Origin: Escherichia phage tootiki
Sequence record: MN850647.1
DNA length: 64,000 bases
Reading direction: 5' to 3' (one strand)
Positions 1-64,000 of this stretch are shown piece after piece. Numbering within the stretch: the first letter of the stretch is position 1; each line of letters starts with the position of its first letter. The position numbers and the translations under genes were made by a program. The notes beneath the pieces are model-generated. The model had not been told where the DNA came from, made no database searches, and saw nothing but the letters and a program-made list of their open reading frames with translations.

Positions 1-29
1 TGTATCAGGAACAGGAATATATTGTGACA

Positions 30-3057
<3,028 letters not shown>

Positions 3058-3058
<1 letters not shown>

Positions 3059-3342
3059 TACATTTTTCCTGCTCTTCTAAGTTCGTTGTAAGCAATTTCC
3101 TCTTTATACGACCTCTGAATTTCAAGAAATTGTCTCAATGATAATAAATCAGAGAATGTCATAGCAAAGAGTTGGTCAAGTGTTTCTTTACACCCTTCCA
3201 TACCATAAATAGCAAGCACAAATTTCATCTCGTCTGCTTCTTCATAGGTTGCCTCTACAGCAGCATCAGTTAGTGGTGTCTGTAGAGTGTTACCCATGTT
3301 TACTGAGAAGTTAGGCTTTTGAAAATGCTTGCTTCGAAAAAA
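3058..3342 (-). CDS. tail assembly chaperone frameshift extension (GT-like C-terminal part)
   Basis: ORF in -1 frame relative to 3300-3698, open from slippery site through to 3058; ends at tape-measure start. Confidence 0.5.
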
Positions 3343-3698
3343 CTTCCGAAGTTTGCCTCCAGCGCAAATGCTAAGTAATCAATGAACTCACCATAGTTTG
3401 CTTGGAAGTACGTATCAATATTAAGTGGGAAGTCATCAACAGTTGCCCCTTGAAATAACAGGGTTGCCATCTCTTCAAGGTTAATTTCTTCAATTCTGTC
3501 AAAACAAGCTTCAACAAGCTCTTTAAATGGAACCATTGGAGCTTCTTTCTTATCTTTATCCGTAAGACTTGACAGCATCTGTGCAAATGTTGGAACAACA
3601 ATTTTACCCAACTTCATAGACATCTTAATACCATCTCTTGCCCCAAGCAGGATGATATTTACTTTCTTACCATTAATTACTCTAGATTCTGTTTTCAT
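3300..3698 (-). CDS. tail assembly chaperone (G-like)
   Basis: 132 aa ORF immediately upstream of tape measure; contains T_TTT_TTC heptamer near its 3' end. Confidence 0.6.
   Translation of the reverse strand: MKTESRVINGKKVNIILLGARDGIKMSMKLGKIVVPTFAQMLSSLTDKDKKEAPMVPFKELVEACFDRIEEINLEEMATLLFQGATVDDFPLNIDTYFQANYGEFIDYLAFALEANFGSFFEASIFKSLTSQ
3336..3342 (-). other. -1 programmed ribosomal frameshift slippery heptamer T_TTT_TTC
   Basis: minus-strand sequence AGT TTT TTC in zero frame (codons S-F-F); -1 frame stays open into ORF 3058-3297. Confidence 0.55.
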
Positions 3699-3728
3699 TG
3701 TGATTCCTTAATACTTTTAAAAGAAACA

Positions 3729-3757
3729 AAAAAGGGGAAGACCTTTTAAAGTCTCCC
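3729..3757 (-). terminator. intrinsic terminator after tail tube gene
   Basis: minus strand hairpin GGGGGAGAC-N8-GTCTTCCCC followed by TTTTTT. Confidence 0.5.
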
Positions 3758-3771
3758 CCTTATAGGATTTA

Positions 3772-4218
3772 TTAAACACTTGACGCTGGAATTGTAGAAG
3801 TGTAGTCTAACTTCTCACAACCAAAAATCCAAGTTTTAGAGTTCTGGTCACGACCAAGTTCAATCTGTGGTAACTCCTGCAACCAAGCGTTAATACCAGT
3901 TGCCAGAACAGAGCCTGATGGGTCGTAGATTACGAAGTTAGAAGAGATATCTTCTTCAAGTTCCATATTGTCTTGTTTAGCTTGAATTGCAGAAAGCATC
4001 TGGTTAGAGAGAGAAGTCTGCATTAACTCAATCTCAATAGTACCTGTCTTGTCTGCATTTCTTGTCAGAGCAACTTGACCACCTGCACCAACAACTGGTG
4101 TCACGAGTGGTGATGTTCTCTGTAGACGCAAGAATGAGTCTGGGGCAAAGCCTTCAATGGCAATACCATTCCAGCTACATACAACGTCTTTAGGGGAATA
4201 TTGCTGATACATAGCCAT
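3772..4218 (-). CDS. tail tube protein
   Basis: 148 aa ORF between 450 aa sheath-like gene and chaperone/tape measure; order typical of contractile tails. Confidence 0.5.
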   Translation of the reverse strand: MAMYQQYSPKDVVCSWNGIAIEGFAPDSFLRLQRTSPLVTPVVGAGGQVALTRNADKTGTIEIELMQTSLSNQMLSAIQAKQDNMELEEDISSNFVIYDPSGSVLATGINAWLQELPQIELGRDQNSKTWIFGCEKLDYTSTIPASSV

Positions 4219-4233
4219 TCCAATTTACCTCTA

Positions 4234-5586
4234 TTATTCGTAAGCCACTGTACCTTTCAAGTCAACATCCAAGATAGCCCCTGCTAAGATACCTGCGAAG
4301 GTAACATCTTTCAGGATACGTGCTTTCTTGTCTGCTAAAGCAACTTGAGAGGCTTTAGGAACATTAACTGTGTAAGATGACAGGAAGTTTCTGTTGACTG
4401 CTCTTTGCAGAGAGGTTTCAATGACTTGACGAATACGGGTAATACCAGTATCATCATAAGTAATCTTACCACCCTTCTGGTTAATTAGCAAGTCTCTCAG
4501 AGAAGTTTTCAGGTCTGATTCTAACCAGTCAACACCACGGACGATATCAATCCATTCCCCACCAGAAGTAATCCCTCTACGAACCACTGGAACACCACCA
4601 TCAAGGTCAATAAAGTTACAGTGACGTACATCTAAAGCAGACTTCTGAATACTTGTCAGAGGTCTCTGATTAGATGGTTGTAGAGAAGCTGCTACGCCAG
4701 TTAGCTGAGCATTACCCCAAGCAATTGAGCCTGCATCATATGGAGCACCATAAGCAATGTATGCCATCTCTGGATAATCTTCTGCTGCTGCGTGATGCCA
4801 CAAGCAAACTGTACGAGTGTACATATTCTTAGCAAGCTGTGCTGGAACATCATTTGCACTGGCTAATTCTGTACCTTGTAGGGCTGTTACATCGGAGTTA
4901 GCCGTAAAGAAGATTTTCTTACGAGCCTGAATCTCAGAAGCCATTGCTAAGACAAACTGTTGAGTTCTGTCTTCTGCTGCAATGAAATACCAGTCAGTAG
5001 AGTAAGCTTCGATAGCTGCCAGAGCAGTTGCTGCTGTATCAGCAGTTGTACTTGCAATATATACAGTCTGTGCTGTGGTTGTTACTTTCACAAAGTCATT
5101 ATCACCAGCTTTGGTAATAATCATTGTGGCAGAGCCATTGCTACCAGTTACATTCACAGAAACCTTATCTTTGATTGTTGGGTCAGCTTCAATCTGTGTT
5201 TTAAACTGTTGCAACACTACCTCAGCAGTGTCTGAATCTTGTGCTGTGTACTGGTATGGTTGAGAAATTCCACCGCCAACAGCTACAGTAATTGAGTAGT
5301 CTGTACTTTCGGTAACGGCATCAGGAATTGATACAGTGTACTGCATAGCGCGTCTACCGATATAAAGCTGAGTTACTTTAGGAGTCTGACTCCAAAGTTG
5401 TTTAGCAGCCTTATATGCAGCAGTATTCTCATCGAAATCTTCAGCAACTTCAGTTAAGGAAGTGTAACCACGCACTCTTTCTTCAAAGTTATCTGTTGAA
5501 GCTAAGAATAGTGGCAAACCAAAACCTTCTCTTGTAGTTCCTGCGGTGTTCAATGTAATATCTACATTAACAATTGGATTCCACAT
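4234..5586 (-). CDS. tail sheath protein
   Basis: 450 aa ORF directly upstream of tube-like gene; size and order as in P2/Mu-type contractile tails. Confidence 0.5.
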   Translation of the reverse strand: MWNPIVNVDITLNTAGTTREGFGLPLFLASTDNFEERVRGYTSLTEVAEDFDENTAAYKAAKQLWSQTPKVTQLYIGRRAMQYTVSIPDAVTESTDYSITVAVGGGISQPYQYTAQDSDTAEVVLQQFKTQIEADPTIKDKVSVNVTGSNGSATMIITKAGDNDFVKVTTTAQTVYIASTTADTAATALAAIEAYSTDWYFIAAEDRTQQFVLAMASEIQARKKIFFTANSDVTALQGTELASANDVPAQLAKNMYTRTVCLWHHAAAEDYPEMAYIAYGAPYDAGSIAWGNAQLTGVAASLQPSNQRPLTSIQKSALDVRHCNFIDLDGGVPVVRRGITSGGEWIDIVRGVDWLESDLKTSLRDLLINQKGGKITYDDTGITRIRQVIETSLQRAVNRNFLSSYTVNVPKASQVALADKKARILKDVTFAGILAGAILDVDLKGTVAYE

Positions 5587-6186
5587 TTATTTTACCCCTT
5601 TGGAGTCTACATCTAGATGGATAGTATATTCTGGTGGCTCTTGTCCTTCTTCATAAACCAACTCACCATCAACAATGACACGCTCAATAATACTTCCACG
5701 TTCATCCTTCAGGACTGAGTTTTTTACAAGAGTTACAACAAGAGGTGCAGAATTTTCGAAATCTGTATTGAGATAAGTATAGTCATTCGGGATAGCTCCA
5801 GTGTCTAGTACTGTAGCTCCTGTTTCTTCAAGGATTAAATCTCTGACTGAACTCATCTCTAATCGTTGTTTAAGCTCAAGCATAATACTGTGAGCACCTT
5901 TACCATTCACCGTAATTAATACTGGAATCTGAAAAGCAATTCTGTAGCAAACTACATCATCCTCAACAAACTTATCAAGAACCCAACCATAAGGTGTTGC
6001 AGCATCTTGACAATATACGGTAATAAATGGCTGGTCAGGTTTTAAACCTTTGTCATTTGAGTTATCAGAAGGGTAAGCTCTAATTACATTTGGTCTATTA
6101 TTTTTATCACGAGCTAGTTTGTGACCAATAACACCCACTAAGGTTCTAACTAGACCTTTTTCAAGTTCTGCTGTTTCTAACTGCAT
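5587..6186 (-). CDS. virion protein (tail completion or terminator candidate)
   Basis: 199 aa ORF between neck genes and sheath. Confidence 0.35.
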   Translation of the reverse strand: MQLETAELEKGLVRTLVGVIGHKLARDKNNRPNVIRAYPSDNSNDKGLKPDQPFITVYCQDAATPYGWVLDKFVEDDVVCYRIAFQIPVLITVNGKGAHSIMLELKQRLEMSSVRDLILEETGATVLDTGAIPNDYTYLNTDFENSAPLVVTLVKNSVLKDERGSIIERVIVDGELVYEEGQEPPEYTIHLDVDSKGVK

Positions 6187-6562
6187 TCATTTTATCCCTT
6201 CTAATAATGATATATTCATAATGGGATGTATGGGCTAATTGCTGTGACCAATCCATAGTCATAAATACTTCATACTCATGACCATCAATCATAACAATAT
6301 CAGACTCATTCCACTCTACATCATCTGAAGTTCTAAGTCTATATGTGGTATACAGGATTCTTGTATCGGTAAGCCTGATACCTTCCGGTAAAGCAATCTG
6401 TGTACCATTCTTTACAGAACCTTTGATATATGGCTGGATATTACCTTTACAGTTAACCTCTACAATATCTTGTGAAGCTACCCAATCACCATCATCATTA
6501 TAATAACCGTCTTCAGAGACTTTACGCTTTACTACAAAGCTGTGTCTGTTTAAGAGTCTCAT
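6161..6562 (-). CDS. head-tail joining protein candidate
   Basis: 133 aa ORF in neck region, overlaps neighbours by a few nt. Confidence 0.35.
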   Translation of the reverse strand: MRLLNRHSFVVKRKVSEDGYYNDDGDWVASQDIVEVNCKGNIQPYIKGSVKNGTQIALPEGIRLTDTRILYTTYRLRTSDDVEWNESDIVMIDGHEYEVFMTMDWSQQLAHTSHYEYIIIRRDKMNAVRNSRT

Positions 6563-7041
6563 TTCTTAATACCCTTCTTAGTAGAAATTTTATAAGCAAG
6601 GTTATCTCTTAAGTCACCTGTCTCAACAAGAGGTGCGTTAAAGCCTTTTTTCTTGACTGTGGAAGGTGCGTTAGGAGGGAGGATAGCAGAATTACCAAAA
6701 CCCCTTTTAATTGCCTTTTGAGCATTCTTTGCAAATGCTTCTAAGGTATTTGAAGGGTCTGTGTTGAGACTGCTAAGTTGCTTATATAGATTCTTCTTAG
6801 TCTGCTCTAACAAGGTCTGTTTGTTTAGCATCATAGTGATTTCAAACAACCTACGATATACTTTACCAGAAGCTGAAGGAACCCCAATAACTTCTTGTAA
6901 ATACATTAAAGCAGGATAAGAAAAACCAGAGCTATGTTGACCTTGTTCTTGAAAATACCCAACTTGAGCATTAGCCGTTTGCAAGTTCTTCATAGCCCCG
7001 ACTAATTTTGCTCTAGCGGGGTGAATAACCCTTTTAACCAT
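6559..7041 (-). CDS. head-tail joining protein candidate
   Basis: 160 aa ORF in neck region. Confidence 0.35.
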   Translation of the reverse strand: MVKRVIHPARAKLVGAMKNLQTANAQVGYFQEQGQHSSGFSYPALMYLQEVIGVPSASGKVYRRLFEITMMLNKQTLLEQTKKNLYKQLSSLNTDPSNTLEAFAKNAQKAIKRGFGNSAILPPNAPSTVKKKGFNAPLVETGDLRDNLAYKISTKKGIKK

Positions 7042-7490
7042 TATTCATCTCGCTCGATAATAAATACGCCATTAACACGGTTGCAGTAATCTCTGCCTTC
7101 GTATCTGGCAGCATCACCATATTCTGTGTATTTCTTGACAGAGCAAGGATTCTGACGACGCATGTCAATATCACACTGATTAATACCACCTGCATAGGGT
7201 AGTCCTGAAACAGAGCTTTTAACAAGGTCGTCATAAACAGCTTTCAGAGACTTGAATCTGGAAGAGTTACGTAAATAAACACCACCAACCTTCTCATCTC
7301 CCATCTTGGCTACTTGAAAGAGTAAATATTTAAGAGCTTTGATGGCTGCTTTCTTTTCATCCTTTCCAGATTCTAGATAGAACCACTCTAGCACAGACTG
7401 TTCAATAAGAATTTCATCATTATTGGTGTCTGTGCAGAGGATTCTTACTCTATCAAGAGGGTTATTGGCTGGGTCGCCTGTATAACACAT
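7041..7490 (-). CDS. head completion/adaptor protein candidate
   Basis: 149 aa ORF immediately downstream of major capsid gene. Confidence 0.35.
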   Translation of the reverse strand: MCYTGDPANNPLDRVRILCTDTNNDEILIEQSVLEWFYLESGKDEKKAAIKALKYLLFQVAKMGDEKVGGVYLRNSSRFKSLKAVYDDLVKSSVSGLPYAGGINQCDIDMRRQNPCSVKKYTEYGDAARYEGRDYCNRVNGVFIIERDE

Positions 7491-7511
7491 TCATAACCCT
7501 CCTTAAGAATA

Positions 7512-8618
7512 TTATTCGCCTTCAGCATCAGCGCGAACATCTACCAGCAACTGAGGACGAGTACAGTATGGCAGCATGTAAGAGTGAGCTTCGAAGTCAA
7601 TACCTTCGTCACGGTCTTTTTCGTATTCGAATACATACAGTTCCTGACCAAGTGTATTTGCGTAACCCATCTTAGGACATGGACCGTATGCAACTTCGAA
7701 GATGTTGTTAGCTTCACCAAGCATAGATACGTTAGGGAAAGCATGACCAACACCAACAGTGTCTGCTACACTATCAATGCTCACCAGAGTGTGAACCTTA
7801 CCACGCTTGTCTTTGAACTTACCGTTGTACTGGACAAACTTAACACCACCGTAGTAGAAGGTGTTCATATGAGCCTGAACGCCGTCAGTACCACCAGTTC
7901 TCAGAGAACCAGTAATCTGTTGCCAAGCCAGTGGAGTCTGCTGTGCAAGATAGGCGTCACGAATCTTAGGGTGCTTAGTCAGTTTGCTGAAGAATACACG
8001 GTCAACAACTACGTGAATTTCTTCACCGTTGATTACAGTGCCAGTCTTAGCTTCGTCTTCCATGTGCATACGCAGTTCTTCAATAGAAGCGTCGATGTCA
8101 GCATTAGGGTTGTCAAGGTCGAAGTAAATAGTCTTCTTCTCAACGTCGAACTGTTTGTACAGGTCAGCGTACAGAGTACCACGAGCATCAACAACTTTAC
8201 CCTTCAGAGCTTGCATAAACAGGAACTCACGAGTAATATCAAACTTGGTACGAATCTTCATCAGCTTCTTGGCACGTACTACAGCTTCAGTAGTCAGTTC
8301 GTTTGCAGTGCCTGGCTGACGTACACCCTGAATCTCATCAGGAGTAATGCTTTCAACTTCTTTGAAGTACATCATTGGGAAGCTGATTTGACGAACACGC
8401 TCAGGTGCGCTAGTCTCTGCTTTACGGCTATCACGGTCTACCGCATCAAGCAAGCTAACATCCCAATCAGTCAAGTCCATAAGGAAAGTAGTTTGGGTGA
8501 TTGGTGCTGAACGGAACAGACCTAAGTTGGAAATATACCCATAAGTATTTGGGATAGACTGGACTTCACCAGTCAGGTCAGCAAGGAAAAATCTGCTTTT
8601 TTCAGAATTAGTCAACAT
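7512..8618 (-). CDS. major capsid protein (lambda E-like)
   Basis: 368 aa; follows protease and decoration-like gene; strongly codon-biased, highly expressed appearance. Confidence 0.8.
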   Translation of the reverse strand: MLTNSEKSRFFLADLTGEVQSIPNTYGYISNLGLFRSAPITQTTFLMDLTDWDVSLLDAVDRDSRKAETSAPERVRQISFPMMYFKEVESITPDEIQGVRQPGTANELTTEAVVRAKKLMKIRTKFDITREFLFMQALKGKVVDARGTLYADLYKQFDVEKKTIYFDLDNPNADIDASIEELRMHMEDEAKTGTVINGEEIHVVVDRVFFSKLTKHPKIRDAYLAQQTPLAWQQITGSLRTGGTDGVQAHMNTFYYGGVKFVQYNGKFKDKRGKVHTLVSIDSVADTVGVGHAFPNVSMLGEANNIFEVAYGPCPKMGYANTLGQELYVFEYEKDRDEGIDFEAHSYMLPYCTRPQLLVDVRADAEGE

Positions 8619-8651
8619 TGTAAAATTCTCCAGAATGTCTTATTATTGTTA

Positions 8652-9029
8652 TTACAGGCCAGTTGGTACGAAATCAATACCTTTAGCAGCCAGAGCTGTC
8701 TTGACTGCATCAGCATCAACACCTGATTCAAGAGTAAGCAGGTCTTTTAGTTCTGCGTCACGGTAAATACCAACGACTTTCAACTGACCATGATAAGATA
8801 GTTGTAGGTCTGCGTAGAAGTTAACGATACATACAGAGTCTGCTTGGGCTTCTTCTCCAGCTTGTACCTTAGTACCATCTGCTTTCAGAACTTCACCTAC
8901 ACGGTATTCTGTTGAAGCAACTGGAGTGTACTCTTTACGAGAGTGGCCTGTTGGGGTAATCTGTTCCCAAAGAATGATATCATTCAGAGGTTCTCTGTTA
9001 CCTAACTTAGTAAAACCTTGATATGCCAT
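8652..9029 (-). CDS. head decoration protein (D-like)
   Basis: 125 aa ORF between prohead protease and major capsid, as in lambda C-D-E order. Confidence 0.45.
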   Translation of the reverse strand: MAYQGFTKLGNREPLNDIILWEQITPTGHSRKEYTPVASTEYRVGEVLKADGTKVQAGEEAQADSVCIVNFYADLQLSYHGQLKVVGIYRDAELKDLLTLESGVDADAVKTALAAKGIDFVPTGL

Positions 9030-9040
9030 TATTGTGTTCC

Positions 9041-10387
9041 TTATTTGATAAGAGATTTTAGAGCATTCTGGAGAGCCAGTTTGCGTTGTTCAGCGGTGTC
9101 TTCGGAAGCATTTTTAGCTGGTTCTTTTTCTTCTTCAACCAAATCAGCTTCGCCGTCATTACCCACTTCTTCCATAGCGTTGGAATGTTCAAGAACAGCA
9201 CCAGCAGTTTCTTTCAGCTTGGTAATTTCTGATTCTTTTTCTTCCATTGCAGAAGCATGGGACGCGATAGTTTCATTAAGTTTCTGGTTAGCACCTTCCA
9301 TAGCATTCATAAACAGAACACTCAGAGGGTTATCAAGACCAGCACCTAAAATAGTCGTTGCAGCTTCTTTTGCATCAAACCCAAAAGCTTCAGCAGAAGC
9401 AGAAATCTTATTAGTCAAATCTGACAAAGCAGCTTCCTGTTCTTTAGCTTTCATTTGAGCAACCTGAAGACGCAAAGCTTCTAGTTCTTGCTTTTCTTGT
9501 TCAGTCATTTCTTCACCTGAATTGTTAACGTTTAAACTTACAGGAGCCTCTTCAGAACCTTGTAAGTAATTTAAGAAATCATCTTGAGACATGATTGAGT
9601 TAATTAAACCAAGTTCAAGAGCTTCCTGAGCAGAATAAACATTCGCCTCAGTATTCTTTACAGCTTCTTCAGAGAGATTACGAGATTCGGCTACAAAACC
9701 TGTAAAGGTTGCGTAGGTATCATTAATTCTCTTTTGAAGTCTTTCTTTGCTTTCTTCTGAAAGTGCTTGGAATGGTGAACCCATACCTTTAAACTCACCA
9801 GCTTTGATGACGTTAATTGTTACGCCATTCTTTTCAAATGCTTTAGTTAATTCCTGATGAACCATAATTACACCAATAGAACCAACATCTGCATCTGGTG
9901 ATGCAATAATTTCTTCAGCAGAAGATGCAAGAGCGTATGCAGCGGAACAAGCGAACTCATCTACATAAGCAATAATTTTCTTTTGGCCTCTTGAAGCCAT
10001 GATGTGACGTGCTAATTCAAAGCAACCTGAAGCTTCACCGCCACCAGAATCAATGTGCAGAACAATAGTCTTGATTGACTCATCTGCTAAAGCTTCGTCA
10101 AAGCCTCTACGCAAACCTTCATAAGAGCTTAATCCACCTGTACACATTGCATCAATGAATGTCATACGATGGGTTAAACCACCCATAATAGGGATAATAG
10201 CAATGTCATCTTTTACTTTTAAAAGACTTCTTGCGTCACCTTTGGGTTTATCAAAGTTTACTGCTGCTTGGACATCACCCAGCAATCTGTTATTCACATA
10301 AGTTGCTGCTGAGTGAGCTAATGATTCAGTGGCTAGTAAAGGTTGGTTGAATAATCTATCAGCAAGTCTGAAGATATTCGAACTCAT
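9041..10387 (-). CDS. prohead protease, S49/ClpP-like, with C-terminal scaffold-like coiled coil
   Basis: 448 aa; N-terminal peptidase-like region (IVLHIDSGGGEASG), acidic coiled-coil C-terminus; between portal and capsid. Confidence 0.75.
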   Translation of the reverse strand: MSSNIFRLADRLFNQPLLATESLAHSAATYVNNRLLGDVQAAVNFDKPKGDARSLLKVKDDIAIIPIMGGLTHRMTFIDAMCTGGLSSYEGLRRGFDEALADESIKTIVLHIDSGGGEASGCFELARHIMASRGQKKIIAYVDEFACSAAYALASSAEEIIASPDADVGSIGVIMVHQELTKAFEKNGVTINVIKAGEFKGMGSPFQALSEESKERLQKRINDTYATFTGFVAESRNLSEEAVKNTEANVYSAQEALELGLINSIMSQDDFLNYLQGSEEAPVSLNVNNSGEEMTEQEKQELEALRLQVAQMKAKEQEAALSDLTNKISASAEAFGFDAKEAATTILGAGLDNPLSVLFMNAMEGANQKLNETIASHASAMEEKESEITKLKETAGAVLEHSNAMEEVGNDGEADLVEEEKEPAKNASEDTAEQRKLALQNALKSLIK

Positions 10388-10398
10388 TTTTACTCACC

Positions 10399-10731
10399 CT
10401 ATTTGTTTAAATCTACAGAGACTGAAGAGATAACATAAATACCTTCTTCAGCAAAGAATTGAGGTTTGCTAAGAGCACCAGTTGCCACGCATTTATCGTT
10501 AGCATCCCACAAGCTATAGTGTGAGACCGTTGCAGAAGCTGGGACAGTAATGTTAACTGTGTCTTCTGAGGCAATTAAGCCATTATCCGGTTCAGAAAAA
10601 TAAATAGCCACTGGCTGAGTAACCTTATTTGCTGTAGGGTCTGCCGTTGGGTCTACATTGTGTAAAATAATAGTCGTTGGGGTTAGCGTGGCGAGGATTT
10701 TATTCTTACCATCAATAGTTAATGTTCCCAT
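10399..10731 (-). CDS. hypothetical protein
   Basis: 110 aa ORF in head module. Confidence 0.4.
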   Translation of the reverse strand: MGTLTIDGKNKILATLTPTTIILHNVDPTADPTANKVTQPVAIYFSEPDNGLIASEDTVNITVPASATVSHYSLWDANDKCVATGALSKPQFFAEEGIYVISSVSVDLNK

Positions 10732-11231
10732 TAATTAAACCTTACTTTTTGTTTAAGGACTGTTGAATGGTTACCAGATTCATCTACCACATTTACAATC
10801 ATATCATAAACTTTACCTTTGACAAGTACTTTGTAATCATTTTGTGAAAAAATGTACTCAAGTCTGTTTGTTTCTTTATTAACTGTCATTGGAGATTGAA
10901 ATGCAGTGTCGAGGGTAATGAAAGCGGCTTCAATGCTATTAACATTGATACGTTTATTCTCGCAGTTATATAACTTTACACCCAAAAGGCATGAACTGTC
11001 AAATGGAATTTTAACAATTTCACTACAATTTCCTGAAATAAACGGTTTTCCACTCATTGGTGCATCAAGTAACCTGCAAATAGTGAAAACGTCAGAGGCT
11101 CCACCATCACTTACATAACCTGAAAGGCTGACCCTTGAGCCAGCCTCTACAGATAATTTGTCAGTGATAATAAGAACACCTCTATACGAATGCACTCGTG
11201 TAGCATTTGAAATAGAGATAACTTCAGCCAT
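10731..11231 (-). CDS. hypothetical protein
   Basis: 166 aa ORF between portal and protease. Confidence 0.4.
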   Translation of the reverse strand: MAEVISISNATRVHSYRGVLIITDKLSVEAGSRVSLSGYVSDGGASDVFTICRLLDAPMSGKPFISGNCSEIVKIPFDSSCLLGVKLYNCENKRINVNSIEAAFITLDTAFQSPMTVNKETNRLEYIFSQNDYKVLVKGKVYDMIVNVVDESGNHSTVLKQKVRFN

Positions 11232-12706
11232 TATTTATTTGCCTTATTTGCTGTGCTTGGGTCTTTTGCTGAAGGTGTCTTTGCAGTACCTTCTCCAGCG
11301 GTCTTATAACCATCTCCTGAACGGCTTTGGCTATTTGGAGAAAGCTTTTCAGATACTGGCTGAGACTCATCAGCAGGAGGAAGACCAATATGCTCTCTAA
11401 GCTTGTTAGATAGCTCTTTGTCAACTTCCAAAGCACCTACTGCAACAGTCTTCTGAATATAAGAACCAATTGCTTCAAGGTCTGGAGTTTCGATATCATC
11501 ATATGTGATTTGCACATGTTCTTCATCATCCCACATATTAAGAGCATAAGTCTGTGCAACTAAATCACGGTTAATTACATTCTTAATTTGCTTCAGCAGG
11601 ATATCTACTGACATCGCTAATAAGCTTGTCTTAGAATCTGCAAGAGAGAATGAACCATATTTTGACTGACCCATAGCAAGAACATCTGACATAAATGCCA
11701 TCATAATCTGCTTGGAATATCTGTCAATAATAGAACCTGTGTCGTATGCTTTAGCACCCTGTCTAGAGACTAATGAGAACTCAAAAATATCCTCTTTAGT
11801 ATCTGGGTCGATATATCTAGGCCAGATTAAACCTGCTCTGTCATTTGCAATCATATCATTAACAACAGTTTTGCAGTATTGTACGAAAGCTTTCTTTTCA
11901 GGTTCTGCATTCTCATCCAGATAGTCCGGTGGTAAACCAATCTTTGGCATACCAACCAAGTCTCTTGAAACACCAACAGCTTCGTACTCTTCAATCTGTA
12001 CTTTATATTTCCACGGTACATAAGCATTAAGTAATGGTGAACGACCTTCTGGGTTTCCATATTCATCGTCATACTTGAACAGCATGAATTTAGCTCGTGG
12101 AAGTTTTCTTGTTAGTGGTCTTTCTCCAAGATTAATTGCTCCAGCAATATGTGAAACATTTCTCAGATTCTGTCTAACACCAGTAACTTTTCTAAAGTCT
12201 TCGTCAAAATACCACTTATCAAGTGTTGATTGGTTTCTGATTGGTAATTTAGCCCATCCAATTAGACCATCATCAAATTTTGACTGGTACTTTCCTTTTT
12301 TACCCTGACGCTTCTTATAAACTTTCTCGTTAACACAGAACCCATAAGTGCAGAATGACATTACAGAGTTAATAAAATCTGCCCAATCATGCTCCATGTC
12401 ATCCATTAAAGAATTAAAGAAGTCTGCTCTTTCAAGCATTTTAGGGTCTTGCTCTTTTCCCTTTGGAGGTACGAATCTCCAGTTGACTTTTCTGACAAAC
12501 ATCTTAATAATATTTACAGATGCTGCTACAGCAGGGTCACGCATCATTAATTGGAAAGTTTTAATACTTTCAGGGAACCTTAGTGCCTGACGAGGTTCTT
12601 CATAGATTCTTCCATTCTTAACCTTCAGACCCAAAGAACCTACTTCACCCATTCTAAATGGTGGTAAGCTTTCTTGTGTTTCTGTAATTTCTGCCATTCT
12701 TCTCAC
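11231..12706 (-). CDS. portal protein
   Basis: 491 aa ORF immediately downstream of large terminase. Confidence 0.75.
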   Translation of the reverse strand: MRRMAEITETQESLPPFRMGEVGSLGLKVKNGRIYEEPRQALRFPESIKTFQLMMRDPAVAASVNIIKMFVRKVNWRFVPPKGKEQDPKMLERADFFNSLMDDMEHDWADFINSVMSFCTYGFCVNEKVYKKRQGKKGKYQSKFDDGLIGWAKLPIRNQSTLDKWYFDEDFRKVTGVRQNLRNVSHIAGAINLGERPLTRKLPRAKFMLFKYDDEYGNPEGRSPLLNAYVPWKYKVQIEEYEAVGVSRDLVGMPKIGLPPDYLDENAEPEKKAFVQYCKTVVNDMIANDRAGLIWPRYIDPDTKEDIFEFSLVSRQGAKAYDTGSIIDRYSKQIMMAFMSDVLAMGQSKYGSFSLADSKTSLLAMSVDILLKQIKNVINRDLVAQTYALNMWDDEEHVQITYDDIETPDLEAIGSYIQKTVAVGALEVDKELSNKLREHIGLPPADESQPVSEKLSPNSQSRSGDGYKTAGEGTAKTPSAKDPSTANKANK

Positions 12707-12713
12707 CTAGCTA

Positions 12714-14330
12714 TCAACGTCTAAGCCCCTCATATGGGTTTCCTCTCACTAAGTCTGTGTGAGCACCCATTGATGGTGGCTTGAATAATTTAACTTCGTT
12801 AAGACTGTTGAAAGCATCACTGGTAGCATCCACTTGGTCATCTTTAGTTTTACCATCACCACAAAAACCTTCAAGTTCTTGAAAGTAAGCTTCGTTCCAA
12901 CTGCCTCTCAAGACTTTTACAAGTCCAGCTTCAGAAGCAGCAGAAAATCCCGCAAAGCGGGTAACTTTATCTTTATTTGTTGGTTTAGCTCTTGCGCGAT
13001 AACCTTTCTCGGCAAGTTTCCTGATGAGGGATGTTGCATAGGATTTACCAGCAGCGCCTGGGTCTTGAGGGATAAAAATACCAGTTCGCTTACCGTCACT
13101 TTCAGCAGTCAAATTAATTTGTGTTTCGACTCCAGAGGGTCTATCTCTAAATCTTACTACATCAATGATATAATAGCAACCGTCTTTTTTAGATTTACCC
13201 ATCTTAACACCCGCTGTCCAGTCTGGGTTAGGGTTAATTTCAGATGGTAAAGTCGCTGCTAAGTCCCATGCTCTGACATCAAACACATCTTCTGGGAGTG
13301 AATCAACAATCTCACACCATTGTCTTTGCCAATAGTTTGAACCTTCTGCACGAGCCTTCCAGTTACCGAAACGAAGTCTTGCAACGTTTACAGGTGTGTT
13401 GTTTTCCAACTTACCACGATATTTAGGCTCTAAGAAGTCAAGAATTGGGTTATCATCAATCGTACCAGAGATGAAGGTGTATGTCTGAGGAATCTCAAGA
13501 GGGAACATTTCAAGAATCTTGTCTCTCTCCCAATCAGAAACCATCACACCATCATTCATAACATACCAACGAATACGACCACACTTCTCAGGGTCTGGGT
13601 AACCTTCTTCATCTAAGAATGGCTCTACCCAATCATAAATGAAGTGGTCTCTGTCTGGGTTCATAGAAATCTTCATGTATGAATCGCCTTCAGCACCAGA
13701 ACGTAGACGGGTCTGTAGGTATGAAATCTGTGAAGCAGAGAAGTGTGTACCTTCGTCAAAGTAGATAGCTGAGTATTCAATACCCTGATGACCTTCAGCG
13801 TGCTTTTCAAGTTCTAAGTAGGTGAACTTAATAGTTGCCCCAGAAGGGAACGTGATAGTCATCTTCTGCTCGTGAGGAACCCCACCAAACTTACCAAATA
13901 GTTTCTTTGCAGCAGGCCATAAACCACCTTGTAACTGTGTTGTATTTCGACGGAAATATACAGCATTATAGTTAGGGTCTTCAATAAACCTTAAAGAGTC
14001 CATTAACAATGCAGCAGTTTTACCAGCACCAGCAGCACCACCATAGAGTACCAAGTCAGCATTAGTGTTTAAAAAGACCTCTTGAGAACCCGGCTGAGGG
14101 GCTACATAGTTCTTATCAGTCATCAACTTAAAGATAAGGCGAACTTGGTCTGGTGTGTATCTTAATAAAGTCAGAATTTGAGTTGGAAGGAATTTAGAGG
14201 GGTCTTTACCGAATGATTTGATAATTTCTTTTACTTCATCAGAAAGCCCCAACTCTCCAGCTAGGACTTTCCTAACATCTTCCACTCGCTTCTGCTTAAC
14301 AGCATTTAAATCCATTAAGCGCCTCCGCAA
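12714..14330 (-). CDS. terminase large subunit
   Basis: 538 aa; Walker A LYGGAAGAGKT; C-terminal nuclease-like acidic residues. Confidence 0.9.
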   Translation of the reverse strand: MRRRLMDLNAVKQKRVEDVRKVLAGELGLSDEVKEIIKSFGKDPSKFLPTQILTLLRYTPDQVRLIFKLMTDKNYVAPQPGSQEVFLNTNADLVLYGGAAGAGKTAALLMDSLRFIEDPNYNAVYFRRNTTQLQGGLWPAAKKLFGKFGGVPHEQKMTITFPSGATIKFTYLELEKHAEGHQGIEYSAIYFDEGTHFSASQISYLQTRLRSGAEGDSYMKISMNPDRDHFIYDWVEPFLDEEGYPDPEKCGRIRWYVMNDGVMVSDWERDKILEMFPLEIPQTYTFISGTIDDNPILDFLEPKYRGKLENNTPVNVARLRFGNWKARAEGSNYWQRQWCEIVDSLPEDVFDVRAWDLAATLPSEINPNPDWTAGVKMGKSKKDGCYYIIDVVRFRDRPSGVETQINLTAESDGKRTGIFIPQDPGAAGKSYATSLIRKLAEKGYRARAKPTNKDKVTRFAGFSAASEAGLVKVLRGSWNEAYFQELEGFCGDGKTKDDQVDATSDAFNSLNEVKLFKPPSMGAHTDLVRGNPYEGLRR

Positions 14331-14336
14331 ATAGAA

Positions 14337-14537
14337 TTATTCAGAGTCTGTAGCAGTCTCTTCTTTCTTAACTTCGAACTTTGCATCAACAGCATCAAGA
14401 AGTGCATCCATAGATGCCTCTTTAATATCAATACCTGTTGCTACAGACAATCTGTCTGCAATTGCCATGATAGTATTCTGCATAAATTCTAGCTTCTTAT
14501 TAGCTTCATAAAGTTCTTTATAAACGGTCTCGCTCAT
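14337..14537 (-). CDS. hypothetical small acidic protein
   Basis: 66 aa ORF just upstream of terminase. Confidence 0.4.
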   Translation of the reverse strand: MSETVYKELYEANKKLEFMQNTIMAIADRLSVATGIDIKEASMDALLDAVDAKFEVKKEETATDSE

Positions 14538-14571
14538 TATGTTTTCTCCAAATAGTTAACCATGTTTCCCC

Positions 14572-14597
14572 TTAAAAAAGACGGCACAGAGACCGTC
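14572..14597 (-). terminator. intrinsic terminator downstream of tRNA array
   Basis: minus strand hairpin GACGG-TCTCTGTG-CCGTC followed by TTTTTT. Confidence 0.5.
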
Positions 14598-14759
14598 AAG
14601 GAGAAACCACAATGTACGTCAGAGACATACTGTATAAGTCTTCTTATAAAGTATAACTCTGTAAAAAAGCCCTGTCTAAAAATACTCTTCGGTAGCGAAA
14701 GGAAGAATACTTATAGCAGGGCATTATTATTATTTTAATTGAGAGAGAGTAAAATAAAT

Positions 14760-14835
14760 TGGAGAATCCGAAGGGACTCGAACCCTTATAAACCTGTTCT
14801 GCAGACAGGTACATATCCATTTCTGTCACGGATTC
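14760..14835 (-). tRNA. tRNA-Cys (anticodon GCA)
   Basis: hand-folded cloverleaf: acceptor GAATCCG/CGGATTC, anticodon loop CTGCAGA, T-arm AAGGG-TTCGAGT-CCCTT, CCA encoded. Confidence 0.7.
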
Positions 14836-14839
14836 AAAT

Positions 14840-14932
14840 TGGAGGAAGATACCAGACTTGAACTGGTACACCGATTTCTCAGCTACTGGCAGTTTAGCAA
14901 ACTGCTCCCTTACCTTTTAGGGTTAATCTTCC
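14840..14932 (-). tRNA. tRNA-Ser (anticodon GCT), class II
   Basis: acceptor GGAAGAT/ATCTTCC, anticodon loop TTGCTAA, long variable arm, T-arm ACCAG-TTCAAGT-CTGGT. Confidence 0.65.
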
Positions 14933-14933
14933 A

Positions 14934-15668
14934 TTATTTCTGTAATGCGTTCTTCATTTCTGGTGTTGCAATAGTGTCAATCACACCAGTTTTACAAGCA
15001 TCGTCAAACCAGTCTGGTAAGATACCTGCTAAGAACCCATTGATATTCGTTTTAAGGTACTCTGCAATAAGGGCAGCTTCTTCTTCAATCATCTGCACAA
15101 CTTCATCTGCATAAGCTGTAATCTTTGAAATACCTTCATTAATTTTACTGACAGCTTGGTTAGCTAAATCAGAAACAGTGTCAAGACCCTTATCAATAGC
15201 GTCTTGTAAGTCACTTAACACACCGTTAACACTGTCTAGTGTGCTGTTAATCATGTCAATAGCTTGCTGACCATACTCTGTAGCAACACCCATAATACCA
15301 CTAAATGGTGTACAACCAACTTGTTCTCCTGCTGCACCCATAACATTGGAGTATCCCTTTGCTACCTGCATACGTGATGAAAACTCATCAATAGACTTTT
15401 GACCGTAGTCTGTTAGGGTCTTAGTAGTCGCTGTAGTGCTTGTAAGGCTTGTTGTAAAGCTGTTTAGAAGGACTGTTGTAAGTCCAGCAGCAACAAGTTT
15501 CTCCTTCATTGTAGGGTCTGTTACAGAGCTAATAGAGCTTACAAGTGATGTAGAGGCAGCTACGGTTCCACCGAGAACTGCTGCACCAGTAATAAGTGGG
15601 TTAGAAAACCCTTTACCGGTTTTTAAGAGATTAAAAATCTCCTTACCTTGTTCTGTCATCTCTTTCAT
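14934..15668 (-). CDS. hypothetical Ala/Ser/Thr-rich protein
   Basis: ORF track start at 15731 overlaps tRNA-Phe; start moved to internal ATG at 15668 (MKEMTEQ). Confidence 0.4.
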   Translation of the reverse strand: MKEMTEQGKEIFNLLKTGKGFSNPLITGAAVLGGTVAASTSLVSSISSVTDPTMKEKLVAAGLTTVLLNSFTTSLTSTTATTKTLTDYGQKSIDEFSSRMQVAKGYSNVMGAAGEQVGCTPFSGIMGVATEYGQQAIDMINSTLDSVNGVLSDLQDAIDKGLDTVSDLANQAVSKINEGISKITAYADEVVQMIEEEAALIAEYLKTNINGFLAGILPDWFDDACKTGVIDTIATPEMKNALQK

Positions 15669-15686
15669 TAAGCACCTTTGAAATTG

Positions 15687-15761
15687 GTAGTCCAGTGGGA
15701 TTTGAACCCTCTTCTCATGTTTTTCAGACACGCGCTTTAACCATATAAGCTACTTGGACTA
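15687..15761 (-). tRNA. tRNA-Phe (anticodon GAA)
   Basis: acceptor TAGTCCA/TGGACTA, anticodon stem CGTGT/ACATG loop CTGAAAA, T-loop TTCAAAT; D-arm weak. Confidence 0.55.
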
Positions 15762-15765
15762 TAAA

Positions 15766-15842
15766 TTGGGGTGACCTACGGGATTTGAACCCGTATAGAC
15801 CATGTTCACAGCATGGGTCATTACCATTTATGATAAGGCCAC
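15766..15842 (-). tRNA. tRNA-His (anticodon GTG)
   Basis: acceptor GTGGCCT/AGGTCAC, D-stem TCAT/ATGA, anticodon loop CTGTGAA, discriminator C, CCA encoded. Confidence 0.7.
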
Positions 15843-15873
15843 ATTTAAGGACTCTCGTAAGAACCCTTAGAAG

Positions 15874-15949
15874 TGGCAGCGGCATAAGGATTTGAACCTT
15901 AATAGGACAGCTTCAGAGACTGCTGCATTGCCAGTTATGCTATACCGCT
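15874..15949 (-). tRNA. tRNA-Gln (anticodon CTG)
   Basis: acceptor AGCGGTA/TGCCGCT, D-stem GCAT/ATGC, anticodon loop CTCTGAA, discriminator G. Confidence 0.65.
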
Positions 15950-15954
15950 AAAAT

Positions 15955-16033
15955 TGGTACTCCATATCGGATTCGAACCGATACATAACACAGATTTTAA
16001 GTCTGGCCTCTCTGCCAATTGGAGTAATGGAGC
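15955..16033 (-). tRNA. tRNA with Leu-type anticodon TAA, class-I length
   Basis: acceptor GCTCCAT/ATGGAGT, T-arm ATCGG-TTCGAAT-CCGAT, anticodon loop CTTAAAA, discriminator A; no long variable arm. Confidence 0.45.
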
Positions 16034-16035
16034 AT

Positions 16036-16111
16036 TGGCGGGGGATGTTGGAATTGAACCAACTTCTTCGATTTCAAAGACCGAGGTTTTAACCTTGTAA
16101 ACTAATCCCCT
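16036..16111 (-). tRNA. tRNA-Gln (anticodon TTG)
   Basis: acceptor with A1-C72 mismatch, D-stem GTTT/AAAC, anticodon stem TCGGT/ATCGA loop CTTTGAA, discriminator G. Confidence 0.6.
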
Positions 16112-16119
16112 TTAAATCT

Positions 16120-16677
16120 TTACTTTCTCAGTGGATGAATAAAGAATGCCAACATAACTCTTTCCCTTGAGAATGCTCTTTCTTCTGGGACAACACTTTT
16201 TAGTTTCCATCCAATATAAATTCTCCAGTAAAACTGTTTACCAAAGACTTTAATTGATGGGATAAAAGCGAATAACCCCCAAGCATTACTGTTCCACATT
16301 AGGAGATAGCCAGTCTGATTATCTTCAGGGTCAGAACTTACGTTGATATTACCTTTCCACTTAGTAACATCTTTTACATCTCTTCCTAATACATGGTAAG
16401 AGAAGTTATAAGCTTTGTTTCTCCAGAGCCATCCAACTCTCTGCATGTAGACACCCAGTTTACCAATCTTTCTAATCTTAGCCCATCTTTTGACGTGGCC
16501 TTCGTCACCATCAATCGGGTTGTCATAGGTCTCCATCCATCTGAATCCAAAAGGCAGATGTCCCTTCTTCTCACTGTAGAATGGAACTACGAAAGGTGCT
16601 AAGATGACTGCTAGGGTTGCTGCAAATGGTTCTAGTAAAGCTAGGAAAATCCATGAAGCATACTTCAAATATCTCAT
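16120..16677 (-). CDS. hypothetical membrane protein
   Basis: 185 aa ORF with hydrophobic N-terminus, embedded in tRNA array. Confidence 0.45.
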   Translation of the reverse strand: MRYLKYASWIFLALLEPFAATLAVILAPFVVPFYSEKKGHLPFGFRWMETYDNPIDGDEGHVKRWAKIRKIGKLGVYMQRVGWLWRNKAYNFSYHVLGRDVKDVTKWKGNINVSSDPEDNQTGYLLMWNSNAWGLFAFIPSIKVFGKQFYWRIYIGWKLKSVVPEERAFSRERVMLAFFIHPLRK

Positions 16678-16696
16678 CTAAATAGCCTCTTAAAAT

Positions 16697-16774
16697 TGGT
16701 GTTCCAAGACGGATTCGAACCGTCACTAATACAAGGTTTGAGCTTGCATCCTCTGCCAATTGGGATACTGGAAC
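16697..16774 (-). tRNA. tRNA with Leu-type anticodon CAA, class-I length
   Basis: acceptor GTTCCAG/TTGGAAC, T-arm GACGG-TTCGAAT-CCGTC, anticodon stem GCAAG/CTTGT loop CTCAAAC, discriminator A. Confidence 0.45.
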
Positions 16775-16775
16775 A

Positions 16776-16850
16776 TGGTACTCACTAAAGGACTTGAACC
16801 TTTTTCTTCATCTTGTAAGGGTGGTGTTTTACCATATAAACTAAGCGAGT
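16776..16850 (-). tRNA. tRNA-like, anticodon position reads TAC (Val) but anticodon stem poorly paired
   Basis: good acceptor, D-arm GTTT/AAAC and T-arm AAAGG-TTCAAGT-CCTTT; anticodon stem only 3 of 5 pairs. Confidence 0.4.
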
Positions 16851-16945
16851 GTGAAAGAGGTCTTAAGTTGTGCCGCTAACTCAACTCCGTGGAATTTGTT
16901 ACGGTCTTCAGTTGACACCAGCGGTCTTTCACTTGACCTCTGAAT

Positions 16946-17022
16946 TGGTGCTGCTCACAGGACTCGAACCTGCATTTCCATCCTTACAAGGGATGTGTAA
17001 TAGCCAATTATACGAAAGCAGC
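16946..17022 (-). tRNA. tRNA-Thr (anticodon TGT)
   Basis: anticodon stem CATCC/GGATG loop CTTGTAA, T-arm GCAGG-TTCGAGT-CCTGT, discriminator A. Confidence 0.7.
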
Positions 17023-17029
17023 ATTAATT

Positions 17030-17104
17030 TGGAGCATCCAGAGGGAATCGAACCCTCAACCTCAGTTTGGAAGACTGTAATTTTCCCGTTTAAACTATGG
17101 ATGC
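17030..17104 (-). tRNA. tRNA-Gly (anticodon TCC)
   Basis: acceptor GCATCCA/TGGATGC, anticodon loop CTTCCAA, T-arm GAGGG-TTCGATT-CCCTC, discriminator T. Confidence 0.65.
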
Positions 17105-17110
17105 ACTAAT

Positions 17111-17186
17111 TGGTGGAGAAGCAGGGAATTGAACCCTGTACTTAAGTTTGCAAAACTTATGTTTTAACCATGTAAACTACATCCCC
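17111..17186 (-). tRNA. tRNA-Ala (anticodon TGC)
   Basis: D-stem GTTT/AAAC, anticodon stem TAAGT/ACTTA loop TTTGCAA, T-arm CAGGG-TTCAATT-CCCTG, discriminator A. Confidence 0.7.
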
Positions 17187-17192
17187 AATATC

Positions 17193-17268
17193 TGGTACAG
17201 GTGGAGGGAATTGAACCCATCGTCTTACTGATTAAGAGTCAGCCGCATAACCATTTTGCTACACCTGC
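17193..17268 (-). tRNA. tRNA-Lys (anticodon CTT)
   Basis: acceptor GCAGGTG/CACCTGT, anticodon loop CTCTTAA; T-stem ATGGG/CCCTC imperfect, same as tRNA-Lys(TTT). Confidence 0.55.
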
Positions 17269-17275
17269 ATTAATT

Positions 17276-17353
17276 TGGTAGGAGACAAGGGATTCGAACC
17301 CTCAAACATCTCGTTCTAAGCGAGATAGGTTTACCAATTACCGTCAATCTCCC
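17276..17353 (-). tRNA. tRNA with Leu-type anticodon TAG, class-I length
   Basis: anticodon stem ATCTCG/CGAGAT perfect, loop CTTAGAA, T-arm GAGGG-TTCGAAT-CCCTT, discriminator A; no long variable arm. Confidence 0.5.
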
Positions 17354-17432
17354 ATTAAATCTTTTTAGAGAACTTCTAAGAACCTAAGCAACAAGGTTCC
17401 ACAACAAGCTGTAATAACCTTAGAAGCCCTCT

Positions 17433-17452
17433 AAAAAGACCTAAAAAGGTCT
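17433..17452 (-). terminator. intrinsic terminator-like hairpin inside tRNA array
   Basis: minus strand AGACC-TTTTTA-GGTCT followed by TTTT. Confidence 0.4.
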
Positions 17453-17611
17453 TTGCATAGTCTTGTTTAATCCGGTGACTATAACCTTTGGAGAGCTTGA
17501 TATTATCTCTTCTCCGTGACACCTACTAGGTGCTTTACTGTGCATGTACGACAATACACTAGGGATACCAAAGCAACATCCGAATGAAGCTTGGCTTTAA
17601 ATCTTATTAGG

Positions 17612-17699
17612 CGGTAAGTAAAGGAGTCGAACCCTCACCGTATCTCTACAGTGGCAACTGTTTTCAAGACAGTTTGGCTACCATTAGCCGCTACCTACC
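17612..17699 (-). tRNA. tRNA-Ser (anticodon TGA), class II
   Basis: acceptor GGTAGGT/ACTTACC, anticodon stem ACTGT/ACAGT loop CTTGAAA, 20 nt variable arm, discriminator G. Confidence 0.7.
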
Positions 17700-17717
17700 C
17701 CTAATAAGACTTTGGCA

Positions 17718-17795
17718 TGGGACGGAGGAGTTGAACCACTTTGAAACGGTTTTGGAGGCCGTTGCTCATGCCTTAGAGTCTTAACATCGTCCCAC
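17718..17795 (-). tRNA. tRNA-like; possible Trp (anticodon CCA) with enlarged D-loop
   Basis: acceptor GTGGGAC/GTCCCAT plus G73 and encoded CCA, T-loop TTCAACT; core does not fold canonically. Confidence 0.35.
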
Positions 17796-17932
17796 ACTAT
17801 AATTCGAAGCTTACCGTATTTTCACAACACTGTAAAGCCCCTTCTCAGATTATTTACATGTTCTGGAAAACATGAGATACAGACCACCTCCTTACAGGAA
17901 GACCCGCTTAGGTCGTCTAAGTAATCTGCTAA

Positions 17933-18280
17933 CTAATACTTTGCATGTCTTACCCTATGGCAATTTGAACATAGCAAAACACATTTGTCAAGTTCATCTT
18001 TTAGTTCTTGAGAGAACTTAAGGCTTTTCCTATGACCAATGTTAAAATCTTTATCTGAAGGATTCAAATGATGGAAGTCATACACTGCTGGATGATATTT
18101 CTTACCACAATCATGACAAACCCCACCTTTGTACTCAATAGCTGAGAGTTTAAGTGCTCTTTGTCTTTCTATGGTTTGCTCATTAACACACTTTTTACAG
18201 TATGAATGAGTTCTCCTACCATCTTTCATGTAGAAATCATTTTCATCCTTGCTAAGTTTGCACCTAATACAAGTTTTCAT
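17933..18280 (-). CDS. HNH endonuclease
   Basis: Cys pairs CIRCK and CKKC, HH-LNPSD-N motif, CSNCH; start moved to MKTCIRC because track start overlaps a tRNA. Confidence 0.7.
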   Translation of the reverse strand: MKTCIRCKLSKDENDFYMKDGRRTHSYCKKCVNEQTIERQRALKLSAIEYKGGVCHDCGKKYHPAVYDFHHLNPSDKDFNIGHRKSLKFSQELKDELDKCVLLCSNCHRVRHAKY

Positions 18281-18294
18281 GATTTCTCCAAAAT

Positions 18295-18376
18295 TGGTCG
18301 AGGCGGCAGGACTCGAACCCGCATACTCCACTTACTCGGTTAACGTCTGTTTAGAAGACAGATGAGATACGCCCCG
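18295..18376 (-). tRNA. tRNA-like; possible Arg (anticodon TCT) with atypical geometry
   Basis: acceptor CGGGGCG/CGCCTCG, T-arm GCGGG-TTCGAGT-CCTGC, CCA encoded; perfect hairpin TCTGT-CTTCTAA-ACAGA but no room for a D-arm. Confidence 0.35.
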
Positions 18377-18624
18377 TAATTATCTTTAAAGACTCTCTTA
18401 GAAAGCCCTTAAAGATGCCCACCTTATTAATCATACCGTGGGCTAGTACGCCAAATTCTTTGATGAGGGATTGGAAGACCTCACTGGTGTTTAGCCTATC
18501 AAGCTACTGCCAGAAAAACATTGTCGTTTGCATTTATTTTAAATTTGCAAAATAGACGCTACGCAACGAAAACTAAGGTTACTATAAAGTAGTCACATCT
18601 CAGTGTCAACAACTTTATTGAAAG

Positions 18625-18699
18625 TGGTTGTAGGTGAGGGTATCGAACCCTCTTCTAACGGTTATCAGCCGTTTGCATTACCATTTATGCTAACCCACA
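18625..18699 (-). tRNA. tRNA-Ile (anticodon GAT)
   Basis: D-stem GCAT/ATGC, anticodon stem AACGG/CCGTT loop CTGATAA, T-arm GAGGG-TTCGATA-CCCTC, discriminator A. Confidence 0.7.
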
Positions 18700-18701
18700 A
18701 T

Positions 18702-18778
18702 TGGAGGTTCAGGTGGGATTCAAACCCACATTCATAGGGCTTATGAAACCCTTGCATTACCTTATCTGCGACTGAACC
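18702..18778 (-). tRNA. tRNA-Met (anticodon CAT)
   Basis: acceptor GGTTCAG/CTGAACC, anticodon stem AAGGG/GCCCT loop TTCATAA, T-arm GTGGG-TTTGAAT-CCCAC. Confidence 0.65.
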
Positions 18779-18783
18779 ATTTT

Positions 18784-18859
18784 TGGTAGAAGTGGAGGGA
18801 TTCGAACCCATCGCCTGTCAGATTAAAAGTCTGCCGCATCACCATTCTGCTACACTTCC
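18784..18859 (-). tRNA. tRNA-Lys (anticodon TTT)
   Basis: acceptor GGAAGTG/CACTTCT, anticodon loop CTTTTAA, discriminator A; T-stem ATGGG/CCCTC imperfect. Confidence 0.55.
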
Positions 18860-19010
18860 ATTAAATCATCTTTGCAGTAACCTACGCAGACCTTGCTAAA
18901 GGGTCTGTAGAGTCATTTCATATTAAGCTAATCTAGAATCATACTAAGGAAATTCATCGGCACTCATGGGACGACATAATTAGCCACATAAGCTACTGCA
19001 AAGATAATTA

Positions 19011-19141
19011 CCAGACCGTTGTTTATCATCTTAAGTGCTACCATTACACCAACTCGACCTCTGCCGAGTGAAGGAATCGAACCTTCGCCTTTTCTTTACC
19101 GAGAAATAGATTGTTTAAGTTTTGCTGTAAACGGTCTTCTG
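19011..19141 (-). ncRNA. structured spacer module a: terminal inverted repeat enclosing a tRNA-like T-arm and D-arm-like segment
   Basis: minus strand CAGAAGACCG...CGGTCTGG ends pair; internal GAAGG-TTCGATT-CCTTC and AGTTGGTGTAATGGTAGCAC; no anticodon arm. Confidence 0.4.
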
Positions 19142-19154
19142 TAAATTTGTTGAG

Positions 19155-19230
19155 CCAGACCAAGTTTTAAATTTTTCAAAATTGAATTGGCTTGAAAATA
19201 TCATACATTCTTGCTGTATTTGGTCTTCTG
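19155..19230 (-). repeat. spacer module b (CCAGACCA...TGGTCTTCTG inverted-repeat unit)
   Basis: same terminal inverted repeat as module a. Confidence 0.4.
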
Positions 19231-19291
19231 CTCCTTTAAAGAATACTCGTAAGAACTCTTTAAGGGAGGGGCTAAATAGCCCTCTCAAAAT

Positions 19292-19368
19292 TGGCGGCTA
19301 CGATGAGACTTGAACTCAAATCATCTCCCGTGACAGGGGAGTATTTTCTCCAGTTAAACTACATAGCC
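19292..19368 (-). tRNA. tRNA-Asp (anticodon GTC)
   Basis: anticodon stem CTCCC/GGGAG loop CTGTCAC, acceptor GGCTATG/CGTAGCC, discriminator G. Confidence 0.7.
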
Positions 19369-19373
19369 TTTAT

Positions 19374-19461
19374 TGGTGTGCCGTGTAGGAGTCGAACCTA
19401 CCGAGTCTCAATGACAAGGGATTTACAGTCCCCACCGCTACCATCTACGGGATAACGACAC
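19374..19461 (-). tRNA. tRNA-Tyr (anticodon GTA), class II
   Basis: T-arm GTAGG-TTCGACT-CCTAC, anticodon loop CTGTAAA, about 15 nt variable arm, discriminator A. Confidence 0.7.
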
Positions 19462-19469
19462 ATTTAATT

Positions 19470-19546
19470 TGGCGGTTAGTCAGGGATTCGAACCCTGTGC
19501 CATTCGCTTAACAGGCGACCGCACATACCTTATGTGCTTCCTAACC
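19470..19546 (-). tRNA. tRNA-Asn (anticodon GTT)
   Basis: D-stem GCAC/GTGC, anticodon loop CTGTTAA, T-arm CAGGG-TTCGAAT-CCCTG, discriminator G. Confidence 0.65.
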
Positions 19547-19557
19547 TTAATACATTG

Positions 19558-19618
19558 CCAGACCGTGTTTTTTCTTTTATCCGCAAAAAAGTATTTTGTT
19601 GCTGAATACGGTCTTCTG
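19558..19618 (-). repeat. spacer module c (CCAGACCG...CGGTCTTCTG inverted-repeat unit)
   Basis: same terminal inverted repeat; internal GCAA/TTGC hairpin. Confidence 0.4.
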
Positions 19619-19624
19619 CAAAAT

Positions 19625-19701
19625 TGGAGGCGGGTGCAGGAGTCGAACCTGCCGATACCATGCTAATGAGACATGTGAGACGCCCTTTCTCTATACCCGC
19701 A
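19625..19701 (-). tRNA. tRNA-Met (anticodon CAT), second copy with 1-72 mismatch
   Basis: T-arm GCAGG-TTCGACT-CCTGC, D-stem GAGA/TCTC, anticodon stem CATGT/GCATG loop CTCATTA; T1-C72 unpaired. Confidence 0.55.
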
Positions 19702-19712
19702 ATTCTCAATGA

Positions 19713-19784
19713 CCAGACCAAATATCTTCTTTGTCCGATTTCGTGTCAGATGAGTAGATTAAGTTTGCTGTAATTGGTCTTCTG
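19713..19784 (-). repeat. spacer module d (CCAGACCA...TGGTCTTCTG inverted-repeat unit)
   Basis: same terminal inverted repeat as modules a-c. Confidence 0.4.
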
Positions 19785-19791
19785 TCAAAAC

Positions 19792-19869
19792 TGGCGTTCC
19801 AGAAGGGATTTGAACCCTCAGATATCCACTTTGAAAGAGTGGTGACTTTACCATTTTGTCTACTGGAAC
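19792..19869 (-). tRNA. tRNA-Glu (anticodon TTC)
   Basis: acceptor GTTCCAG/CTGGAAC, anticodon stem CCACT/AGTGG loop CTTTCAA, discriminator G. Confidence 0.7.
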
Positions 19870-19876
19870 ATTAATT

Positions 19877-19953
19877 TGGTCTCTGTTGGAGGACTTGAAC
19901 CTCCGGCCTTACCGCCCCAAACGGAATGCTCTACCAAGCTGAGCTAAACAGAG
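19877..19953 (-). tRNA. tRNA-Pro (anticodon TGG)
   Basis: acceptor CTCTGTT/AACAGAG, D-stem GCTC/GAGC, anticodon loop TTTGGGG, T-arm GGAGG-TTCAAGT-CCTCC. Confidence 0.65.
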
Positions 19954-19980
19954 ATAAACTTTTCAAACTCTATGTAACCA

Positions 19981-20009
19981 CTTTAACATTATTTTTTAGT
20001 GGTTGTCAA
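19981..20009 (-). promoter_or_regulatory. sigma70-like promoter for the tRNA array
   Basis: minus strand TTGACA, 17 nt spacer, TTAAAG, about 25 nt upstream of first tRNA. Confidence 0.45.
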
Positions 20010-20079
20010 GAACTTTTTTAAAATATTTTTCAGTATCTTAGAAAAGCTCTCATTTCGTTTCTATGTAGGACATATTAAA

Positions 20080-20111
20080 GGGTATCAAACACATTGTCAA
20101 TACCCTTTTTA
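20080..20111. terminator. hairpin terminator after vWA gene
   Basis: GGGTAT-N14-ATACCC hairpin followed by TTTTT on plus strand, immediately after stop of 20119-21534. Confidence 0.4.
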
Positions 20112-20118
20112 AAACTTT

Positions 20119-21534
20119 TTACCAGATGTAACGGTCAATCATTACTGCTTTGAGCATTACGCTGATTGGGTCAAACTTCTCACCACCAAGCAGAGCTTTT
20201 AAAGTGGCTGGAGAGAACCCTGATACCATTGCTACACCATTATCCTTAACAGACACTTCGCAAGTACCATTACGGTTTGCTAAGTACCAGAATACTAGTT
20301 GTGGCATTTCGTATCCAGCTTTTTTGTACTTACTCTGAATTGCTTCAAAGTTTGTACGACCATTTGCACCATCAACCTGATTGAACTCCATATCAGAGAA
20401 GATGATAAGCTTACTTGGCATATCTTTCTGAGTCAAGTTGTTTCTATTACCTACCTCAAGAATACGGTCAAAAGCTGCTTGTAAGTTAGTTGAACCATAT
20501 TCAACATGACGCATTACCTGACGATGACGGTTTCGTAAATCACCACTCAGTTCAATGAAATGAGGGTTTGTTGAATAGACCATTAACTCATCTTTAAAGC
20601 AACCTGTATTGCGTTCTGCTATATACAAGGCAAGTGATACACCAATATCAAGGGCAGTGATTGAGCCAAGATTCACCCAAGACATTGAGCTTGAAACATC
20701 AGTCATACACAGGATGTTTTCACCTTCTGCCATCCAGTTTGGTAGTGCTTTCCACTGCTCATTAGCAACATCTGCATTACCATACTTAATAGATTTAATC
20801 ACATCGTATGGGTAAACAGCACCAGCGTTAATCTTAGCCTCACCCTTTGATAGTGATTCGATGTAAGCTTTGTAACGTTCCCCATCTTTACGGTTAAAGA
20901 GCTTTTGGTAACGTGCAGCAGCAAGTGAGGGAATCTTGCTGTAGTCAATCTTACCAAACTCATTAGCAGAGATTTTTTGCTCAACCGTATCAGACAGTGC
21001 AGATAACAGTGTGCGATACTCCTTCTCGCTTAAGTTTGCAAATTTACAGAAACGTTTTACAAACTGTTTGTGGCGTGGTTTTACTCGTGGCAACCACTTA
21101 GCTGCTAAACCTGCTGTTGCAGGGTCTAGTAATACTGCTTCTAAATGTTTGAAGGCATCTGTCTCAAAACGAGTATCTACAAAGATTTTGAAGTCATCAA
21201 AACGACCCAGTTCTGCAATCTTATCCATAATGCGAAGAACCTGTGTAGGTTCTAAAACCTTATCTTCAATCGCTTGAAGTAAAACAGTTCGGAAAGCTTT
21301 ACGCTCACCCATACCTTCTCGTACATCTCGCATATGCAGTAAAATACGAACTGCAACATCAACATCCTCACGCAAAGCTTTGTAGAACAGGTCTGGTAAG
21401 ATTTCTACATTGCTACGGCTTGAGCCAGCGGATTTGTAGAAGTCTACCAGAGCAGACATTGATGAAGTATGGTTTACAGCACCATTTTCAGTTCGACCTG
21501 CATGAAGGTGCGCATGTTTAAATAACTCGCTCAT
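20119..21534 (-). CDS. vWA/MIDAS-motif protein with helical N-terminal domain (DUF2828-like; Ro60-like architecture)
   Basis: 471 aa; MIDAS-like DVSSSM around residue 275; N-terminal TENGA...S..LVDFY...GSSRS pattern. Confidence 0.55.
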   Translation of the reverse strand: MSELFKHAHLHAGRTENGAVNHTSSMSALVDFYKSAGSSRSNVEILPDLFYKALREDVDVAVRILLHMRDVREGMGERKAFRTVLLQAIEDKVLEPTQVLRIMDKIAELGRFDDFKIFVDTRFETDAFKHLEAVLLDPATAGLAAKWLPRVKPRHKQFVKRFCKFANLSEKEYRTLLSALSDTVEQKISANEFGKIDYSKIPSLAAARYQKLFNRKDGERYKAYIESLSKGEAKINAGAVYPYDVIKSIKYGNADVANEQWKALPNWMAEGENILCMTDVSSSMSWVNLGSITALDIGVSLALYIAERNTGCFKDELMVYSTNPHFIELSGDLRNRHRQVMRHVEYGSTNLQAAFDRILEVGNRNNLTQKDMPSKLIIFSDMEFNQVDGANGRTNFEAIQSKYKKAGYEMPQLVFWYLANRNGTCEVSVKDNGVAMVSGFSPATLKALLGGEKFDPISVMLKAVMIDRYIW

Positions 21535-21615
21535 ATTTTACTCTCTTCTCTCATTTGTTGTTTGATGTGACAGACTTTAGAGCAACTTTGTAGAGTCTGT
21601 CAACATCTTTTAAGA

Positions 21616-21987
21616 TTATTTTTTGAGAGTCGCTACAGCAGAGAACGTTGGTTTGTTATCTGTCTGTTGTTGACCACCATTATCAGGAGTCTTCTTAGTG
21701 TCTGCTGCAAGTGCTTTCATCTCACCTGCTGAGTGAGTAAAGATAGTTTTACCGACCTCAATCATACTCTTGATGGTTACATCATCTGTGTTTAACCCGA
21801 ACTCTGCAAGCTTAGCAGCGTCCCTTGTAACAATCGCCTCAAACAACTTTGCAGCAAACTCAGCAGAATTATCAATGGTCAGTTGAGCTTTTACGAGTGA
21901 GCTTTTGTTACGAGAGCCTTTTGGTCTTCCAGATGGGTTTCCAGACTGGCCTTTTTTAAACTGGCCTTTGTTTGTTCTGTTTTTCAT
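21616..21987 (-). CDS. small protein with GNPSGRPKG motif (DUF5681-like; small terminase candidate)
   Basis: 123 aa; N-terminal FKKGQSGNPSGRPKG, a motif I associate with proteins encoded just upstream of large terminases. Confidence 0.45.
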   Translation of the reverse strand: MKNRTNKGQFKKGQSGNPSGRPKGSRNKSSLVKAQLTIDNSAEFAAKLFEAIVTRDAAKLAEFGLNTDDVTIKSMIEVGKTIFTHSAGEMKALAADTKKTPDNGGQQQTDNKPTFSAVATLKK

Positions 21988-22163
21988 TGGTATGCCTCTT
22001 ATAAGACCTCTTAAAAGGCTTTTAAGATAAAAGATAGATATCCAGAAAGATATCTGTTTAAATAGCCTTTTTAGAGGAACCTTTTAAGTTATCTTCTAAG
22101 TATTTATAAGCCTACACCTTGTCAAGTACTTTGTCAACAACTTTTTTAACTTGCAATAGTTCT

Positions 22164-22192
22164 TGACTTGTTGTATGGATTACTGTACCATC
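22164..22192 (+). promoter_or_regulatory. candidate sigma70-like promoter for plus-strand island
   Basis: TTGACT, 17 nt spacer, TACCAT about 45 nt upstream of first plus-strand ORF. Confidence 0.3.
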
Positions 22193-22236
22193 TTACTTAA
22201 AGCTGTAGGTCTGCCTTGTTCTACAAAGGAGACTTA

Positions 22237-22398
22237 ATGAGAAAATCAAACAACCCGAAGAAAGGTAAAAATACCAATCACTGTAAGGAATCAAAAAGGG
22301 TAGAGTTACTCTACTATTCATCCTCTGAAATTGGTCTGTACCTGTTCTTTCAAAATTACAGAAGACAAGAGGATTATCTATGTGTAGTTCCCAATTAG
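22237..22398 (+). CDS. hypothetical small basic protein
   Basis: start moved to ATG preceded by AAGGAG. Confidence 0.45.
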   Translation: MRKSNNPKKGKNTNHCKESKRVELLYYSSSEIGLYLFFQNYRRQEDYLCVVPN

Positions 22399-22613
22399 AA
22401 ATCGCAGATATTATAGATTTATATCAAACTGCAAAGAGTCATGGCTATATAACCTCAATTGGAAAGAATAGTCACTATGATGCTTTGACTGGAATGTATT
22501 TCAGGGCAATGGCTCAATCTAGTGAACAACACTTAGTAGTTTCTTCCAGTGAGTTTACTTCGTTTCTCTATTGCAGCAAAATTATAAATCGCAGGAGAAC
22601 TGAAAAATGTTAA
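22380..22613 (+). CDS. hypothetical protein
   Basis: 77 aa ORF, overlapping junctions with neighbours. Confidence 0.4.
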   Translation: MCSSQLEIADIIDLYQTAKSHGYITSIGKNSHYDALTGMYFRAMAQSSEQHLVVSSSEFTSFLYCSKIINRRRTEKC

Positions 22614-23197
22614 CAGTAAGTTTTAATTACAATAGTGATGGCTCTGTATCAATTAATTCACCATATGCAAATGACCTGCTTAAAGAGCTAGTCAATCAGT
22701 GTGATAGAGGTCTTCACTATGTTCAAAATTCTTTTAAACAGAAGACTATTGCTAATAACTTGATGCGTGTAACAGTGACGGCATCGAATCTAAATTATGA
22801 CTTTGATAGTGAAAGTCCGTACTCATTAGTTGCGCTTGGAGAGAGCAGCCAATTCAAACTTGTTTGCCACGACTCAGAAACATTCCTTAAGGTATTTTCC
22901 AACCTTATCCATAATAATAAGTACAGCTACGTTGATGGTAGTGTAAACTTCTATCCAGCAAACTATACATGTTTGTTGGTTGATAATATGAGAAAAAGTA
23001 AGCAAGAGCCTACAGAAATTTCATTTGATGTGAACTCTAGTCCAGACGCAGAAACAAGTAAGAACTTTGATATGAGTTACGCATTGTCACTTAGTAAGAA
23101 ATCCGAGTTCATTGATTATGTCAATGGATTTGGTTTTAAGTTTGATGAGAGTATGAATCTTAAAAAACTTAAGAACCTACTTAAGACCAAAGCTTAA
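22607..23197 (+). CDS. hypothetical protein
   Basis: 196 aa ORF with GGAG upstream. Confidence 0.5.
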   Translation: MLTVSFNYNSDGSVSINSPYANDLLKELVNQCDRGLHYVQNSFKQKTIANNLMRVTVTASNLNYDFDSESPYSLVALGESSQFKLVCHDSETFLKVFSNLIHNNKYSYVDGSVNFYPANYTCLLVDNMRKSKQEPTEISFDVNSSPDAETSKNFDMSYALSLSKKSEFIDYVNGFGFKFDESMNLKKLKNLLKTKA

Positions 23198-23244
23198 GTG
23201 TGAATAGGGGCTGATGCCCCTTTAACTATTTATAAGGATATTTA

Positions 23245-23616
23245 ATGAAAGCTAAGAGTGCAAAAGACTTTTATTGCTTCCTACAATCCTATATCAATTC
23301 CGTGCAAAATGGTGAAAGGTACAACCTTAATGATGTTATCCCAACACCTTTGACATGGAGACTCAGCAAATGGCCTGAAGAAGATATTACACCAACAATC
23401 GAACAGCGTACCTACAAACCTGAAATCAATATTCCAGATTCTGAGAACCTATTATATCCAATGTTCCATATTGTTGGACTTGGAAGATTCCTTATGGATA
23501 TCCAGTATGTAATTGGTAAAGGCTATAAGGTTAAAGGTATTGTTGTTGGTGATGTATCTCCGCATCACAAAGGTTATTTTAGACTAAACGCACATTTAGA
23601 GGCTAAAAAGAAATGA
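23245..23616 (+). CDS. hypothetical protein, paralog of N-terminal domain of next gene
   Basis: 123 aa; clear similarity to residues 1-110 of 23613-24497 (both contain FxMDxQYxI). Confidence 0.55.
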   Translation: MKAKSAKDFYCFLQSYINSVQNGERYNLNDVIPTPLTWRLSKWPEEDITPTIEQRTYKPEINIPDSENLLYPMFHIVGLGRFLMDIQYVIGKGYKVKGIVVGDVSPHHKGYFRLNAHLEAKKK

Positions 23617-24497
23617 TTAAAGCAAAGACTTACCCAGACTTCAAAGAGTTTGTGAAGGGTTTCATTGCAAATGTAAAGGCTGGTAAGAGGTATGATTTTA
23701 GAACATATCAAGAGGCTATTTTACCACTTACCTATAGTTCATATTGGCCTGAAGCTGATATTGCAGAAGTTGAGAAGTTTGACTACAAACCAGACTACAA
23801 AGTTCCATTTAGTGATGAATTGCTTTACAGTGTTGGTGCACAGATGAGAACTGCTGATTTCTTCATGGATTTGCAGTATGCAATCATCAATGGTAAAGAT
23901 GTTGACACAATTTACTGTGAATGGTTGGCAAGAGTTAAGCCGTTCTCAATGTTGAATGCTAAGTTGAAGGATGCTATTAAGCCACCAGCAATTACTCAGC
24001 AACCGACAGGTCAAACAGTCAATGAGGGTGGCACACTTACTCTAAGCATTCTAGCAACTAACGCCACTGGATATCAGTGGAAGAAGGATGGTGAGGACAT
24101 CCCTAGTGCCAATTCTGCAACTTACACAAAACAGTCAGTAGCACCTTCTGATGCTGGTTCATACACTTGTGTTGTATCTGGAGAGGGTGGAACAAGTGTT
24201 ACCTCAGATGCAGCAACAGTGACTGTGAATGCACTTCCTGTCATCACTCAACAGCCAACCAATCAAGAAATCAATGAAGGTGAGACCTTAACGTTGAATG
24301 TTGTGGCAACAGGTGCAACAGGTTATCAGTGGAAGAAAGATGAGGAAGACATCCTCGATGCAACTACTGCAACCTACACCAAAGAAGGAGCAACCGCTGC
24401 TGATTCAGGAAGCTACACCTGTGTAGTTACTGGTGCAGGTGGCTCTGTAACATCTAATGCGGCAACAGTTACAGTTAACCCAGCAGGGGAGGCATAA
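23613..24497 (+). CDS. protein with two C-terminal Ig-like domains
   Basis: 294 aa; tandem 80 aa repeats each with YQWKKD...GSYTCVV; ATGA overlap with upstream gene. Confidence 0.6.
   Translation: MIKAKTYPDFKEFVKGFIANVKAGKRYDFRTYQEAILPLTYSSYWPEADIAEVEKFDYKPDYKVPFSDELLYSVGAQMRTADFFMDLQYAIINGKDVDTIYCEWLARVKPFSMLNAKLKDAIKPPAITQQPTGQTVNEGGTLTLSILATNATGYQWKKDGEDIPSANSATYTKQSVAPSDAGSYTCVVSGEGGTSVTSDAATVTVNALPVITQQPTNQEINEGETLTLNVVATGATGYQWKKDEEDILDATTATYTKEGATAADSGSYTCVVTGAGGSVTSNAATVTVNPAGEA
23980..24480 (+). repeat. tandem coding repeat (two Ig-like domain units)
   Basis: two adjacent units of about 245 bp encoding near-identical motif order. Confidence 0.6.
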
Positions 24498-24961
24498 TGC
24501 AACTCTCAAGAAAAGGTTTAGAAGCTATTAAGTTCTTTGAAGGTCTGAAGTTAGAGGCTTACAAAGACTCCGCCGGAATCCCAACAATTGGGTATGGTAC
24601 AATCCGTATTGACGGAAAACCTGTTAAGATGGGTATGAAAATTACTGCTGAACAAGCTGAACAGTATCTTCTCGCAGATGTTGAAAAGTTTGTTGCAGCA
24701 GTGAACAAAGCTATCAAGGTTCCAACCTCTCAGAATGAGTTCGATGCACTTGTAAGTGAAACATACAACATTGGTATCACAGCTATGCAGGATTCTACAT
24801 TTATTAAGCGCCACAATGCTGGTAATAAGGTAGGTTGTGCAGAAGCTATGCAGTGGTGGAACAAGATTACAGTCAAAGGTGAGAAGGTCACTTCAAACGG
24901 TCTGAAAAACAGACGTAGAATGGAAGCTGACATTTATCTTGACAGTGTATATCCAAAGTAA
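24497..24961 (+). CDS. endolysin, GH24 lysozyme family
   Basis: 154 aa; LEAYKDSAGIPTIGYG signature with catalytic E/D/T pattern of T4-type lysozymes. Confidence 0.8.
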   Translation: MQLSRKGLEAIKFFEGLKLEAYKDSAGIPTIGYGTIRIDGKPVKMGMKITAEQAEQYLLADVEKFVAAVNKAIKVPTSQNEFDALVSETYNIGITAMQDSTFIKRHNAGNKVGCAEAMQWWNKITVKGEKVTSNGLKNRRRMEADIYLDSVYPK

Positions 24962-24970
24962 TATCTTCAT

Positions 24971-24999
24971 AGGCTCCTTCGGGAGCCTTTTTTATTTTC
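24971..24999 (+). terminator. intrinsic terminator after endolysin
   Basis: AGGCTCC-TTCG-GGAGCCT hairpin followed by TTTTTTATTTT. Confidence 0.7.
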
Positions 25000-25012
25000 T
25001 AAGGAGAAAACT

Positions 25013-25411
25013 ATGAAGCTTTGGGCTAGTGACTTTGGGACTTTTAAGTACACTCGTAATGGTTCGCTTGTACGCATTGTCGGAAACAATGTGGTTTCAA
25101 GAGGCGACAAGGTGTATACACGGTTTACTGTAGAGCTTGTTGAACTGTCACCTATTGAGTCTGTGAACAATGGCCTGTTCAAGTTTGAGACTTACAATGT
25201 CAATGAGCATGGACAATTCAATCCTCTTGGCGAAAGTGGACTTGATATTATTTCAGAACACCCGTTGACAAAAGAGCAACTTGCAGGTTATTATAAAACT
25301 GTTCTTGAAAGGCAGTTAGCAACACATGAACAAGAAGCTAACTACCATTTACAACATTGCGAAATTTTAAGAGCAAAAATCGAACAAGCAGAGAGAGGTT
25401 TTTATGAATAA
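25013..25411 (+). CDS. hypothetical protein
   Basis: 132 aa, AAGGAG upstream. Confidence 0.5.
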   Translation: MKLWASDFGTFKYTRNGSLVRIVGNNVVSRGDKVYTRFTVELVELSPIESVNNGLFKFETYNVNEHGQFNPLGESGLDIISEHPLTKEQLAGYYKTVLERQLATHEQEANYHLQHCEILRAKIEQAERGFYE

Positions 25412-25799
25412 TAACAGTCATATCCATGTTAAGGTTGATGTCAGCCGTTACAGCGAAAATGAGGAACTAGGCCTGCAAGATGCTCTTCTATTTGAGAAGA
25501 ATGGTAATCTCCATTTGCATTTTGAAGGTACAAACACATATCTCCACAGATGTCGAGATGATGCAGATGGTTGCCCTGTTTTTGCTTGGTATAATTTAGA
25601 GTTTCCACTTTACGCAATCCACTACCCAGATGGTGGAGAAGACTGGACAACTCAATCAATCTTTGATGAGCTTAACGGTATTCCGGTTGAGCAGGAAGAA
25701 CAAGAGCCTGTTGAACTTACCTTCACCTTCGTCAAAGAAGAAACGGTTGGTGATTTGTCAGTAACTGAAGCTATTCAGGTAACACAGGTCATTCGCTAA
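25404..25799 (+). CDS. hypothetical protein
   Basis: 131 aa, overlapping start. Confidence 0.45.
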   Translation: MNNNSHIHVKVDVSRYSENEELGLQDALLFEKNGNLHLHFEGTNTYLHRCRDDADGCPVFAWYNLEFPLYAIHYPDGGEDWTTQSIFDELNGIPVEQEEQEPVELTFTFVKEETVGDLSVTEAIQVTQVIR

Positions 25800-26092
25800 T
25801 GAGTAAAGTACAGGTTATTTTCCCTATTTGTGACTTCTCACTAGAGCGTGAACTTGACCTGTACGAAGAAATTACTGACGAAATCATCTGGTCTGTTGTA
25901 GAAGAGGCTATCAAGAAACTGTATGGTGGCCTCTTAAACCCATCAAGTAAAAAGCTCAATACCAAACAAGTAGCTGATACGTACACGTCATATGATGCCT
26001 ACAACAAACCTTTTGAGAACACCTGCTTTGACCTTATGGTAGGTAATAATAAAGTCAACTACTTCTTCGTCAGAGAGTTTAACGATGAGTAA
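25799..26092 (+). CDS. hypothetical protein
   Basis: 97 aa, ATGA overlap. Confidence 0.45.
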   Translation: MSKVQVIFPICDFSLERELDLYEEITDEIIWSVVEEAIKKLYGGLLNPSSKKLNTKQVADTYTSYDAYNKPFENTCFDLMVGNNKVNYFFVREFNDE

Positions 26093-26429
26093 GCTCCATG
26101 TCACAGTATACAAAAACTTCTCAGATATCAAAGAGTCTTTAACAAATAAGCTTGACTTACAACGTAAAAGACTCTTTTTAATGTACGACATAGACAACTA
26201 CAACCATCCTAAAGAGTTTAACTACAAAGATGGTACAAAGGTTGTCGAATTTGAAGATTCTGTGACGGTGTATGTCAAATATGACTTACCAGCAAAGTAC
26301 ATAGGAATGTTAGAGTATTACATATTCAAACATACAGGTATGCGTGGTGAAGCTGTCAAGATATCTTCTATAGAAGTTTTTGAGAAACCTAACACACAAC
26401 TTAAAAAGTATTTAATGAGGAAACTGTAA
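26085..26429 (+). CDS. hypothetical protein
   Basis: 114 aa. Confidence 0.45.
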   Translation: MSKLHVTVYKNFSDIKESLTNKLDLQRKRLFLMYDIDNYNHPKEFNYKDGTKVVEFEDSVTVYVKYDLPAKYIGMLEYYIFKHTGMRGEAVKISSIEVFEKPNTQLKKYLMRKL

Positions 26430-27010
26430 TGTCCGAAGAGCAACAGGATATCATTCCACAAGTAACACTTGTACAACACTTTGGAAATATTGAAGGGTGT
26501 GTAGCACTTTTTCAACCAAGCATCAACTCTCCTGCAAAAGTTTGCAAGCTGACTATGAATGTTAACAACATCAGTGTTTGCCTTGTTGATGAAGTTCAGT
26601 ACTTCAAGTTTAATGACAGAGAGGTTGATGCTGCACTATTGAAGTACCGAGCAAGCCTCGAAAAAGACATCGACCACAAAGAACTTGTAACACTGTTTGG
26701 TGACCTTCACAAGCTTCTTGAAAAGGTTATGAAGCGTACATATTACATGAACAATGGCTCAATCATCACCACTTTGATTTCACCATGTATTTCAGAGCCG
26801 ATTTTAACTGATGACGGTGGGTACTACGTGGTAGCATCAGCAGACCCTGATTGGTGGATGAAGAACACAGCACTTAAGACGGTTATCGAGGCTATCCGTG
26901 AACATATCCCTTCATTCAGCCCGTGGAAAGGTAAAAGTGATGATTTTATCGCACTATTGAGTGAAGAGAGTAACAAGCGCAGTGCATTACTGCCTAAAAA
27001 ATACTCTTGA
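26429..27010 (+). CDS. hypothetical protein
   Basis: 193 aa. Confidence 0.5.
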   Translation: MSEEQQDIIPQVTLVQHFGNIEGCVALFQPSINSPAKVCKLTMNVNNISVCLVDEVQYFKFNDREVDAALLKYRASLEKDIDHKELVTLFGDLHKLLEKVMKRTYYMNNGSIITTLISPCISEPILTDDGGYYVVASADPDWWMKNTALKTVIEAIREHIPSFSPWKGKSDDFIALLSEESNKRSALLPKKYS

Positions 27011-27093
27011 CCGAGTATACAAAACTGATTATGATGGGAGCTATCGAGAGGTAGTTCCCTTTTTAGTTTCTAGATAAGAGACATGGTAAAAGA

Positions 27094-27312
27094 ATGAAAA
27101 AACTAACTACAGTTGAAGATTACTACAAACTTTCCCTGTTAGAACAGTATCGCAGGAGACAGAATAGCAGAAAATGTTACGGTAAGCACGCTGAAGGTGA
27201 TTTTTACCATTGCTATGATGCAGATTTAAAAGGCGTAACACCTAGAGGGAAAGTCCTGCAAAGACTTGTTGACCTTGAGTGGAACAAACGATTGAGAGGG
27301 GTTGGAAAATGA
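27094..27312 (+). CDS. hypothetical small basic protein
   Basis: 72 aa. Confidence 0.4.
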   Translation: MKKLTTVEDYYKLSLLEQYRRRQNSRKCYGKHAEGDFYHCYDADLKGVTPRGKVLQRLVDLEWNKRLRGVGK

Positions 27313-27812
27313 TTTACGAAGAAAGATACAAGATAGATTTTCAGGATACTTGCCATCATACTTCTTTAAGAGTGACGAAACCAAATGGAGAGGTTGGTAT
27401 CATAGCACATTTTGGTGGTGATTATTGGTATGGTACAGGTTGCTTTGAAGGCTACACTCAAGAATACCTGAAAGCTTTCTACAGAGACTTTGCAAATGAC
27501 TACAACAGAGTTGTTGACGAAAAGAATAAGTGTATTAAGCATGAACACCATGCCAGAGGTTGCCTAAGTATTGTTATGGTACTGGCGTTCTTCTTAGCAA
27601 TGCTACTGGCAGTATCAGCAATTAGCTGCATAGCTCAAGATTTGACCATTACACAGATTACTACAAAGATACATGATATCTGGTACTTGTATGCTGTTCC
27701 TTTAGCTGGTATTATCATCTCACTAATAAGGTTCAGAGTTCATAAGAAACGACTTAAGGATTCTGAGGTTAAACTTGAAGAGGTAAGTAAAGAATGCAAC
27801 CTACAATTATAG
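27309..27812 (+). CDS. hypothetical membrane protein (two C-terminal TM segments)
   Basis: start moved to ATG after GAGGGG; hydrophobic stretches LSIVMVLAFFLAMLLAV and YLYAVPLAGIIISLI. Confidence 0.45.
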   Translation: MIYEERYKIDFQDTCHHTSLRVTKPNGEVGIIAHFGGDYWYGTGCFEGYTQEYLKAFYRDFANDYNRVVDEKNKCIKHEHHARGCLSIVMVLAFFLAMLLAVSAISCIAQDLTITQITTKIHDIWYLYAVPLAGIIISLIRFRVHKKRLKDSEVKLEEVSKECNLQL

Positions 27813-27888
27813 CTGTATGTGTTCGTTTTGCAATCGCTGAAATGATTAACAAGGCAATCTTAAAAGATGCCTATGGAGAGACTAAGTA

Positions 27889-28113
27889 ATGATTAAGACA
27901 CCTGTACCAATTTTTGGATTTCCTTCTATAGAAGAGTTTAAAGTTTATCTTGACAAAAACTTCTACAACGAGCAGCCTGTTACTTTGCTGAAGAGTGACT
28001 TATCAGAGCTTCTTGATATGGTTATTAAGGCAACTTCTGAGAAGGAACCTGAGCAGAAAGCTGAGAAGAAGACTAGTAAGAAATCCGATAAGAAGACTGA
28101 AAAGTCTGAGTAA
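27889..28113 (+). CDS. hypothetical protein with Lys/Glu-rich tail
   Basis: 74 aa. Confidence 0.4.
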   Translation: MIKTPVPIFGFPSIEEFKVYLDKNFYNEQPVTLLKSDLSELLDMVIKATSEKEPEQKAEKKTSKKSDKKTEKSE

Positions 28114-28165
28114 TAGCTTAGGGGTTACTTGATAGCCCCTTTGTAGAAACTTAGAAGGTAGCGAA

Positions 28166-28630
28166 ATGAAAATTAAAGAAGTCGTTCAAAAAGCAATGCT
28201 TGACAACTCAACTAAAGATGAAATGTACAAAGAGATTTGTGATAAGTTGAATTGTTCAAGACATGCTGCTAAGGCTCTTGTACATTGTTTTATCTGGGAA
28301 TGCTCAGAGGCTTATATGCAATATGTAGCTTTTGAAAGTTCTCACTTGCTAGGTGATGTAGAAGTTGGTGAGAAGCTAAAAGAACCTGAGATGAAAACAG
28401 TTCCTAAAGTTGGTAATACATACCCTCTTAAAGATTTCAAGACTGGAAAGATTGTTGCAAAAGGTGTAGTAGAATCTGTCTATCATGATGGTAAATACTT
28501 ACTTAAAATATTTGAGTATGACAGCCACTATACGCACTTATGTGGGATTACATTCTTAGTAACAGAAGAAGACCTTATTAAGAACAACAGCAACAAGTTT
28601 GCAGTACCAGCCTACCAAGTTTTACGATAA
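28166..28630 (+). CDS. hypothetical protein
   Basis: 154 aa. Confidence 0.45.
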   Translation: MKIKEVVQKAMLDNSTKDEMYKEICDKLNCSRHAAKALVHCFIWECSEAYMQYVAFESSHLLGDVEVGEKLKEPEMKTVPKVGNTYPLKDFKTGKIVAKGVVESVYHDGKYLLKIFEYDSHYTHLCGITFLVTEEDLIKNNSNKFAVPAYQVLR

Positions 28631-28643
28631 TGGTGTGATAGCT

Positions 28644-29192
28644 ATGGAAAAAGATAACTTAAAAGAAGTTGAAGGTAACTACCTAGTACTTGACTGGAAC
28701 GATGTTCGAGAAGCACTCTCCGAAGAAAATCTTGACTGGTTCGAACAAATTATCTTTGCAGTACGGCATAACAGAGAAGTTGAAAATGGTAAAGAGCCAC
28801 TTGAAGGAATCTTTGTAGAGAAGTCTTATCCGTTCTATGAAGATACTTTGCAGAAAGTTAAAATGTACTTTAAACAGAAGAACCGTAAAGTGGTCACTAT
28901 GGTATCTTTTGGTGGACAGAGTATGTCTGTGATGGAAGATATCAACCCTAAGAGACCGAGCAAAGGTGTCTGTATAAAAATCACAGGGCATGAAGAGTAT
29001 ATCTCAGTGGACGATTTTAGTGTGTTCTGTAATGGTTCTGCTGTCTTTAATGGGTTTCACTATGATATCCGAGTGTACCCAATCAAGGGAGATGATATCA
29101 TGATGCAGATATTCGATAACAACAATGGATTTACTCATTTTTATCAGACAACCAAGTCATCATTAAAAACAGTTCTGGAAACACTGATTTAA
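28644..29192 (+). CDS. hypothetical protein
   Basis: start moved to first ATG downstream of previous stop. Confidence 0.45.
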   Translation: MEKDNLKEVEGNYLVLDWNDVREALSEENLDWFEQIIFAVRHNREVENGKEPLEGIFVEKSYPFYEDTLQKVKMYFKQKNRKVVTMVSFGGQSMSVMEDINPKRPSKGVCIKITGHEEYISVDDFSVFCNGSAVFNGFHYDIRVYPIKGDDIMMQIFDNNNGFTHFYQTTKSSLKTVLETLI

Positions 29193-29200
29193 AATATCTT

Positions 29201-29232
29201 AAGAGCCTCCTTAATTGGGGGCTTTTTAATTT
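29201..29232 (+). terminator. intrinsic terminator at end of plus-strand island
   Basis: AGCCTCC-N7-GGGGGCT hairpin followed by TTTTTAATTTTT. Confidence 0.55.
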
Positions 29233-30348
29233 TTATAAAATTTTATCGGTTGTCCCAACCTCTGGGTCACCATCATATGTGAATAAAATATCTACCCTTC
29301 TTAACAACCTTCTTAATCTTACTCTCTATATAGTTATATAGTACTATATAGTATCTTAGTAACTATCTAGTGGTCTTAATAGCCCTCTGTATAGCCCTTC
29401 TAAATAGCCTTCTAAACACTCTTCTAACAAGCCCTCTTAACCACCTATACAATCACCTTAACCATCCCTCTACACCCTCTTAGAAGCTCCTATACACCTC
29501 TTAATCTCTAGGTTAGCTATGGCACTCTCTATAGGTGTTCACTAGGTAATACTAAGCCTCTATATAGACTGTTTTAACAAACTTAACAGGAATATCTTTA
29601 CAGACCTTACCTCACAAGGTCTAACACGGTACTAACAAGGTATCTTGTAAGCCTGTTTCTACCTGTATTTTTAAAAGACTGTATAGGTAATTATTCAGAA
29701 TTTTAAAATTTTTATAAAATAGGACTATCAAGTCATTTTTTAGGGTCTTTGAAGGAACTGAAAAATATCTGTCTAGGATGTATATCTGCTTGGTAGCCCT
29801 TAACAGCTCCCTTACAAGTACTTTGCAAAATTTTAAAATATCCTTAACAATCTCTTAACAGTTCTCACATCTTCTTAACAACTCTTCAAAGGTCTTAACA
29901 GATTCTTAACAGAACTAACAAGGCTGTAACAGTTTCTTAACAGTTGATACATAATCTTTACAGAGGCTTAACAGATGACTAACAAGAGCTAACAAGTTAA
30001 TTTTAAAGAGTTATTTTGTTAAGATTATTAACAAGTTTCTAACAAGTCTTTAATCTTTTTAACAAGCTATTAACATGGTCACTATCTCTTTCTTATCGTT
30101 CCCTTTCCTTTCTTAGTGATTCTTTAAACATACCTCTTAAAAGCTCTCTATAGCTCTTTATAAGCTCTTTTAAGTCTCTTCCTAGTAGTTACACCCCAAC
30201 TGTACAGATAGCTCTCTATAGGGCTTTACAGGAGCTTTTAAGGCTATGTCAAAGACTCTTACAAGGCTTTTACGTGGTCTTAACAGAGATTTAACAAGGG
30301 GCTAACAAGTTGCTAACAAGTGTCTTAAAAGCATAACTATGTAGGGAT

Positions 30349-30380
30349 TGTTAAGAAATTGTTAAGAAAATGTTAAGGGG
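30349..30380. repeat. three inverted-orientation iterons (TTGTTAAG)
   Basis: TTGTTAAGAAATTGTTAAGAAAATGTTAAGGG; reverse complement of the upstream TAACA iteron. Confidence 0.6.
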
Positions 30381-30393
30381 GCTAGTATTTACG

Positions 30394-30443
30394 TAACTTT
30401 TAAGCTACTTCAAAATAACTTTTAAGCTACTTCAAAATAACTT
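30394..30443. repeat. 23 bp perfect tandem direct repeat (2 copies)
   Basis: AACTTTTAAGCTACTTCAAAATA repeated back to back. Confidence 0.7.
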
Positions 30444-30767
30444 TATAGCCCCCTTCTTAGATATTCACAAGATAACTAATGAGATGATAAAGCTTACACC
30501 CTTATAAGATTCTTTTAAGGCTCTGGGAAGCTTTATAAAGGGCTTTTAATGGTGAGGTAATGCAATCCCTTAAGTTAGGTTAATAAGGTCGTTATAGGGC
30601 TTTATAGAGCGTTTAAATGGTTGCCCTTCCCTTTCGGGTTATGGGCTTATATTTAAGTTGATTTGATAAGGGGCTATAGAGTAAGCTATAGAGTTATTGT
30701 TTTTTAAGGTCTGATAAGATTCTGGAAAGGAAAGGGAAAGGGTTGTATAAGGGATTTGATAAGACGT

Positions 30768-30790
30768 AAAAAAGCCCCATATAAAGGGGC
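30768..30790 (-). terminator. intrinsic terminator after minus-strand small-gene block
   Basis: minus strand GCCCC-TTTATAT-GGGGC followed by TTTTTT. Confidence 0.55.
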
Positions 30791-30829
30791 TGTAAAGGTA
30801 TCTGGGGCTATTTAGCCCCGTTGCGGCGT

Positions 30830-31078
30830 TTAGTTAGTGCCTTCTTTGTCGTAGTACAAGGAGACAATTTTTTCACCCCAGTAGTGGTATGTATAACCCT
30901 CTTTGAGAACTTCCTCTTTTGTTTCTTTCCAGAATTCATCAGAGGGGTTGTAGTCACTGATGGTCTGGCTGATAAGGCCTTTCACCATTTCAAAGGCGTT
31001 ATCAGTACCTACAAGGTCAAATTTAACGTCCAGAGAGTAGAAGCCAAATTCGTTAACAGTTGCGCGGATAGTAGCCAT
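30830..31078 (-). CDS. hypothetical small protein
   Basis: 82 aa; preceded by type A cassette. Confidence 0.5.
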   Translation of the reverse strand: MATIRATVNEFGFYSLDVKFDLVGTDNAFEMVKGLISQTISDYNPSDEFWKETKEEVLKEGYTYHYWGEKIVSLYYDKEGTN

Positions 31079-31154
31079 TTTAGAATCTCCAGTTTAGGAA
31101 GTTGATTAAGGGTTTTGTTTAGCGGGGAAGGTCATTCCCTCCCCGTTGATTGAC

Positions 31155-31183
31155 AATTTACAGACTTTTGATTGTTTCGTCAA
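31155..31183 (-). promoter_or_regulatory. sigma70-like promoter within type A cassette
   Basis: minus strand TTGACG, 17 nt, TAAATT, followed by 5' hairpin and GGAGA RBS. Confidence 0.5.
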
Positions 31184-31688
31184 TATCTTTTTCAATATCT
31201 TTTAAAGTTTTTTCTAAGTTCTTGATATTGAAAGATAAACCTTCTCCCAGTGTCTTAGAGTAACCGCTAGGACGTGAGTCATATAGTTCAATTTCTTCTA
31301 CTTCGAAGAGGCTAACCAACTCACCGCTTACACTGTAAGCCATTGAAACAGTATTTACAGGGGCTTTATAAAACTTGTTTAAGGACTTGATAGAACGTTC
31401 ATAAGCCATTTTATAGCTATTTAAAAGGTTTTTAACGTGGCTGTGAACGTTTTTACACTCATCTAAATAAAGACCTAAAAACATCGGGAGAAGTTCCGCG
31501 ACAGCTTGCATAAAGTGAGAGACTACAACGGTTGCAACATTACGACGATGAACGTAATAAGCCCCGTTTTCTGATTTGGTAATGGTTGCAAAGTGTACCC
31601 CATTACAACGAAATTCATAGGTATCTTTAACAGGCTTAGACATTACATTATTTGAACGAATATAGTTGATAGCTTTGAACTTGTTCAT
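31158..31688 (-). CDS. hypothetical protein
   Basis: start moved to ATG (MNKFKAINY) preceded by conserved GGAGATTCTAAA leader. Confidence 0.5.
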   Translation of the reverse strand: MNKFKAINYIRSNNVMSKPVKDTYEFRCNGVHFATITKSENGAYYVHRRNVATVVVSHFMQAVAELLPMFLGLYLDECKNVHSHVKNLLNSYKMAYERSIKSLNKFYKAPVNTVSMAYSVSGELVSLFEVEEIELYDSRPSGYSKTLGEGLSFNIKNLEKTLKDIEKDIDETIKSL

Positions 31689-31910
31689 TTTAGAATCTCC
31701 TAGTTTAAGGACTTTACTTAGTAGGGAGGTTATTGCCTCCCCGTTGATGAGTAATTTACTTGTTTTGATATCTGATTGCAAGCAATTTTTTAAGTTTATC
31801 TATAAAGAATCTTTTAAGTTAATCCCTTTTAGATAAACCCCCTCGAACAAATCTACCAATGTCAAGGGGCGTTGTCAATACTTTTTTGAAAGTTTTTTGT
31901 AAGTTATTGA

Positions 31911-32252
31911 TTAACTGATGAATATTTTTTCAGGTTTTACATAGCTGATACGCTGACTTTTTAGCAGGTCATCCCAGATTAACGCGGCGATATGGGCATA
32001 ACCGGATTCACGTAAAAGCTTCATTGTTTTACTTCTCGTTTCAAAACGGCTTGCGTAGTACTCACTATTTAAAACCGTTTTATTCCCTTCGTTATCTACA
32101 TGGATAATCTGCATCACTTGAAAGGGGCTTGTGTCCTCGCCTTTGTTCCACTGTTCAAAGTATTTTAGGCACTGCATAGGTGACATCTTATCACTTACTT
32201 GAGTTGACCAAGATGAATTTTCTTTATCGGTAATTACGGTTACATAAGCCAT
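31911..32252 (-). CDS. hypothetical protein
   Basis: 113 aa; conserved leader upstream. Confidence 0.5.
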   Translation of the reverse strand: MAYVTVITDKENSSWSTQVSDKMSPMQCLKYFEQWNKGEDTSPFQVMQIIHVDNEGNKTVLNSEYYASRFETRSKTMKLLRESGYAHIAALIWDDLLKSQRISYVKPEKIFIS

Positions 32253-32317
32253 TTTTGAATCTCCTAGTTTAAGGATTGTACTTAGTGGGGAAGGTCATTC
32301 CCTCCCCGTTGATTGAC

Positions 32318-32346
32318 AATTTACAGATTTTTATCAGGCTTGTCTA
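32318..32346 (-). promoter_or_regulatory. sigma70-like promoter within type A cassette
   Basis: minus strand TAGACA, 17 nt, TAAATT. Confidence 0.45.
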
Positions 32347-32577
32347 GTCTTTTTCAATGATAATTTCATACTGACCATCTACGCTGTCAAAATAGATACC
32401 GTCTTCATCTTCTGTCTTAAAGTAACATTGTATATCATCACTAGCGGGATAGTCTTGTCTTGCTATCTGACAGACCTGAACAGCATTTTCTTTACTTCCT
32501 GTAAACTCCTCAAGCCCTTTAAAATCACATGAATGACCATTACAAATAGAAAGGATAAGATAAACGGTTGTAAGCAT
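32344..32577 (-). CDS. hypothetical small secreted or membrane protein
   Basis: 77 aa with hydrophobic N-terminus. Confidence 0.45.
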   Translation of the reverse strand: MLTTVYLILSICNGHSCDFKGLEEFTGSKENAVQVCQIARQDYPASDDIQCYFKTEDEDGIYFDSVDGQYEIIIEKD

Positions 32578-32643
32578 GATTTAAGCCTCTTAAAAGCCCC
32601 TGTGAGGGGCTAATCAGTGTTTATAAGGTGATTGCATAGGTTT

Positions 32644-33186
32644 TTAGAAAAAGCTCTTTAAATCTCTCTCTGTGATGTTTCCCGCTAGTGTATCCATGAT
32701 GTCACAAAAAACCTGAATACTATCCGACTGTTGAATACTTTTAGCAAGAAGCTCCAGAGACTCATCAAGATAATTTAAATTTGGGTTATCCAATGAAGGA
32801 AGACAAAAAGGCGAAAACATCGCATTAAACTCGGTTACGTAAACCTTTTTAATCCAATTTAAATCGAAGTATTCTGTAAAACTTGCTACGCCAGACATAT
32901 TATCACAAGAATAATCATCATTCAGGTCATCCTCTGGGATATCAAGTTCTAAGATAACAATATTTTGGGTTTTCATCTGGAAAGCGGCCGTAATAGTGGC
33001 ATTACCTAACGCTTGCTGGATGCCTTCGGCTGTTATCTCTTCCTCATCGTCGCCATAGATTTTATTTTCTGGATACACGTAAAAATTGCCGTCCATGTCC
33101 GAACAATTCCATGCACCTGATGGCTTGTCACCGTTATTAATCAGGTTGAGGAAATTTTCTTGAGTAGTACCGTGAAAGCATTTCAT
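32644..33186 (-). CDS. hypothetical acidic protein
   Basis: 180 aa; type B cassette upstream. Confidence 0.5.
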   Translation of the reverse strand: MKCFHGTTQENFLNLINNGDKPSGAWNCSDMDGNFYVYPENKIYGDDEEEITAEGIQQALGNATITAAFQMKTQNIVILELDIPEDDLNDDYSCDNMSGVASFTEYFDLNWIKKVYVTEFNAMFSPFCLPSLDNPNLNYLDESLELLAKSIQQSDSIQVFCDIMDTLAGNITERDLKSFF

Positions 33187-33200
33187 TTTTGAATCTCCAG

Positions 33201-33275
33201 TTTAGGATTTAGTGGTAAAGCTCTTTATCTGGGGCTTACTTTATCGAACTATAAGCCCCTTGTAAAGTACTTTAT
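33201..33275. repeat. type B cassette copy 1 (about 75 bp, near-identical to 34004-34078 and 36060-36134)
   Basis: TTAGGATTTAGTGGTAAAGCTCTTTATCTGGGGCTTACTTTATCGAACTATAAGCCCCTTGTAAAGTACTTTAT. Confidence 0.7.
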
Positions 33276-33475
33276 TTGTTATTTTTTACTACTTTTAAAA
33301 CCGCACGATAGCCTAAGCAATAGGAATCACCGAAGAGCGACCGACCCATGAAGGAGTCCTCTGTAATATCTTTCGCCGTGACGGTTTTTTCTACGCCGTG
33401 AAAGAGAACTACATCACCGACTTTAATATCTTTGATGTGTGTAGTTTCAATGGTTAAACCGTTAATAATAGCCAT
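33272..33475 (-). CDS. hypothetical small protein
   Basis: 67 aa beginning MAII. Confidence 0.45.
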   Translation of the reverse strand: MAIINGLTIETTHIKDIKVGDVVLFHGVEKTVTAKDITEDSFMGRSLFGDSYCLGYRAVLKVVKNNK

Positions 33476-33538
33476 TTTTGAATCTCCAGTTTAGGACTTT
33501 ATTTAGTGGGGAAGGTCATTCCCGCCCCGTTGATGTGT

Positions 33539-33567
33539 AATTTAATCTATCTGAAAACCAATGTCAA
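33539..33567 (-). promoter_or_regulatory. sigma70-like promoter with upstream A15 tract
   Basis: minus strand A15 then TTGACA, 17 nt, TAAATT, then GGGGCGGGAATGACCTTCCCC hairpin and RBS. Confidence 0.55.
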
Positions 33568-33583
33568 CAATTTTTTTTTTTTT

Positions 33584-33988
33584 TTAGAGTTCTGCATAAA
33601 TTGCATCACAGATACCACGAAAATCATGATTTGTCAAATTACGTTGTAACCAAGTGGCGAAAAAGTCAGCGATTGCAAAGTTAGCGTCATACTCGACAGA
33701 TAGCCACACTTTAACAGCAAACCGAAACATTTTCAAATCAAGCTCTTTATTCATTACCTTAGATTTGCCTAACATGTCGGACATTTCATATTGTGCACCG
33801 TCTAGCGTGATACCTGCTGCAACGTCAGCCAATGAGTTTTTTACGTTTTCAACGTCTAAGATAACGCTTTGAATCTTCCCAATAATGTTGTGCAATGTTT
33901 CGTCCGGTGCTGATGACGTAATAACATTAATCCGGTTAACGGTCAAACGTGCTTTTAAGATTGATAACTCGCGATTATTAATAGCCAT
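33584..33988 (-). CDS. hypothetical protein
   Basis: track start is a TTG inside the conserved leader; ATG start (MAINN) follows GGAGA. Confidence 0.5.
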   Translation of the reverse strand: MAINNRELSILKARLTVNRINVITSSAPDETLHNIIGKIQSVILDVENVKNSLADVAAGITLDGAQYEMSDMLGKSKVMNKELDLKMFRFAVKVWLSVEYDANFAIADFFATWLQRNLTNHDFRGICDAIYAEL

Positions 33989-34003
33989 TTTTAAGTTCTC
34001 CAA

Positions 34004-34078
34004 TTTAGGATTTAGTGGTAAAGCTCTTTATCTGGGGCTTACTTTATCGAACTATAAGCCCCTTGTAAAGTACTTTAT
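34004..34078. repeat. type B cassette copy 2
   Basis: near-identical to 33201-33275. Confidence 0.7.
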
Positions 34079-34347
34079 ACTAAATGCAGCTTTTTACCTT
34101 TTACTATGATGTAACTCGATGCGCTATTGCTTTGCACATCCTGATAAATTCTGCGCAAACGGCCTTCGTAGTATACTTTCCAACTGGTTGGAATCTTTTT
34201 CCCGTATCCTGTAGCAGTTTTTTGTAGTCCTGCAAGTTGCCAATCTAAGATATGTTGTTCGGCTTGTAAATCCTCGAAGTGCATTACACCGTTCACATAG
34301 TGACGAAGGGTTATGTTTAAGGTGCGACCGTTGTTAGTAGTATACAT
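34075..34347 (-). CDS. hypothetical protein
   Basis: 90 aa. Confidence 0.45.
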   Translation of the reverse strand: MYTTNNGRTLNITLRHYVNGVMHFEDLQAEQHILDWQLAGLQKTATGYGKKIPTSWKVYYEGRLRRIYQDVQSNSASSYIIVKGKKLHLV

Positions 34348-34434
34348 TTTGAATCTCCTAGTTTAAGGACTTTGTTTAGTGGGGAGGTCATTACCTCCCG
34401 TTGATTAGTAATTTACTTGTTTTAAAAACCAAAA

Positions 34435-34767
34435 TCAAGAGAAATTTTTTCGTTTGCTCAATTCTTGAACAATTACAGCGTAGTAGTCTTTTAAGTCACT
34501 GACATTTAAAGCATTTATCAGAGAATTATAATCATCGACTAACTGAAAATCATCTTTGAAAATGTCGCTGATTTGATAAGTTTTTGATTGAAATCTGAAG
34601 CTCATTTCTAGCCGCTTTATTTGCTCATCACTGAGGCGCCCTAGAAAGCTTTCTACAAGGTTATTGCTAACCTGCTGTGTGATTGCCTTATTTGCTAGAT
34701 TATAGGCTTTATATGCCTTATATAGCGCGAAAATGGCAATGATTGCAGTGATACCAGTCATTAACAT
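34435..34767 (-). CDS. hypothetical membrane protein
   Basis: 110 aa with N-terminal TM helix. Confidence 0.45.
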   Translation of the reverse strand: MLMTGITAIIAIFALYKAYKAYNLANKAITQQVSNNLVESFLGRLSDEQIKRLEMSFRFQSKTYQISDIFKDDFQLVDDYNSLINALNVSDLKDYYAVIVQELSKRKNFS

Positions 34768-35057
34768 GGTGTTTCCTCTTTACGTGATACTTTGCCATTT
34801 ACAGTTATCTCATAAGAATCTAGTAAGTCACTTTTAGACTTTACTGGACTTTTAAAAGTATCATCATAAATATTTACTTGCAATACAGGTTTTTTATACT
34901 CCCTGCAACTATTCCATAAGCAAATCACTACGCGACGGCCTTTTATTTTGCCGTGCAACCATTCCATAACATCATGATTATTTCTTGATGTCTCGATAAA
35001 ATCAATTTTGTTGAGTAATTTGCTCAGATTTTCACGCACTTGATTTGATAATTTCAT
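34761..35057 (-). CDS. hypothetical protein
   Basis: 98 aa. Confidence 0.45.
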   Translation of the reverse strand: MKLSNQVRENLSKLLNKIDFIETSRNNHDVMEWLHGKIKGRRVVICLWNSCREYKKPVLQVNIYDDTFKSPVKSKSDLLDSYEITVNGKVSRKEETPC

Positions 35058-35149
35058 TTTAGAATCTCCTAGTTTAAGGGCTTTATTTGATAAATCTCTT
35101 TATCTGGGGCTATCTTACCAGCTTGATAACCCCGTGTAAAGAAATCTAT

Positions 35150-35662
35150 TTAGTTCTTAAAGATATTCATCACTGAGTCTTTCAACGATTCCAAACGTTC
35201 TAATACTTCAGTTTCTGCGTCTGAATTGTTCACCTCTTCTTTTAGTCTATCTTCTAAATCCTCACCGTCACTATAGCACCAATCGAAAGCGTAACCAATA
35301 TAAAAGCTGTCTAAAACCGTTTTACCGTTTGCATCTACAACTTTCGCGGCAATGTTATACTCTGAAGCTTCTAAATCTCTTTCTAGTTCTTCCTGTAAGC
35401 TTGCGTAAGCCTCTTTTGATGGATTTTCCCGGCCTTGTTTTGCATAGTCACTAGAAAGCTGCTTAAGGCTGTAATGTAAAGGGATTGCATATTTAAAATC
35501 ATTACGCTGACAGTTAGGATTTTTAATCGTCACACCACCTTGATGGTCATCTGTAAACTTCCAATTATCAAGATTATGGCTTGCTTCAAAGCAATTTACC
35601 GCTTCATAGATAATGGTGAATTTTTCTTTTACAACTTCAAAAGTAGCGTCTACAGTTTTCAT
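35150..35662 (-). CDS. hypothetical acidic protein
   Basis: 170 aa. Confidence 0.5.
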   Translation of the reverse strand: MKTVDATFEVVKEKFTIIYEAVNCFEASHNLDNWKFTDDHQGGVTIKNPNCQRNDFKYAIPLHYSLKQLSSDYAKQGRENPSKEAYASLQEELERDLEASEYNIAAKVVDANGKTVLDSFYIGYAFDWCYSDGEDLEDRLKEEVNNSDAETEVLERLESLKDSVMNIFKN

Positions 35663-35747
35663 TTTTGAATCTCCAATTTAGGATTTAGTGGTAAAGCTCT
35701 TTATCTGGGGCTTAAGATATCAACTTTTAAACCCCATGTAAAGTACT

Positions 35748-36041
35748 TTATTTGTTAATTTTCAGCTTTGCATAACTTCTCATTGTACGAATGGTGGATG
35801 TTAATGCTACGCGTCTAATGTATGCCTTTTTCGTGTATACATTTGTCTTCCCGATAGTGTTTACACATGTAAAAAGGTTTATCGGTGAATTTTTTAACTT
35901 CAACTGTTTATCAGCCTTCACGCCCCACCTTACAGCAGATTGTTTTCCGTTGTCAACCACTTTCCCGCATAACTTTTTAGCCATAACGCGAGCGTCATCA
36001 CGAGTTTTTGCAGCAATTACAACGTTTTTGATAATAGCCAT
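35748..36041 (-). CDS. hypothetical protein
   Basis: start moved from leader TTG to ATG (MAIIK). Confidence 0.45.
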   Translation of the reverse strand: MAIIKNVVIAAKTRDDARVMAKKLCGKVVDNGKQSAVRWGVKADKQLKLKNSPINLFTCVNTIGKTNVYTKKAYIRRVALTSTIRTMRSYAKLKINK

Positions 36042-36059
36042 TTTTAAGTTCTCCAATTT

Positions 36060-36134
36060 AGGATTTAGTGGTAAAGCTCTTTATCTGGGGCTTACTTTAT
36101 CGAACTATAAGCCCCTTGTAAAGTACTTTATTTA
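36060..36134. repeat. type B cassette copy 3
   Basis: near-identical to 33201-33275. Confidence 0.7.
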
Positions 36135-36334
36135 TCGTAGTAGTAAATTGCTGTCTGTCTTGTAAACTTCTTAGTATTTCTTGTCAGATAGCAATTAGAA
36201 TTAATAGCCGTTTCTACATAGTTGCAATAGTCAGCTTCTGATATTCTAGACCATACGCCACAGATTTGCATGTAAAAACGTTTTACCTTTGTGTGAATGT
36301 TAGTTGTAACCATCAATTCGCGACTGTACAGCAT
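36128..36334 (-). CDS. hypothetical Cys-containing small protein
   Basis: 68 aa; conserved leader upstream. Confidence 0.45.
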   Translation of the reverse strand: MLYSRELMVTTNIHTKVKRFYMQICGVWSRISEADYCNYVETAINSNCYLTRNTKKFTRQTAIYYYDK

Positions 36335-36584
36335 TTTTAGATTCTCCAGTTTAGGAAGTGGGCTTGATTGCCCGTCTGATGCAGATATTAGATAACTATA
36401 CTCAAAGAGTCAATAGGAATTTTAAAAATATTTTTTGCAAAAATTGTAATGAAACGGGTGCGCGCGACTACCACAAAACAGAACTACAATCAAGAATTAT
36501 TTTTCAATCCGCTACAAATTTTTCTGTTGACTTTTATTTCCAGATGTGGTAGCCTTGTGAGAAATGGCGACATCCCCACCTGTA

Positions 36585-36780
36585 CCCACCTACCTGCACA
36601 ATTCTAAAATGATTTTTCTTGCCCGACCTGAGCGGGGTCTGCACGTTTTGAAAATGAAAAAGCTCTTTGGAGATTACCTGCACAGTTTAAAAATGAATTT
36701 TCTCTTTGGAGTTCAAAATTCTCTCTACAGATTTCTCTACAGAACTCTACCTGCACAAATCTGAAATGAAAAAGCCCTCC
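36585..36780. repeat. direct repeat array (ACCTGCACA box with AAAATGA(A/T)TTTTC, 3-4 copies)
   Basis: copies at 36591, 36675, 36748 with degenerate copy at 36638; repeated TCTTTGGAG. Confidence 0.6.
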
Positions 36781-36842
36781 TTACCTGAAAAATTTACCAG
36801 ATAAGAAAGGCTTAGGCTATTGTGAATATCCTACAGAGTTTC

Positions 36843-37628
36843 TTAGTTCTTTGCGTCTAAGAAGGTAACTTCTGGTGAAGAGAAAACTGTCTCGATATCC
36901 TCATCAGTTCTTGCATAGATATAAGTATCTGCATCACTGCCAAATGTTACTGCAATCCTGTGATTGCTCTTCGACAGGTGGGTAACTAGAGCGTTACTCA
37001 GAGACATCTTTTCAACCGGAGGGTTACTTTGATGTATCTTACCTTTTCTTCGTCTGAAGAGGGTAACTGCGTTATCTGTGAACACTGCTACACCTGCAAA
37101 GTATTCTGGTTCACAGTAGTTCTTCCAACCTGAGCGTAACTTGTGGTACATCTCTCCTTCGTAGACATAAAGATACACATCTACACTCTTCATCACCTGA
37201 TTAATGATAACTGTGACGGCTTGAGGGTCTAGCCCACCGATACCTGCACCAATCATAGGTAAACCAACCTTCTTCAACTGGTTGACTTCACAGTATCTGT
37301 TAAGCTGCTTCAAAGATGACTCTAAAGCACTGTATCGGGCATCTTTACCAGTCTTAAGCTGAGTGTAAAGGTTAGCTATACGGCCTTGTTCTAAACGTGC
37401 TACAGAGAAATTACCCAGTAAATTTTCACAGGGTTTGTGACCTATACCACCTGCATAGAGGTAAACTTCTGTATCGGTCTCATATGCTTTTGGGTAAAGT
37501 TTAGAAATCTTGTCAGCGATACCTACACCCATTAAATTCATACAGTTGCAACCGTGACCAATAATATCAAACTTACCTTTATCAAATGCTGAGAAGATAT
37601 CCCCATTGATGATTTTTACAATACCCAT
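36843..37628 (-). CDS. macro-domain-like protein (ADP-ribose binding or hydrolase candidate)
   Basis: 261 aa; NGDIF, DIIGHGCNCMNLMGVGIA and LPMIGAGIGG resemble macro-domain GDIT, NAAN..GGGV and ISTG.YG motifs. Confidence 0.45.
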   Translation of the reverse strand: MGIVKIINGDIFSAFDKGKFDIIGHGCNCMNLMGVGIADKISKLYPKAYETDTEVYLYAGGIGHKPCENLLGNFSVARLEQGRIANLYTQLKTGKDARYSALESSLKQLNRYCEVNQLKKVGLPMIGAGIGGLDPQAVTVIINQVMKSVDVYLYVYEGEMYHKLRSGWKNYCEPEYFAGVAVFTDNAVTLFRRRKGKIHQSNPPVEKMSLSNALVTHLSKSNHRIAVTFGSDADTYIYARTDEDIETVFSSPEVTFLDAKN

Positions 37629-37829
37629 TTAGCATCTCTCCCAAGATTCTTTATCTTCTGAAGGTTTTACACGTTGTCCTTCGTGGTCTACCCAGATACA
37701 TCCACAACCTTCACAGATTACTGGCATTGCATAGCCAGCTTTAAAGTCATCTTCAGTGATAAGACCTTTTAAGTCACCTGTATCACGTCCGAACATTTCG
37801 ATAGAACAGTCTTTGCAGAAGTCAGCCAT
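37629..37829 (-). CDS. Cys-rich small protein (zinc-ribbon candidate)
   Basis: CKDC and CEGCGC pairs; start moved to MADFC with GAGG upstream. Confidence 0.4.
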   Translation of the reverse strand: MADFCKDCSIEMFGRDTGDLKGLITEDDFKAGYAMPVICEGCGCIWVDHEGQRVKPSEDKESWERC

Positions 37830-38049
37830 GAATAATTGCCTCTTGAATGATGATACCTTTACCACAACGACTTTTAAAGTTTTCCAATGGTTCAGAGATG
37901 AAGCCACGTAAGCAGTCAGTGAATACTAAGTTCTTCCTGTAAGCTATCACATCATTTGCTGTAAATGGGATGACCTCATTTCGTCCAATGAACACTGCTG
38001 ACCTGATAAGTTTTCGTGCCTTTTTATCTCTGGCTAGTATTACTTTCAT
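37822..38049 (-). CDS. hypothetical protein
   Basis: 75 aa. Confidence 0.4.
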   Translation of the reverse strand: MKVILARDKKARKLIRSAVFIGRNEVIPFTANDVIAYRKNLVFTDCLRGFISEPLENFKSRCGKGIIIQEAIIHG

Positions 38050-38350
38050 AGTTTACCTTCTCGGTTAGCTCATATAAATCAACATGCTCAATACTATCAA
38101 TGTTGATATCAATCTTTTTGAAACGCTCCTTCACTTCGTTGTCAGTCATCCATATCAGACACCAATGATTATGGATGGATTCTTCAAGAAGTTCAACACA
38201 ATCTTTGAAAGTTTTTGTATCACTTCTCGTTCCAACTACTGCGATTGTTCCATATAGCCACTTACCATTGCCATAAGACACTTGTGCTACGCCAACTTCT
38301 TTACCTTTCTCGTAGTAAACGGCTACAAAGTCTCTTCCATTAATCTGCAT
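38024..38350 (-). CDS. hypothetical protein
   Basis: 108 aa. Confidence 0.45.
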   Translation of the reverse strand: MQINGRDFVAVYYEKGKEVGVAQVSYGNGKWLYGTIAVVGTRSDTKTFKDCVELLEESIHNHWCLIWMTDNEVKERFKKIDINIDSIEHVDLYELTEKVNYESNTSQR

Positions 38351-38352
38351 AG

Positions 38353-38622
38353 TTACTTCCTCGTTTTAAGAACTGCTAAGATTTCTTTAGAGTCTGGTAA
38401 GAACCACGTGTAGTGATTCTCTTTGATTTCTGGATGAGTGTCAACCTTTATTTTGCAGTCTTTACCGACATGCTTAAGCTGTGCTGTGACACCTTGCATA
38501 AAGATATGACACATCACATTATCCATAATGGTTGGTATGAAGTCAATTCGCATATAAGTTTCTTTTGGTCGCGGTAACAGTAAGTACCCTTCTACGTAAA
38601 AAGTATCTTCATGCTCTGTCAT
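38353..38622 (-). CDS. hypothetical protein
   Basis: 89 aa. Confidence 0.45.
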   Translation of the reverse strand: MTEHEDTFYVEGYLLLPRPKETYMRIDFIPTIMDNVMCHIFMQGVTAQLKHVGKDCKIKVDTHPEIKENHYTWFLPDSKEILAVLKTRK

Positions 38623-38624
38623 TG

Positions 38625-38888
38625 CTATTTATTTCCTAATAAAATCATATCAATAAGGTTATTAGCTTTGATTGTGCACTGGTAAAATCCATCACGATAG
38701 AACTCAAGGGCTGCTGCTACATCACTGCCTGTGTTGCCTTTGATGGTATACCGTGATTCTTCTTGAGTGTACTTGTCACTCTCACTTACTTGGGAGTTTT
38801 TGAATGTACTGTTCACTTTGTTCGTTGAACACCCTGACATAATTATCAGTAACACAAACATTATAAAACTCTGGCTTAGTTTTTTCAT
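38625..38888 (-). CDS. putative lipoprotein (o-spanin or exclusion lipoprotein candidate)
   Basis: signal peptide with IIMSGC lipobox-like motif; start embedded in 3' end of upstream TM protein gene. Confidence 0.35.
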   Translation of the reverse strand: MKKLSQSFIMFVLLIIMSGCSTNKVNSTFKNSQVSESDKYTQEESRYTIKGNTGSDVAAALEFYRDGFYQCTIKANNLIDMILLGNK

Positions 38889-39129
38889 ATGTTAGTACCT
38901 CTTTTGTATGCTTATTCTTAGCAAGCACATCTTTCAAATCATTTTTGTAATTGGTGCTCAGTGTGACTAAACCTTCCTGATAAGCATCTTTAGCAACACT
39001 GATTAGTTTCTCATTGTTTAGCTCAGCTTCAGCAACTTGATAGTCTCTGTAAGAGTATCCTCCCCAGACACCTGCTCCAACTAAGAAAACAATTATGAAA
39101 GTAGCTTGACAGAACTCTTTAAATGTCAT
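38782..39129 (-). CDS. membrane protein with N-terminal TM helix (i-spanin candidate)
   Basis: 115 aa, N-terminal TM then coiled-coil-like periplasmic part; overlaps lipoprotein gene. Confidence 0.35.
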   Translation of the reverse strand: MTFKEFCQATFIIVFLVGAGVWGGYSYRDYQVAEAELNNEKLISVAKDAYQEGLVTLSTNYKNDLKDVLAKNKHTKEVLTYEKTKPEFYNVCVTDNYVRVFNEQSEQYIQKLPSK

Positions 39130-39148
39130 TTAACAATCTCCTGAAATG

Positions 39149-39170
39149 AAAAAGGCTCCCGAAGGAGCCT
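39149..39170 (-). terminator. intrinsic terminator (GGCTCC-TTCG-GGAGCC family)
   Basis: minus strand AGGCTCCTTCGGGAGCC followed by TTTTT. Confidence 0.6.
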
Positions 39171-39175
39171 GTGTA

Positions 39176-39988
39176 TTATTCTTGACTGTAATAGTTGACA
39201 AGTGAAATCGCTTGATTCATCAACAACTTATCAGCCTGTGCTCCGCGACCAGCTTGTAATGCCAGTTGGTATACCTCTGTAACATATTTGTTAGACATAC
39301 CTTCACAGTAGTCATTATAGTCTTCCCAAAAGGAAAATGCAGCATCACCATATAGGCGTAGTGTAATTAACATTGCTGCACGAATCCCAGAAGAATATTT
39401 CCGTTTTGCGTTTACTACACCTTTAAGCTGTACTTCAAGAGAATCAATTTGTTCCAGCTCATTTTTAAAGTCATTAAGATATTTAACTGTTTCAGTGTTA
39501 GAGACCTGTTGTACACCGTAGTATGCAGCAACATATTTAATAGCAGTTGCCCAAGATGCTTTCATCAGTTCTGACTCTGGGTTGAAAGAAATCATCTTCA
39601 TATTTCCGTAATAAACTTCTGAAGGTTTTTCTCTTGCTAACTCAGAGTCAAAATGAGTGTACAAATCTGTGACATCCAATATGGAGTTCACATGGTATAT
39701 AACTGCAATCAAGTTTTCTGGTCGTGTCAGGTTACCAACTTTCCATGCCTCTCGACGTGAGTGCCCATCAATGATGAACAGTGAACTGCCGAACTTAGCT
39801 ACATGGACTACTGTTTGGTCTGGTGATACGTCACCATTAAGGTGTTTACTTTTCAGACGCTTAAGTGTATTTCGTTGACGAGGGTTTTCTTTGTAACGTT
39901 TTTCATTAAGAAAATCCTCGACACTGATAATCTTAGTGTGAATTTTAACAACCTTGCCATTCAGTGCTACATTGATGCTGTTTGCCAT
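39176..39988 (-). CDS. ParB-like nuclease domain protein
   Basis: 270 aa; FIIDGHSRREAW resembles ParB/Srx DGxxR box. Confidence 0.45.
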   Translation of the reverse strand: MANSINVALNGKVVKIHTKIISVEDFLNEKRYKENPRQRNTLKRLKSKHLNGDVSPDQTVVHVAKFGSSLFIIDGHSRREAWKVGNLTRPENLIAVIYHVNSILDVTDLYTHFDSELAREKPSEVYYGNMKMISFNPESELMKASWATAIKYVAAYYGVQQVSNTETVKYLNDFKNELEQIDSLEVQLKGVVNAKRKYSSGIRAAMLITLRLYGDAAFSFWEDYNDYCEGMSNKYVTEVYQLALQAGRGAQADKLLMNQAISLVNYYSQE

Positions 39989-39999
39989 AACTTGATACC

Positions 40000-40884
40000 T
40001 TAGTTGTGAATAATTACTTCGTTAATATCTTTGCTTCTCTGTGCATGTATTGTGTATGAATGACTAACCTCTGTCAAGTTAAAATTTTCAGGAATTAGGT
40101 TTACCCATCCATCCCACTGAGAGTTTGACATCAAAACTTTAGAGCCTAACTCCCCCCAAGAAATCATATCTTCGCATAATTTTACAGACATCTCAATGTC
40201 AAACTTTGCACCATATTTCTGGTTGGTGTTGATATACGGGGGGTCACAGTAAATAACTGTGCCTTCTCCATGTTTTATGTCAACCCTGTCATAAGGTTCA
40301 CTGCTAAGTATTACCCTCTCATCGGTGATAAAACTGTAGAACTCAGACAGTGACTTCTTAGTTTTTGTGAAGAAAATCTCTTCTTCCAGCAAATACCCGC
40401 AAGGTGTTGCATAGTGACCTTTCATCTCTTTAGTAGTCTGCCATACACCACCAAAACTTAGTTTTTGAAGGAAAAACTGTCTGGCATAGTATCTGTAGTC
40501 ATATGCTCCCTCTTCACCAAGCAAAAGAAGTTCCTCTCTTACACTGTAATACATTTTATAGCGTAGACGGTTATGACGCTGACCTTTCACGGCATACTCT
40601 TCCTGCATAGGTAAGGCTAAGTACCTTTTTGACAAGTACTCAAATTCTTCCATGAAGTTTTCATAGTCATCTCTGAAAGTTGTGTAAAGACCTATAATAT
40701 GTTTATTTATCTCATTAATAAACACTTTTGCCTCTGGATATCTGTTATAAGCCCAGATAGCTACTGAACCACCACCTGAAAACAGGTCATAGAAGTTTTT
40801 ACAGTTGTCTGGAAAGACACCTAAACGCTCATATTCTTTCAGTATTCTTGTTTTACCACCAAGATACTTAAACATTGGTTTCAT
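40000..40884 (-). CDS. dam: DNA N6-adenine methyltransferase (Dam-like)
   Basis: FKYLGGK, LFSGGGSV (AdoMet motif I) and DPPY (motif IV). Confidence 0.75.
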   Translation of the reverse strand: MKPMFKYLGGKTRILKEYERLGVFPDNCKNFYDLFSGGGSVAIWAYNRYPEAKVFINEINKHIIGLYTTFRDDYENFMEEFEYLSKRYLALPMQEEYAVKGQRHNRLRYKMYYSVREELLLLGEEGAYDYRYYARQFFLQKLSFGGVWQTTKEMKGHYATPCGYLLEEEIFFTKTKKSLSEFYSFITDERVILSSEPYDRVDIKHGEGTVIYCDPPYINTNQKYGAKFDIEMSVKLCEDMISWGELGSKVLMSNSQWDGWVNLIPENFNLTEVSHSYTIHAQRSKDINEVIIHN

Positions 40885-40901
40885 TAGTACTCCTTGAATT
40901 T

Positions 40902-40923
40902 AAAAAGGCTCCCGAAGGAGCCT
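40902..40923 (-). terminator. intrinsic terminator (GGCTCC-TTCG-GGAGCC family)
   Basis: minus strand hairpin followed by T-run. Confidence 0.6.
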
Positions 40924-40934
40924 GTATCTTAACC

Positions 40935-41399
40935 TTAACCGAGGACTTTAGCAAGGATATTTGCAGCCATCGAAGAAGCTTTTGCAGCAGCAGCTACCCC
41001 AGCTTTGACAGTGCTATCCTTGATAGCAGATACCGTTGCAGCATCAGTAAAGAGATAAGTAGTTGTTTTAGAACCACTTGTAAAGGAAAGCATGAGAGCA
41101 GTTTCCAGATTGAAAGAGCGATACGGAGCACCTTCTTTAACAATACCTTCAGCACCTAATTCTGAAGCCATCCCCATATCATAGATAGTCATCAGGTTTT
41201 CTTTGTGTGCTGTCGTTGAGCCAGAACCTTTTACGTGTTTCTTAACATTCAAAAGAGCGCGATACTCTCGAACGTTACCATCTGCTTTTACGTTGACAGC
41301 ACGGAAGATTTTACCCTCAAAGTTGTTCTTGATAATGTTACGAACTACTTCAGATTTGTTTGCCGTGACGTCCAGTGCTACCGTAATGATATTGTTCAT
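40935..41399 (-). CDS. hypothetical protein
   Basis: 154 aa, Ala-rich C-terminus. Confidence 0.45.
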   Translation of the reverse strand: MNNIITVALDVTANKSEVVRNIIKNNFEGKIFRAVNVKADGNVREYRALLNVKKHVKGSGSTTAHKENLMTIYDMGMASELGAEGIVKEGAPYRSFNLETALMLSFTSGSKTTTYLFTDAATVSAIKDSTVKAGVAAAAKASSMAANILAKVLG

Positions 41400-41409
41400 A
41401 AGTTTTCTC

Positions 41410-42105
41410 TCAATGTTTAACTAACATGGTTTTGATGTGTGGAAGGATTCTGTTCACCTTCTGCACATTCTTCTCTGTATCTTCTATGAAACATACTATA
41501 TTAAAGTATGGCAGAATGCAAGACTGAATCATCCTCACTTTCAAACTTTCTGCACTTAAAGAATTAGTCCCAAAACCACGCATAAAAAGCATGTAATCAT
41601 GTTCTATATTGTGCCTCAAGAACATCTCAGTAGGTATTCTCTGAGTTTCACCTCTTGCTGTCAAGAGTCCGATAGTAGCATGATTAGCAATTGCATCAAT
41701 GATATTGAAAATATATGTTGGTTTTGCTCTTACAGAGTCAAGAAGATTAGTGTACTGTGAAAATGACCCGTCAGTCAACTCTGTTGAGTAATCTTCGTGA
41801 TTAAAATTTGTAAGAACTCCATCAATATCTGCTAAGATGAGGTTACCTTTTTCTACAAGGTCTTTGTTAACTATGACTAGGCTATCACGTCTTACACCTA
41901 TGGCTTTCCCAGTCTCTTTATCGACAACATTAACAATTGGTTCTGATGTGTGGAACTCTTCAAGTGAACATACAACTTCTCTTGCGGTGTCTTCAAAATC
42001 CCTGCACTGTTCTGGAGTCCATACACAGGAATCAAGACCTAACTCATGAGGATGTAAGTCATAAGCATGGCACAATACTTCATCAGACTTTCTTAATTTT
42101 TTCAT
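41410..42105 (-). CDS. HAD-superfamily phosphatase/nucleotidase
   Basis: LADIDGVLTNF (HAD motif I DxDG) and GLLTARG (motif II). Confidence 0.55.
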   Translation of the reverse strand: MKKLRKSDEVLCHAYDLHPHELGLDSCVWTPEQCRDFEDTAREVVCSLEEFHTSEPIVNVVDKETGKAIGVRRDSLVIVNKDLVEKGNLILADIDGVLTNFNHEDYSTELTDGSFSQYTNLLDSVRAKPTYIFNIIDAIANHATIGLLTARGETQRIPTEMFLRHNIEHDYMLFMRGFGTNSLSAESLKVRMIQSCILPYFNIVCFIEDTEKNVQKVNRILPHIKTMLVKH

Positions 42106-42631
42106 GATTTACCTTAGAAATGTTTGTTGCAAATTCGCATTGAGCAATCGCTTTCATGTTGTTATAGACATCTTGAGAATATTTCTTAGCTTTAGGTATT
42201 TTGTACGAATACCCAGCATTATAAGATGCTAAAACTTTTTGTAAAGTCTTCTTTGACTTTGGATGACCATGTACCTTTGTCCAAAACTCAAGCTCTTTGT
42301 GGGTTTCCTTCGCAGCATAGTCAAAGTCTTTTAAGAGTTTCTTTTTAGCCACATTAGGACTAATTTTGTTACGCTTTACAACAGTCTTCAAGTGATTCTG
42401 GAAAATACCATAATCGTGTGTCTTTTTATTCTCTACCTTCAGACCTAACTCTGACTCTTGTAAGGCTATAGCAGCTAGAGTGATACCCCAACCTTTACCC
42501 ATGTTATTCTCACCATACTGGTAAGCTTTTAACATGTTTACTTTTTGGCTAATTGATAGCTCTGGGCAGTCAACTGCATAAGATAAGTGTGCTGTAAACA
42601 TTAAGCACAAACCTAGAATCAACTTCTTCAT
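42083..42631 (-). CDS. secreted lytic transglycosylase (SLT domain)
   Basis: N-terminal signal peptide; QESELG, YGIFQ and YNAGYS motifs. Confidence 0.6.
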   Translation of the reverse strand: MKKLILGLCLMFTAHLSYAVDCPELSISQKVNMLKAYQYGENNMGKGWGITLAAIALQESELGLKVENKKTHDYGIFQNHLKTVVKRNKISPNVAKKKLLKDFDYAAKETHKELEFWTKVHGHPKSKKTLQKVLASYNAGYSYKIPKAKKYSQDVYNNMKAIAQCEFATNISKVNHEKIKKV

Positions 42632-42695
42632 TGGTTCTCCTGTTTAGTTTATCGTGACAACAATTATACAGCACTCTGCACAAAATACAAATAAA

Positions 42696-42716
42696 AAAGG
42701 CCGCCGAAGCAGCCTT
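42696..42716 (-). terminator. intrinsic terminator
   Basis: minus strand GGCTGC-TTCG-GCGGCC followed by TTTTTT. Confidence 0.55.
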
Positions 42717-42731
42717 TTAAGAAATTACTTA

Positions 42732-43841
42732 TTAGATTTCACGTTTACGTTGGGAGATAAGTTCTCCAGCAGTGCCAACGATGACATGCAAAGCTTCAGT
42801 CTTACCATCCCATTCTTTCAGCACTTTACGTTGATTATCAACGATTGCTGCAACTTCATAACGAGACGAACGCATCTTCATATCGTTGTAATCAGTTGGA
42901 ACGGATACAACATCTCGTGGGTGGACACGAACCTTCAGGATTGTATCACCTGAGAAGTAACGAACATAATCCCAAGCACCAACATGAAGACCTTGAGAGC
43001 AAGTCACGTTACGATTGTTATCAACCATCCAACGTGGCATTTCTACAATGTTACCCAAATCATTAGGTACTCTGTAGGTATGAGAATCAACCAGCTTGCC
43101 CTCATGAGTAGAGACTTTCTTCCAACCAATGATGTAACCTTCTTCATCGATTTCAACATCAAGGTGGGATACGAAGCCCCAAAGTTGTTCTACAGAATCT
43201 TTAGATGGGTTTTCCATCAGTTTTTCGAAGAACATCACAAGGCGTTCAAAACACTTATCTCCAGTCTTCATCATGTGAAGAATACGGTCAACCAGAGTAG
43301 AACGCATCTCAACAGCACCATAGAATAACTTGTCACCTTTGATGGTGATAGCACCCTGAGTGAAGTTTTCGATAGACTTACGAATGTTCATCAGTTCGAA
43401 AGCTTTCTTATACTCACCAGATACAACAGCCATCACGATTTCTTTGTAGTTCGGATGGGTAGATTCAACGATTTCAGAATCTGCACCGAAAGTCATGATA
43501 ACAGAGTCGCCAGTAATCATGTACTCAATCTGGTTGCCATTCTGCATAGCTTCATGCAGTTTATTTACCGGAACTTTCTGTACATCCTCTTTAACAACCT
43601 TTTTAACTGGCTTGTCAGCTTTCTTTTTAAAGGTCTTAGCAACTTGCTTCAAAGTCTTCGTAGCTGGTGTAGAAGTCGCCTTCTTATTACCTTTTAAGGT
43701 TGCTTCATGACGCTCTACAGCACGACCGACTGAACGGGTTGAGGTGTTAAATTTCTGTGCAATAGCTGTTTTAGTCAGCTTGCCCTCTTTAACCAGTTTG
43801 TAAATTTCTGCGTCAATCTGTGCTTTAGTTTTAGTAGTCAT
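42732..43841 (-). CDS. rIIB-like protein
   Basis: 369 aa encoded immediately downstream of rIIA-like GHKL protein; assignment by synteny only. Confidence 0.35.
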   Translation of the reverse strand: MTTKTKAQIDAEIYKLVKEGKLTKTAIAQKFNTSTRSVGRAVERHEATLKGNKKATSTPATKTLKQVAKTFKKKADKPVKKVVKEDVQKVPVNKLHEAMQNGNQIEYMITGDSVIMTFGADSEIVESTHPNYKEIVMAVVSGEYKKAFELMNIRKSIENFTQGAITIKGDKLFYGAVEMRSTLVDRILHMMKTGDKCFERLVMFFEKLMENPSKDSVEQLWGFVSHLDVEIDEEGYIIGWKKVSTHEGKLVDSHTYRVPNDLGNIVEMPRWMVDNNRNVTCSQGLHVGAWDYVRYFSGDTILKVRVHPRDVVSVPTDYNDMKMRSSRYEVAAIVDNQRKVLKEWDGKTEALHVIVGTAGELISQRKREI

Positions 43842-43886
43842 CTTATTACTCTCTCTTGTTAGTTAATAACTCATTTTGTGAGGCTA

Positions 43887-43915
43887 TTCTAAGGGGCTTT
43901 GAAGCCCCTTGTCAA
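43887..43915 (-). promoter_or_regulatory. sigma70-like promoter with hairpin-forming spacer
   Basis: minus strand TTGACA, 17 nt spacer AGGGGCTTCAAAGCCCC, TTAGAAT. Confidence 0.5.
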
Positions 43916-43920
43916 GCACT

Positions 43921-46287
43921 TTAATCGTAAACTGTTGTACCTTCTGGAACACATTTCACATTAAAGCCCAAAAACTTACTCACTTCAATAGGTGACACTT
44001 TATTCCAATCTAAATGGGAAAGCAAGAAGTTTTCTTGTTTTCTTTTTGAAAGGTAGTTTGCCAACTTAATAACCATGCGGTCGCCAGCTTTCTTAATTTT
44101 CTTGTAAAGCTTTGTATCATTGTCAAGACATTCTTTCAAAGTCTTCAACACACTAATAGTGTAAGTGTATGCAAATGGTGCAGCAACATACTGGATTTTA
44201 CCGAAAATTGCCTCTACAGCCTCTTCGTTACCTTCTAGGAAGATAGTTTTGCTAGTATCTCGTGAATAGCAATAGCCACGAGAAATCTTCCTGTTATTGA
44301 ACGTAAAGTTTCTGGCAATAATCCAACTGCTTGTAAGGTTAAGAACACCGTCCATGTAGATGCGTGTCATATACCTGTTATGATTAATCCAGTGAACATC
44401 AGTTAAGCTGTCGTTCAAGAGCTTCTCATCTACTTCAATCCAGTCTTCTGGTATCTTTTTCCAATTTGCTTTTCGGAAAACATAGACTGTCTTCCCTATA
44501 ACATTAGCAACTGACTTCGCTACATCTTCTGGAGATGAGCAAAAGCATTCGCCATCAACTGTGTCACCTACTGCCTTAATGTAAAGCTGGGGTTCTTCAA
44601 TTGTGTCTAAGTCTTCTGACACCTCTGTGTATGAAGCTACAGATTCTGCTGGAACTGCTTTCCAAAGCTTTACAACACCCCTTACAGCTTCTTTGCGCTG
44701 GTAATGGTGCTCCTTATCAGACATTTTCACAATCTTTAACAAGCTTTTATCAAGTTTGTGCAGATTGATTAAATCATCTAACTCTTTTTCAGTCGAGAAT
44801 ACAAACACAATACCATTGTATCTGTGAAACAGGCTTGACTCGTTGGCGTAGTCTCGACATGCACCACGCAAGATTTGATTGCGGCCTACAGTCTTCTCAG
44901 TACCATTTTTATTGCGACGGTCATTAATCACGAACAAAAACTGTTCAATTTGGCTTTTACGCATTGCACCAAAGATATTGAACATACTTGCCTCTTGAGT
45001 GTAGGAAAGTGCTGTTGCACGAATCTTACTCTCTAAAGAGTTGAACTTGACATAAGCAACTGGGTCATAAAGATAATCTACTTTAGGTATATTGTTCCCG
45101 TTCCTATCAACCTTAATATTACCTTTACCGTCACGTTCATAAATGACTGAGCCGTCTTCTGCGTAGATAATTCCACGACGAATGTTTAGTAACTCTTCTT
45201 CCAGAGAATCAAGCTTAACACCGCCCCACTCTAGCTTTGGACACACAGCATTAAACATCTCTCGTGAGTTCAAACGTAACTCAGCATAAGACTGTGCAGC
45301 ATCCATGAGTGTAGGTTGGCTATTAACTTTCTTGATAACATCCTTTGTAATCGCTTCAGTTATCTTTTTAGTAGCCTCAATGATAACATTTTTTGTCGTA
45401 TCATTCATCTGCAATGCTTCACGAGAAGCTGCAATAGCAACTGAACCAATAGGCATGTAGATGTTTACAAGGTCTACGCTCCTACGGAAAAATTCTGGCA
45501 AGATTTTGAAGAAATCATCACCAAGTAATGCTTCCATGTTCACTGGATAGGCAATATTACCCATAACCACGTTAAACTCTGTTCTATTGCTGCTTGAACG
45601 CCAGCTATGCTTATGAGTCATGGCATCATAGACACCTTCTTCACGAGCAATCACATCCATATCTGCTAATATATCATTATACTCCACATTACTCTCTGGT
45701 TTTACAGCAAAGTATGAGTATACATTACCAGCCTCTTCAAAGAACTTTGAAATACGGTGGTCAGCAACTGCTACACGTACAGCTAAACCATTAGGTTCAT
45801 TTGTTGGGTTAGTAGTAAGCTTAGTTACTTGAGGAATACCATTCTCAAGGTAAACAGAGTACTTATTAACAACACCATCAACATAACTAGATACTGTGAA
45901 TGACTGAGCAATTGCAAATGGGGATTTTGAGCCGATACCCATTGCACCAATGTAATCATTAGAGTCATTCTTCGTAGAAGCCCCGTAGTTCAGATACAAA
46001 CTCATTACTTTGTCGTGGGTTAAACCAGTTCCAAAGTCACGGACTTCAAAGTAAGGCTCAAATCGAGTAGGTAAATGCACATGGAATGGGATGTTCTCTT
46101 TTCCAGCTTCTTTCTGAGCATCCACTGCATTACATGACAGTTCACGAATCACTGCTCGCTCTTTAAATGTGTATACACCAGAACTCAAAAGGCTGAACAT
46201 TTCAGGTGTCATTGTAATCTGTGCTTGAGATGTCTCCAAAGAAGTTGAACTCTTAATCACTTCTGCGTGGTCGTTTACCATGCGCAT
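43921..46287 (-). CDS. rIIA: rIIA-like protein with GHKL ATPase domain
   Basis: 788 aa; N-box RELSCNAVDA and G1-box DFGTGLT typical of Bergerat-fold ATPases. Confidence 0.5.
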   Translation of the reverse strand: MRMVNDHAEVIKSSTSLETSQAQITMTPEMFSLLSSGVYTFKERAVIRELSCNAVDAQKEAGKENIPFHVHLPTRFEPYFEVRDFGTGLTHDKVMSLYLNYGASTKNDSNDYIGAMGIGSKSPFAIAQSFTVSSYVDGVVNKYSVYLENGIPQVTKLTTNPTNEPNGLAVRVAVADHRISKFFEEAGNVYSYFAVKPESNVEYNDILADMDVIAREEGVYDAMTHKHSWRSSSNRTEFNVVMGNIAYPVNMEALLGDDFFKILPEFFRRSVDLVNIYMPIGSVAIAASREALQMNDTTKNVIIEATKKITEAITKDVIKKVNSQPTLMDAAQSYAELRLNSREMFNAVCPKLEWGGVKLDSLEEELLNIRRGIIYAEDGSVIYERDGKGNIKVDRNGNNIPKVDYLYDPVAYVKFNSLESKIRATALSYTQEASMFNIFGAMRKSQIEQFLFVINDRRNKNGTEKTVGRNQILRGACRDYANESSLFHRYNGIVFVFSTEKELDDLINLHKLDKSLLKIVKMSDKEHHYQRKEAVRGVVKLWKAVPAESVASYTEVSEDLDTIEEPQLYIKAVGDTVDGECFCSSPEDVAKSVANVIGKTVYVFRKANWKKIPEDWIEVDEKLLNDSLTDVHWINHNRYMTRIYMDGVLNLTSSWIIARNFTFNNRKISRGYCYSRDTSKTIFLEGNEEAVEAIFGKIQYVAAPFAYTYTISVLKTLKECLDNDTKLYKKIKKAGDRMVIKLANYLSKRKQENFLLSHLDWNKVSPIEVSKFLGFNVKCVPEGTTVYD

Positions 46288-46473
46288 AATACTTTCCTCT
46301 TAGTTTACTGTTAAATTACTTATTAAACATTTTACCAGAACCACCACAAATAGGGCAACAACCTGCTCTTGTATACCCTTCCCCGTTGCAGTAATCACAC
46401 TTCTTGCACTCTGCATAGTACTTGCAAAGAAGGTAAACAAATACTGCTACACTACCAAGTGATAGTAAAATTT

Positions 46474-46809
46474 CTATCCAATATGCTTGCATGACTCACC
46501 TCTCATGTTTTTGTAAAGGATAAAGCTTCTGTCATGAATGATACTTGTAGATACTGCAAAGTTACTTTCAAGCATCTGTTTGTTTGGATTGTAGAAGCTT
46601 TTTTTAAACTCGTCAAGCGCAAACTGGTGATGTTGTGGAAGACCTTTTACACAAACCTTTATTGTGATTGCTGCTGCAACCTTTCCAGTCAGTTCTTCTT
46701 TAGCTGCTACTAAAATTTTGTTAAGAAACTTATGGCCATCTTCAGGCTTATTGATGTTCTCCCAACGTTCTTCTAAGACAATGTTGATGTTCATCTCTTT
46801 GATTTTCAT
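46474..46809 (-). CDS. hypothetical protein
   Basis: 111 aa. Confidence 0.45.
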   Translation of the reverse strand: MKIKEMNINIVLEERWENINKPEDGHKFLNKILVAAKEELTGKVAAAITIKVCVKGLPQHHQFALDEFKKSFYNPNKQMLESNFAVSTSIIHDRSFILYKNMRGESCKHIG

Positions 46810-46826
46810 AGTTTTCTCCAGAAATT

Positions 46827-46848
46827 AAAAAGGCTCCCGTAGGAGCCT
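46827..46848 (-). terminator. intrinsic terminator (GGCTCC family)
   Basis: minus strand AGGCTCCTACGGGAGCC followed by TTTTT. Confidence 0.6.
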
Positions 46849-46862
46849 CTTATCATATACTT

Positions 46863-48644
46863 TTAAAGCTGCTTGTCAATATTATTTCGAATATCACCAA
46901 GAGTTGTGTAACCAAACTGCTCAGAGTCACTAAAGACTAAACGTAAAGCACAAGCTGGGTGGTCAAGTACATCTGCAAAACTCTGGAATCCGTAGCCATC
47001 TACAGCTTTCAACTTATCACCATCCCACATAGGCGCTACACCACCAAAGGCAGATTTCTTAACACCACTATCTGTTTTAGGGTCTTTTGCAAGCATAATC
47101 TCTTTGCCACCAATGCTTGCAAGAGTTGCTTTGACAGCAAATGCAAAGGTGTCACGAGTCATGTACTGGTAAGTGTAAGAGCCTACACCAAACACCACGT
47201 TAGAGCTTGCAAACCCCATTTCATACAGACGCTTCAGGATTTCGTTTGCACGTTCCAGCGTGATAGAGTCACCATAGATAAGTCCGATATGCTCATCCAG
47301 TACCTTAAACCCTTTAGAGTTAATAGTTCCCCCAAAAATGTTGTACAGTGTCTTAATAGCTCCATCAATCTCAGCTACAGGACGTGTTACAACGTTTGCA
47401 GAACCAACCATATAAGCATTTTTCAACATCACTGTATCAGCAACTTCAAAGTCTTCTCTGTCAACAACCATTTCGTAGCCTTCTGACAGTAGCCATCCAG
47501 CAATACCATAGTTGATATTTTCAAGCTTCATGTTCAGAACAGCATTCAACATTGTGTCACTGGCTTCCAGCTTGCTTAGGTGCTCGTAATAAGCCTTTTT
47601 AGCACACTCTAAGTGGATTGCTTTATAACCTGTGACAATATGTACAGGGTCTCCAGAGTCAGGACGAATTACCAGTTTGCCATCACGTTCCATAATTTCT
47701 TTACGAAGTGCTGGTAAAATTTCTGACACAGTTCTCCAGAAGTTATAAGTGTCTGAAACAACACTTGCAATACCAGTTGGGTAAGTTTCTGTTAAGAAAC
47801 GACGGAAGGTTTGTAACTCACCTTTAAAGCGTCTTTCTTCTTCAATCAACTCATTACCACCTTCCCAAGCAATGTTTGCACACATTACAGAGTGCTCAGT
47901 GGCTGGTACAGAGCTACCAATATCAGAGATTGGGTAGGACTGTCCATAGATTCGTTTAGCCGTATACACAGCAGGGAAGCTATCAGTTCCTTTAAAGCTG
48001 GTTAAGTGGCCTACAGCGTTAAATGCGTCATCAGTAAAGCCGGACATACCACGCATAGCAAAGTCATGGCACTGATAAGGCAAATGCAAGTCGTTGTCAC
48101 AAGTAAGGTCAGTCCACTTCTTACAGATACGTTTGTAGTGCAATGCAATAGTTGCAATGGTACAAGCCTTCCAAATCTCAGCAGAGAAAGCATCTTCCAG
48201 ATACCCCGCTACCCAATGGAAGCCTGAAACAGTGTTCTGGAAGACAATCATTGGGACGCGCATAGGGACAACTGTACCTTCTTCTACAGCGTATACTTCA
48301 ACTGGTAGATAACCTAAGTCGTGAAGTGCTTCCCAGTGCTCTCGACCGATAGCATCTTTACCCAGAACACCATTCATGACTTCTAAGATTTCATCAATGG
48401 CTTCTTTTTTATCACGTTCAAAGAAAGTGGCGTTCCAGTGGTCTATCAAGTAATCTTTAACGAAACGTTGAATACCAAAAGCCACTACACCGTCAATTGC
48501 CAAAGGGCTGTTAAACCATTTATCACTACGTGGTGTCAGGTTCAACATAAGATATTGCGTAGCATCTGGATACTGATATATATGTGATGCCTTGTAAGCA
48601 TCTGCATTAAGACCTGCTGGTACTGCGTAAAGTGATTTAGTCAT
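46863..48644 (-). CDS. nadV: nicotinamide phosphoribosyltransferase (NadV/NAMPT-like)
   Basis: 593 aa; N-terminal NADAYKASHIYQYP matches NAMPT DSYKVTHYKQYP signature. Confidence 0.65.
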   Translation of the reverse strand: MTKSLYAVPAGLNADAYKASHIYQYPDATQYLMLNLTPRSDKWFNSPLAIDGVVAFGIQRFVKDYLIDHWNATFFERDKKEAIDEILEVMNGVLGKDAIGREHWEALHDLGYLPVEVYAVEEGTVVPMRVPMIVFQNTVSGFHWVAGYLEDAFSAEIWKACTIATIALHYKRICKKWTDLTCDNDLHLPYQCHDFAMRGMSGFTDDAFNAVGHLTSFKGTDSFPAVYTAKRIYGQSYPISDIGSSVPATEHSVMCANIAWEGGNELIEEERRFKGELQTFRRFLTETYPTGIASVVSDTYNFWRTVSEILPALRKEIMERDGKLVIRPDSGDPVHIVTGYKAIHLECAKKAYYEHLSKLEASDTMLNAVLNMKLENINYGIAGWLLSEGYEMVVDREDFEVADTVMLKNAYMVGSANVVTRPVAEIDGAIKTLYNIFGGTINSKGFKVLDEHIGLIYGDSITLERANEILKRLYEMGFASSNVVFGVGSYTYQYMTRDTFAFAVKATLASIGGKEIMLAKDPKTDSGVKKSAFGGVAPMWDGDKLKAVDGYGFQSFADVLDHPACALRLVFSDSEQFGYTTLGDIRNNIDKQL

Positions 48645-48689
48645 CTTTTAATCTCTCTCAAAGTGGGGCTTTCAAGCCCCTATAAAGTT

Positions 48690-49586
48690 TCAATCAATGG
48701 TTGCTACAGTAACTTGGGCGTAATGTGTTAAGCCACGGTCTTTAGCTTCACCTAAAGTGTTTGTAGTGTAGATATGGTCAATACCGTTGTCAAGTAAGTT
48801 TTCAACACCTTTAGAGAAAATACCATGAGTTACATAGAGTTCCACACGTTTTGCACCTGCTTCACGTAGGTGTTTAGCTGCCTCTACGAAGGTTCGACCA
48901 CCATCACAGATATCATCAAGAATCATGACAGTTTTATCGGTCAAATCAACATCGTCAAGGATTCGCATACCAGTGATTTCTCCAGTCTTAAGATTGCGCA
49001 CCTTAGACATTGTGATATACGGTTTATCCACCTCTTTAGCGGTATCTTCAGTCTTCTTAGCTGCACCTGCATCTGGGGCTACCAAGAAATCAATGCGTGG
49101 GTCACTTGCAAAGTGTACTGCCACATCTTTTTGCTTCATGCTTTGAAAGCACTTAAATAAGTTTTCTGCAACATTACTGTGAGGGTCAAGAGCACATACT
49201 GCATCAAAACCCATTACATTAACTAGGTTGGCAAAGACTTTCAGTGCTGCTGCATCACCTTTGAACATGTGGCGGTCATATCGAGCATTTGGTAAGAACC
49301 CGAAAACAACGGTTTTCATCGCTGATTTCTGGGGAACAAGACTGTCAACGGCATCCTTAGCCAAAGCTAATGCAAACAGTGTATCTTTGTCATATCCCTG
49401 TACAGTAATTATAACATTATCAATCTTACCAGCATTACGCTCAGTAAACTTAACAAAATCTTCAGAGAAGTTTCCACCAATTTCTCCAGATGGGAATTGA
49501 ATGATATTAAATTTTTCTGTGTGGAAGAATTTCTCTTGAGCGGTGACGACGGCTTCAATAACAGTTTTCATAGTTTTCTCTCTCAA
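48690..49586 (-). CDS. prs: ribose-phosphate pyrophosphokinase (PRPP synthetase)
   Basis: 298 aa; PRPP-binding loop MILDDICDGGRTF. Confidence 0.7.
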   Translation of the reverse strand: MREKTMKTVIEAVVTAQEKFFHTEKFNIIQFPSGEIGGNFSEDFVKFTERNAGKIDNVIITVQGYDKDTLFALALAKDAVDSLVPQKSAMKTVVFGFLPNARYDRHMFKGDAAALKVFANLVNVMGFDAVCALDPHSNVAENLFKCFQSMKQKDVAVHFASDPRIDFLVAPDAGAAKKTEDTAKEVDKPYITMSKVRNLKTGEITGMRILDDVDLTDKTVMILDDICDGGRTFVEAAKHLREAGAKRVELYVTHGIFSKGVENLLDNGIDHIYTTNTLGEAKDRGLTHYAQVTVATID

Positions 49587-49861
49587 TCAAAAGTTACGTT
49601 TGTTACTGCCATTGCAGATTTGCATTTTGCAGGGTCTACAACGTGATAAAGTACACTACAGTTACCTGTGCTGTCTGGTACAGGCTTTACCCATTGCTGC
49701 TTTATATTTGGCTCCCCTAAGTCTTTGTAAGAGCCATCTGTAAAGTTGTTTACCATCTCAAGTGCAATTGGTTCTGGAACATGCCCACGTATCATGTACA
49801 TTTCACAACCATTACCGCCTTCACTGACTAATGGTAAAATCTCCCACTTCTCTTTAGCCAT
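49583..49861 (-). CDS. hypothetical protein
   Basis: 92 aa. Confidence 0.4.
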   Translation of the reverse strand: MAKEKWEILPLVSEGGNGCEMYMIRGHVPEPIALEMVNNFTDGSYKDLGEPNIKQQWVKPVPDSTGNCSVLYHVVDPAKCKSAMAVTNVTFD

Positions 49862-50369
49862 TGTAAGTTGCCCTATAAACTGTCTCGAACTTCAACAGGA
49901 GAGATATTGCCAAATCTGTATAGTTGTTGTCAAGCACATCTGGCATATTATTTTTGATATATTTCTCTTGCTCTTCATAGGTCATCTTAGGTGTGCTTAG
50001 AAGGTTATCTCCCTGCTTCTGGTTATCAAGTTTAGTCTGGATAAACCAGTTTGCACAGTGATGCTCACCACCCTTTGTAACAGGTTTGTGGTGGCCTAAT
50101 GTGAAGGATTGACTACCTGTGTATCTACAAAGCTTATTGAGCACTGCAATGGTGTTCTTCACAACAAAACATTCATACAGGTTATCTATAGTGTAGTGTG
50201 GGTAATAACGGAATAGTACTCTTTCACGAGTACTTTCACGATTCCAGAGAATCATGTGATTGGAGTTTGAGGGGTCGTATTGGTGGGAGTCAATGAACTC
50301 TTGACGTTCCTCAAAGCTAAGTCTTAACACTGACATTGCAGCAGAACGTTTTAGGTTTGACAGATACAT
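49854..50369 (-). CDS. hypothetical protein with HNH-like HHKP..GG..H..N segment
   Basis: LGHHKPVTKGGEHHCANW; incomplete HNH signature. Confidence 0.35.
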   Translation of the reverse strand: MYLSNLKRSAAMSVLRLSFEERQEFIDSHQYDPSNSNHMILWNRESTRERVLFRYYPHYTIDNLYECFVVKNTIAVLNKLCRYTGSQSFTLGHHKPVTKGGEHHCANWFIQTKLDNQKQGDNLLSTPKMTYEEQEKYIKNNMPDVLDNNYTDLAISLLLKFETVYRATYNG

Positions 50370-50420
50370 ATCATCTCCAAAATAAAAAGGGAACTGTAAA
50401 GGTTCCCTTATAGTATCTGT

Positions 50421-50741
50421 TTACTGAGCTACTTTCAAGATGCTTGTGAATGAAATCTCACTCTCATCCATAAACTCTTTTGCTTCTCCAGTAACTTTTA
50501 CAAAGTTATCTAGGCAGATAATCTTCTTATCTTTCTTGCTATAGGTTAGCTTGACCTTTTCAATATCTTTCTTAGAGTTTTTCTCTTCATTAAAGAGCTT
50601 CACAGCTTCTTTAAATGGTAGGTATGAACCATCATCATCGCTAATAAAACCTGTGCCGCAATAGTAGAAGTTATATTCTTTAGCCATAAACTGGCACAGT
50701 ACGAAAATCTGTAATTTGCGAGTGTTATATACTTTGCTCAT
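50421..50741 (-). CDS. hypothetical protein
   Basis: 106 aa. Confidence 0.45.
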   Translation of the reverse strand: MSKVYNTRKLQIFVLCQFMAKEYNFYYCGTGFISDDDGSYLPFKEAVKLFNEEKNSKKDIEKVKLTYSKKDKKIICLDNFVKVTGEAKEFMDESEISFTSILKVAQ

Positions 50742-50743
50742 GA

Positions 50744-51010
50744 TTATTTAACCTTCTTATTACGTTTACGATTACGAGCTTTCTTAGCTGCTCGTTTAAT
50801 AGCTGCTGCACCAGACTGGTGGTGAGTTTGTTTCTTACCACCTTTACCACGTCCTACGTAGATGTAAGGCTGCTGTTCAATTTGGCTTGTAAGAACCTGT
50901 GCAACCGCTGAAGCATCTACACCGACCTGCTTTCCAGTCATAGAAATGATTGCTGCTGCTTTTGCCAGTGCCTTCAAGAAGCCAGCCTTCATATTACCTA
51001 AAATTCCCAT
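50744..51010 (-). CDS. hypothetical protein with basic C-terminal tail
   Basis: 88 aa ending KKARNRKRNKKVK. Confidence 0.4.
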   Translation of the reverse strand: MGILGNMKAGFLKALAKAAAIISMTGKQVGVDASAVAQVLTSQIEQQPYIYVGRGKGGKKQTHHQSGAAAIKRAAKKARNRKRNKKVK

Positions 51011-51025
51011 TTTTAGTCTCTCTCA

Positions 51026-51382
51026 TTAAAGTTTAATACAGAACTTATGGAGTTCTTCTTCAGTGATACCGATTGGAGTTACACCTTCTCTGATGTTTTG
51101 AATCCTGTAGAAGTCTCCAAATTTATCTGACTCGTGTATGGCAAAGGTGACATTCTTTACAATCGTTGCAAGAGCACATAATGAATGTGCACCAAATTTT
51201 TCTCTTGTATAAATAATCCAGGCATCTAACTTGTTGATGTCATAAGTCCACTTGCCAGAATAATCATTCTGCTCGCCATTGACAATCGCCTTGCCATCCA
51301 TACTCTTTTCTCCAGAGGTTTTGGTTATCAGAACCACGATATGGTTTAACTGTTGGTTTAGACGAATCATACTTACCATCAA
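51026..51382 (-). CDS. hypothetical protein (start uncertain, overlaps nrdG 3' end)
   Basis: 118 aa ORF; first 119 nt overlap nrdG in another frame. Confidence 0.35.
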   Translation of the reverse strand: MMVSMIRLNQQLNHIVVLITKTSGEKSMDGKAIVNGEQNDYSGKWTYDINKLDAWIIYTREKFGAHSLCALATIVKNVTFAIHESDKFGDFYRIQNIREGVTPIGITEEELHKFCIKL

Positions 51383-51749
51383 TCACCACGTCAACATATT
51401 TCATCACATCTAAGTGGATTTTTTCGTGCAGTTGAAAACCTGTCCAAAGCCATATAGACTTTTCTGGATAAACAGTTTTAATACGCTTGCATATGTTGGT
51501 GACCTCTTGAATGTTTCTGTCATCCAGAGGCTCCCCACCAAGTATTGACAGCCCACTGATAGCATTATCATCCATTAACTTAATGATGCCGTAGAAGTTT
51601 GCATAGGTAAACTCTTTACCAGCATTAAACTTCCAAGACTCCCTGTTAAAGCAGCCTTCACAGTGATGCTTACAACCAGCTACGAAGAGGCTTACACGAA
51701 CCCCTTCACCATTAGCTGTGTCAAATGGTCTAATCTCCATGTAATTCAT
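51264..51749 (-). CDS. nrdG: anaerobic ribonucleotide reductase activating protein (radical SAM)
   Basis: 161 aa; CKHHCEGC CxxxCxxC cluster near N-terminus. Confidence 0.75.
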   Translation of the reverse strand: MNYMEIRPFDTANGEGVRVSLFVAGCKHHCEGCFNRESWKFNAGKEFTYANFYGIIKLMDDNAISGLSILGGEPLDDRNIQEVTNICKRIKTVYPEKSIWLWTGFQLHEKIHLDVMKYVDVVIDGKYDSSKPTVKPYRGSDNQNLWRKEYGWQGDCQWRAE

Positions 51750-51808
51750 CTAGTTACCTCACCAATAAATATAAATGTTCTTTAAACCTTTTCTTCGAAT
51801 TGTTTTAC

Positions 51809-52204
51809 TCATTCAAACACCACCTCACAAGGAACCTGTTTAGTAATAAACTCTTCACAGTGTTCTTTAATAAAGTCTTGTAATGGAACACAGTCTTGCG
51901 CGCAAGTCATTAGCATAATGTACTCTGGATTCATGATGTTTTCAAGGGTGTAGAAGACAACATCATCAGATAATTCATGACCATCTTCTTCAGACCAAGT
52001 TCCAGTGACTACAGCTAATTTGTCAAGCAATTCATTAGGCAATGCTACACCATCTTCTACAGAATCACTTAGAACATTGTCGTTGATATACAATGTGAAG
52101 GTCGTATGGAATGTTGAGTACCTTACGTGATTCTTTTCACAAGAGCCACACTCTGAGGCATAATCTTTAATCCACTCTAACTGTTTTTGGTTCAACTTAA
52201 TCAT
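51809..52204 (-). CDS. hypothetical protein
   Basis: 131 aa. Confidence 0.45.
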   Translation of the reverse strand: MIKLNQKQLEWIKDYASECGSCEKNHVRYSTFHTTFTLYINDNVLSDSVEDGVALPNELLDKLAVVTGTWSEEDGHELSDDVVFYTLENIMNPEYIMLMTCAQDCVPLQDFIKEHCEEFITKQVPCEVVFE

Positions 52205-52401
52205 AATTTCACCTTAGTTGGTAATGCACTGAATGCTATAGCTAACCCTAAAAATGGTTTGAAGCATGACCATAAATCCATCTGACCATGATATGAGAAA
52301 CTCCATTGTGGGTCTGAAAATCCCCATACCATAACACTAACACCAAAGAAGAAGATTAGAATGTGGAGTATGTATATCAACGTTTTTGATATTTTAAACA
52401 T
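52201..52401 (-). CDS. hypothetical small membrane protein
   Basis: 66 aa, hydrophobic. Confidence 0.4.
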   Translation of the reverse strand: MFKISKTLIYILHILIFFFGVSVMVWGFSDPQWSFSYHGQMDLWSCFKPFLGLAIAFSALPTKVKL

Positions 52402-52554
52402 TTTAACTTATCTCTCAATTCACAATAAGAAAGTCCTAAAAAGAATCCTAGTAAGACAGAACCTATGAACAAACCGATAATACTCTCTGCCATGTCTGAC
52501 ATCCAATAAAAAAGTGATGTAAGCCTATCAAGACCCACATCACCTTGTCAAGTT

Positions 52555-54699
52555 TTACATAGAAATCCTGTCACGAATCTCAGCGATTTTTGCATCATTC
52601 ATTCGGGATTCACCTTTAATCTTAGTCCATCCCAGATATCCGCACACCCTGTTAATCACAGAGATGTCATGTGAATGGCAAACCTCACATTCTTCAACAT
52701 CAGCCTTTGGTCTGTTACCACAATGTTCACAGATTGCTAAGTCAAAGTTAAGTCCCTGATAAAAACCCTTCAACATCCCTCTGGTAATACAACTTTTAAG
52801 TGCTGTTAAGTTTTCTGGGTTAGCTACCCTTACATACTGGATTCTACCACCTCTACAGATATGGAAGAAGGGTTCTTCTAAGTCCTGCTTCTCAAATGGT
52901 GTAATGTCTGCTGCAACATTCATATGGAAACTGTTTGTAAAGTATTCCTTGTCAGAAACGCCTTTGATAACGCCAAACATATCTCTGAACTGTTTTAGCT
53001 GAGTTCCACAAAGTGATTCTGCTGGAGTGCCATAGACTGCATATAAGAAGCCATCTTCATTTTTAAACTCTTCAGTCTTCATGTTGATATATTCCAGAAC
53101 ATCATATGCAAAACTACAGCTTCCAACTTCATGAAGTCGTTTACCTTCAGCAAGAACAGATAGCTCATCAAGCGCAGTAACCCCAAAAGAAGCTGTGAAG
53201 GACTTCACGATATCCCAGCCAACCTTGTCAGTAGGTTTCTTATTCCCTTTGTACAGGCCACCTTGTGTGAATGCAAGAGGGTTAGAACTTGCTGGCATAT
53301 TAGCAATCATTTCGTAACGTTTCTTGTGGAAGCTGCGAATCATTTCTAGGTACTTATCAAGCTCTTTCCAGAAATCTAAGTCATTCTCTTTAGAATACTG
53401 GTAAATCATTGGTAAGTTCAAAGATACAGCACCAATGTTAGCACGACCAACGTAGAACTCTTCCCCATTCTCGTTAAAATATGGAGATAAGAAGGCTCTG
53501 CAACCCATCGGTGAAATTACCTTACCAGAACGCTCAAAAGCCTCTGCTACAGCACCATGTCCAGATACACTTAAGAAATCTGGATACATAGCTTTAGCGC
53601 AACACTCAATAGCTTTACTGTACAGGTGGCCTTGACAGATATTCTCATTATGTCTCTTCTGGTCATAAATATAAACCAGTTTAGGGAATACAACAGGCTT
53701 CTTGCTCTTACCTTGTCCATTCATACGAACATCTAGGAGAGTGCTTGCAATCATGTATTGCAGTCGGTTATCTTCATTAGACATATCTGAGTCAAGTAAC
53801 CCGAATGTCAAAGTTGTGAATGCAAAATCACCACGGCTACAAGGCACAGTATTGAGCTTCATTTCAAGAGACTGAAAACCTTGAGTTAATTCAATCTGTA
53901 GCTGCTCCATGACATAGTTGTGGTAATGTTCTTTAGGAATACCATAAGCTGTTGCTTTTTCAGCATGGTAACGTAGAGACTTCTTAGCATACGGTACAAG
54001 TACCTTATCAATCTCTGCTAAAGTAAAGCCACCAAATTGCTGTGCAGTTGCTGAAAGAACTACATCACCAATAACCTGTAAGGCTGACAGTACAGACTTC
54101 GGTTCACAGTATTCAATGCCAGACATTTCAAAGCCACCTTTCAGCACTTTACCAATGTCAAACAAGCAACAGTTGATACCACCAAAAATCAGGTCTCTTA
54201 AATCATGGATATAGATAAACCCTTTTTCAATGGCTTCAAGTTCCTCTGGTGTTAGGTGGTACTGTTTAAAGATTTCTTTAGTCAGGTAACCACGAATAAT
54301 TGAGCCTTTTGTAGAAATTAAACTGCTGTCAAAATTAGCGTTTTCTCGGTCACCTAAGAAGAGTGTATCTTTGGTCTTCTGGTAGAGTTCATCCCAATTT
54401 TGAGCAACCTCTTTACGGTAATTTCTATATGTTGAGTAAGACTCATAAATCTCGTGATTGACTTCTGCCAAAGCACCTTCAACAATACTGTGAATATCAT
54501 TTACTGAAATGAGTAAATTATTCTGCTTAGTAGATTTTACCAGAATCCTCATAAATGCTGACTCAAGAGCTTGGGTAACATCTGGTGGAAGTTCTTTATA
54601 CCCAACCCTATTAGCTGACTTTGAGACTGCTGCTAAAACTTTTTTGATATCAGGTTCTTCGAGTGAGCCATTCTTTTTAATAATCTGTACTTTGTTCAT
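52555..54699 (-). CDS. nrdD: anaerobic ribonucleoside-triphosphate reductase
   Basis: 714 aa; C-terminal glycyl-radical motif RVCGYLG and Cys-rich zinc site CEHCG...CEVCH. Confidence 0.85.
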   Translation of the reverse strand: MNKVQIIKKNGSLEEPDIKKVLAAVSKSANRVGYKELPPDVTQALESAFMRILVKSTKQNNLLISVNDIHSIVEGALAEVNHEIYESYSTYRNYRKEVAQNWDELYQKTKDTLFLGDRENANFDSSLISTKGSIIRGYLTKEIFKQYHLTPEELEAIEKGFIYIHDLRDLIFGGINCCLFDIGKVLKGGFEMSGIEYCEPKSVLSALQVIGDVVLSATAQQFGGFTLAEIDKVLVPYAKKSLRYHAEKATAYGIPKEHYHNYVMEQLQIELTQGFQSLEMKLNTVPCSRGDFAFTTLTFGLLDSDMSNEDNRLQYMIASTLLDVRMNGQGKSKKPVVFPKLVYIYDQKRHNENICQGHLYSKAIECCAKAMYPDFLSVSGHGAVAEAFERSGKVISPMGCRAFLSPYFNENGEEFYVGRANIGAVSLNLPMIYQYSKENDLDFWKELDKYLEMIRSFHKKRYEMIANMPASSNPLAFTQGGLYKGNKKPTDKVGWDIVKSFTASFGVTALDELSVLAEGKRLHEVGSCSFAYDVLEYINMKTEEFKNEDGFLYAVYGTPAESLCGTQLKQFRDMFGVIKGVSDKEYFTNSFHMNVAADITPFEKQDLEEPFFHICRGGRIQYVRVANPENLTALKSCITRGMLKGFYQGLNFDLAICEHCGNRPKADVEECEVCHSHDISVINRVCGYLGWTKIKGESRMNDAKIAEIRDRISM

Positions 54700-54716
54700 T
54701 ATTGCCCCTTTACATG

Positions 54717-54741
54717 CTAAAAAGGTCTCCGAAGAGACCCT
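54717..54741 (-). terminator. terminator-like hairpin
   Basis: GGGTCTC-TTCG-GAGACC on minus strand with short T-run. Confidence 0.45.
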
Positions 54742-54747
54742 TTCATT

Positions 54748-54954
54748 TTAAATCTTTTTAGAAAACTTCGCAAAGAGTTCTCTTAGCTTTTCAGTGATAC
54801 CTAACTGTATCTCTAATATTTCAAAGATAACCCATAGTAACATGGCTCCAAACAATGAACCTTGTTCAAAATCAGTAAATAGGTTAACAATAAGCATACC
54901 AATCACAATGGCTGGTGCATCAACAACCAAGCCTTCCCAAAGGCGTTTAAGCAT
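54748..54954 (-). CDS. hypothetical small membrane protein
   Basis: 68 aa. Confidence 0.4.
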   Translation of the reverse strand: MLKRLWEGLVVDAPAIVIGMLIVNLFTDFEQGSLFGAMLLWVIFEILEIQLGITEKLRELFAKFSKKI

Positions 54955-55189
54955 TATTCACCTCTGCCATAAAATTCTGTAGCGTTCCGACAGGTTTTAG
55001 ATTTTGACCATCAGTTTTCATGATGAATGGCATCTGACGAACTGGCATCTGTGCAATATCCATCAGGTCTGACAGTTCATAGTCCTGCCCTAACATTCTC
55101 ACAACATGGTCAATACCACGAGCTTTTGCAAAATTCTTTGCAGTCTCACACTGAGGGCATCCAGTTTTGGAGTAAATTACATAAGTCAT
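54947..55189 (-). CDS. glutaredoxin-like protein (NrdH/Grx family)
   Basis: 80 aa; active site CPQC at residues 11-14. Confidence 0.7.
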   Translation of the reverse strand: MTYVIYSKTGCPQCETAKNFAKARGIDHVVRMLGQDYELSDLMDIAQMPVRQMPFIMKTDGQNLKPVGTLQNFMAEVNNA

Positions 55190-56262
55190 TAAGGAACCTC
55201 TAAAAATCCACTATTCAAATCATCTACAACAGTATTCAACAGGTACGCACCGTTCTGTTGCTCCTGATTAGCATTCTGCTCTTTATCAATTTCCATCTTC
55301 TTAATCATATACTTCAAAGGTGGTTCTTTAGGAGCTACAAAATCTCTGGGAATGCCAAACATATCATACAGTGGGGCAGCATTATAGTAAACCCACTCAT
55401 GAAGAAGTTTTGTATTTAAGCCAACTACAGCACGTCCTTCGGAGAAGATATAATACGACCATTTCTCTTCACTTTCAACTACTTCATCTAAGATTACTTT
55501 AATCTCTGGAAGAATTTGTTGAAAAGCTTTCTGCCACTCATCATCTCTTAAAGTTTCTTTTAAAACTTCAATATCAATTTTAGTGTGAAGGATTTCATCA
55601 AGCATAATCTTCTGCACAGCTTGAGCAATACCCTGAAATTTATCTTGAGCATCAAGTGCAAAAGTACATGCAAAGGATGCCATAAAAGATATACCTTCCA
55701 GTGCAGTCACTGCAAATAGACCTTTCAGAATCACTTTATGGAAGTGTAAAGGGTCTTTGTCTAGAAGTGAGTCACGCACATAACTCAGACGGTAGTTTAT
55801 GCCTTCATCCAGTAATTCTTCAAGAACACGATTCACAGTTTTTAATCGGTCTTGCACAGCAACATTCTGGTTAATCTCATCTAAGATTGTTTCAGGGTTT
55901 TTAATACATTGTCTTACAATCTCTGAGTAAGTAAGAGCATGTAGGTTTTCAATCTCAGACTGCTTCATAATTGCAGTTGCATATATGTCATCAGAGATAA
56001 AAGGTGCAAAGGCAAATGCCAAGCTCTTAGCAACTTGAGTGTCTGCTTCCCATTGCCACTTAAGAATCTCAAGCATTACACCTGACATTGATGCTGGGAC
56101 ACTCTCAAAATCAAGACGTGATTGTTCAAAAGGGAACTCATCTTCTGACCAATCTTGTGCTTTTTGTTGTTTATAAAGCTCAAAGATTTTTAGGTAGTGT
56201 TTATTAAGTGAGTCAAAAGTTTTTCTCTCACCACCTAAAAAGATTGGGTGCTGGTTAATCAT
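55189..56262 (-). CDS. nrdB: ribonucleotide reductase class Ia small subunit
   Basis: iron ligands EIENLH and DEILH, EGISFMASFA; start moved to MINQHP to avoid overlap. Confidence 0.8.
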   Translation of the reverse strand: MINQHPIFLGGERKTFDSLNKHYLKIFELYKQQKAQDWSEDEFPFEQSRLDFESVPASMSGVMLEILKWQWEADTQVAKSLAFAFAPFISDDIYATAIMKQSEIENLHALTYSEIVRQCIKNPETILDEINQNVAVQDRLKTVNRVLEELLDEGINYRLSYVRDSLLDKDPLHFHKVILKGLFAVTALEGISFMASFACTFALDAQDKFQGIAQAVQKIMLDEILHTKIDIEVLKETLRDDEWQKAFQQILPEIKVILDEVVESEEKWSYYIFSEGRAVVGLNTKLLHEWVYYNAAPLYDMFGIPRDFVAPKEPPLKYMIKKMEIDKEQNANQEQQNGAYLLNTVVDDLNSGFLEVP

Positions 56263-56516
56263 AGTGTGATTTCTCCTTTCTTTATCATTTCTAAGGCTTG
56301 TTTTCTGTCTAAAACTTCCCAATTTTCTTCATTGAACATCTCATAAGGTCTTGCGTAGATTTTACCATCTGCTGTAGAGATGTAAGAGATACCAGCAACC
56401 CATGAGTCATCCTTTTGTTTTATCATCATGTCTGTGCTACTCACATAGTACATCGTTTTCCGAGGCTTGTGGAGCAAGTATATAGGTCGCTCATGTTTTT
56501 CTATTAAATCTTTCAT
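56259..56516 (-). CDS. hypothetical protein between nrdA and nrdB
   Basis: start moved to ATG with GGAGAG upstream. Confidence 0.4.
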   Translation of the reverse strand: MKDLIEKHERPIYLLHKPRKTMYYVSSTDMMIKQKDDSWVAGISYISTADGKIYARPYEMFNEENWEVLDRKQALEMIKKGEITL

Positions 56517-56571
56517 GGTCTCTCCAAAGTTATTTTTAGAGGGTCTTTTACGACCCTCATAGTTGTTAAAA

Positions 56572-58806
56572 CTAAACACCACAACCCTCGCAATAAGCAT
56601 CTTGCAGTGCAGATTTACCTACACCAATGCGACTGTTAAGGTAGTACATGGTTTTCATACCTACCGAGTTGGCATAAATCATGTACTTCAGAGCTTGAGC
56701 CAATGATACCTTCTTAGACTTTGCATAGTCAACATAGAAGTCTGAAGAGATAGCTTGACCAGTGAACTTTTGAACAATTGCATAACAATCAATCATATCA
56801 AAGGTGTCAATATTCCAAGCAATTTCATAGACATACTTCAACTCTTCATAATCTGGAACAATAAACAGTACGTTACCAGTTGCAGACTTTTTAGTTAAAA
56901 TAAAGTCACGAATTGGGTACAAGCCGTTTGTCGTATTAGTTGCTAGTGAAGAACTCTCATTAGGCATGTAAGCTTCTAATACAGAGTTTCGGATTCCACC
57001 ATTTTCTTTGATACGTTGTGCTAAGTCATCCCAATCATATCGTAGTTTTGCATCATGCTTTTCATCAATCTTCTTGTTAGCTGTCTTTGGAGGAACCCAG
57101 CCTTCAGGATACTTAGTGAACTTCATGTACTCTGGAACACCACGCTCTTTAGCAAGTCTCAGAGAAGCTTCATGCAGATAGTAAGAGTGCATCTCTGCAA
57201 GTTCATGAAGTTTCGTTTTACCTGCTCGTGAAGAGTAGTTCACGTAGTTCTTCGCAAGGTAATGAGCCACATTTGTAAGGCCAATCCCAACAGAACGACG
57301 CTTCTGAACATGGTTACGCATCGACGGATACGGATAATCCATAAGGTCAATAACGGAGTCAACCATTGCAAGAGCATAATAAGCAACGTCAGCGTATTCA
57401 TCTTCTGAAATTCTCCCTGCAACCAAACTAGCTAGGAAGCAAAGAGCCACCTCACCATCCTCTTTCACAGCATCGTCTCTGTAAAGGTCTGTCTCTTTCT
57501 CAAAACCATACACTGGCAACACAATTTCCATACAAAGATTTGACATCTTCAATGGCTCTTTAAATGGTGTATGTGTGTTTGCATTGTTAGTGAAGAATGG
57601 ATACACACGACCTGTAGCATAACGCTGTTGAATAAACAGCTTAGCAATTTCACGAGCCTTTACTCGTCTGTGCTTAACTCCTGTATGTACTGCGTGACCA
57701 ACTGCCATAGCAAACTCATCAGCAGATGCTGTGTAGAACATGTCATAGAGTTTTGGTGCATCTTTGTAAGAGAATAGCAACCAATCTGTATCATACTGAA
57801 CACACTGCCAGAAATAATCGTTTGTGCCGAATGAGTAGTCCATCTCATTAATACGTTTAGAAGGAACCGTTGTAGGGTGCTTCAAACGCAGTAAATCTTC
57901 AATCTGCGGGTCTAGAGCAGTGTAGAAGTTATTAGCTGAACCACCACGACTCTTCTGTTTGTTTGCCTCTACAGATGAACGTACAAGCTTATAATAAGGC
58001 AGCTTACCCATGTGTTCAATAGTATTTTGACGGATGCCATCACCAATAGTGCGAGTCTCCATCAGCATCCCAATACCAGCTTGCTTTGTGGTCATGTCAT
58101 AGGCAACCTTTGCAGCAATACCTAGAGATTCAGCAGTATCATTCGCCTTAATCAAACAGCATGACGCATAACCTGATTTAGTAGCTCTTAAACCGTTTAA
58201 ATAAGGTGTGGGAGCATTAATCTTCAGGTCAGATAGATAAGTGTACAGCTTGATAACATCTTGCAGTCTACGGTGCTTTGGTTGCTTCTCAAAAGCTTTC
58301 ATAGCCATACCCATAAACATAAATTGTGGTGACTCAAAAAGTCTTCCCGTTTTAATATCACGGATACCATACTTGTCTCTGAACTGTTTCAAGACTGCAT
58401 AACCGTAAGAGATATCTTTTGAGTGTACGATGTAACCTTGCAGGTATTCAAGCTCTTCCTGTGAATAATCCATCTTCTCCCAAAGTCCTGCTCTCTCCAT
58501 ATTTCTAACGAAGGTAACCAGCGTAGGAACCTTAGTAAAGCCTCCAAAGGCTTCTTTGTAGATAATCCCCAGAAGTAGCCGTCCAGCCATGTCTGAGTAC
58601 TCTTGAGTTTGTTTATCAACACAAACATCAATCATGGCTTGGTGCATCTCTTTTGTAGTGCAACCTTCATAGACACGTTTCATAGCTTCCATAGTGACTT
58701 CTGACCAGATAATCCCACGCTTATCTGCCCATGATGCCCACTTATTCAGTCTTTCTGGGTCAAAGTTTACTACTGTACCGTTTGATTTTTTAATTGTCTT
58801 AATCAT
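56572..58806 (-). CDS. nrdA: ribonucleotide reductase class Ia large subunit
   Basis: 744 aa; N-terminal ATP-cone-like region, active site NLCMEI, C-terminal Cys pair CEGC. Confidence 0.85.
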   Translation of the reverse strand: MIKTIKKSNGTVVNFDPERLNKWASWADKRGIIWSEVTMEAMKRVYEGCTTKEMHQAMIDVCVDKQTQEYSDMAGRLLLGIIYKEAFGGFTKVPTLVTFVRNMERAGLWEKMDYSQEELEYLQGYIVHSKDISYGYAVLKQFRDKYGIRDIKTGRLFESPQFMFMGMAMKAFEKQPKHRRLQDVIKLYTYLSDLKINAPTPYLNGLRATKSGYASCCLIKANDTAESLGIAAKVAYDMTTKQAGIGMLMETRTIGDGIRQNTIEHMGKLPYYKLVRSSVEANKQKSRGGSANNFYTALDPQIEDLLRLKHPTTVPSKRINEMDYSFGTNDYFWQCVQYDTDWLLFSYKDAPKLYDMFYTASADEFAMAVGHAVHTGVKHRRVKAREIAKLFIQQRYATGRVYPFFTNNANTHTPFKEPLKMSNLCMEIVLPVYGFEKETDLYRDDAVKEDGEVALCFLASLVAGRISEDEYADVAYYALAMVDSVIDLMDYPYPSMRNHVQKRRSVGIGLTNVAHYLAKNYVNYSSRAGKTKLHELAEMHSYYLHEASLRLAKERGVPEYMKFTKYPEGWVPPKTANKKIDEKHDAKLRYDWDDLAQRIKENGGIRNSVLEAYMPNESSSLATNTTNGLYPIRDFILTKKSATGNVLFIVPDYEELKYVYEIAWNIDTFDMIDCYAIVQKFTGQAISSDFYVDYAKSKKVSLAQALKYMIYANSVGMKTMYYLNSRIGVGKSALQDAYCEGCGV

Positions 58807-58822
58807 TTTTGAATCCTACAGA

Positions 58823-58848
58823 TGAAAAGAGCCTCCGAAGAGGCTCCC
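58823..58848 (-). terminator. intrinsic terminator (GAGCCTC-TTCG-GAGGCTC)
   Basis: minus strand hairpin followed by TTTTC. Confidence 0.5.
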
Positions 58849-58852
58849 TAGT

Positions 58853-59188
58853 TTAAATCTTGAAAATTTGCTCATTCTGCCACATATCGTAAAACTTATC
58901 ACTTACTTTTGTGACTGAAGAAGTGTGCATACAATTCAGGAACCATGATGGTGTATTAGCATCCATAATTGTTTCAAGTTTTTGTGTAACGTTCACATCC
59001 ATGTCTGCAACAACGTAATTACCTCGCATCTTGCAAACAATTCTCCCAAACAAGATTGCACTTCTGCCTCTTCGGTCATCACAGTACATAACTGTGTCCC
59101 CGTGCTTAACATCTTGTCCGATACTATCAACACCTAACTTAGCACCTGAGATAATGTCATCATAAGATAGCTTTTTTGCTTTAGACAC
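58853..59188 (-). CDS. hypothetical protein
   Basis: 111 aa. Confidence 0.45.
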   Translation of the reverse strand: MSKAKKLSYDDIISGAKLGVDSIGQDVKHGDTVMYCDDRRGRSAILFGRIVCKMRGNYVVADMDVNVTQKLETIMDANTPSWFLNCMHTSSVTKVSDKFYDMWQNEQIFKI

Positions 59189-59504
59189 GGTATTTCTCCA
59201 AGTTTCTTTTTAGATATAACCAACCATAGTCAGTTCTTTCTACACCCATGAAGAGTGGAGCCATTACAACTTTACCAAAAGTATTTCTGTGTAGGCAGAT
59301 TTCAAAGGAATACTCTTTCTCAATATCAATCCCATATTTGTACAGGACTGCTTTTAAAACTTGTTCATTATCCAGAAGTGTATCTGGAGTCTCACCATAC
59401 TTCTCAAGTAACGGGTCATTCATAAACACCGTCATCGAAATATTGTAGTTTGAGAAGTGGCTCTTCTGAGCCACAACCTCTTTATTAATGTTCTGTGAAT
59501 CCAT
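59181..59504 (-). CDS. hypothetical protein
   Basis: about 107 aa. Confidence 0.4.
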   Translation of the reverse strand: MDSQNINKEVVAQKSHFSNYNISMTVFMNDPLLEKYGETPDTLLDNEQVLKAVLYKYGIDIEKEYSFEICLHRNTFGKVVMAPLFMGVERTDYGWLYLKRNLEKYRV

Positions 59505-60240
59505 TATAACCAACCCCTTTTAACCAGCACTTCAGGTTATTAGCATCATAATTCAGTTTCGGGTATGAGGTTACATGGAACTGCTCACCATCATAGTAGA
59601 CAATATCTGCAATCCATAGTCCGTTCTCTTTACAGAAGTCTTTATCTGCTTTAGAGGTAATTGGATTAACTTCTACAAAACCATCTACACCCAAATCCTT
59701 TAAGCTACCTACAATACCTTTGCAGATAACGCATGTCTCAGATACTACCACAAAAAGTTCTTGGCTTTCAAGCTCTACAATGTATTCACCAAGCTGTACT
59801 TTAGGGAGATTTGATTGCTTCATAATCTTCCCATCGGCTGCACGAACAATCGCATACCACTCTTTACCATCAACTACTGACATTCTGATAATACACTCTT
59901 GACCAGTACGCTTTTCAATGTCTGCAAGACGTTTTAAAGCTTCTTCATAGTTATCTGTGTACTTCAGGTCATTATTATGGCAAACAGCTTTCATAGCACC
60001 GTTATGGTCATGTTGTGACAGATAAATCAAACCGTCAAGAACATATTGCAAATCTGCCTGAGCATCCAGTGTCTCAATGGGGTCTTTCTCTTCAATTGCT
60101 TTTACAAGCTCTTTTGCTTCTTCAAGCATACACAGAGATTGAGATTTTAAAGATTCCCAATACTCATCACTGTAAGGTTGCTTTTGAGTGTTTCCACAAC
60201 GAAGGTTCCAGTTTTTTACTGATTCTCTTGAGTTAAACAT
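59485..60240 (-). CDS. MazG-like nucleotide pyrophosphohydrolase domain protein
   Basis: N-terminal EEAKELVKAIEE...DLQYVLDGL helical Glu-rich motif; C-terminal CVICKG. Confidence 0.4.
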   Translation of the reverse strand: MFNSRESVKNWNLRCGNTQKQPYSDEYWESLKSQSLCMLEEAKELVKAIEEKDPIETLDAQADLQYVLDGLIYLSQHDHNGAMKAVCHNNDLKYTDNYEEALKRLADIEKRTGQECIIRMSVVDGKEWYAIVRAADGKIMKQSNLPKVQLGEYIVELESQELFVVVSETCVICKGIVGSLKDLGVDGFVEVNPITSKADKDFCKENGLWIADIVYYDGEQFHVTSYPKLNYDANNLKCWLKGVGYNGFTEH

Positions 60241-60464
60241 TCGGACTCCTTAAAATATTTGTTAACCTTTAGCTCTCGTGTTTCAATATATTCTAGATGC
60301 TCACGTAGCTCTTGACGTTTAAGCATTAGGTGCTGCATTTGAGATTCAACAGCTTCAACCTCTTTAATTATTAACTCTCTGGCATTTGTAAGAACGCGCT
60401 CAAGTTCTTCAATCTTGCTGTCAACTTTTGCTACATGACTCACAGCTTTACTTTTGTTAAACAT
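60216..60464 (-). CDS. hypothetical coiled-coil protein
   Basis: 82 aa. Confidence 0.4.
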   Translation of the reverse strand: MFNKSKAVSHVAKVDSKIEELERVLTNARELIIKEVEAVESQMQHLMLKRQELREHLEYIETRELKVNKYFKESECLTQENQ

Positions 60465-60484
60465 TTATTCTCTCTCAATAGTTA

Positions 60485-60982
60485 TCAAGCACAATTTGCT
60501 TTCATGACCTTATGGATTCTTTTTTCAGCATCTTCATAAGTTTCTTTAGTGATAAACTTAATTGCTGCAATATTGGCATTGTAGAAGAGTCTGAGCTTAG
60601 AGTCAATCCTTTTTGTCATTACATCGAATTTATGTTGAAGGTTTGCTTCACCATAGACTAGGCCACCTTTTGTGTAGTAGGTCTGAATAATGTAAAAGTC
60701 AAAAAATTCTTTTCCAAAACTCTCAATATCTTTTTTAATATACTCAGAAGAAGTCTCATAAGTCATCCAATCACTTTCCTTAGTGACTATCTTCTTCCGA
60801 GTCTTCCCAGCAACTTTTCTTTTGGTCACACTGTTAAACTGTTTCTTTCCGATATAATACTGTCCAGTCTTCTTACAGTGTACTAAATAGACAAAGCCAA
60901 AATGTTTAGTGGGGTCAACTTCCCCACATAAAGATACCCAATGACCATAGGTAGGGCAATTACCAAAACCTTTAATCTTCAT
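60485..60982 (-). CDS. GIY-YIG domain protein (homing endonuclease-like)
   Basis: GFVYLVHCKKTGQYYIGKK matches GIY-N10-YIG spacing. Confidence 0.55.
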   Translation of the reverse strand: MKIKGFGNCPTYGHWVSLCGEVDPTKHFGFVYLVHCKKTGQYYIGKKQFNSVTKRKVAGKTRKKIVTKESDWMTYETSSEYIKKDIESFGKEFFDFYIIQTYYTKGGLVYGEANLQHKFDVMTKRIDSKLRLFYNANIAAIKFITKETYEDAEKRIHKVMKANCA

Positions 60983-62012
60983 TCATACACGGCTCCCAAT
61001 TATATTTCTTAAAAGAGAAATTATCTTTTGGATTTCTCTCTTGATATGCTATCCAGAAATGCTGTTCCATTAACTCTAACGGTGTCTTTGTAACAGTCTG
61101 TCCATCCCATGACACGTAGGTATAAGAGTCTTTTTTAGCATAGAGTTCATAGATAGCATCAAGACACTCTTTGTAAGTCTCTTTACCATCCAAAGCATTC
61201 ATCACAGCCACTTTACCAGCACCTTTTAGGCCGAAGTAGTTGTCTGCATTATCTCCAGCAACAGCCTGATAACACAAGAATTTAAAACCTACACCAACTG
61301 TTTTTGCAGCTTTTGGTTTTGATTTGATAGGACAATCCCAGATATCACCAACATTATTGTCAGCAATAAAGATTAGTGGTGATTTTTCATAAGTCATATC
61401 AATACAATAAGTCCCTTCAGCTTGTCGAAGGTCTTTGTCAATACTCATAAGAGCAGCTTTCTTACCCATCTTTTCAGCTTTAGCAATTACGATTGAATCG
61501 GCTTCGAAGCCTCCCCTTAAGAGTTTGAACTCTGGTCTTGACAGAAGATATTCACGACAAGCAACTAAGTGTGTTGGTGTGACAGCATCTTTACGGTTAC
61601 CTTGATATTGGTGCTCAAGACCTTTAATGTCTTTATGTTTATGCACACCTTTCTCTGTTAAGTAACCTACCCAAGTTCTCTCTTTACCAACAACCTTAAG
61701 CCATTCCTGAAGAACCTGTTGAGTAGCCATGATAGCTTCTTTTTCACTCTTAGCTTCTTTCCAAGTCTGTCTTTCCCATTCATCTTCATCAAATGTCAGG
61801 CCAAGTTCTTCCACAAGGATTCTCTGGTCTGCTAACCATCTTGCAGCATCTTTCGCATTATCAAATGGTTCAGATTCTTCTGCTGTGAGTTTATTGACAT
61901 ATTTATATTTTGCTTTCTCAACTACACAAGCACCTTTATAGGCAATACTGTCAGAGTCAATAAAAACATGTGTAACTGAATCGGGAAGTTTTGTTAATGT
62001 GTACTTCTCCAT
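60972..62012 (-). CDS. 5'-3' exonuclease / flap endonuclease
   Basis: N-terminal VFIDSDSIAYK and H3TH-like GDNADNYFGLKGAGKV. Confidence 0.7.
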   Translation of the reverse strand: MEKYTLTKLPDSVTHVFIDSDSIAYKGACVVEKAKYKYVNKLTAEESEPFDNAKDAARWLADQRILVEELGLTFDEDEWERQTWKEAKSEKEAIMATQQVLQEWLKVVGKERTWVGYLTEKGVHKHKDIKGLEHQYQGNRKDAVTPTHLVACREYLLSRPEFKLLRGGFEADSIVIAKAEKMGKKAALMSIDKDLRQAEGTYCIDMTYEKSPLIFIADNNVGDIWDCPIKSKPKAAKTVGVGFKFLCYQAVAGDNADNYFGLKGAGKVAVMNALDGKETYKECLDAIYELYAKKDSYTYVSWDGQTVTKTPLELMEQHFWIAYQERNPKDNFSFKKYNWEPCMNED

Positions 62013-62074
62013 TATGGCTCTCCATATGAAAAAGCCCCATACTAAGTACAGGGCTTTAAAGTAACTTTTAGAGA

Positions 62075-62932
62075 TTAGTCTTCTGTATCGAAGTCTTCAT
62101 CTTCTTCGTCATCTGGGTCTGGCAAATCTTCATCATCACCATCATCAGAAGCATTCGAAGGTTTATGGTCTGTTGCGTCTTCTTCAGTGATTTCACCGTT
62201 ATCTTCAACACCATCAAGACCAAGCATAGCCAGTTCATCTTCATCCAGTTCAGGCTCGCCATTAGCACCGTTACCACCAGTGTAAGGTACAAGAGTATCA
62301 ATGATAAACTGTTCCTGAATAGGTTTTGTCAGAACATTGTTCTCAAAAGTGTAGAAGTGAGTAGAAAGAATCACACTACCAAAAGAACCATTACCAACTG
62401 CGATATCTGGATGAATTACATCATAGTTCTTGTCATCTTCATGTTTATCAGATGCTTGAGCTTTGATTTTCTTCATCGGCTGCTTAACAGCTACACGCTT
62501 ACCATTTACTTCTTCAATCAGCATTACAGGGAATGACTGTTTAGCTGTCCATACAGCACCATCTTTATAAGCTGCTGCACGACTTACTTTCAAGATGTAG
62601 TAAGTGTCTGCTTCAAAAGGTGGTTTACAACCAAACTTCTCTTCGAAGTCATCTGCATCAACTGCTTCAGTAGTAACTTTATCCCAACCTTCTGGGTTCT
62701 TCTTAGACTTAGTAAACTCTTTAAAGAGTTTGTTACCGTCTTCTGCCAGAATTGATACGCTGTAGTTACAGTCTTTGCCTGGGAATTTCTTATCCATAGA
62801 CTTACCTTTCCCCGGACGTGGTGAAGTGTTCAGGTAATAAAACCAGACATCTTTCAGCAGGTAACGCAGAGTTTGACGTTCAGTACCGTTGTACTTCTCT
62901 ACCGGAGCTTTCATTTTAACAACTTTAGACAT
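62075..62932 (-). CDS. putative ssDNA-binding protein with acidic C-terminal tail
   Basis: 285 aa ending DDEEDEDFDTED; position in replication module. Confidence 0.35.
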   Translation of the reverse strand: MSKVVKMKAPVEKYNGTERQTLRYLLKDVWFYYLNTSPRPGKGKSMDKKFPGKDCNYSVSILAEDGNKLFKEFTKSKKNPEGWDKVTTEAVDADDFEEKFGCKPPFEADTYYILKVSRAAAYKDGAVWTAKQSFPVMLIEEVNGKRVAVKQPMKKIKAQASDKHEDDKNYDVIHPDIAVGNGSFGSVILSTHFYTFENNVLTKPIQEQFIIDTLVPYTGGNGANGEPELDEDELAMLGLDGVEDNGEITEEDATDHKPSNASDDGDDEDLPDPDDEEDEDFDTED

Positions 62933-63150
62933 TATTTAAACCTCTATCTCAATTTATGAAGAGTACCAATTCTAGTTTGTTGATACCCTATTGTCAAATA
63001 CTAATTACTGGAAATTGTGCTTATCTTTAGAAGCTGCTTTGCGTGCAGTTTTTCCAGTTCTTACACGTTTTTCTTCATAGTATTTTGCTGGTTTTCCAGC
63101 AGTGGCTTTTAAGGAATCCCCAAAAACTTTTTCAAATGCTTTAGAGTGTT

Positions 63151-63432
63151 TCATGATATTCTCCGATATACTTGATATTCAAACACATTTTCTTTAATTA
63201 TAAACAGCCAACTAATATTATGCTGAGGCAGCGCAATGATGACTGTAATCATGCTCTGGTGAAAATCTTCTTTTATCTCAACCTCTCCATCGCATTTCAT
63301 GAGGAGCATTCTATAGAATCTATCAATCTTTGTCAAACACTCTTCCTGAAATTTATTTAAACTTTTTTCTTCAAAGAAGGGTGTGAACCCCTCTCTTTTA
63401 TAACTATCACTCAGTTTCGAATGGGCAGTCAT
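63151..63432 (-). CDS. hypothetical protein
   Basis: about 93 aa. Confidence 0.4.
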   Translation of the reverse strand: MTAHSKLSDSYKREGFTPFFEEKSLNKFQEECLTKIDRFYRMLLMKCDGEVEIKEDFHQSMITVIIALPQHNISWLFIIKENVFEYQVYRRIS

Positions 63433-63982
63433 CTGCATCCTCACTTAATACAGGTGGAATCGTTGAGCTTTGGCGCTGCTCTTCAGTATAGACTTCACCA
63501 GTCTCACGGTCAAACACTTCATCCTCATAATGTGGCAAAGAGTCATCGTAATGGTCTTCAGCTTCACCAATACCAAACTGTTGGCGAATATTTTCTGCTG
63601 CACCATCAATGTCAACTCCGCAACCAGATGCTTTGATGAGGCGTCCTGTATCTGGATTGTACCAAGTATGACCAGCAATACCCGTTGACTTACCGTGACG
63701 ACGACATTTAGTTAGCTTGATTTTTGTCAAGTTTTTCTTAACAGGGTCTGGGTCAACCTTGTTACGCATTAACAGAATGTTGTTCATAGAAATCTGGAAA
63801 TACGCACCAGAGCCTTTAATATCCTCTTCAGAGATATCCCCACCTTCAGAGTTAGCCTTCTGACCACCTGCACTCTTACGAACGTGACAGACGTTCACTT
63901 GTGCATACTGGTAGCGTTTGCAACGACGCAATAGCTCAGACAAAACTTCCTCTTCATCCGTATCTGAACGTGACAGAGCCAA
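63407..63982 (-). CDS. hypothetical protein (may extend beyond window end)
   Basis: 191 aa to the first Met; no stop before window edge. Confidence 0.4.
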   Translation of the reverse strand: MALSRSDTDEEEVLSELLRRCKRYQYAQVNVCHVRKSAGGQKANSEGGDISEEDIKGSGAYFQISMNNILLMRNKVDPDPVKKNLTKIKLTKCRRHGKSTGIAGHTWYNPDTGRLIKASGCGVDIDGAAENIRQQFGIGEAEDHYDDSLPHYEDEVFDRETGEVYTEEQRQSSTIPPVLSEDADDCPFETE

Positions 63983-64000
63983 CGTAATAGGGTCAAGAAT

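Follow-up and report, generated by a model that had tools for sequence, protein, structure and literature searches.

A NARP1 gene pair in Escherichia phage tootiki closely matches the NAD+ reconstitution operon of phage Bas63

Background

NAD+ reconstitution pathway 1 (NARP1) was discovered by Osterman et al. in an operon of phage JohannRWettstein (Bas63), where Adps pyrophosphorylates ADP-ribose (ADPR) to ADPR-PP, and Namat uses this product and nicotinamide to make NAD+ directly (bioRxiv 10.1101/2024.02.11.579819). The authors first supposed a route from PRPP through NMN to host enzymes, which their own experiments refuted. Deletion of pncC and nadR in the host (ΔpncC ΔnadR) did not stop Bas63 from defeating SIR2-HerA, and ADPR-PP arose only when wild-type Bas63 infected cells that carried the defence; the operon has an anti-SIR2-HerA phenotype with partial NAD+ rescue (bioRxiv 10.1101/2024.02.11.579819). 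Since Bas63 Adps purified poorly, the enzymology was done with proteins of Bacillus phage SpβL1, from which the crystal structures also come, and the evidence for the Bas63 type is genetic and metabolomic (bioRxiv 10.1101/2024.02.11.579819; PMC12774641). Purified SpβL1 Adps, homologous to gp79, was active on ADPR and ATP and gave no product in a control reaction, whose substrate was ribose-5-phosphate according to the figure legend and PRPP according to the text (bioRxiv 10.1101/2024.02.11.579819). Namat strongly prefers ADPR-PP, with a structural basis shown for the SpβL1 enzyme, and can still make some NMN from PRPP in vitro (PMC12774641).

Two other phage systems are related. Vibrio phages Gary and Pontus carry NARP1-AP, an Adps-Adpp-Namat operon (bioRxiv 10.64898/2026.01.28.702374). 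Vibrio phage KVP40 carries NARP2, composed of a Nampt/NadV enzyme and NatV, a bifunctional NMNAT-Nudix protein; no phage was found with both NARP1 and NARP2 (bioRxiv 10.1101/2024.02.11.579819). Published work already credits the Bas63 operon with counteracting SIR2-HerA, type I Thoeris, DSR1/2 and SEFIR. The study of Osterman et al. reportedly also appeared in Nature in 2024.

Results and discussion

The gene pair and its near-identity to the Bas63 operon

We analysed a stretch of 64,000 nucleotides (the window) of Escherichia phage tootiki, a Felixounavirus, that is, a FelixO1-like myophage of E. coli and Salmonella. The original prediction had described two adjacent genes, NadV-like and PRPP-synthetase-like, and proposed that they counter NAD-depleting immunity by making NMN, which host NadD or NadR would then convert. 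Both ORFs and the quoted peptides were found at the expected positions in the list of window ORFs, on the minus strand and with very strong family scores:

48690..49571, minus strand: adps, Prs-like, predicted ADP-ribose pyrophosphokinase; 293 aa from the ATG at 49571
46863..48644, minus strand: namat, Nampt-like, predicted nicotinamide ADP-ribose transferase; 593 aa

The two genes are co-oriented, adps first, with a gap of 45 nt. The Namat N-terminus reads MTKSLYAVPAGLNADAYKASHIYQYP. The maximal adps ORF (48690-49586, minus strand, 298 aa), which includes MILDDICDGGRTF, opens at the first possible TTG (49586) and there overlaps the stop codon of the upstream gene. The true start is likely the ATG at 49571, because the resulting 293 aa are those annotated in Bas63 and GAGAGAG lies six bases 5' of this codon; an identical purine tract precedes the namat ATG. 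The pair is flanked by the NrdG side upstream and rIIA downstream, within an early-gene region crowded with nucleotide-metabolism genes (NrdAB/NrdDG, thymidylate synthase, DHFR).

Adps is identical to Bas63 gp79 at 290 of 293 positions (99%), and Namat to gp80 at 581 of 593 (98%). The substitutions, three in Adps and 12 in Namat, are conservative, and none falls on a mapped functional residue. Across the operon region the DNA of the two phages is 96% identical, and gene order, strand, neighbours, Pfam domains and genus all match. The phage Adps clade was delimited with gp79 among its queries (bioRxiv 10.1101/2024.02.11.579819), and near-identity to gp79 places Adps in it. The pair is thus a close copy of the characterised NARP1 operon: the find is sound but known and, with Bas63 as the founding NARP1 example, adds little as a discovery. 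Homology search returned about 230 Felixounavirus-type records that hold most of the operon region, and the order Adps then Namat recurs in four other lineages, namely Kolesnikvirus, Vequintavirinae, Thalassavirus and Kayvirus phages.

Family matches and functional residues

Namat matches NAPRTase (E=5.9e-35) and NAMPT_N in Pfam, NF006629 in NCBIfam (469 bits against a cut-off of 405, E=1.3e-140) and PHROG 448 (E=1.9e-201), and is a sub-branch of the NF006629 Nampt family. The 298-aa Adps ORF matches Pribosyltran and Pribosyl_synth (PF00156/PF14572) and PHROG 619 (E=4.9e-99). It passes the broad subfamily model TIGR01251 (137.9 against 113 bits, E=3.2e-40) and stays below every NCBIfam Prs model of equivalog level (48-113 bits, cut-offs 296-536). 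The Pfam domains named in the NARP1 discovery paper, PF14572 and PF18127 plus PF04095, are common to the window pair (bioRxiv 10.1101/2024.02.11.579819).

When Adps proteins from five phage lineages are aligned, all of them share K190-x-R192, H131, R97/D99/R100 and D219-D220. The residue that corresponds to the catalytic Lys of Prs (K197 in B. subtilis Prs) is K190, whose equivalent was mutated in the NARP1 paper (bioRxiv 10.1101/2024.02.11.579819). The ribose-5-phosphate loop reads DGGRT, versus DT-x-GT in Prs-type enzymes. Namat keeps both the catalytic His251 and the essential Arg327 (R306 in SpβL1), and all published residues that contact nicotinamide, ribose, phosphate or adenine could be mapped and are conserved or conservatively replaced relative to SpβL1. 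The SCH clamp motif is found at aa 488-498 as GSYTYQYMTRD (published form GSXΦXΦXΦTRD; PMC12774641), and the SCL reads SDKW at aa 40-43, with the Lys42-Trp43 of the Bas63 type. This putative adenine clamp argues for a preference for ADPR-PP. Among PDB entries, 9w5w/9w5x match best (E about 3e-128) and are presumably crystal structures of SpβL1 Namat. We assume so because they share residue numbering (D13, Y15) with the published structural work (PMC12774641).

Near-identity to the Bas63 proteins, together with the conservation of every functional residue, suggests that the window proteins would act as the Bas63 and SpβL1 enzymes do. We are highly confident that the locus is a two-gene NARP1 operon that rebuilds NAD+ from ADPR and nicotinamide. 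What speaks against this reading is that direct enzymology and crystal structures come from SpβL1 proteins, and that the crystallised Namat lacks an 84-aa segment of the window protein. A SIR2, TIR or SEFIR effector of the host defence would cleave NAD+ into ADPR and nicotinamide; Adps would then transfer pyrophosphate from ATP to the terminal ribose of ADPR, and Namat would convert ADPR-PP and nicotinamide to NAD+ and PPi in a single step. The pathway would require neither PRPP nor NMN nor a host NMN adenylyltransferase, and it would be essentially silent in undefended cells, since ADPR is scarce until the defence fires.

An unlinked Macro-domain protein as a candidate third enzyme

Outside the operon, the window encodes a homologue of the NARP1-associated ADPR-1''-phosphate phosphatase Adpp:

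36843..37628, minus strand: Macro-domain protein of 261 aa, candidate accessory, encoded some 9 kb away from adps and namat; its Bas63 orthologue is gp95 ('putative phosphatase')

This protein might extend the two-gene NARP1 reading, rather than strictly compete with it, into a dispersed version of NARP1-AP, in which the Macro protein would dephosphorylate the ADPR-1''-phosphate released by aRES-type RES NADases and so supply ADPR to Adps and Namat. If this were true, the operon would also defeat RES-type (aRES) NAD+ phosphorylases. Such an arrangement would have escaped the published survey, as this covered only two genes either way of the operon. We consider the extension possible but rather doubtful. 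A Pfam scan found no Macro domain in the ORFs flanking the operon, whereas NARP1-AP is recognised by a location within two genes, and the Macro gene itself lies some 9 kb away. Counted at the level of organisms, Macro homologues occur in 998 Escherichia phage records, against 191 with a Namat-like gene, and their carriers include T4-like phages, so the family extends well beyond NARP1. In structure the protein is closest to DarG macrodomains, which remove ADP-ribose from DNA, so that it could equally well counter DarT or reverse some other ADP-ribosylation. The extension also leaves the extra C-terminal β-rich domain of the protein (around aa 175-261) unaccounted for.

The PRPP and NMN route and other NAD+ pathways

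The chemistry of the original prediction fared less well than its counter-defence claim. On this model the Prs-like enzyme would make PRPP from ribose-5-phosphate and the NadV-like enzyme NMN from PRPP and nicotinamide, a partial salvage that the host would complete to NAD+, either through NadR or through PncC and then NadD/NadE. The labels of Pfam, NCBIfam and PHROG, which are all Prs and Nampt/NAPRTase, agree with this route, as does the ability of Namat to turn PRPP into NMN in vitro if no ADPR-PP is supplied (PMC12774641). We nevertheless regard it as very improbable, because it was rejected by experiment for the Bas63 operon, 98-99% identical to the present one: the ΔpncC ΔnadR result and the detection of ADPR-PP only with both operon and defence contradict it, and so does the use of ADPR and ATP by SpβL1 Adps, to which is added the strong preference of Namat for ADPR-PP. 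The failure of Adps at all Prs equivalog cut-offs and its DGGRT loop also speak against PRPP synthesis. The predicted dependence on host NadD/NadR falls with this chemistry, as two enzymes suffice and NAD+ is made directly. The assignment of the 593-aa protein to NAMPT/NadV holds for the family and for some NMN synthesis in vitro, but the protein is a Namat rather than a dedicated Nampt/NadV.

The absence of an NMN adenylyltransferase was correctly predicted. Pfam scans covered all gene-like ORFs of the window, about 100, including the neighbours for which a search for NMNAT or Nudix domains had been suggested, and returned no match to CTP_transf_like/NMNAT, Nudix or RyR (PF02026). For the genome beyond the window, roughly 23 kb, no NAD gene is annotated in Bas63. 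The lack of NMNAT and Nudix domains in the window rules out both NARP2 and a concealed full pathway through NMN, and agrees with the report that NARP1 and NARP2 exclude each other. NARP1 assisted by RyDEP, a family with an RyR domain (bioRxiv 10.64898/2026.05.28.727677), is likewise ruled out by the lack of a PF02026 match.

The least credible proposal is a general metabolic booster, unrelated to immunity, that would provide phage nucleotide synthesis with more PRPP and pyridine nucleotides: it accords with the nucleotide-metabolism genes among the early neighbours, but Bas63 gave no excess NAD+ in defence-free cells and its deletion phenotype was specific to SIR2-HerA hosts (bioRxiv 10.1101/2024.02.11.579819), published data show neither a defence-free growth defect nor raised PRPP pools, and the substrate ADPR is scarce where no defence has fired.

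Comparison with other systems and consequences for annotation

The two-gene NARP1 operon of the window shares with SpβL1 the two-enzyme logic, the contact residues and the SCH motif, and differs from it in the length of Namat (593 aa versus about 490 aa) and in the SCL, where SpβL1 has Arg40 and the window protein Lys-Trp. Gary and Pontus resemble the window phage in that their Adps and Namat are homologues (PHROG 619 and 448), as is their Macro protein. Their Adpp, however, is encoded in the operon and has 158 aa, whereas the Macro protein of the window has 261 aa with the additional C-terminal domain, and the two are only 27% identical. Like NARP2 of KVP40, the operon encodes a Nampt-family enzyme and counters NAD+ depletion, but NARP2 takes the PRPP/NMN route and needs a phage NMNAT, while the partner here is the Prs-like Adps. 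Cellular Prs resembles Adps in fold, catalytic core and the K-x-R and DD motifs, and cellular Nampt/NadV resembles Namat in fold, catalytic His and the RPDSG and GD motifs. The difference from these enzymes is that NARP1 substrates have moved to ADPR and ADPR-PP, and that Nampt has no adenine selectivity clamp.

This resemblance carries a lesson for annotation. All standard HMM libraries still say 'ribose-phosphate pyrophosphokinase' and 'nicotinamide phosphoribosyltransferase', so that even a careful reader arrives at the PRPP/NMN model that experiments have refuted. For phage therapy, the roughly 230 Felixounavirus-type records are predicted from their sequences to be resistant to NAD+-depleting defences that yield ADPR. 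The same phages are predicted not to be resistant to aRES, unless the unlinked Macro protein provides Adpp activity.

An insertion in Namat

Compared with other Namat proteins, the window protein carries a long insertion:

47364..47615, minus strand: coding region of an 84-aa Namat insertion (aa 344-427), missing from SpβL1 and Staphylococcus-phage Namat

The HMMER alignment with 9w5x breaks at query aa 343/350 and picks up at 427, and in a multiple alignment the Namat proteins of Gram-negative phages have a variable segment of 55-95 aa. The insertion is specific to Namat of Gram-negative phages and has not been discussed in published work; it may be regulatory or control substrate access. A further insertion of 15 aa relative to SpβL1 lies near aa 258-272.

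Transcription signals and neighbouring genes

We also recorded the small genes and hairpins around the operon. The flanking genes of 171, 92, 111 and 58 aa were considered as NARP1 partners and rejected, as BLASTP against the neighbours of the operon in the four other lineages gave matches in Ounavirinae only. The conservation of the 171-aa gene within Ounavirinae alone indicates local synteny outside NARP1. Bas63 differs in having an extra gene of 345 bp, bas63_0081, right after namat, which the window phage lacks. A scan for sigma-70 promoters gave 28 sites, versus 23.9±4.5 in shuffled sequences, and hence no enrichment, so that no promoter is assigned to the operon. Three hairpins were found near the genes:

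48664..48680, minus strand: intercistronic hairpin GGGGCTT-GAA-AAGCCCC between adps and namat, read from the sequence
46828..46851, minus strand: hairpin with T-run resembling an intrinsic terminator, 12 nt past the namat stop; 10-bp stem with 5 GC pairs
50387..50409, minus strand: upstream terminator-like hairpin, from the scan for terminator-like sites

The intercistronic hairpin has no proper T-run and is absent from the list of terminator-like sites; it is therefore not called a terminator. The two outer hairpins possibly bracket a four-gene unit, composed of the 171-aa gene, the 92-aa gene, adps and namat.

The predicted salvage genes form a NARP1 operon

The two adjacent ORFs of the original prediction are present in the window, together with the peptides quoted from them:

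46863-48644, minus strand: namat ORF, 593 aa, with DAYKASHIYQYP at aa 15-26
48690-49586, minus strand: adps ORF in its maximal reading, 298 aa, containing MILDDICDGGRTF

Both proteins fall into their families without ambiguity. For the 593-aa protein the matches are NAPRTase and NAMPT_N in Pfam, NF006629 in NCBIfam (E=1.3e-140) and family 448 in PHROGs (E=1.9e-201); for the 298-aa protein they are Pribosyltran and Pribosyl_synth in Pfam, TIGR01251 in NCBIfam (E=3.2e-40) and family 619 in PHROGs (E=4.9e-99). The 298-aa reading begins at a TTG overlapping the stop codon of the upstream gene. The likelier start is an ATG at 49571, which gives a product of 293 aa, the length annotated in relatives; GAGAGAG stands ahead of this ATG and also ahead of that of namat.

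In Escherichia phage JohannRWettstein (Bas63), the genes bas63_0079 ('ribose-phosphate pyrophosphokinase') and bas63_0080 ('nicotinamide phosphoribosyltransferase') sit at the same position, with 290/293 and 581/593 residues identical to the adps and namat products. NAD+ reconstitution pathway 1 (NARP1) was discovered in these genes 79-80 of Bas63 (Osterman et al., bioRxiv 10.1101/2024.02.11.579819). Judged by sequence, the pair in the window is this already known system. The order Adps then Namat is also found in Erwinia Kolesnikvirus, Escherichia Vequintavirinae, Vibrio Thalassavirus and Staphylococcus Kayvirus phages.

The starting hypothesis of the published study, drawn from the same Pfam domains, was that Prs supplies PRPP for NMN synthesis by Nampt, with host salvage completing the route. 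It was rejected there because deletion of 79-80 reduced plating of Bas63 on SIR2-HerA cells ~20-fold, wild-type Bas63 partly rescued NAD+ levels, this rescue was still seen in a ΔpncC ΔnadR host, and untargeted mass spectrometry detected ADPR-pyrophosphate (ADPR-PP) only when operon and defence were both present. Purified Adps of Bacillus phage SpβL1 converts ADPR and ATP into ADPR-PP, with no product in the control reaction, and purified SpβL1 Namat makes NAD+ from ADPR-PP and nicotinamide. NARP1 neutralises type I Thoeris, DSR1, DSR2, SIR2-HerA and SEFIR (bioRxiv 10.1101/2024.02.11.579819). Counter-defence against NAD+ depletion was thus the correct functional category for the pair; the proposed PRPP/NMN chemistry and reliance on host NadD/NadR are contradicted by these experiments on a 98-99% identical operon.

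A Pfam scan of all gene-like ORFs of the window returned no NMNAT (CTP_transf_like), Nudix or RyR domain, which bears out the earlier statement that no NMN adenylyltransferase is recognisable. The Bas63 annotation shows no NAD-related gene in the ~23 kb of genome beyond the window's extent. Since neither NMNAT nor Nudix occurs in the window, NARP2 (KVP40 type) is excluded, in agreement with the reported mutual exclusivity of NARP1 and NARP2 (bioRxiv 10.1101/2024.02.11.579819). NARP1 needs no NMNAT and is complete without one, so the lack of this enzyme does not make the pathway partial.

Residues of Adps and Namat

The K190-x-R192 motif of Adps, aligned to the K-E-R of Prs with its catalytic Lys, is invariant across five phage lineages, as are H131, R97, D99, R100 and D219-D220. 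Window Adps differs from Prs in the ribose-5-phosphate loop (DGGRT versus DT-x-GT) and falls below all equivalog-level Prs models (NCBIfam).

Namat is set apart from Nampt by a 'selectivity clamp' stacking on the adenine of ADPR-PP. The clamp has two parts, a helix (consensus GSXΦXΦXΦTRD) and a variable loop supplying an Arg or, in Bas63, a Lys followed by a stacking residue (PMC12774641). We transferred the published SpβL1 contact residues to window Namat by HMMER alignment to PDB 9w5x, whose residue numbering is consistent with PMC12774641. All mapped contact positions are conserved or conservatively replaced:

Mapped residues: D15, Y17, F195, R198, D221, A248, catalytic H251, R327, D329, G458-D459-S460
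Clamp: GSYTYQYMTRD (G488-S489-Y490...Y494...T496-R497-D498)
Variable loop: K42-W43

The 12 substitutions that separate window Namat from Bas63 Namat all lie outside the mapped contact and catalytic residues. Compared with the crystallised SpβL1 enzyme, Felixounavirus Namat has ~100 additional aa, most of them in an 84-aa insertion (aa 344-427; 47364-47615, minus strand) that goes undiscussed in the structural paper (PMC12774641). Namats from several phages with Gram-negative hosts have 55-95 aa at this site, a segment that a Staphylococcus phage Namat lacks.

Operon anatomy

A GC-rich hairpin lacking a T-run (GGGGCTT-GAA-AAGCCCC, 48664-48680, minus strand) lies in the 45 nt that separate adps from namat; it may set the Adps:Namat ratio by affecting RNA stability or by partial attenuation. 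A clear hairpin and T-run terminator follows namat (46851-46828), and a terminator-like hairpin at 50409-50387 lies upstream of the 171-aa and 92-aa genes preceding adps. We rejected these two genes as members of NARP1 because their conservation is confined to Ounavirinae. A promoter search gave none that could be assigned.

Between namat and a 111-aa gene (46810-46862), Bas63 has an additional 345-bp gene, bas63_0081 (L001 3516-3860), absent from the window, and in phages LinBro and ekra this neighbourhood contains an HNH endonuclease. The site, beside the operon terminator, looks like an indel hot spot.

A possible dispersed NARP1-AP

RES-domain defence proteins (aRES) convert NAD+ into ADPR-1''-phosphate, which is unusable by NARP1. 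Around 15% of NARP1 operons embed a Poa1p-like Macro-domain phosphatase, Adpp, that restores the substrate (NARP1-AP); the survey covered up to two genes from the operon and lists no Escherichia or Salmonella phage (10.64898/2026.01.28.702374). The window encodes a Macro-domain protein of the DarG/TARG1/Poa1p fold class:

36843-37628, minus strand: Macro-domain protein, 261 aa, orthologue of Bas63 gp95 'putative phosphatase'

Felixounavirus NARP1 might be extended by this unlinked protein acting as Adpp. It shares PHROG 335 with the Macro protein embedded in the operon of Vibrio phage Pontus, a protein tabulated in 10.64898/2026.01.28.702374 and almost the same in sequence as the validated Adpp of phage Gary. 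The window and Pontus proteins align over the whole domain with 27% identity, and H25, invariant in 21 homologues, corresponds to the His whose mutation (H24A) inactivates Adpp. However, the gene lies ~9 kb from the operon, and its product bears an additional β-rich C-terminal domain (~aa 175-261) confined to Felixounavirus-like relatives. The family is also far broader than NARP1, with Macro homologues in 998 Escherichia phage records, T4-like phages included, versus 191 with a Namat-like gene, and the same fold class includes DNA de-ADP-ribosylases. We consider it rather doubtful that the protein supplies a functional dispersed NARP1-AP.

Genome setting

Matches to 46300-50400 come from 258 phage records, Bas63 among them. 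Almost all belong to Felixounavirus or FelixO1-like phages (Escherichia, Salmonella, Shigella, Citrobacter), with phage momo as top match (98.5%). The operon is flanked by rIIA/rIIB downstream and NrdD/NrdG upstream, structural genes fill the first 14 kb of the window, and a tRNA cluster typical for FelixO1-like phages is present:

14760-19953, minus strand: tRNA cluster, 24 genes

This layout is consistent with the assignment to Felixounavirus. A copy of the Felixounavirus NARP1 region (94.6% nucleotide and 98% protein identity) also lies at 116182-120276 of GenBank GU169904 ('Staphylococcus phage SA1'). Chimeric assembly or contamination seems to account for it, rather than a genuine Staphylococcus phage gene.

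NrdD (52555-54699, minus strand) is one unbroken ORF of 714 aa; in Bas63 it is annotated as two joined pieces around the homing-endonuclease gene bas63_0068, an element that the window phage lacks. A D12-class N6-adenine DNA methyltransferase is encoded at 40000-40884 (minus strand), and a batch scan of 42.7-64 kb detected a SegE-like GIY-YIG endonuclease and a PRA-PH (MazG-like) pyrophosphohydrolase domain protein.

A 1.6-kb stretch of the strand-switch region (29200-30800) has no ORFs, is likewise without annotation in Bas63, and has no match in Rfam. The iteron-like motif CTTAACAR has 14 of its 27 window matches within 29300-30366, with ~10 expected over the entire 64 kb; direct copies are spaced by 11, 20 or 31 nt and inverted copies lie at 30348-30366. 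The stretch may serve as an origin of replication or as an array of protein-binding sites.
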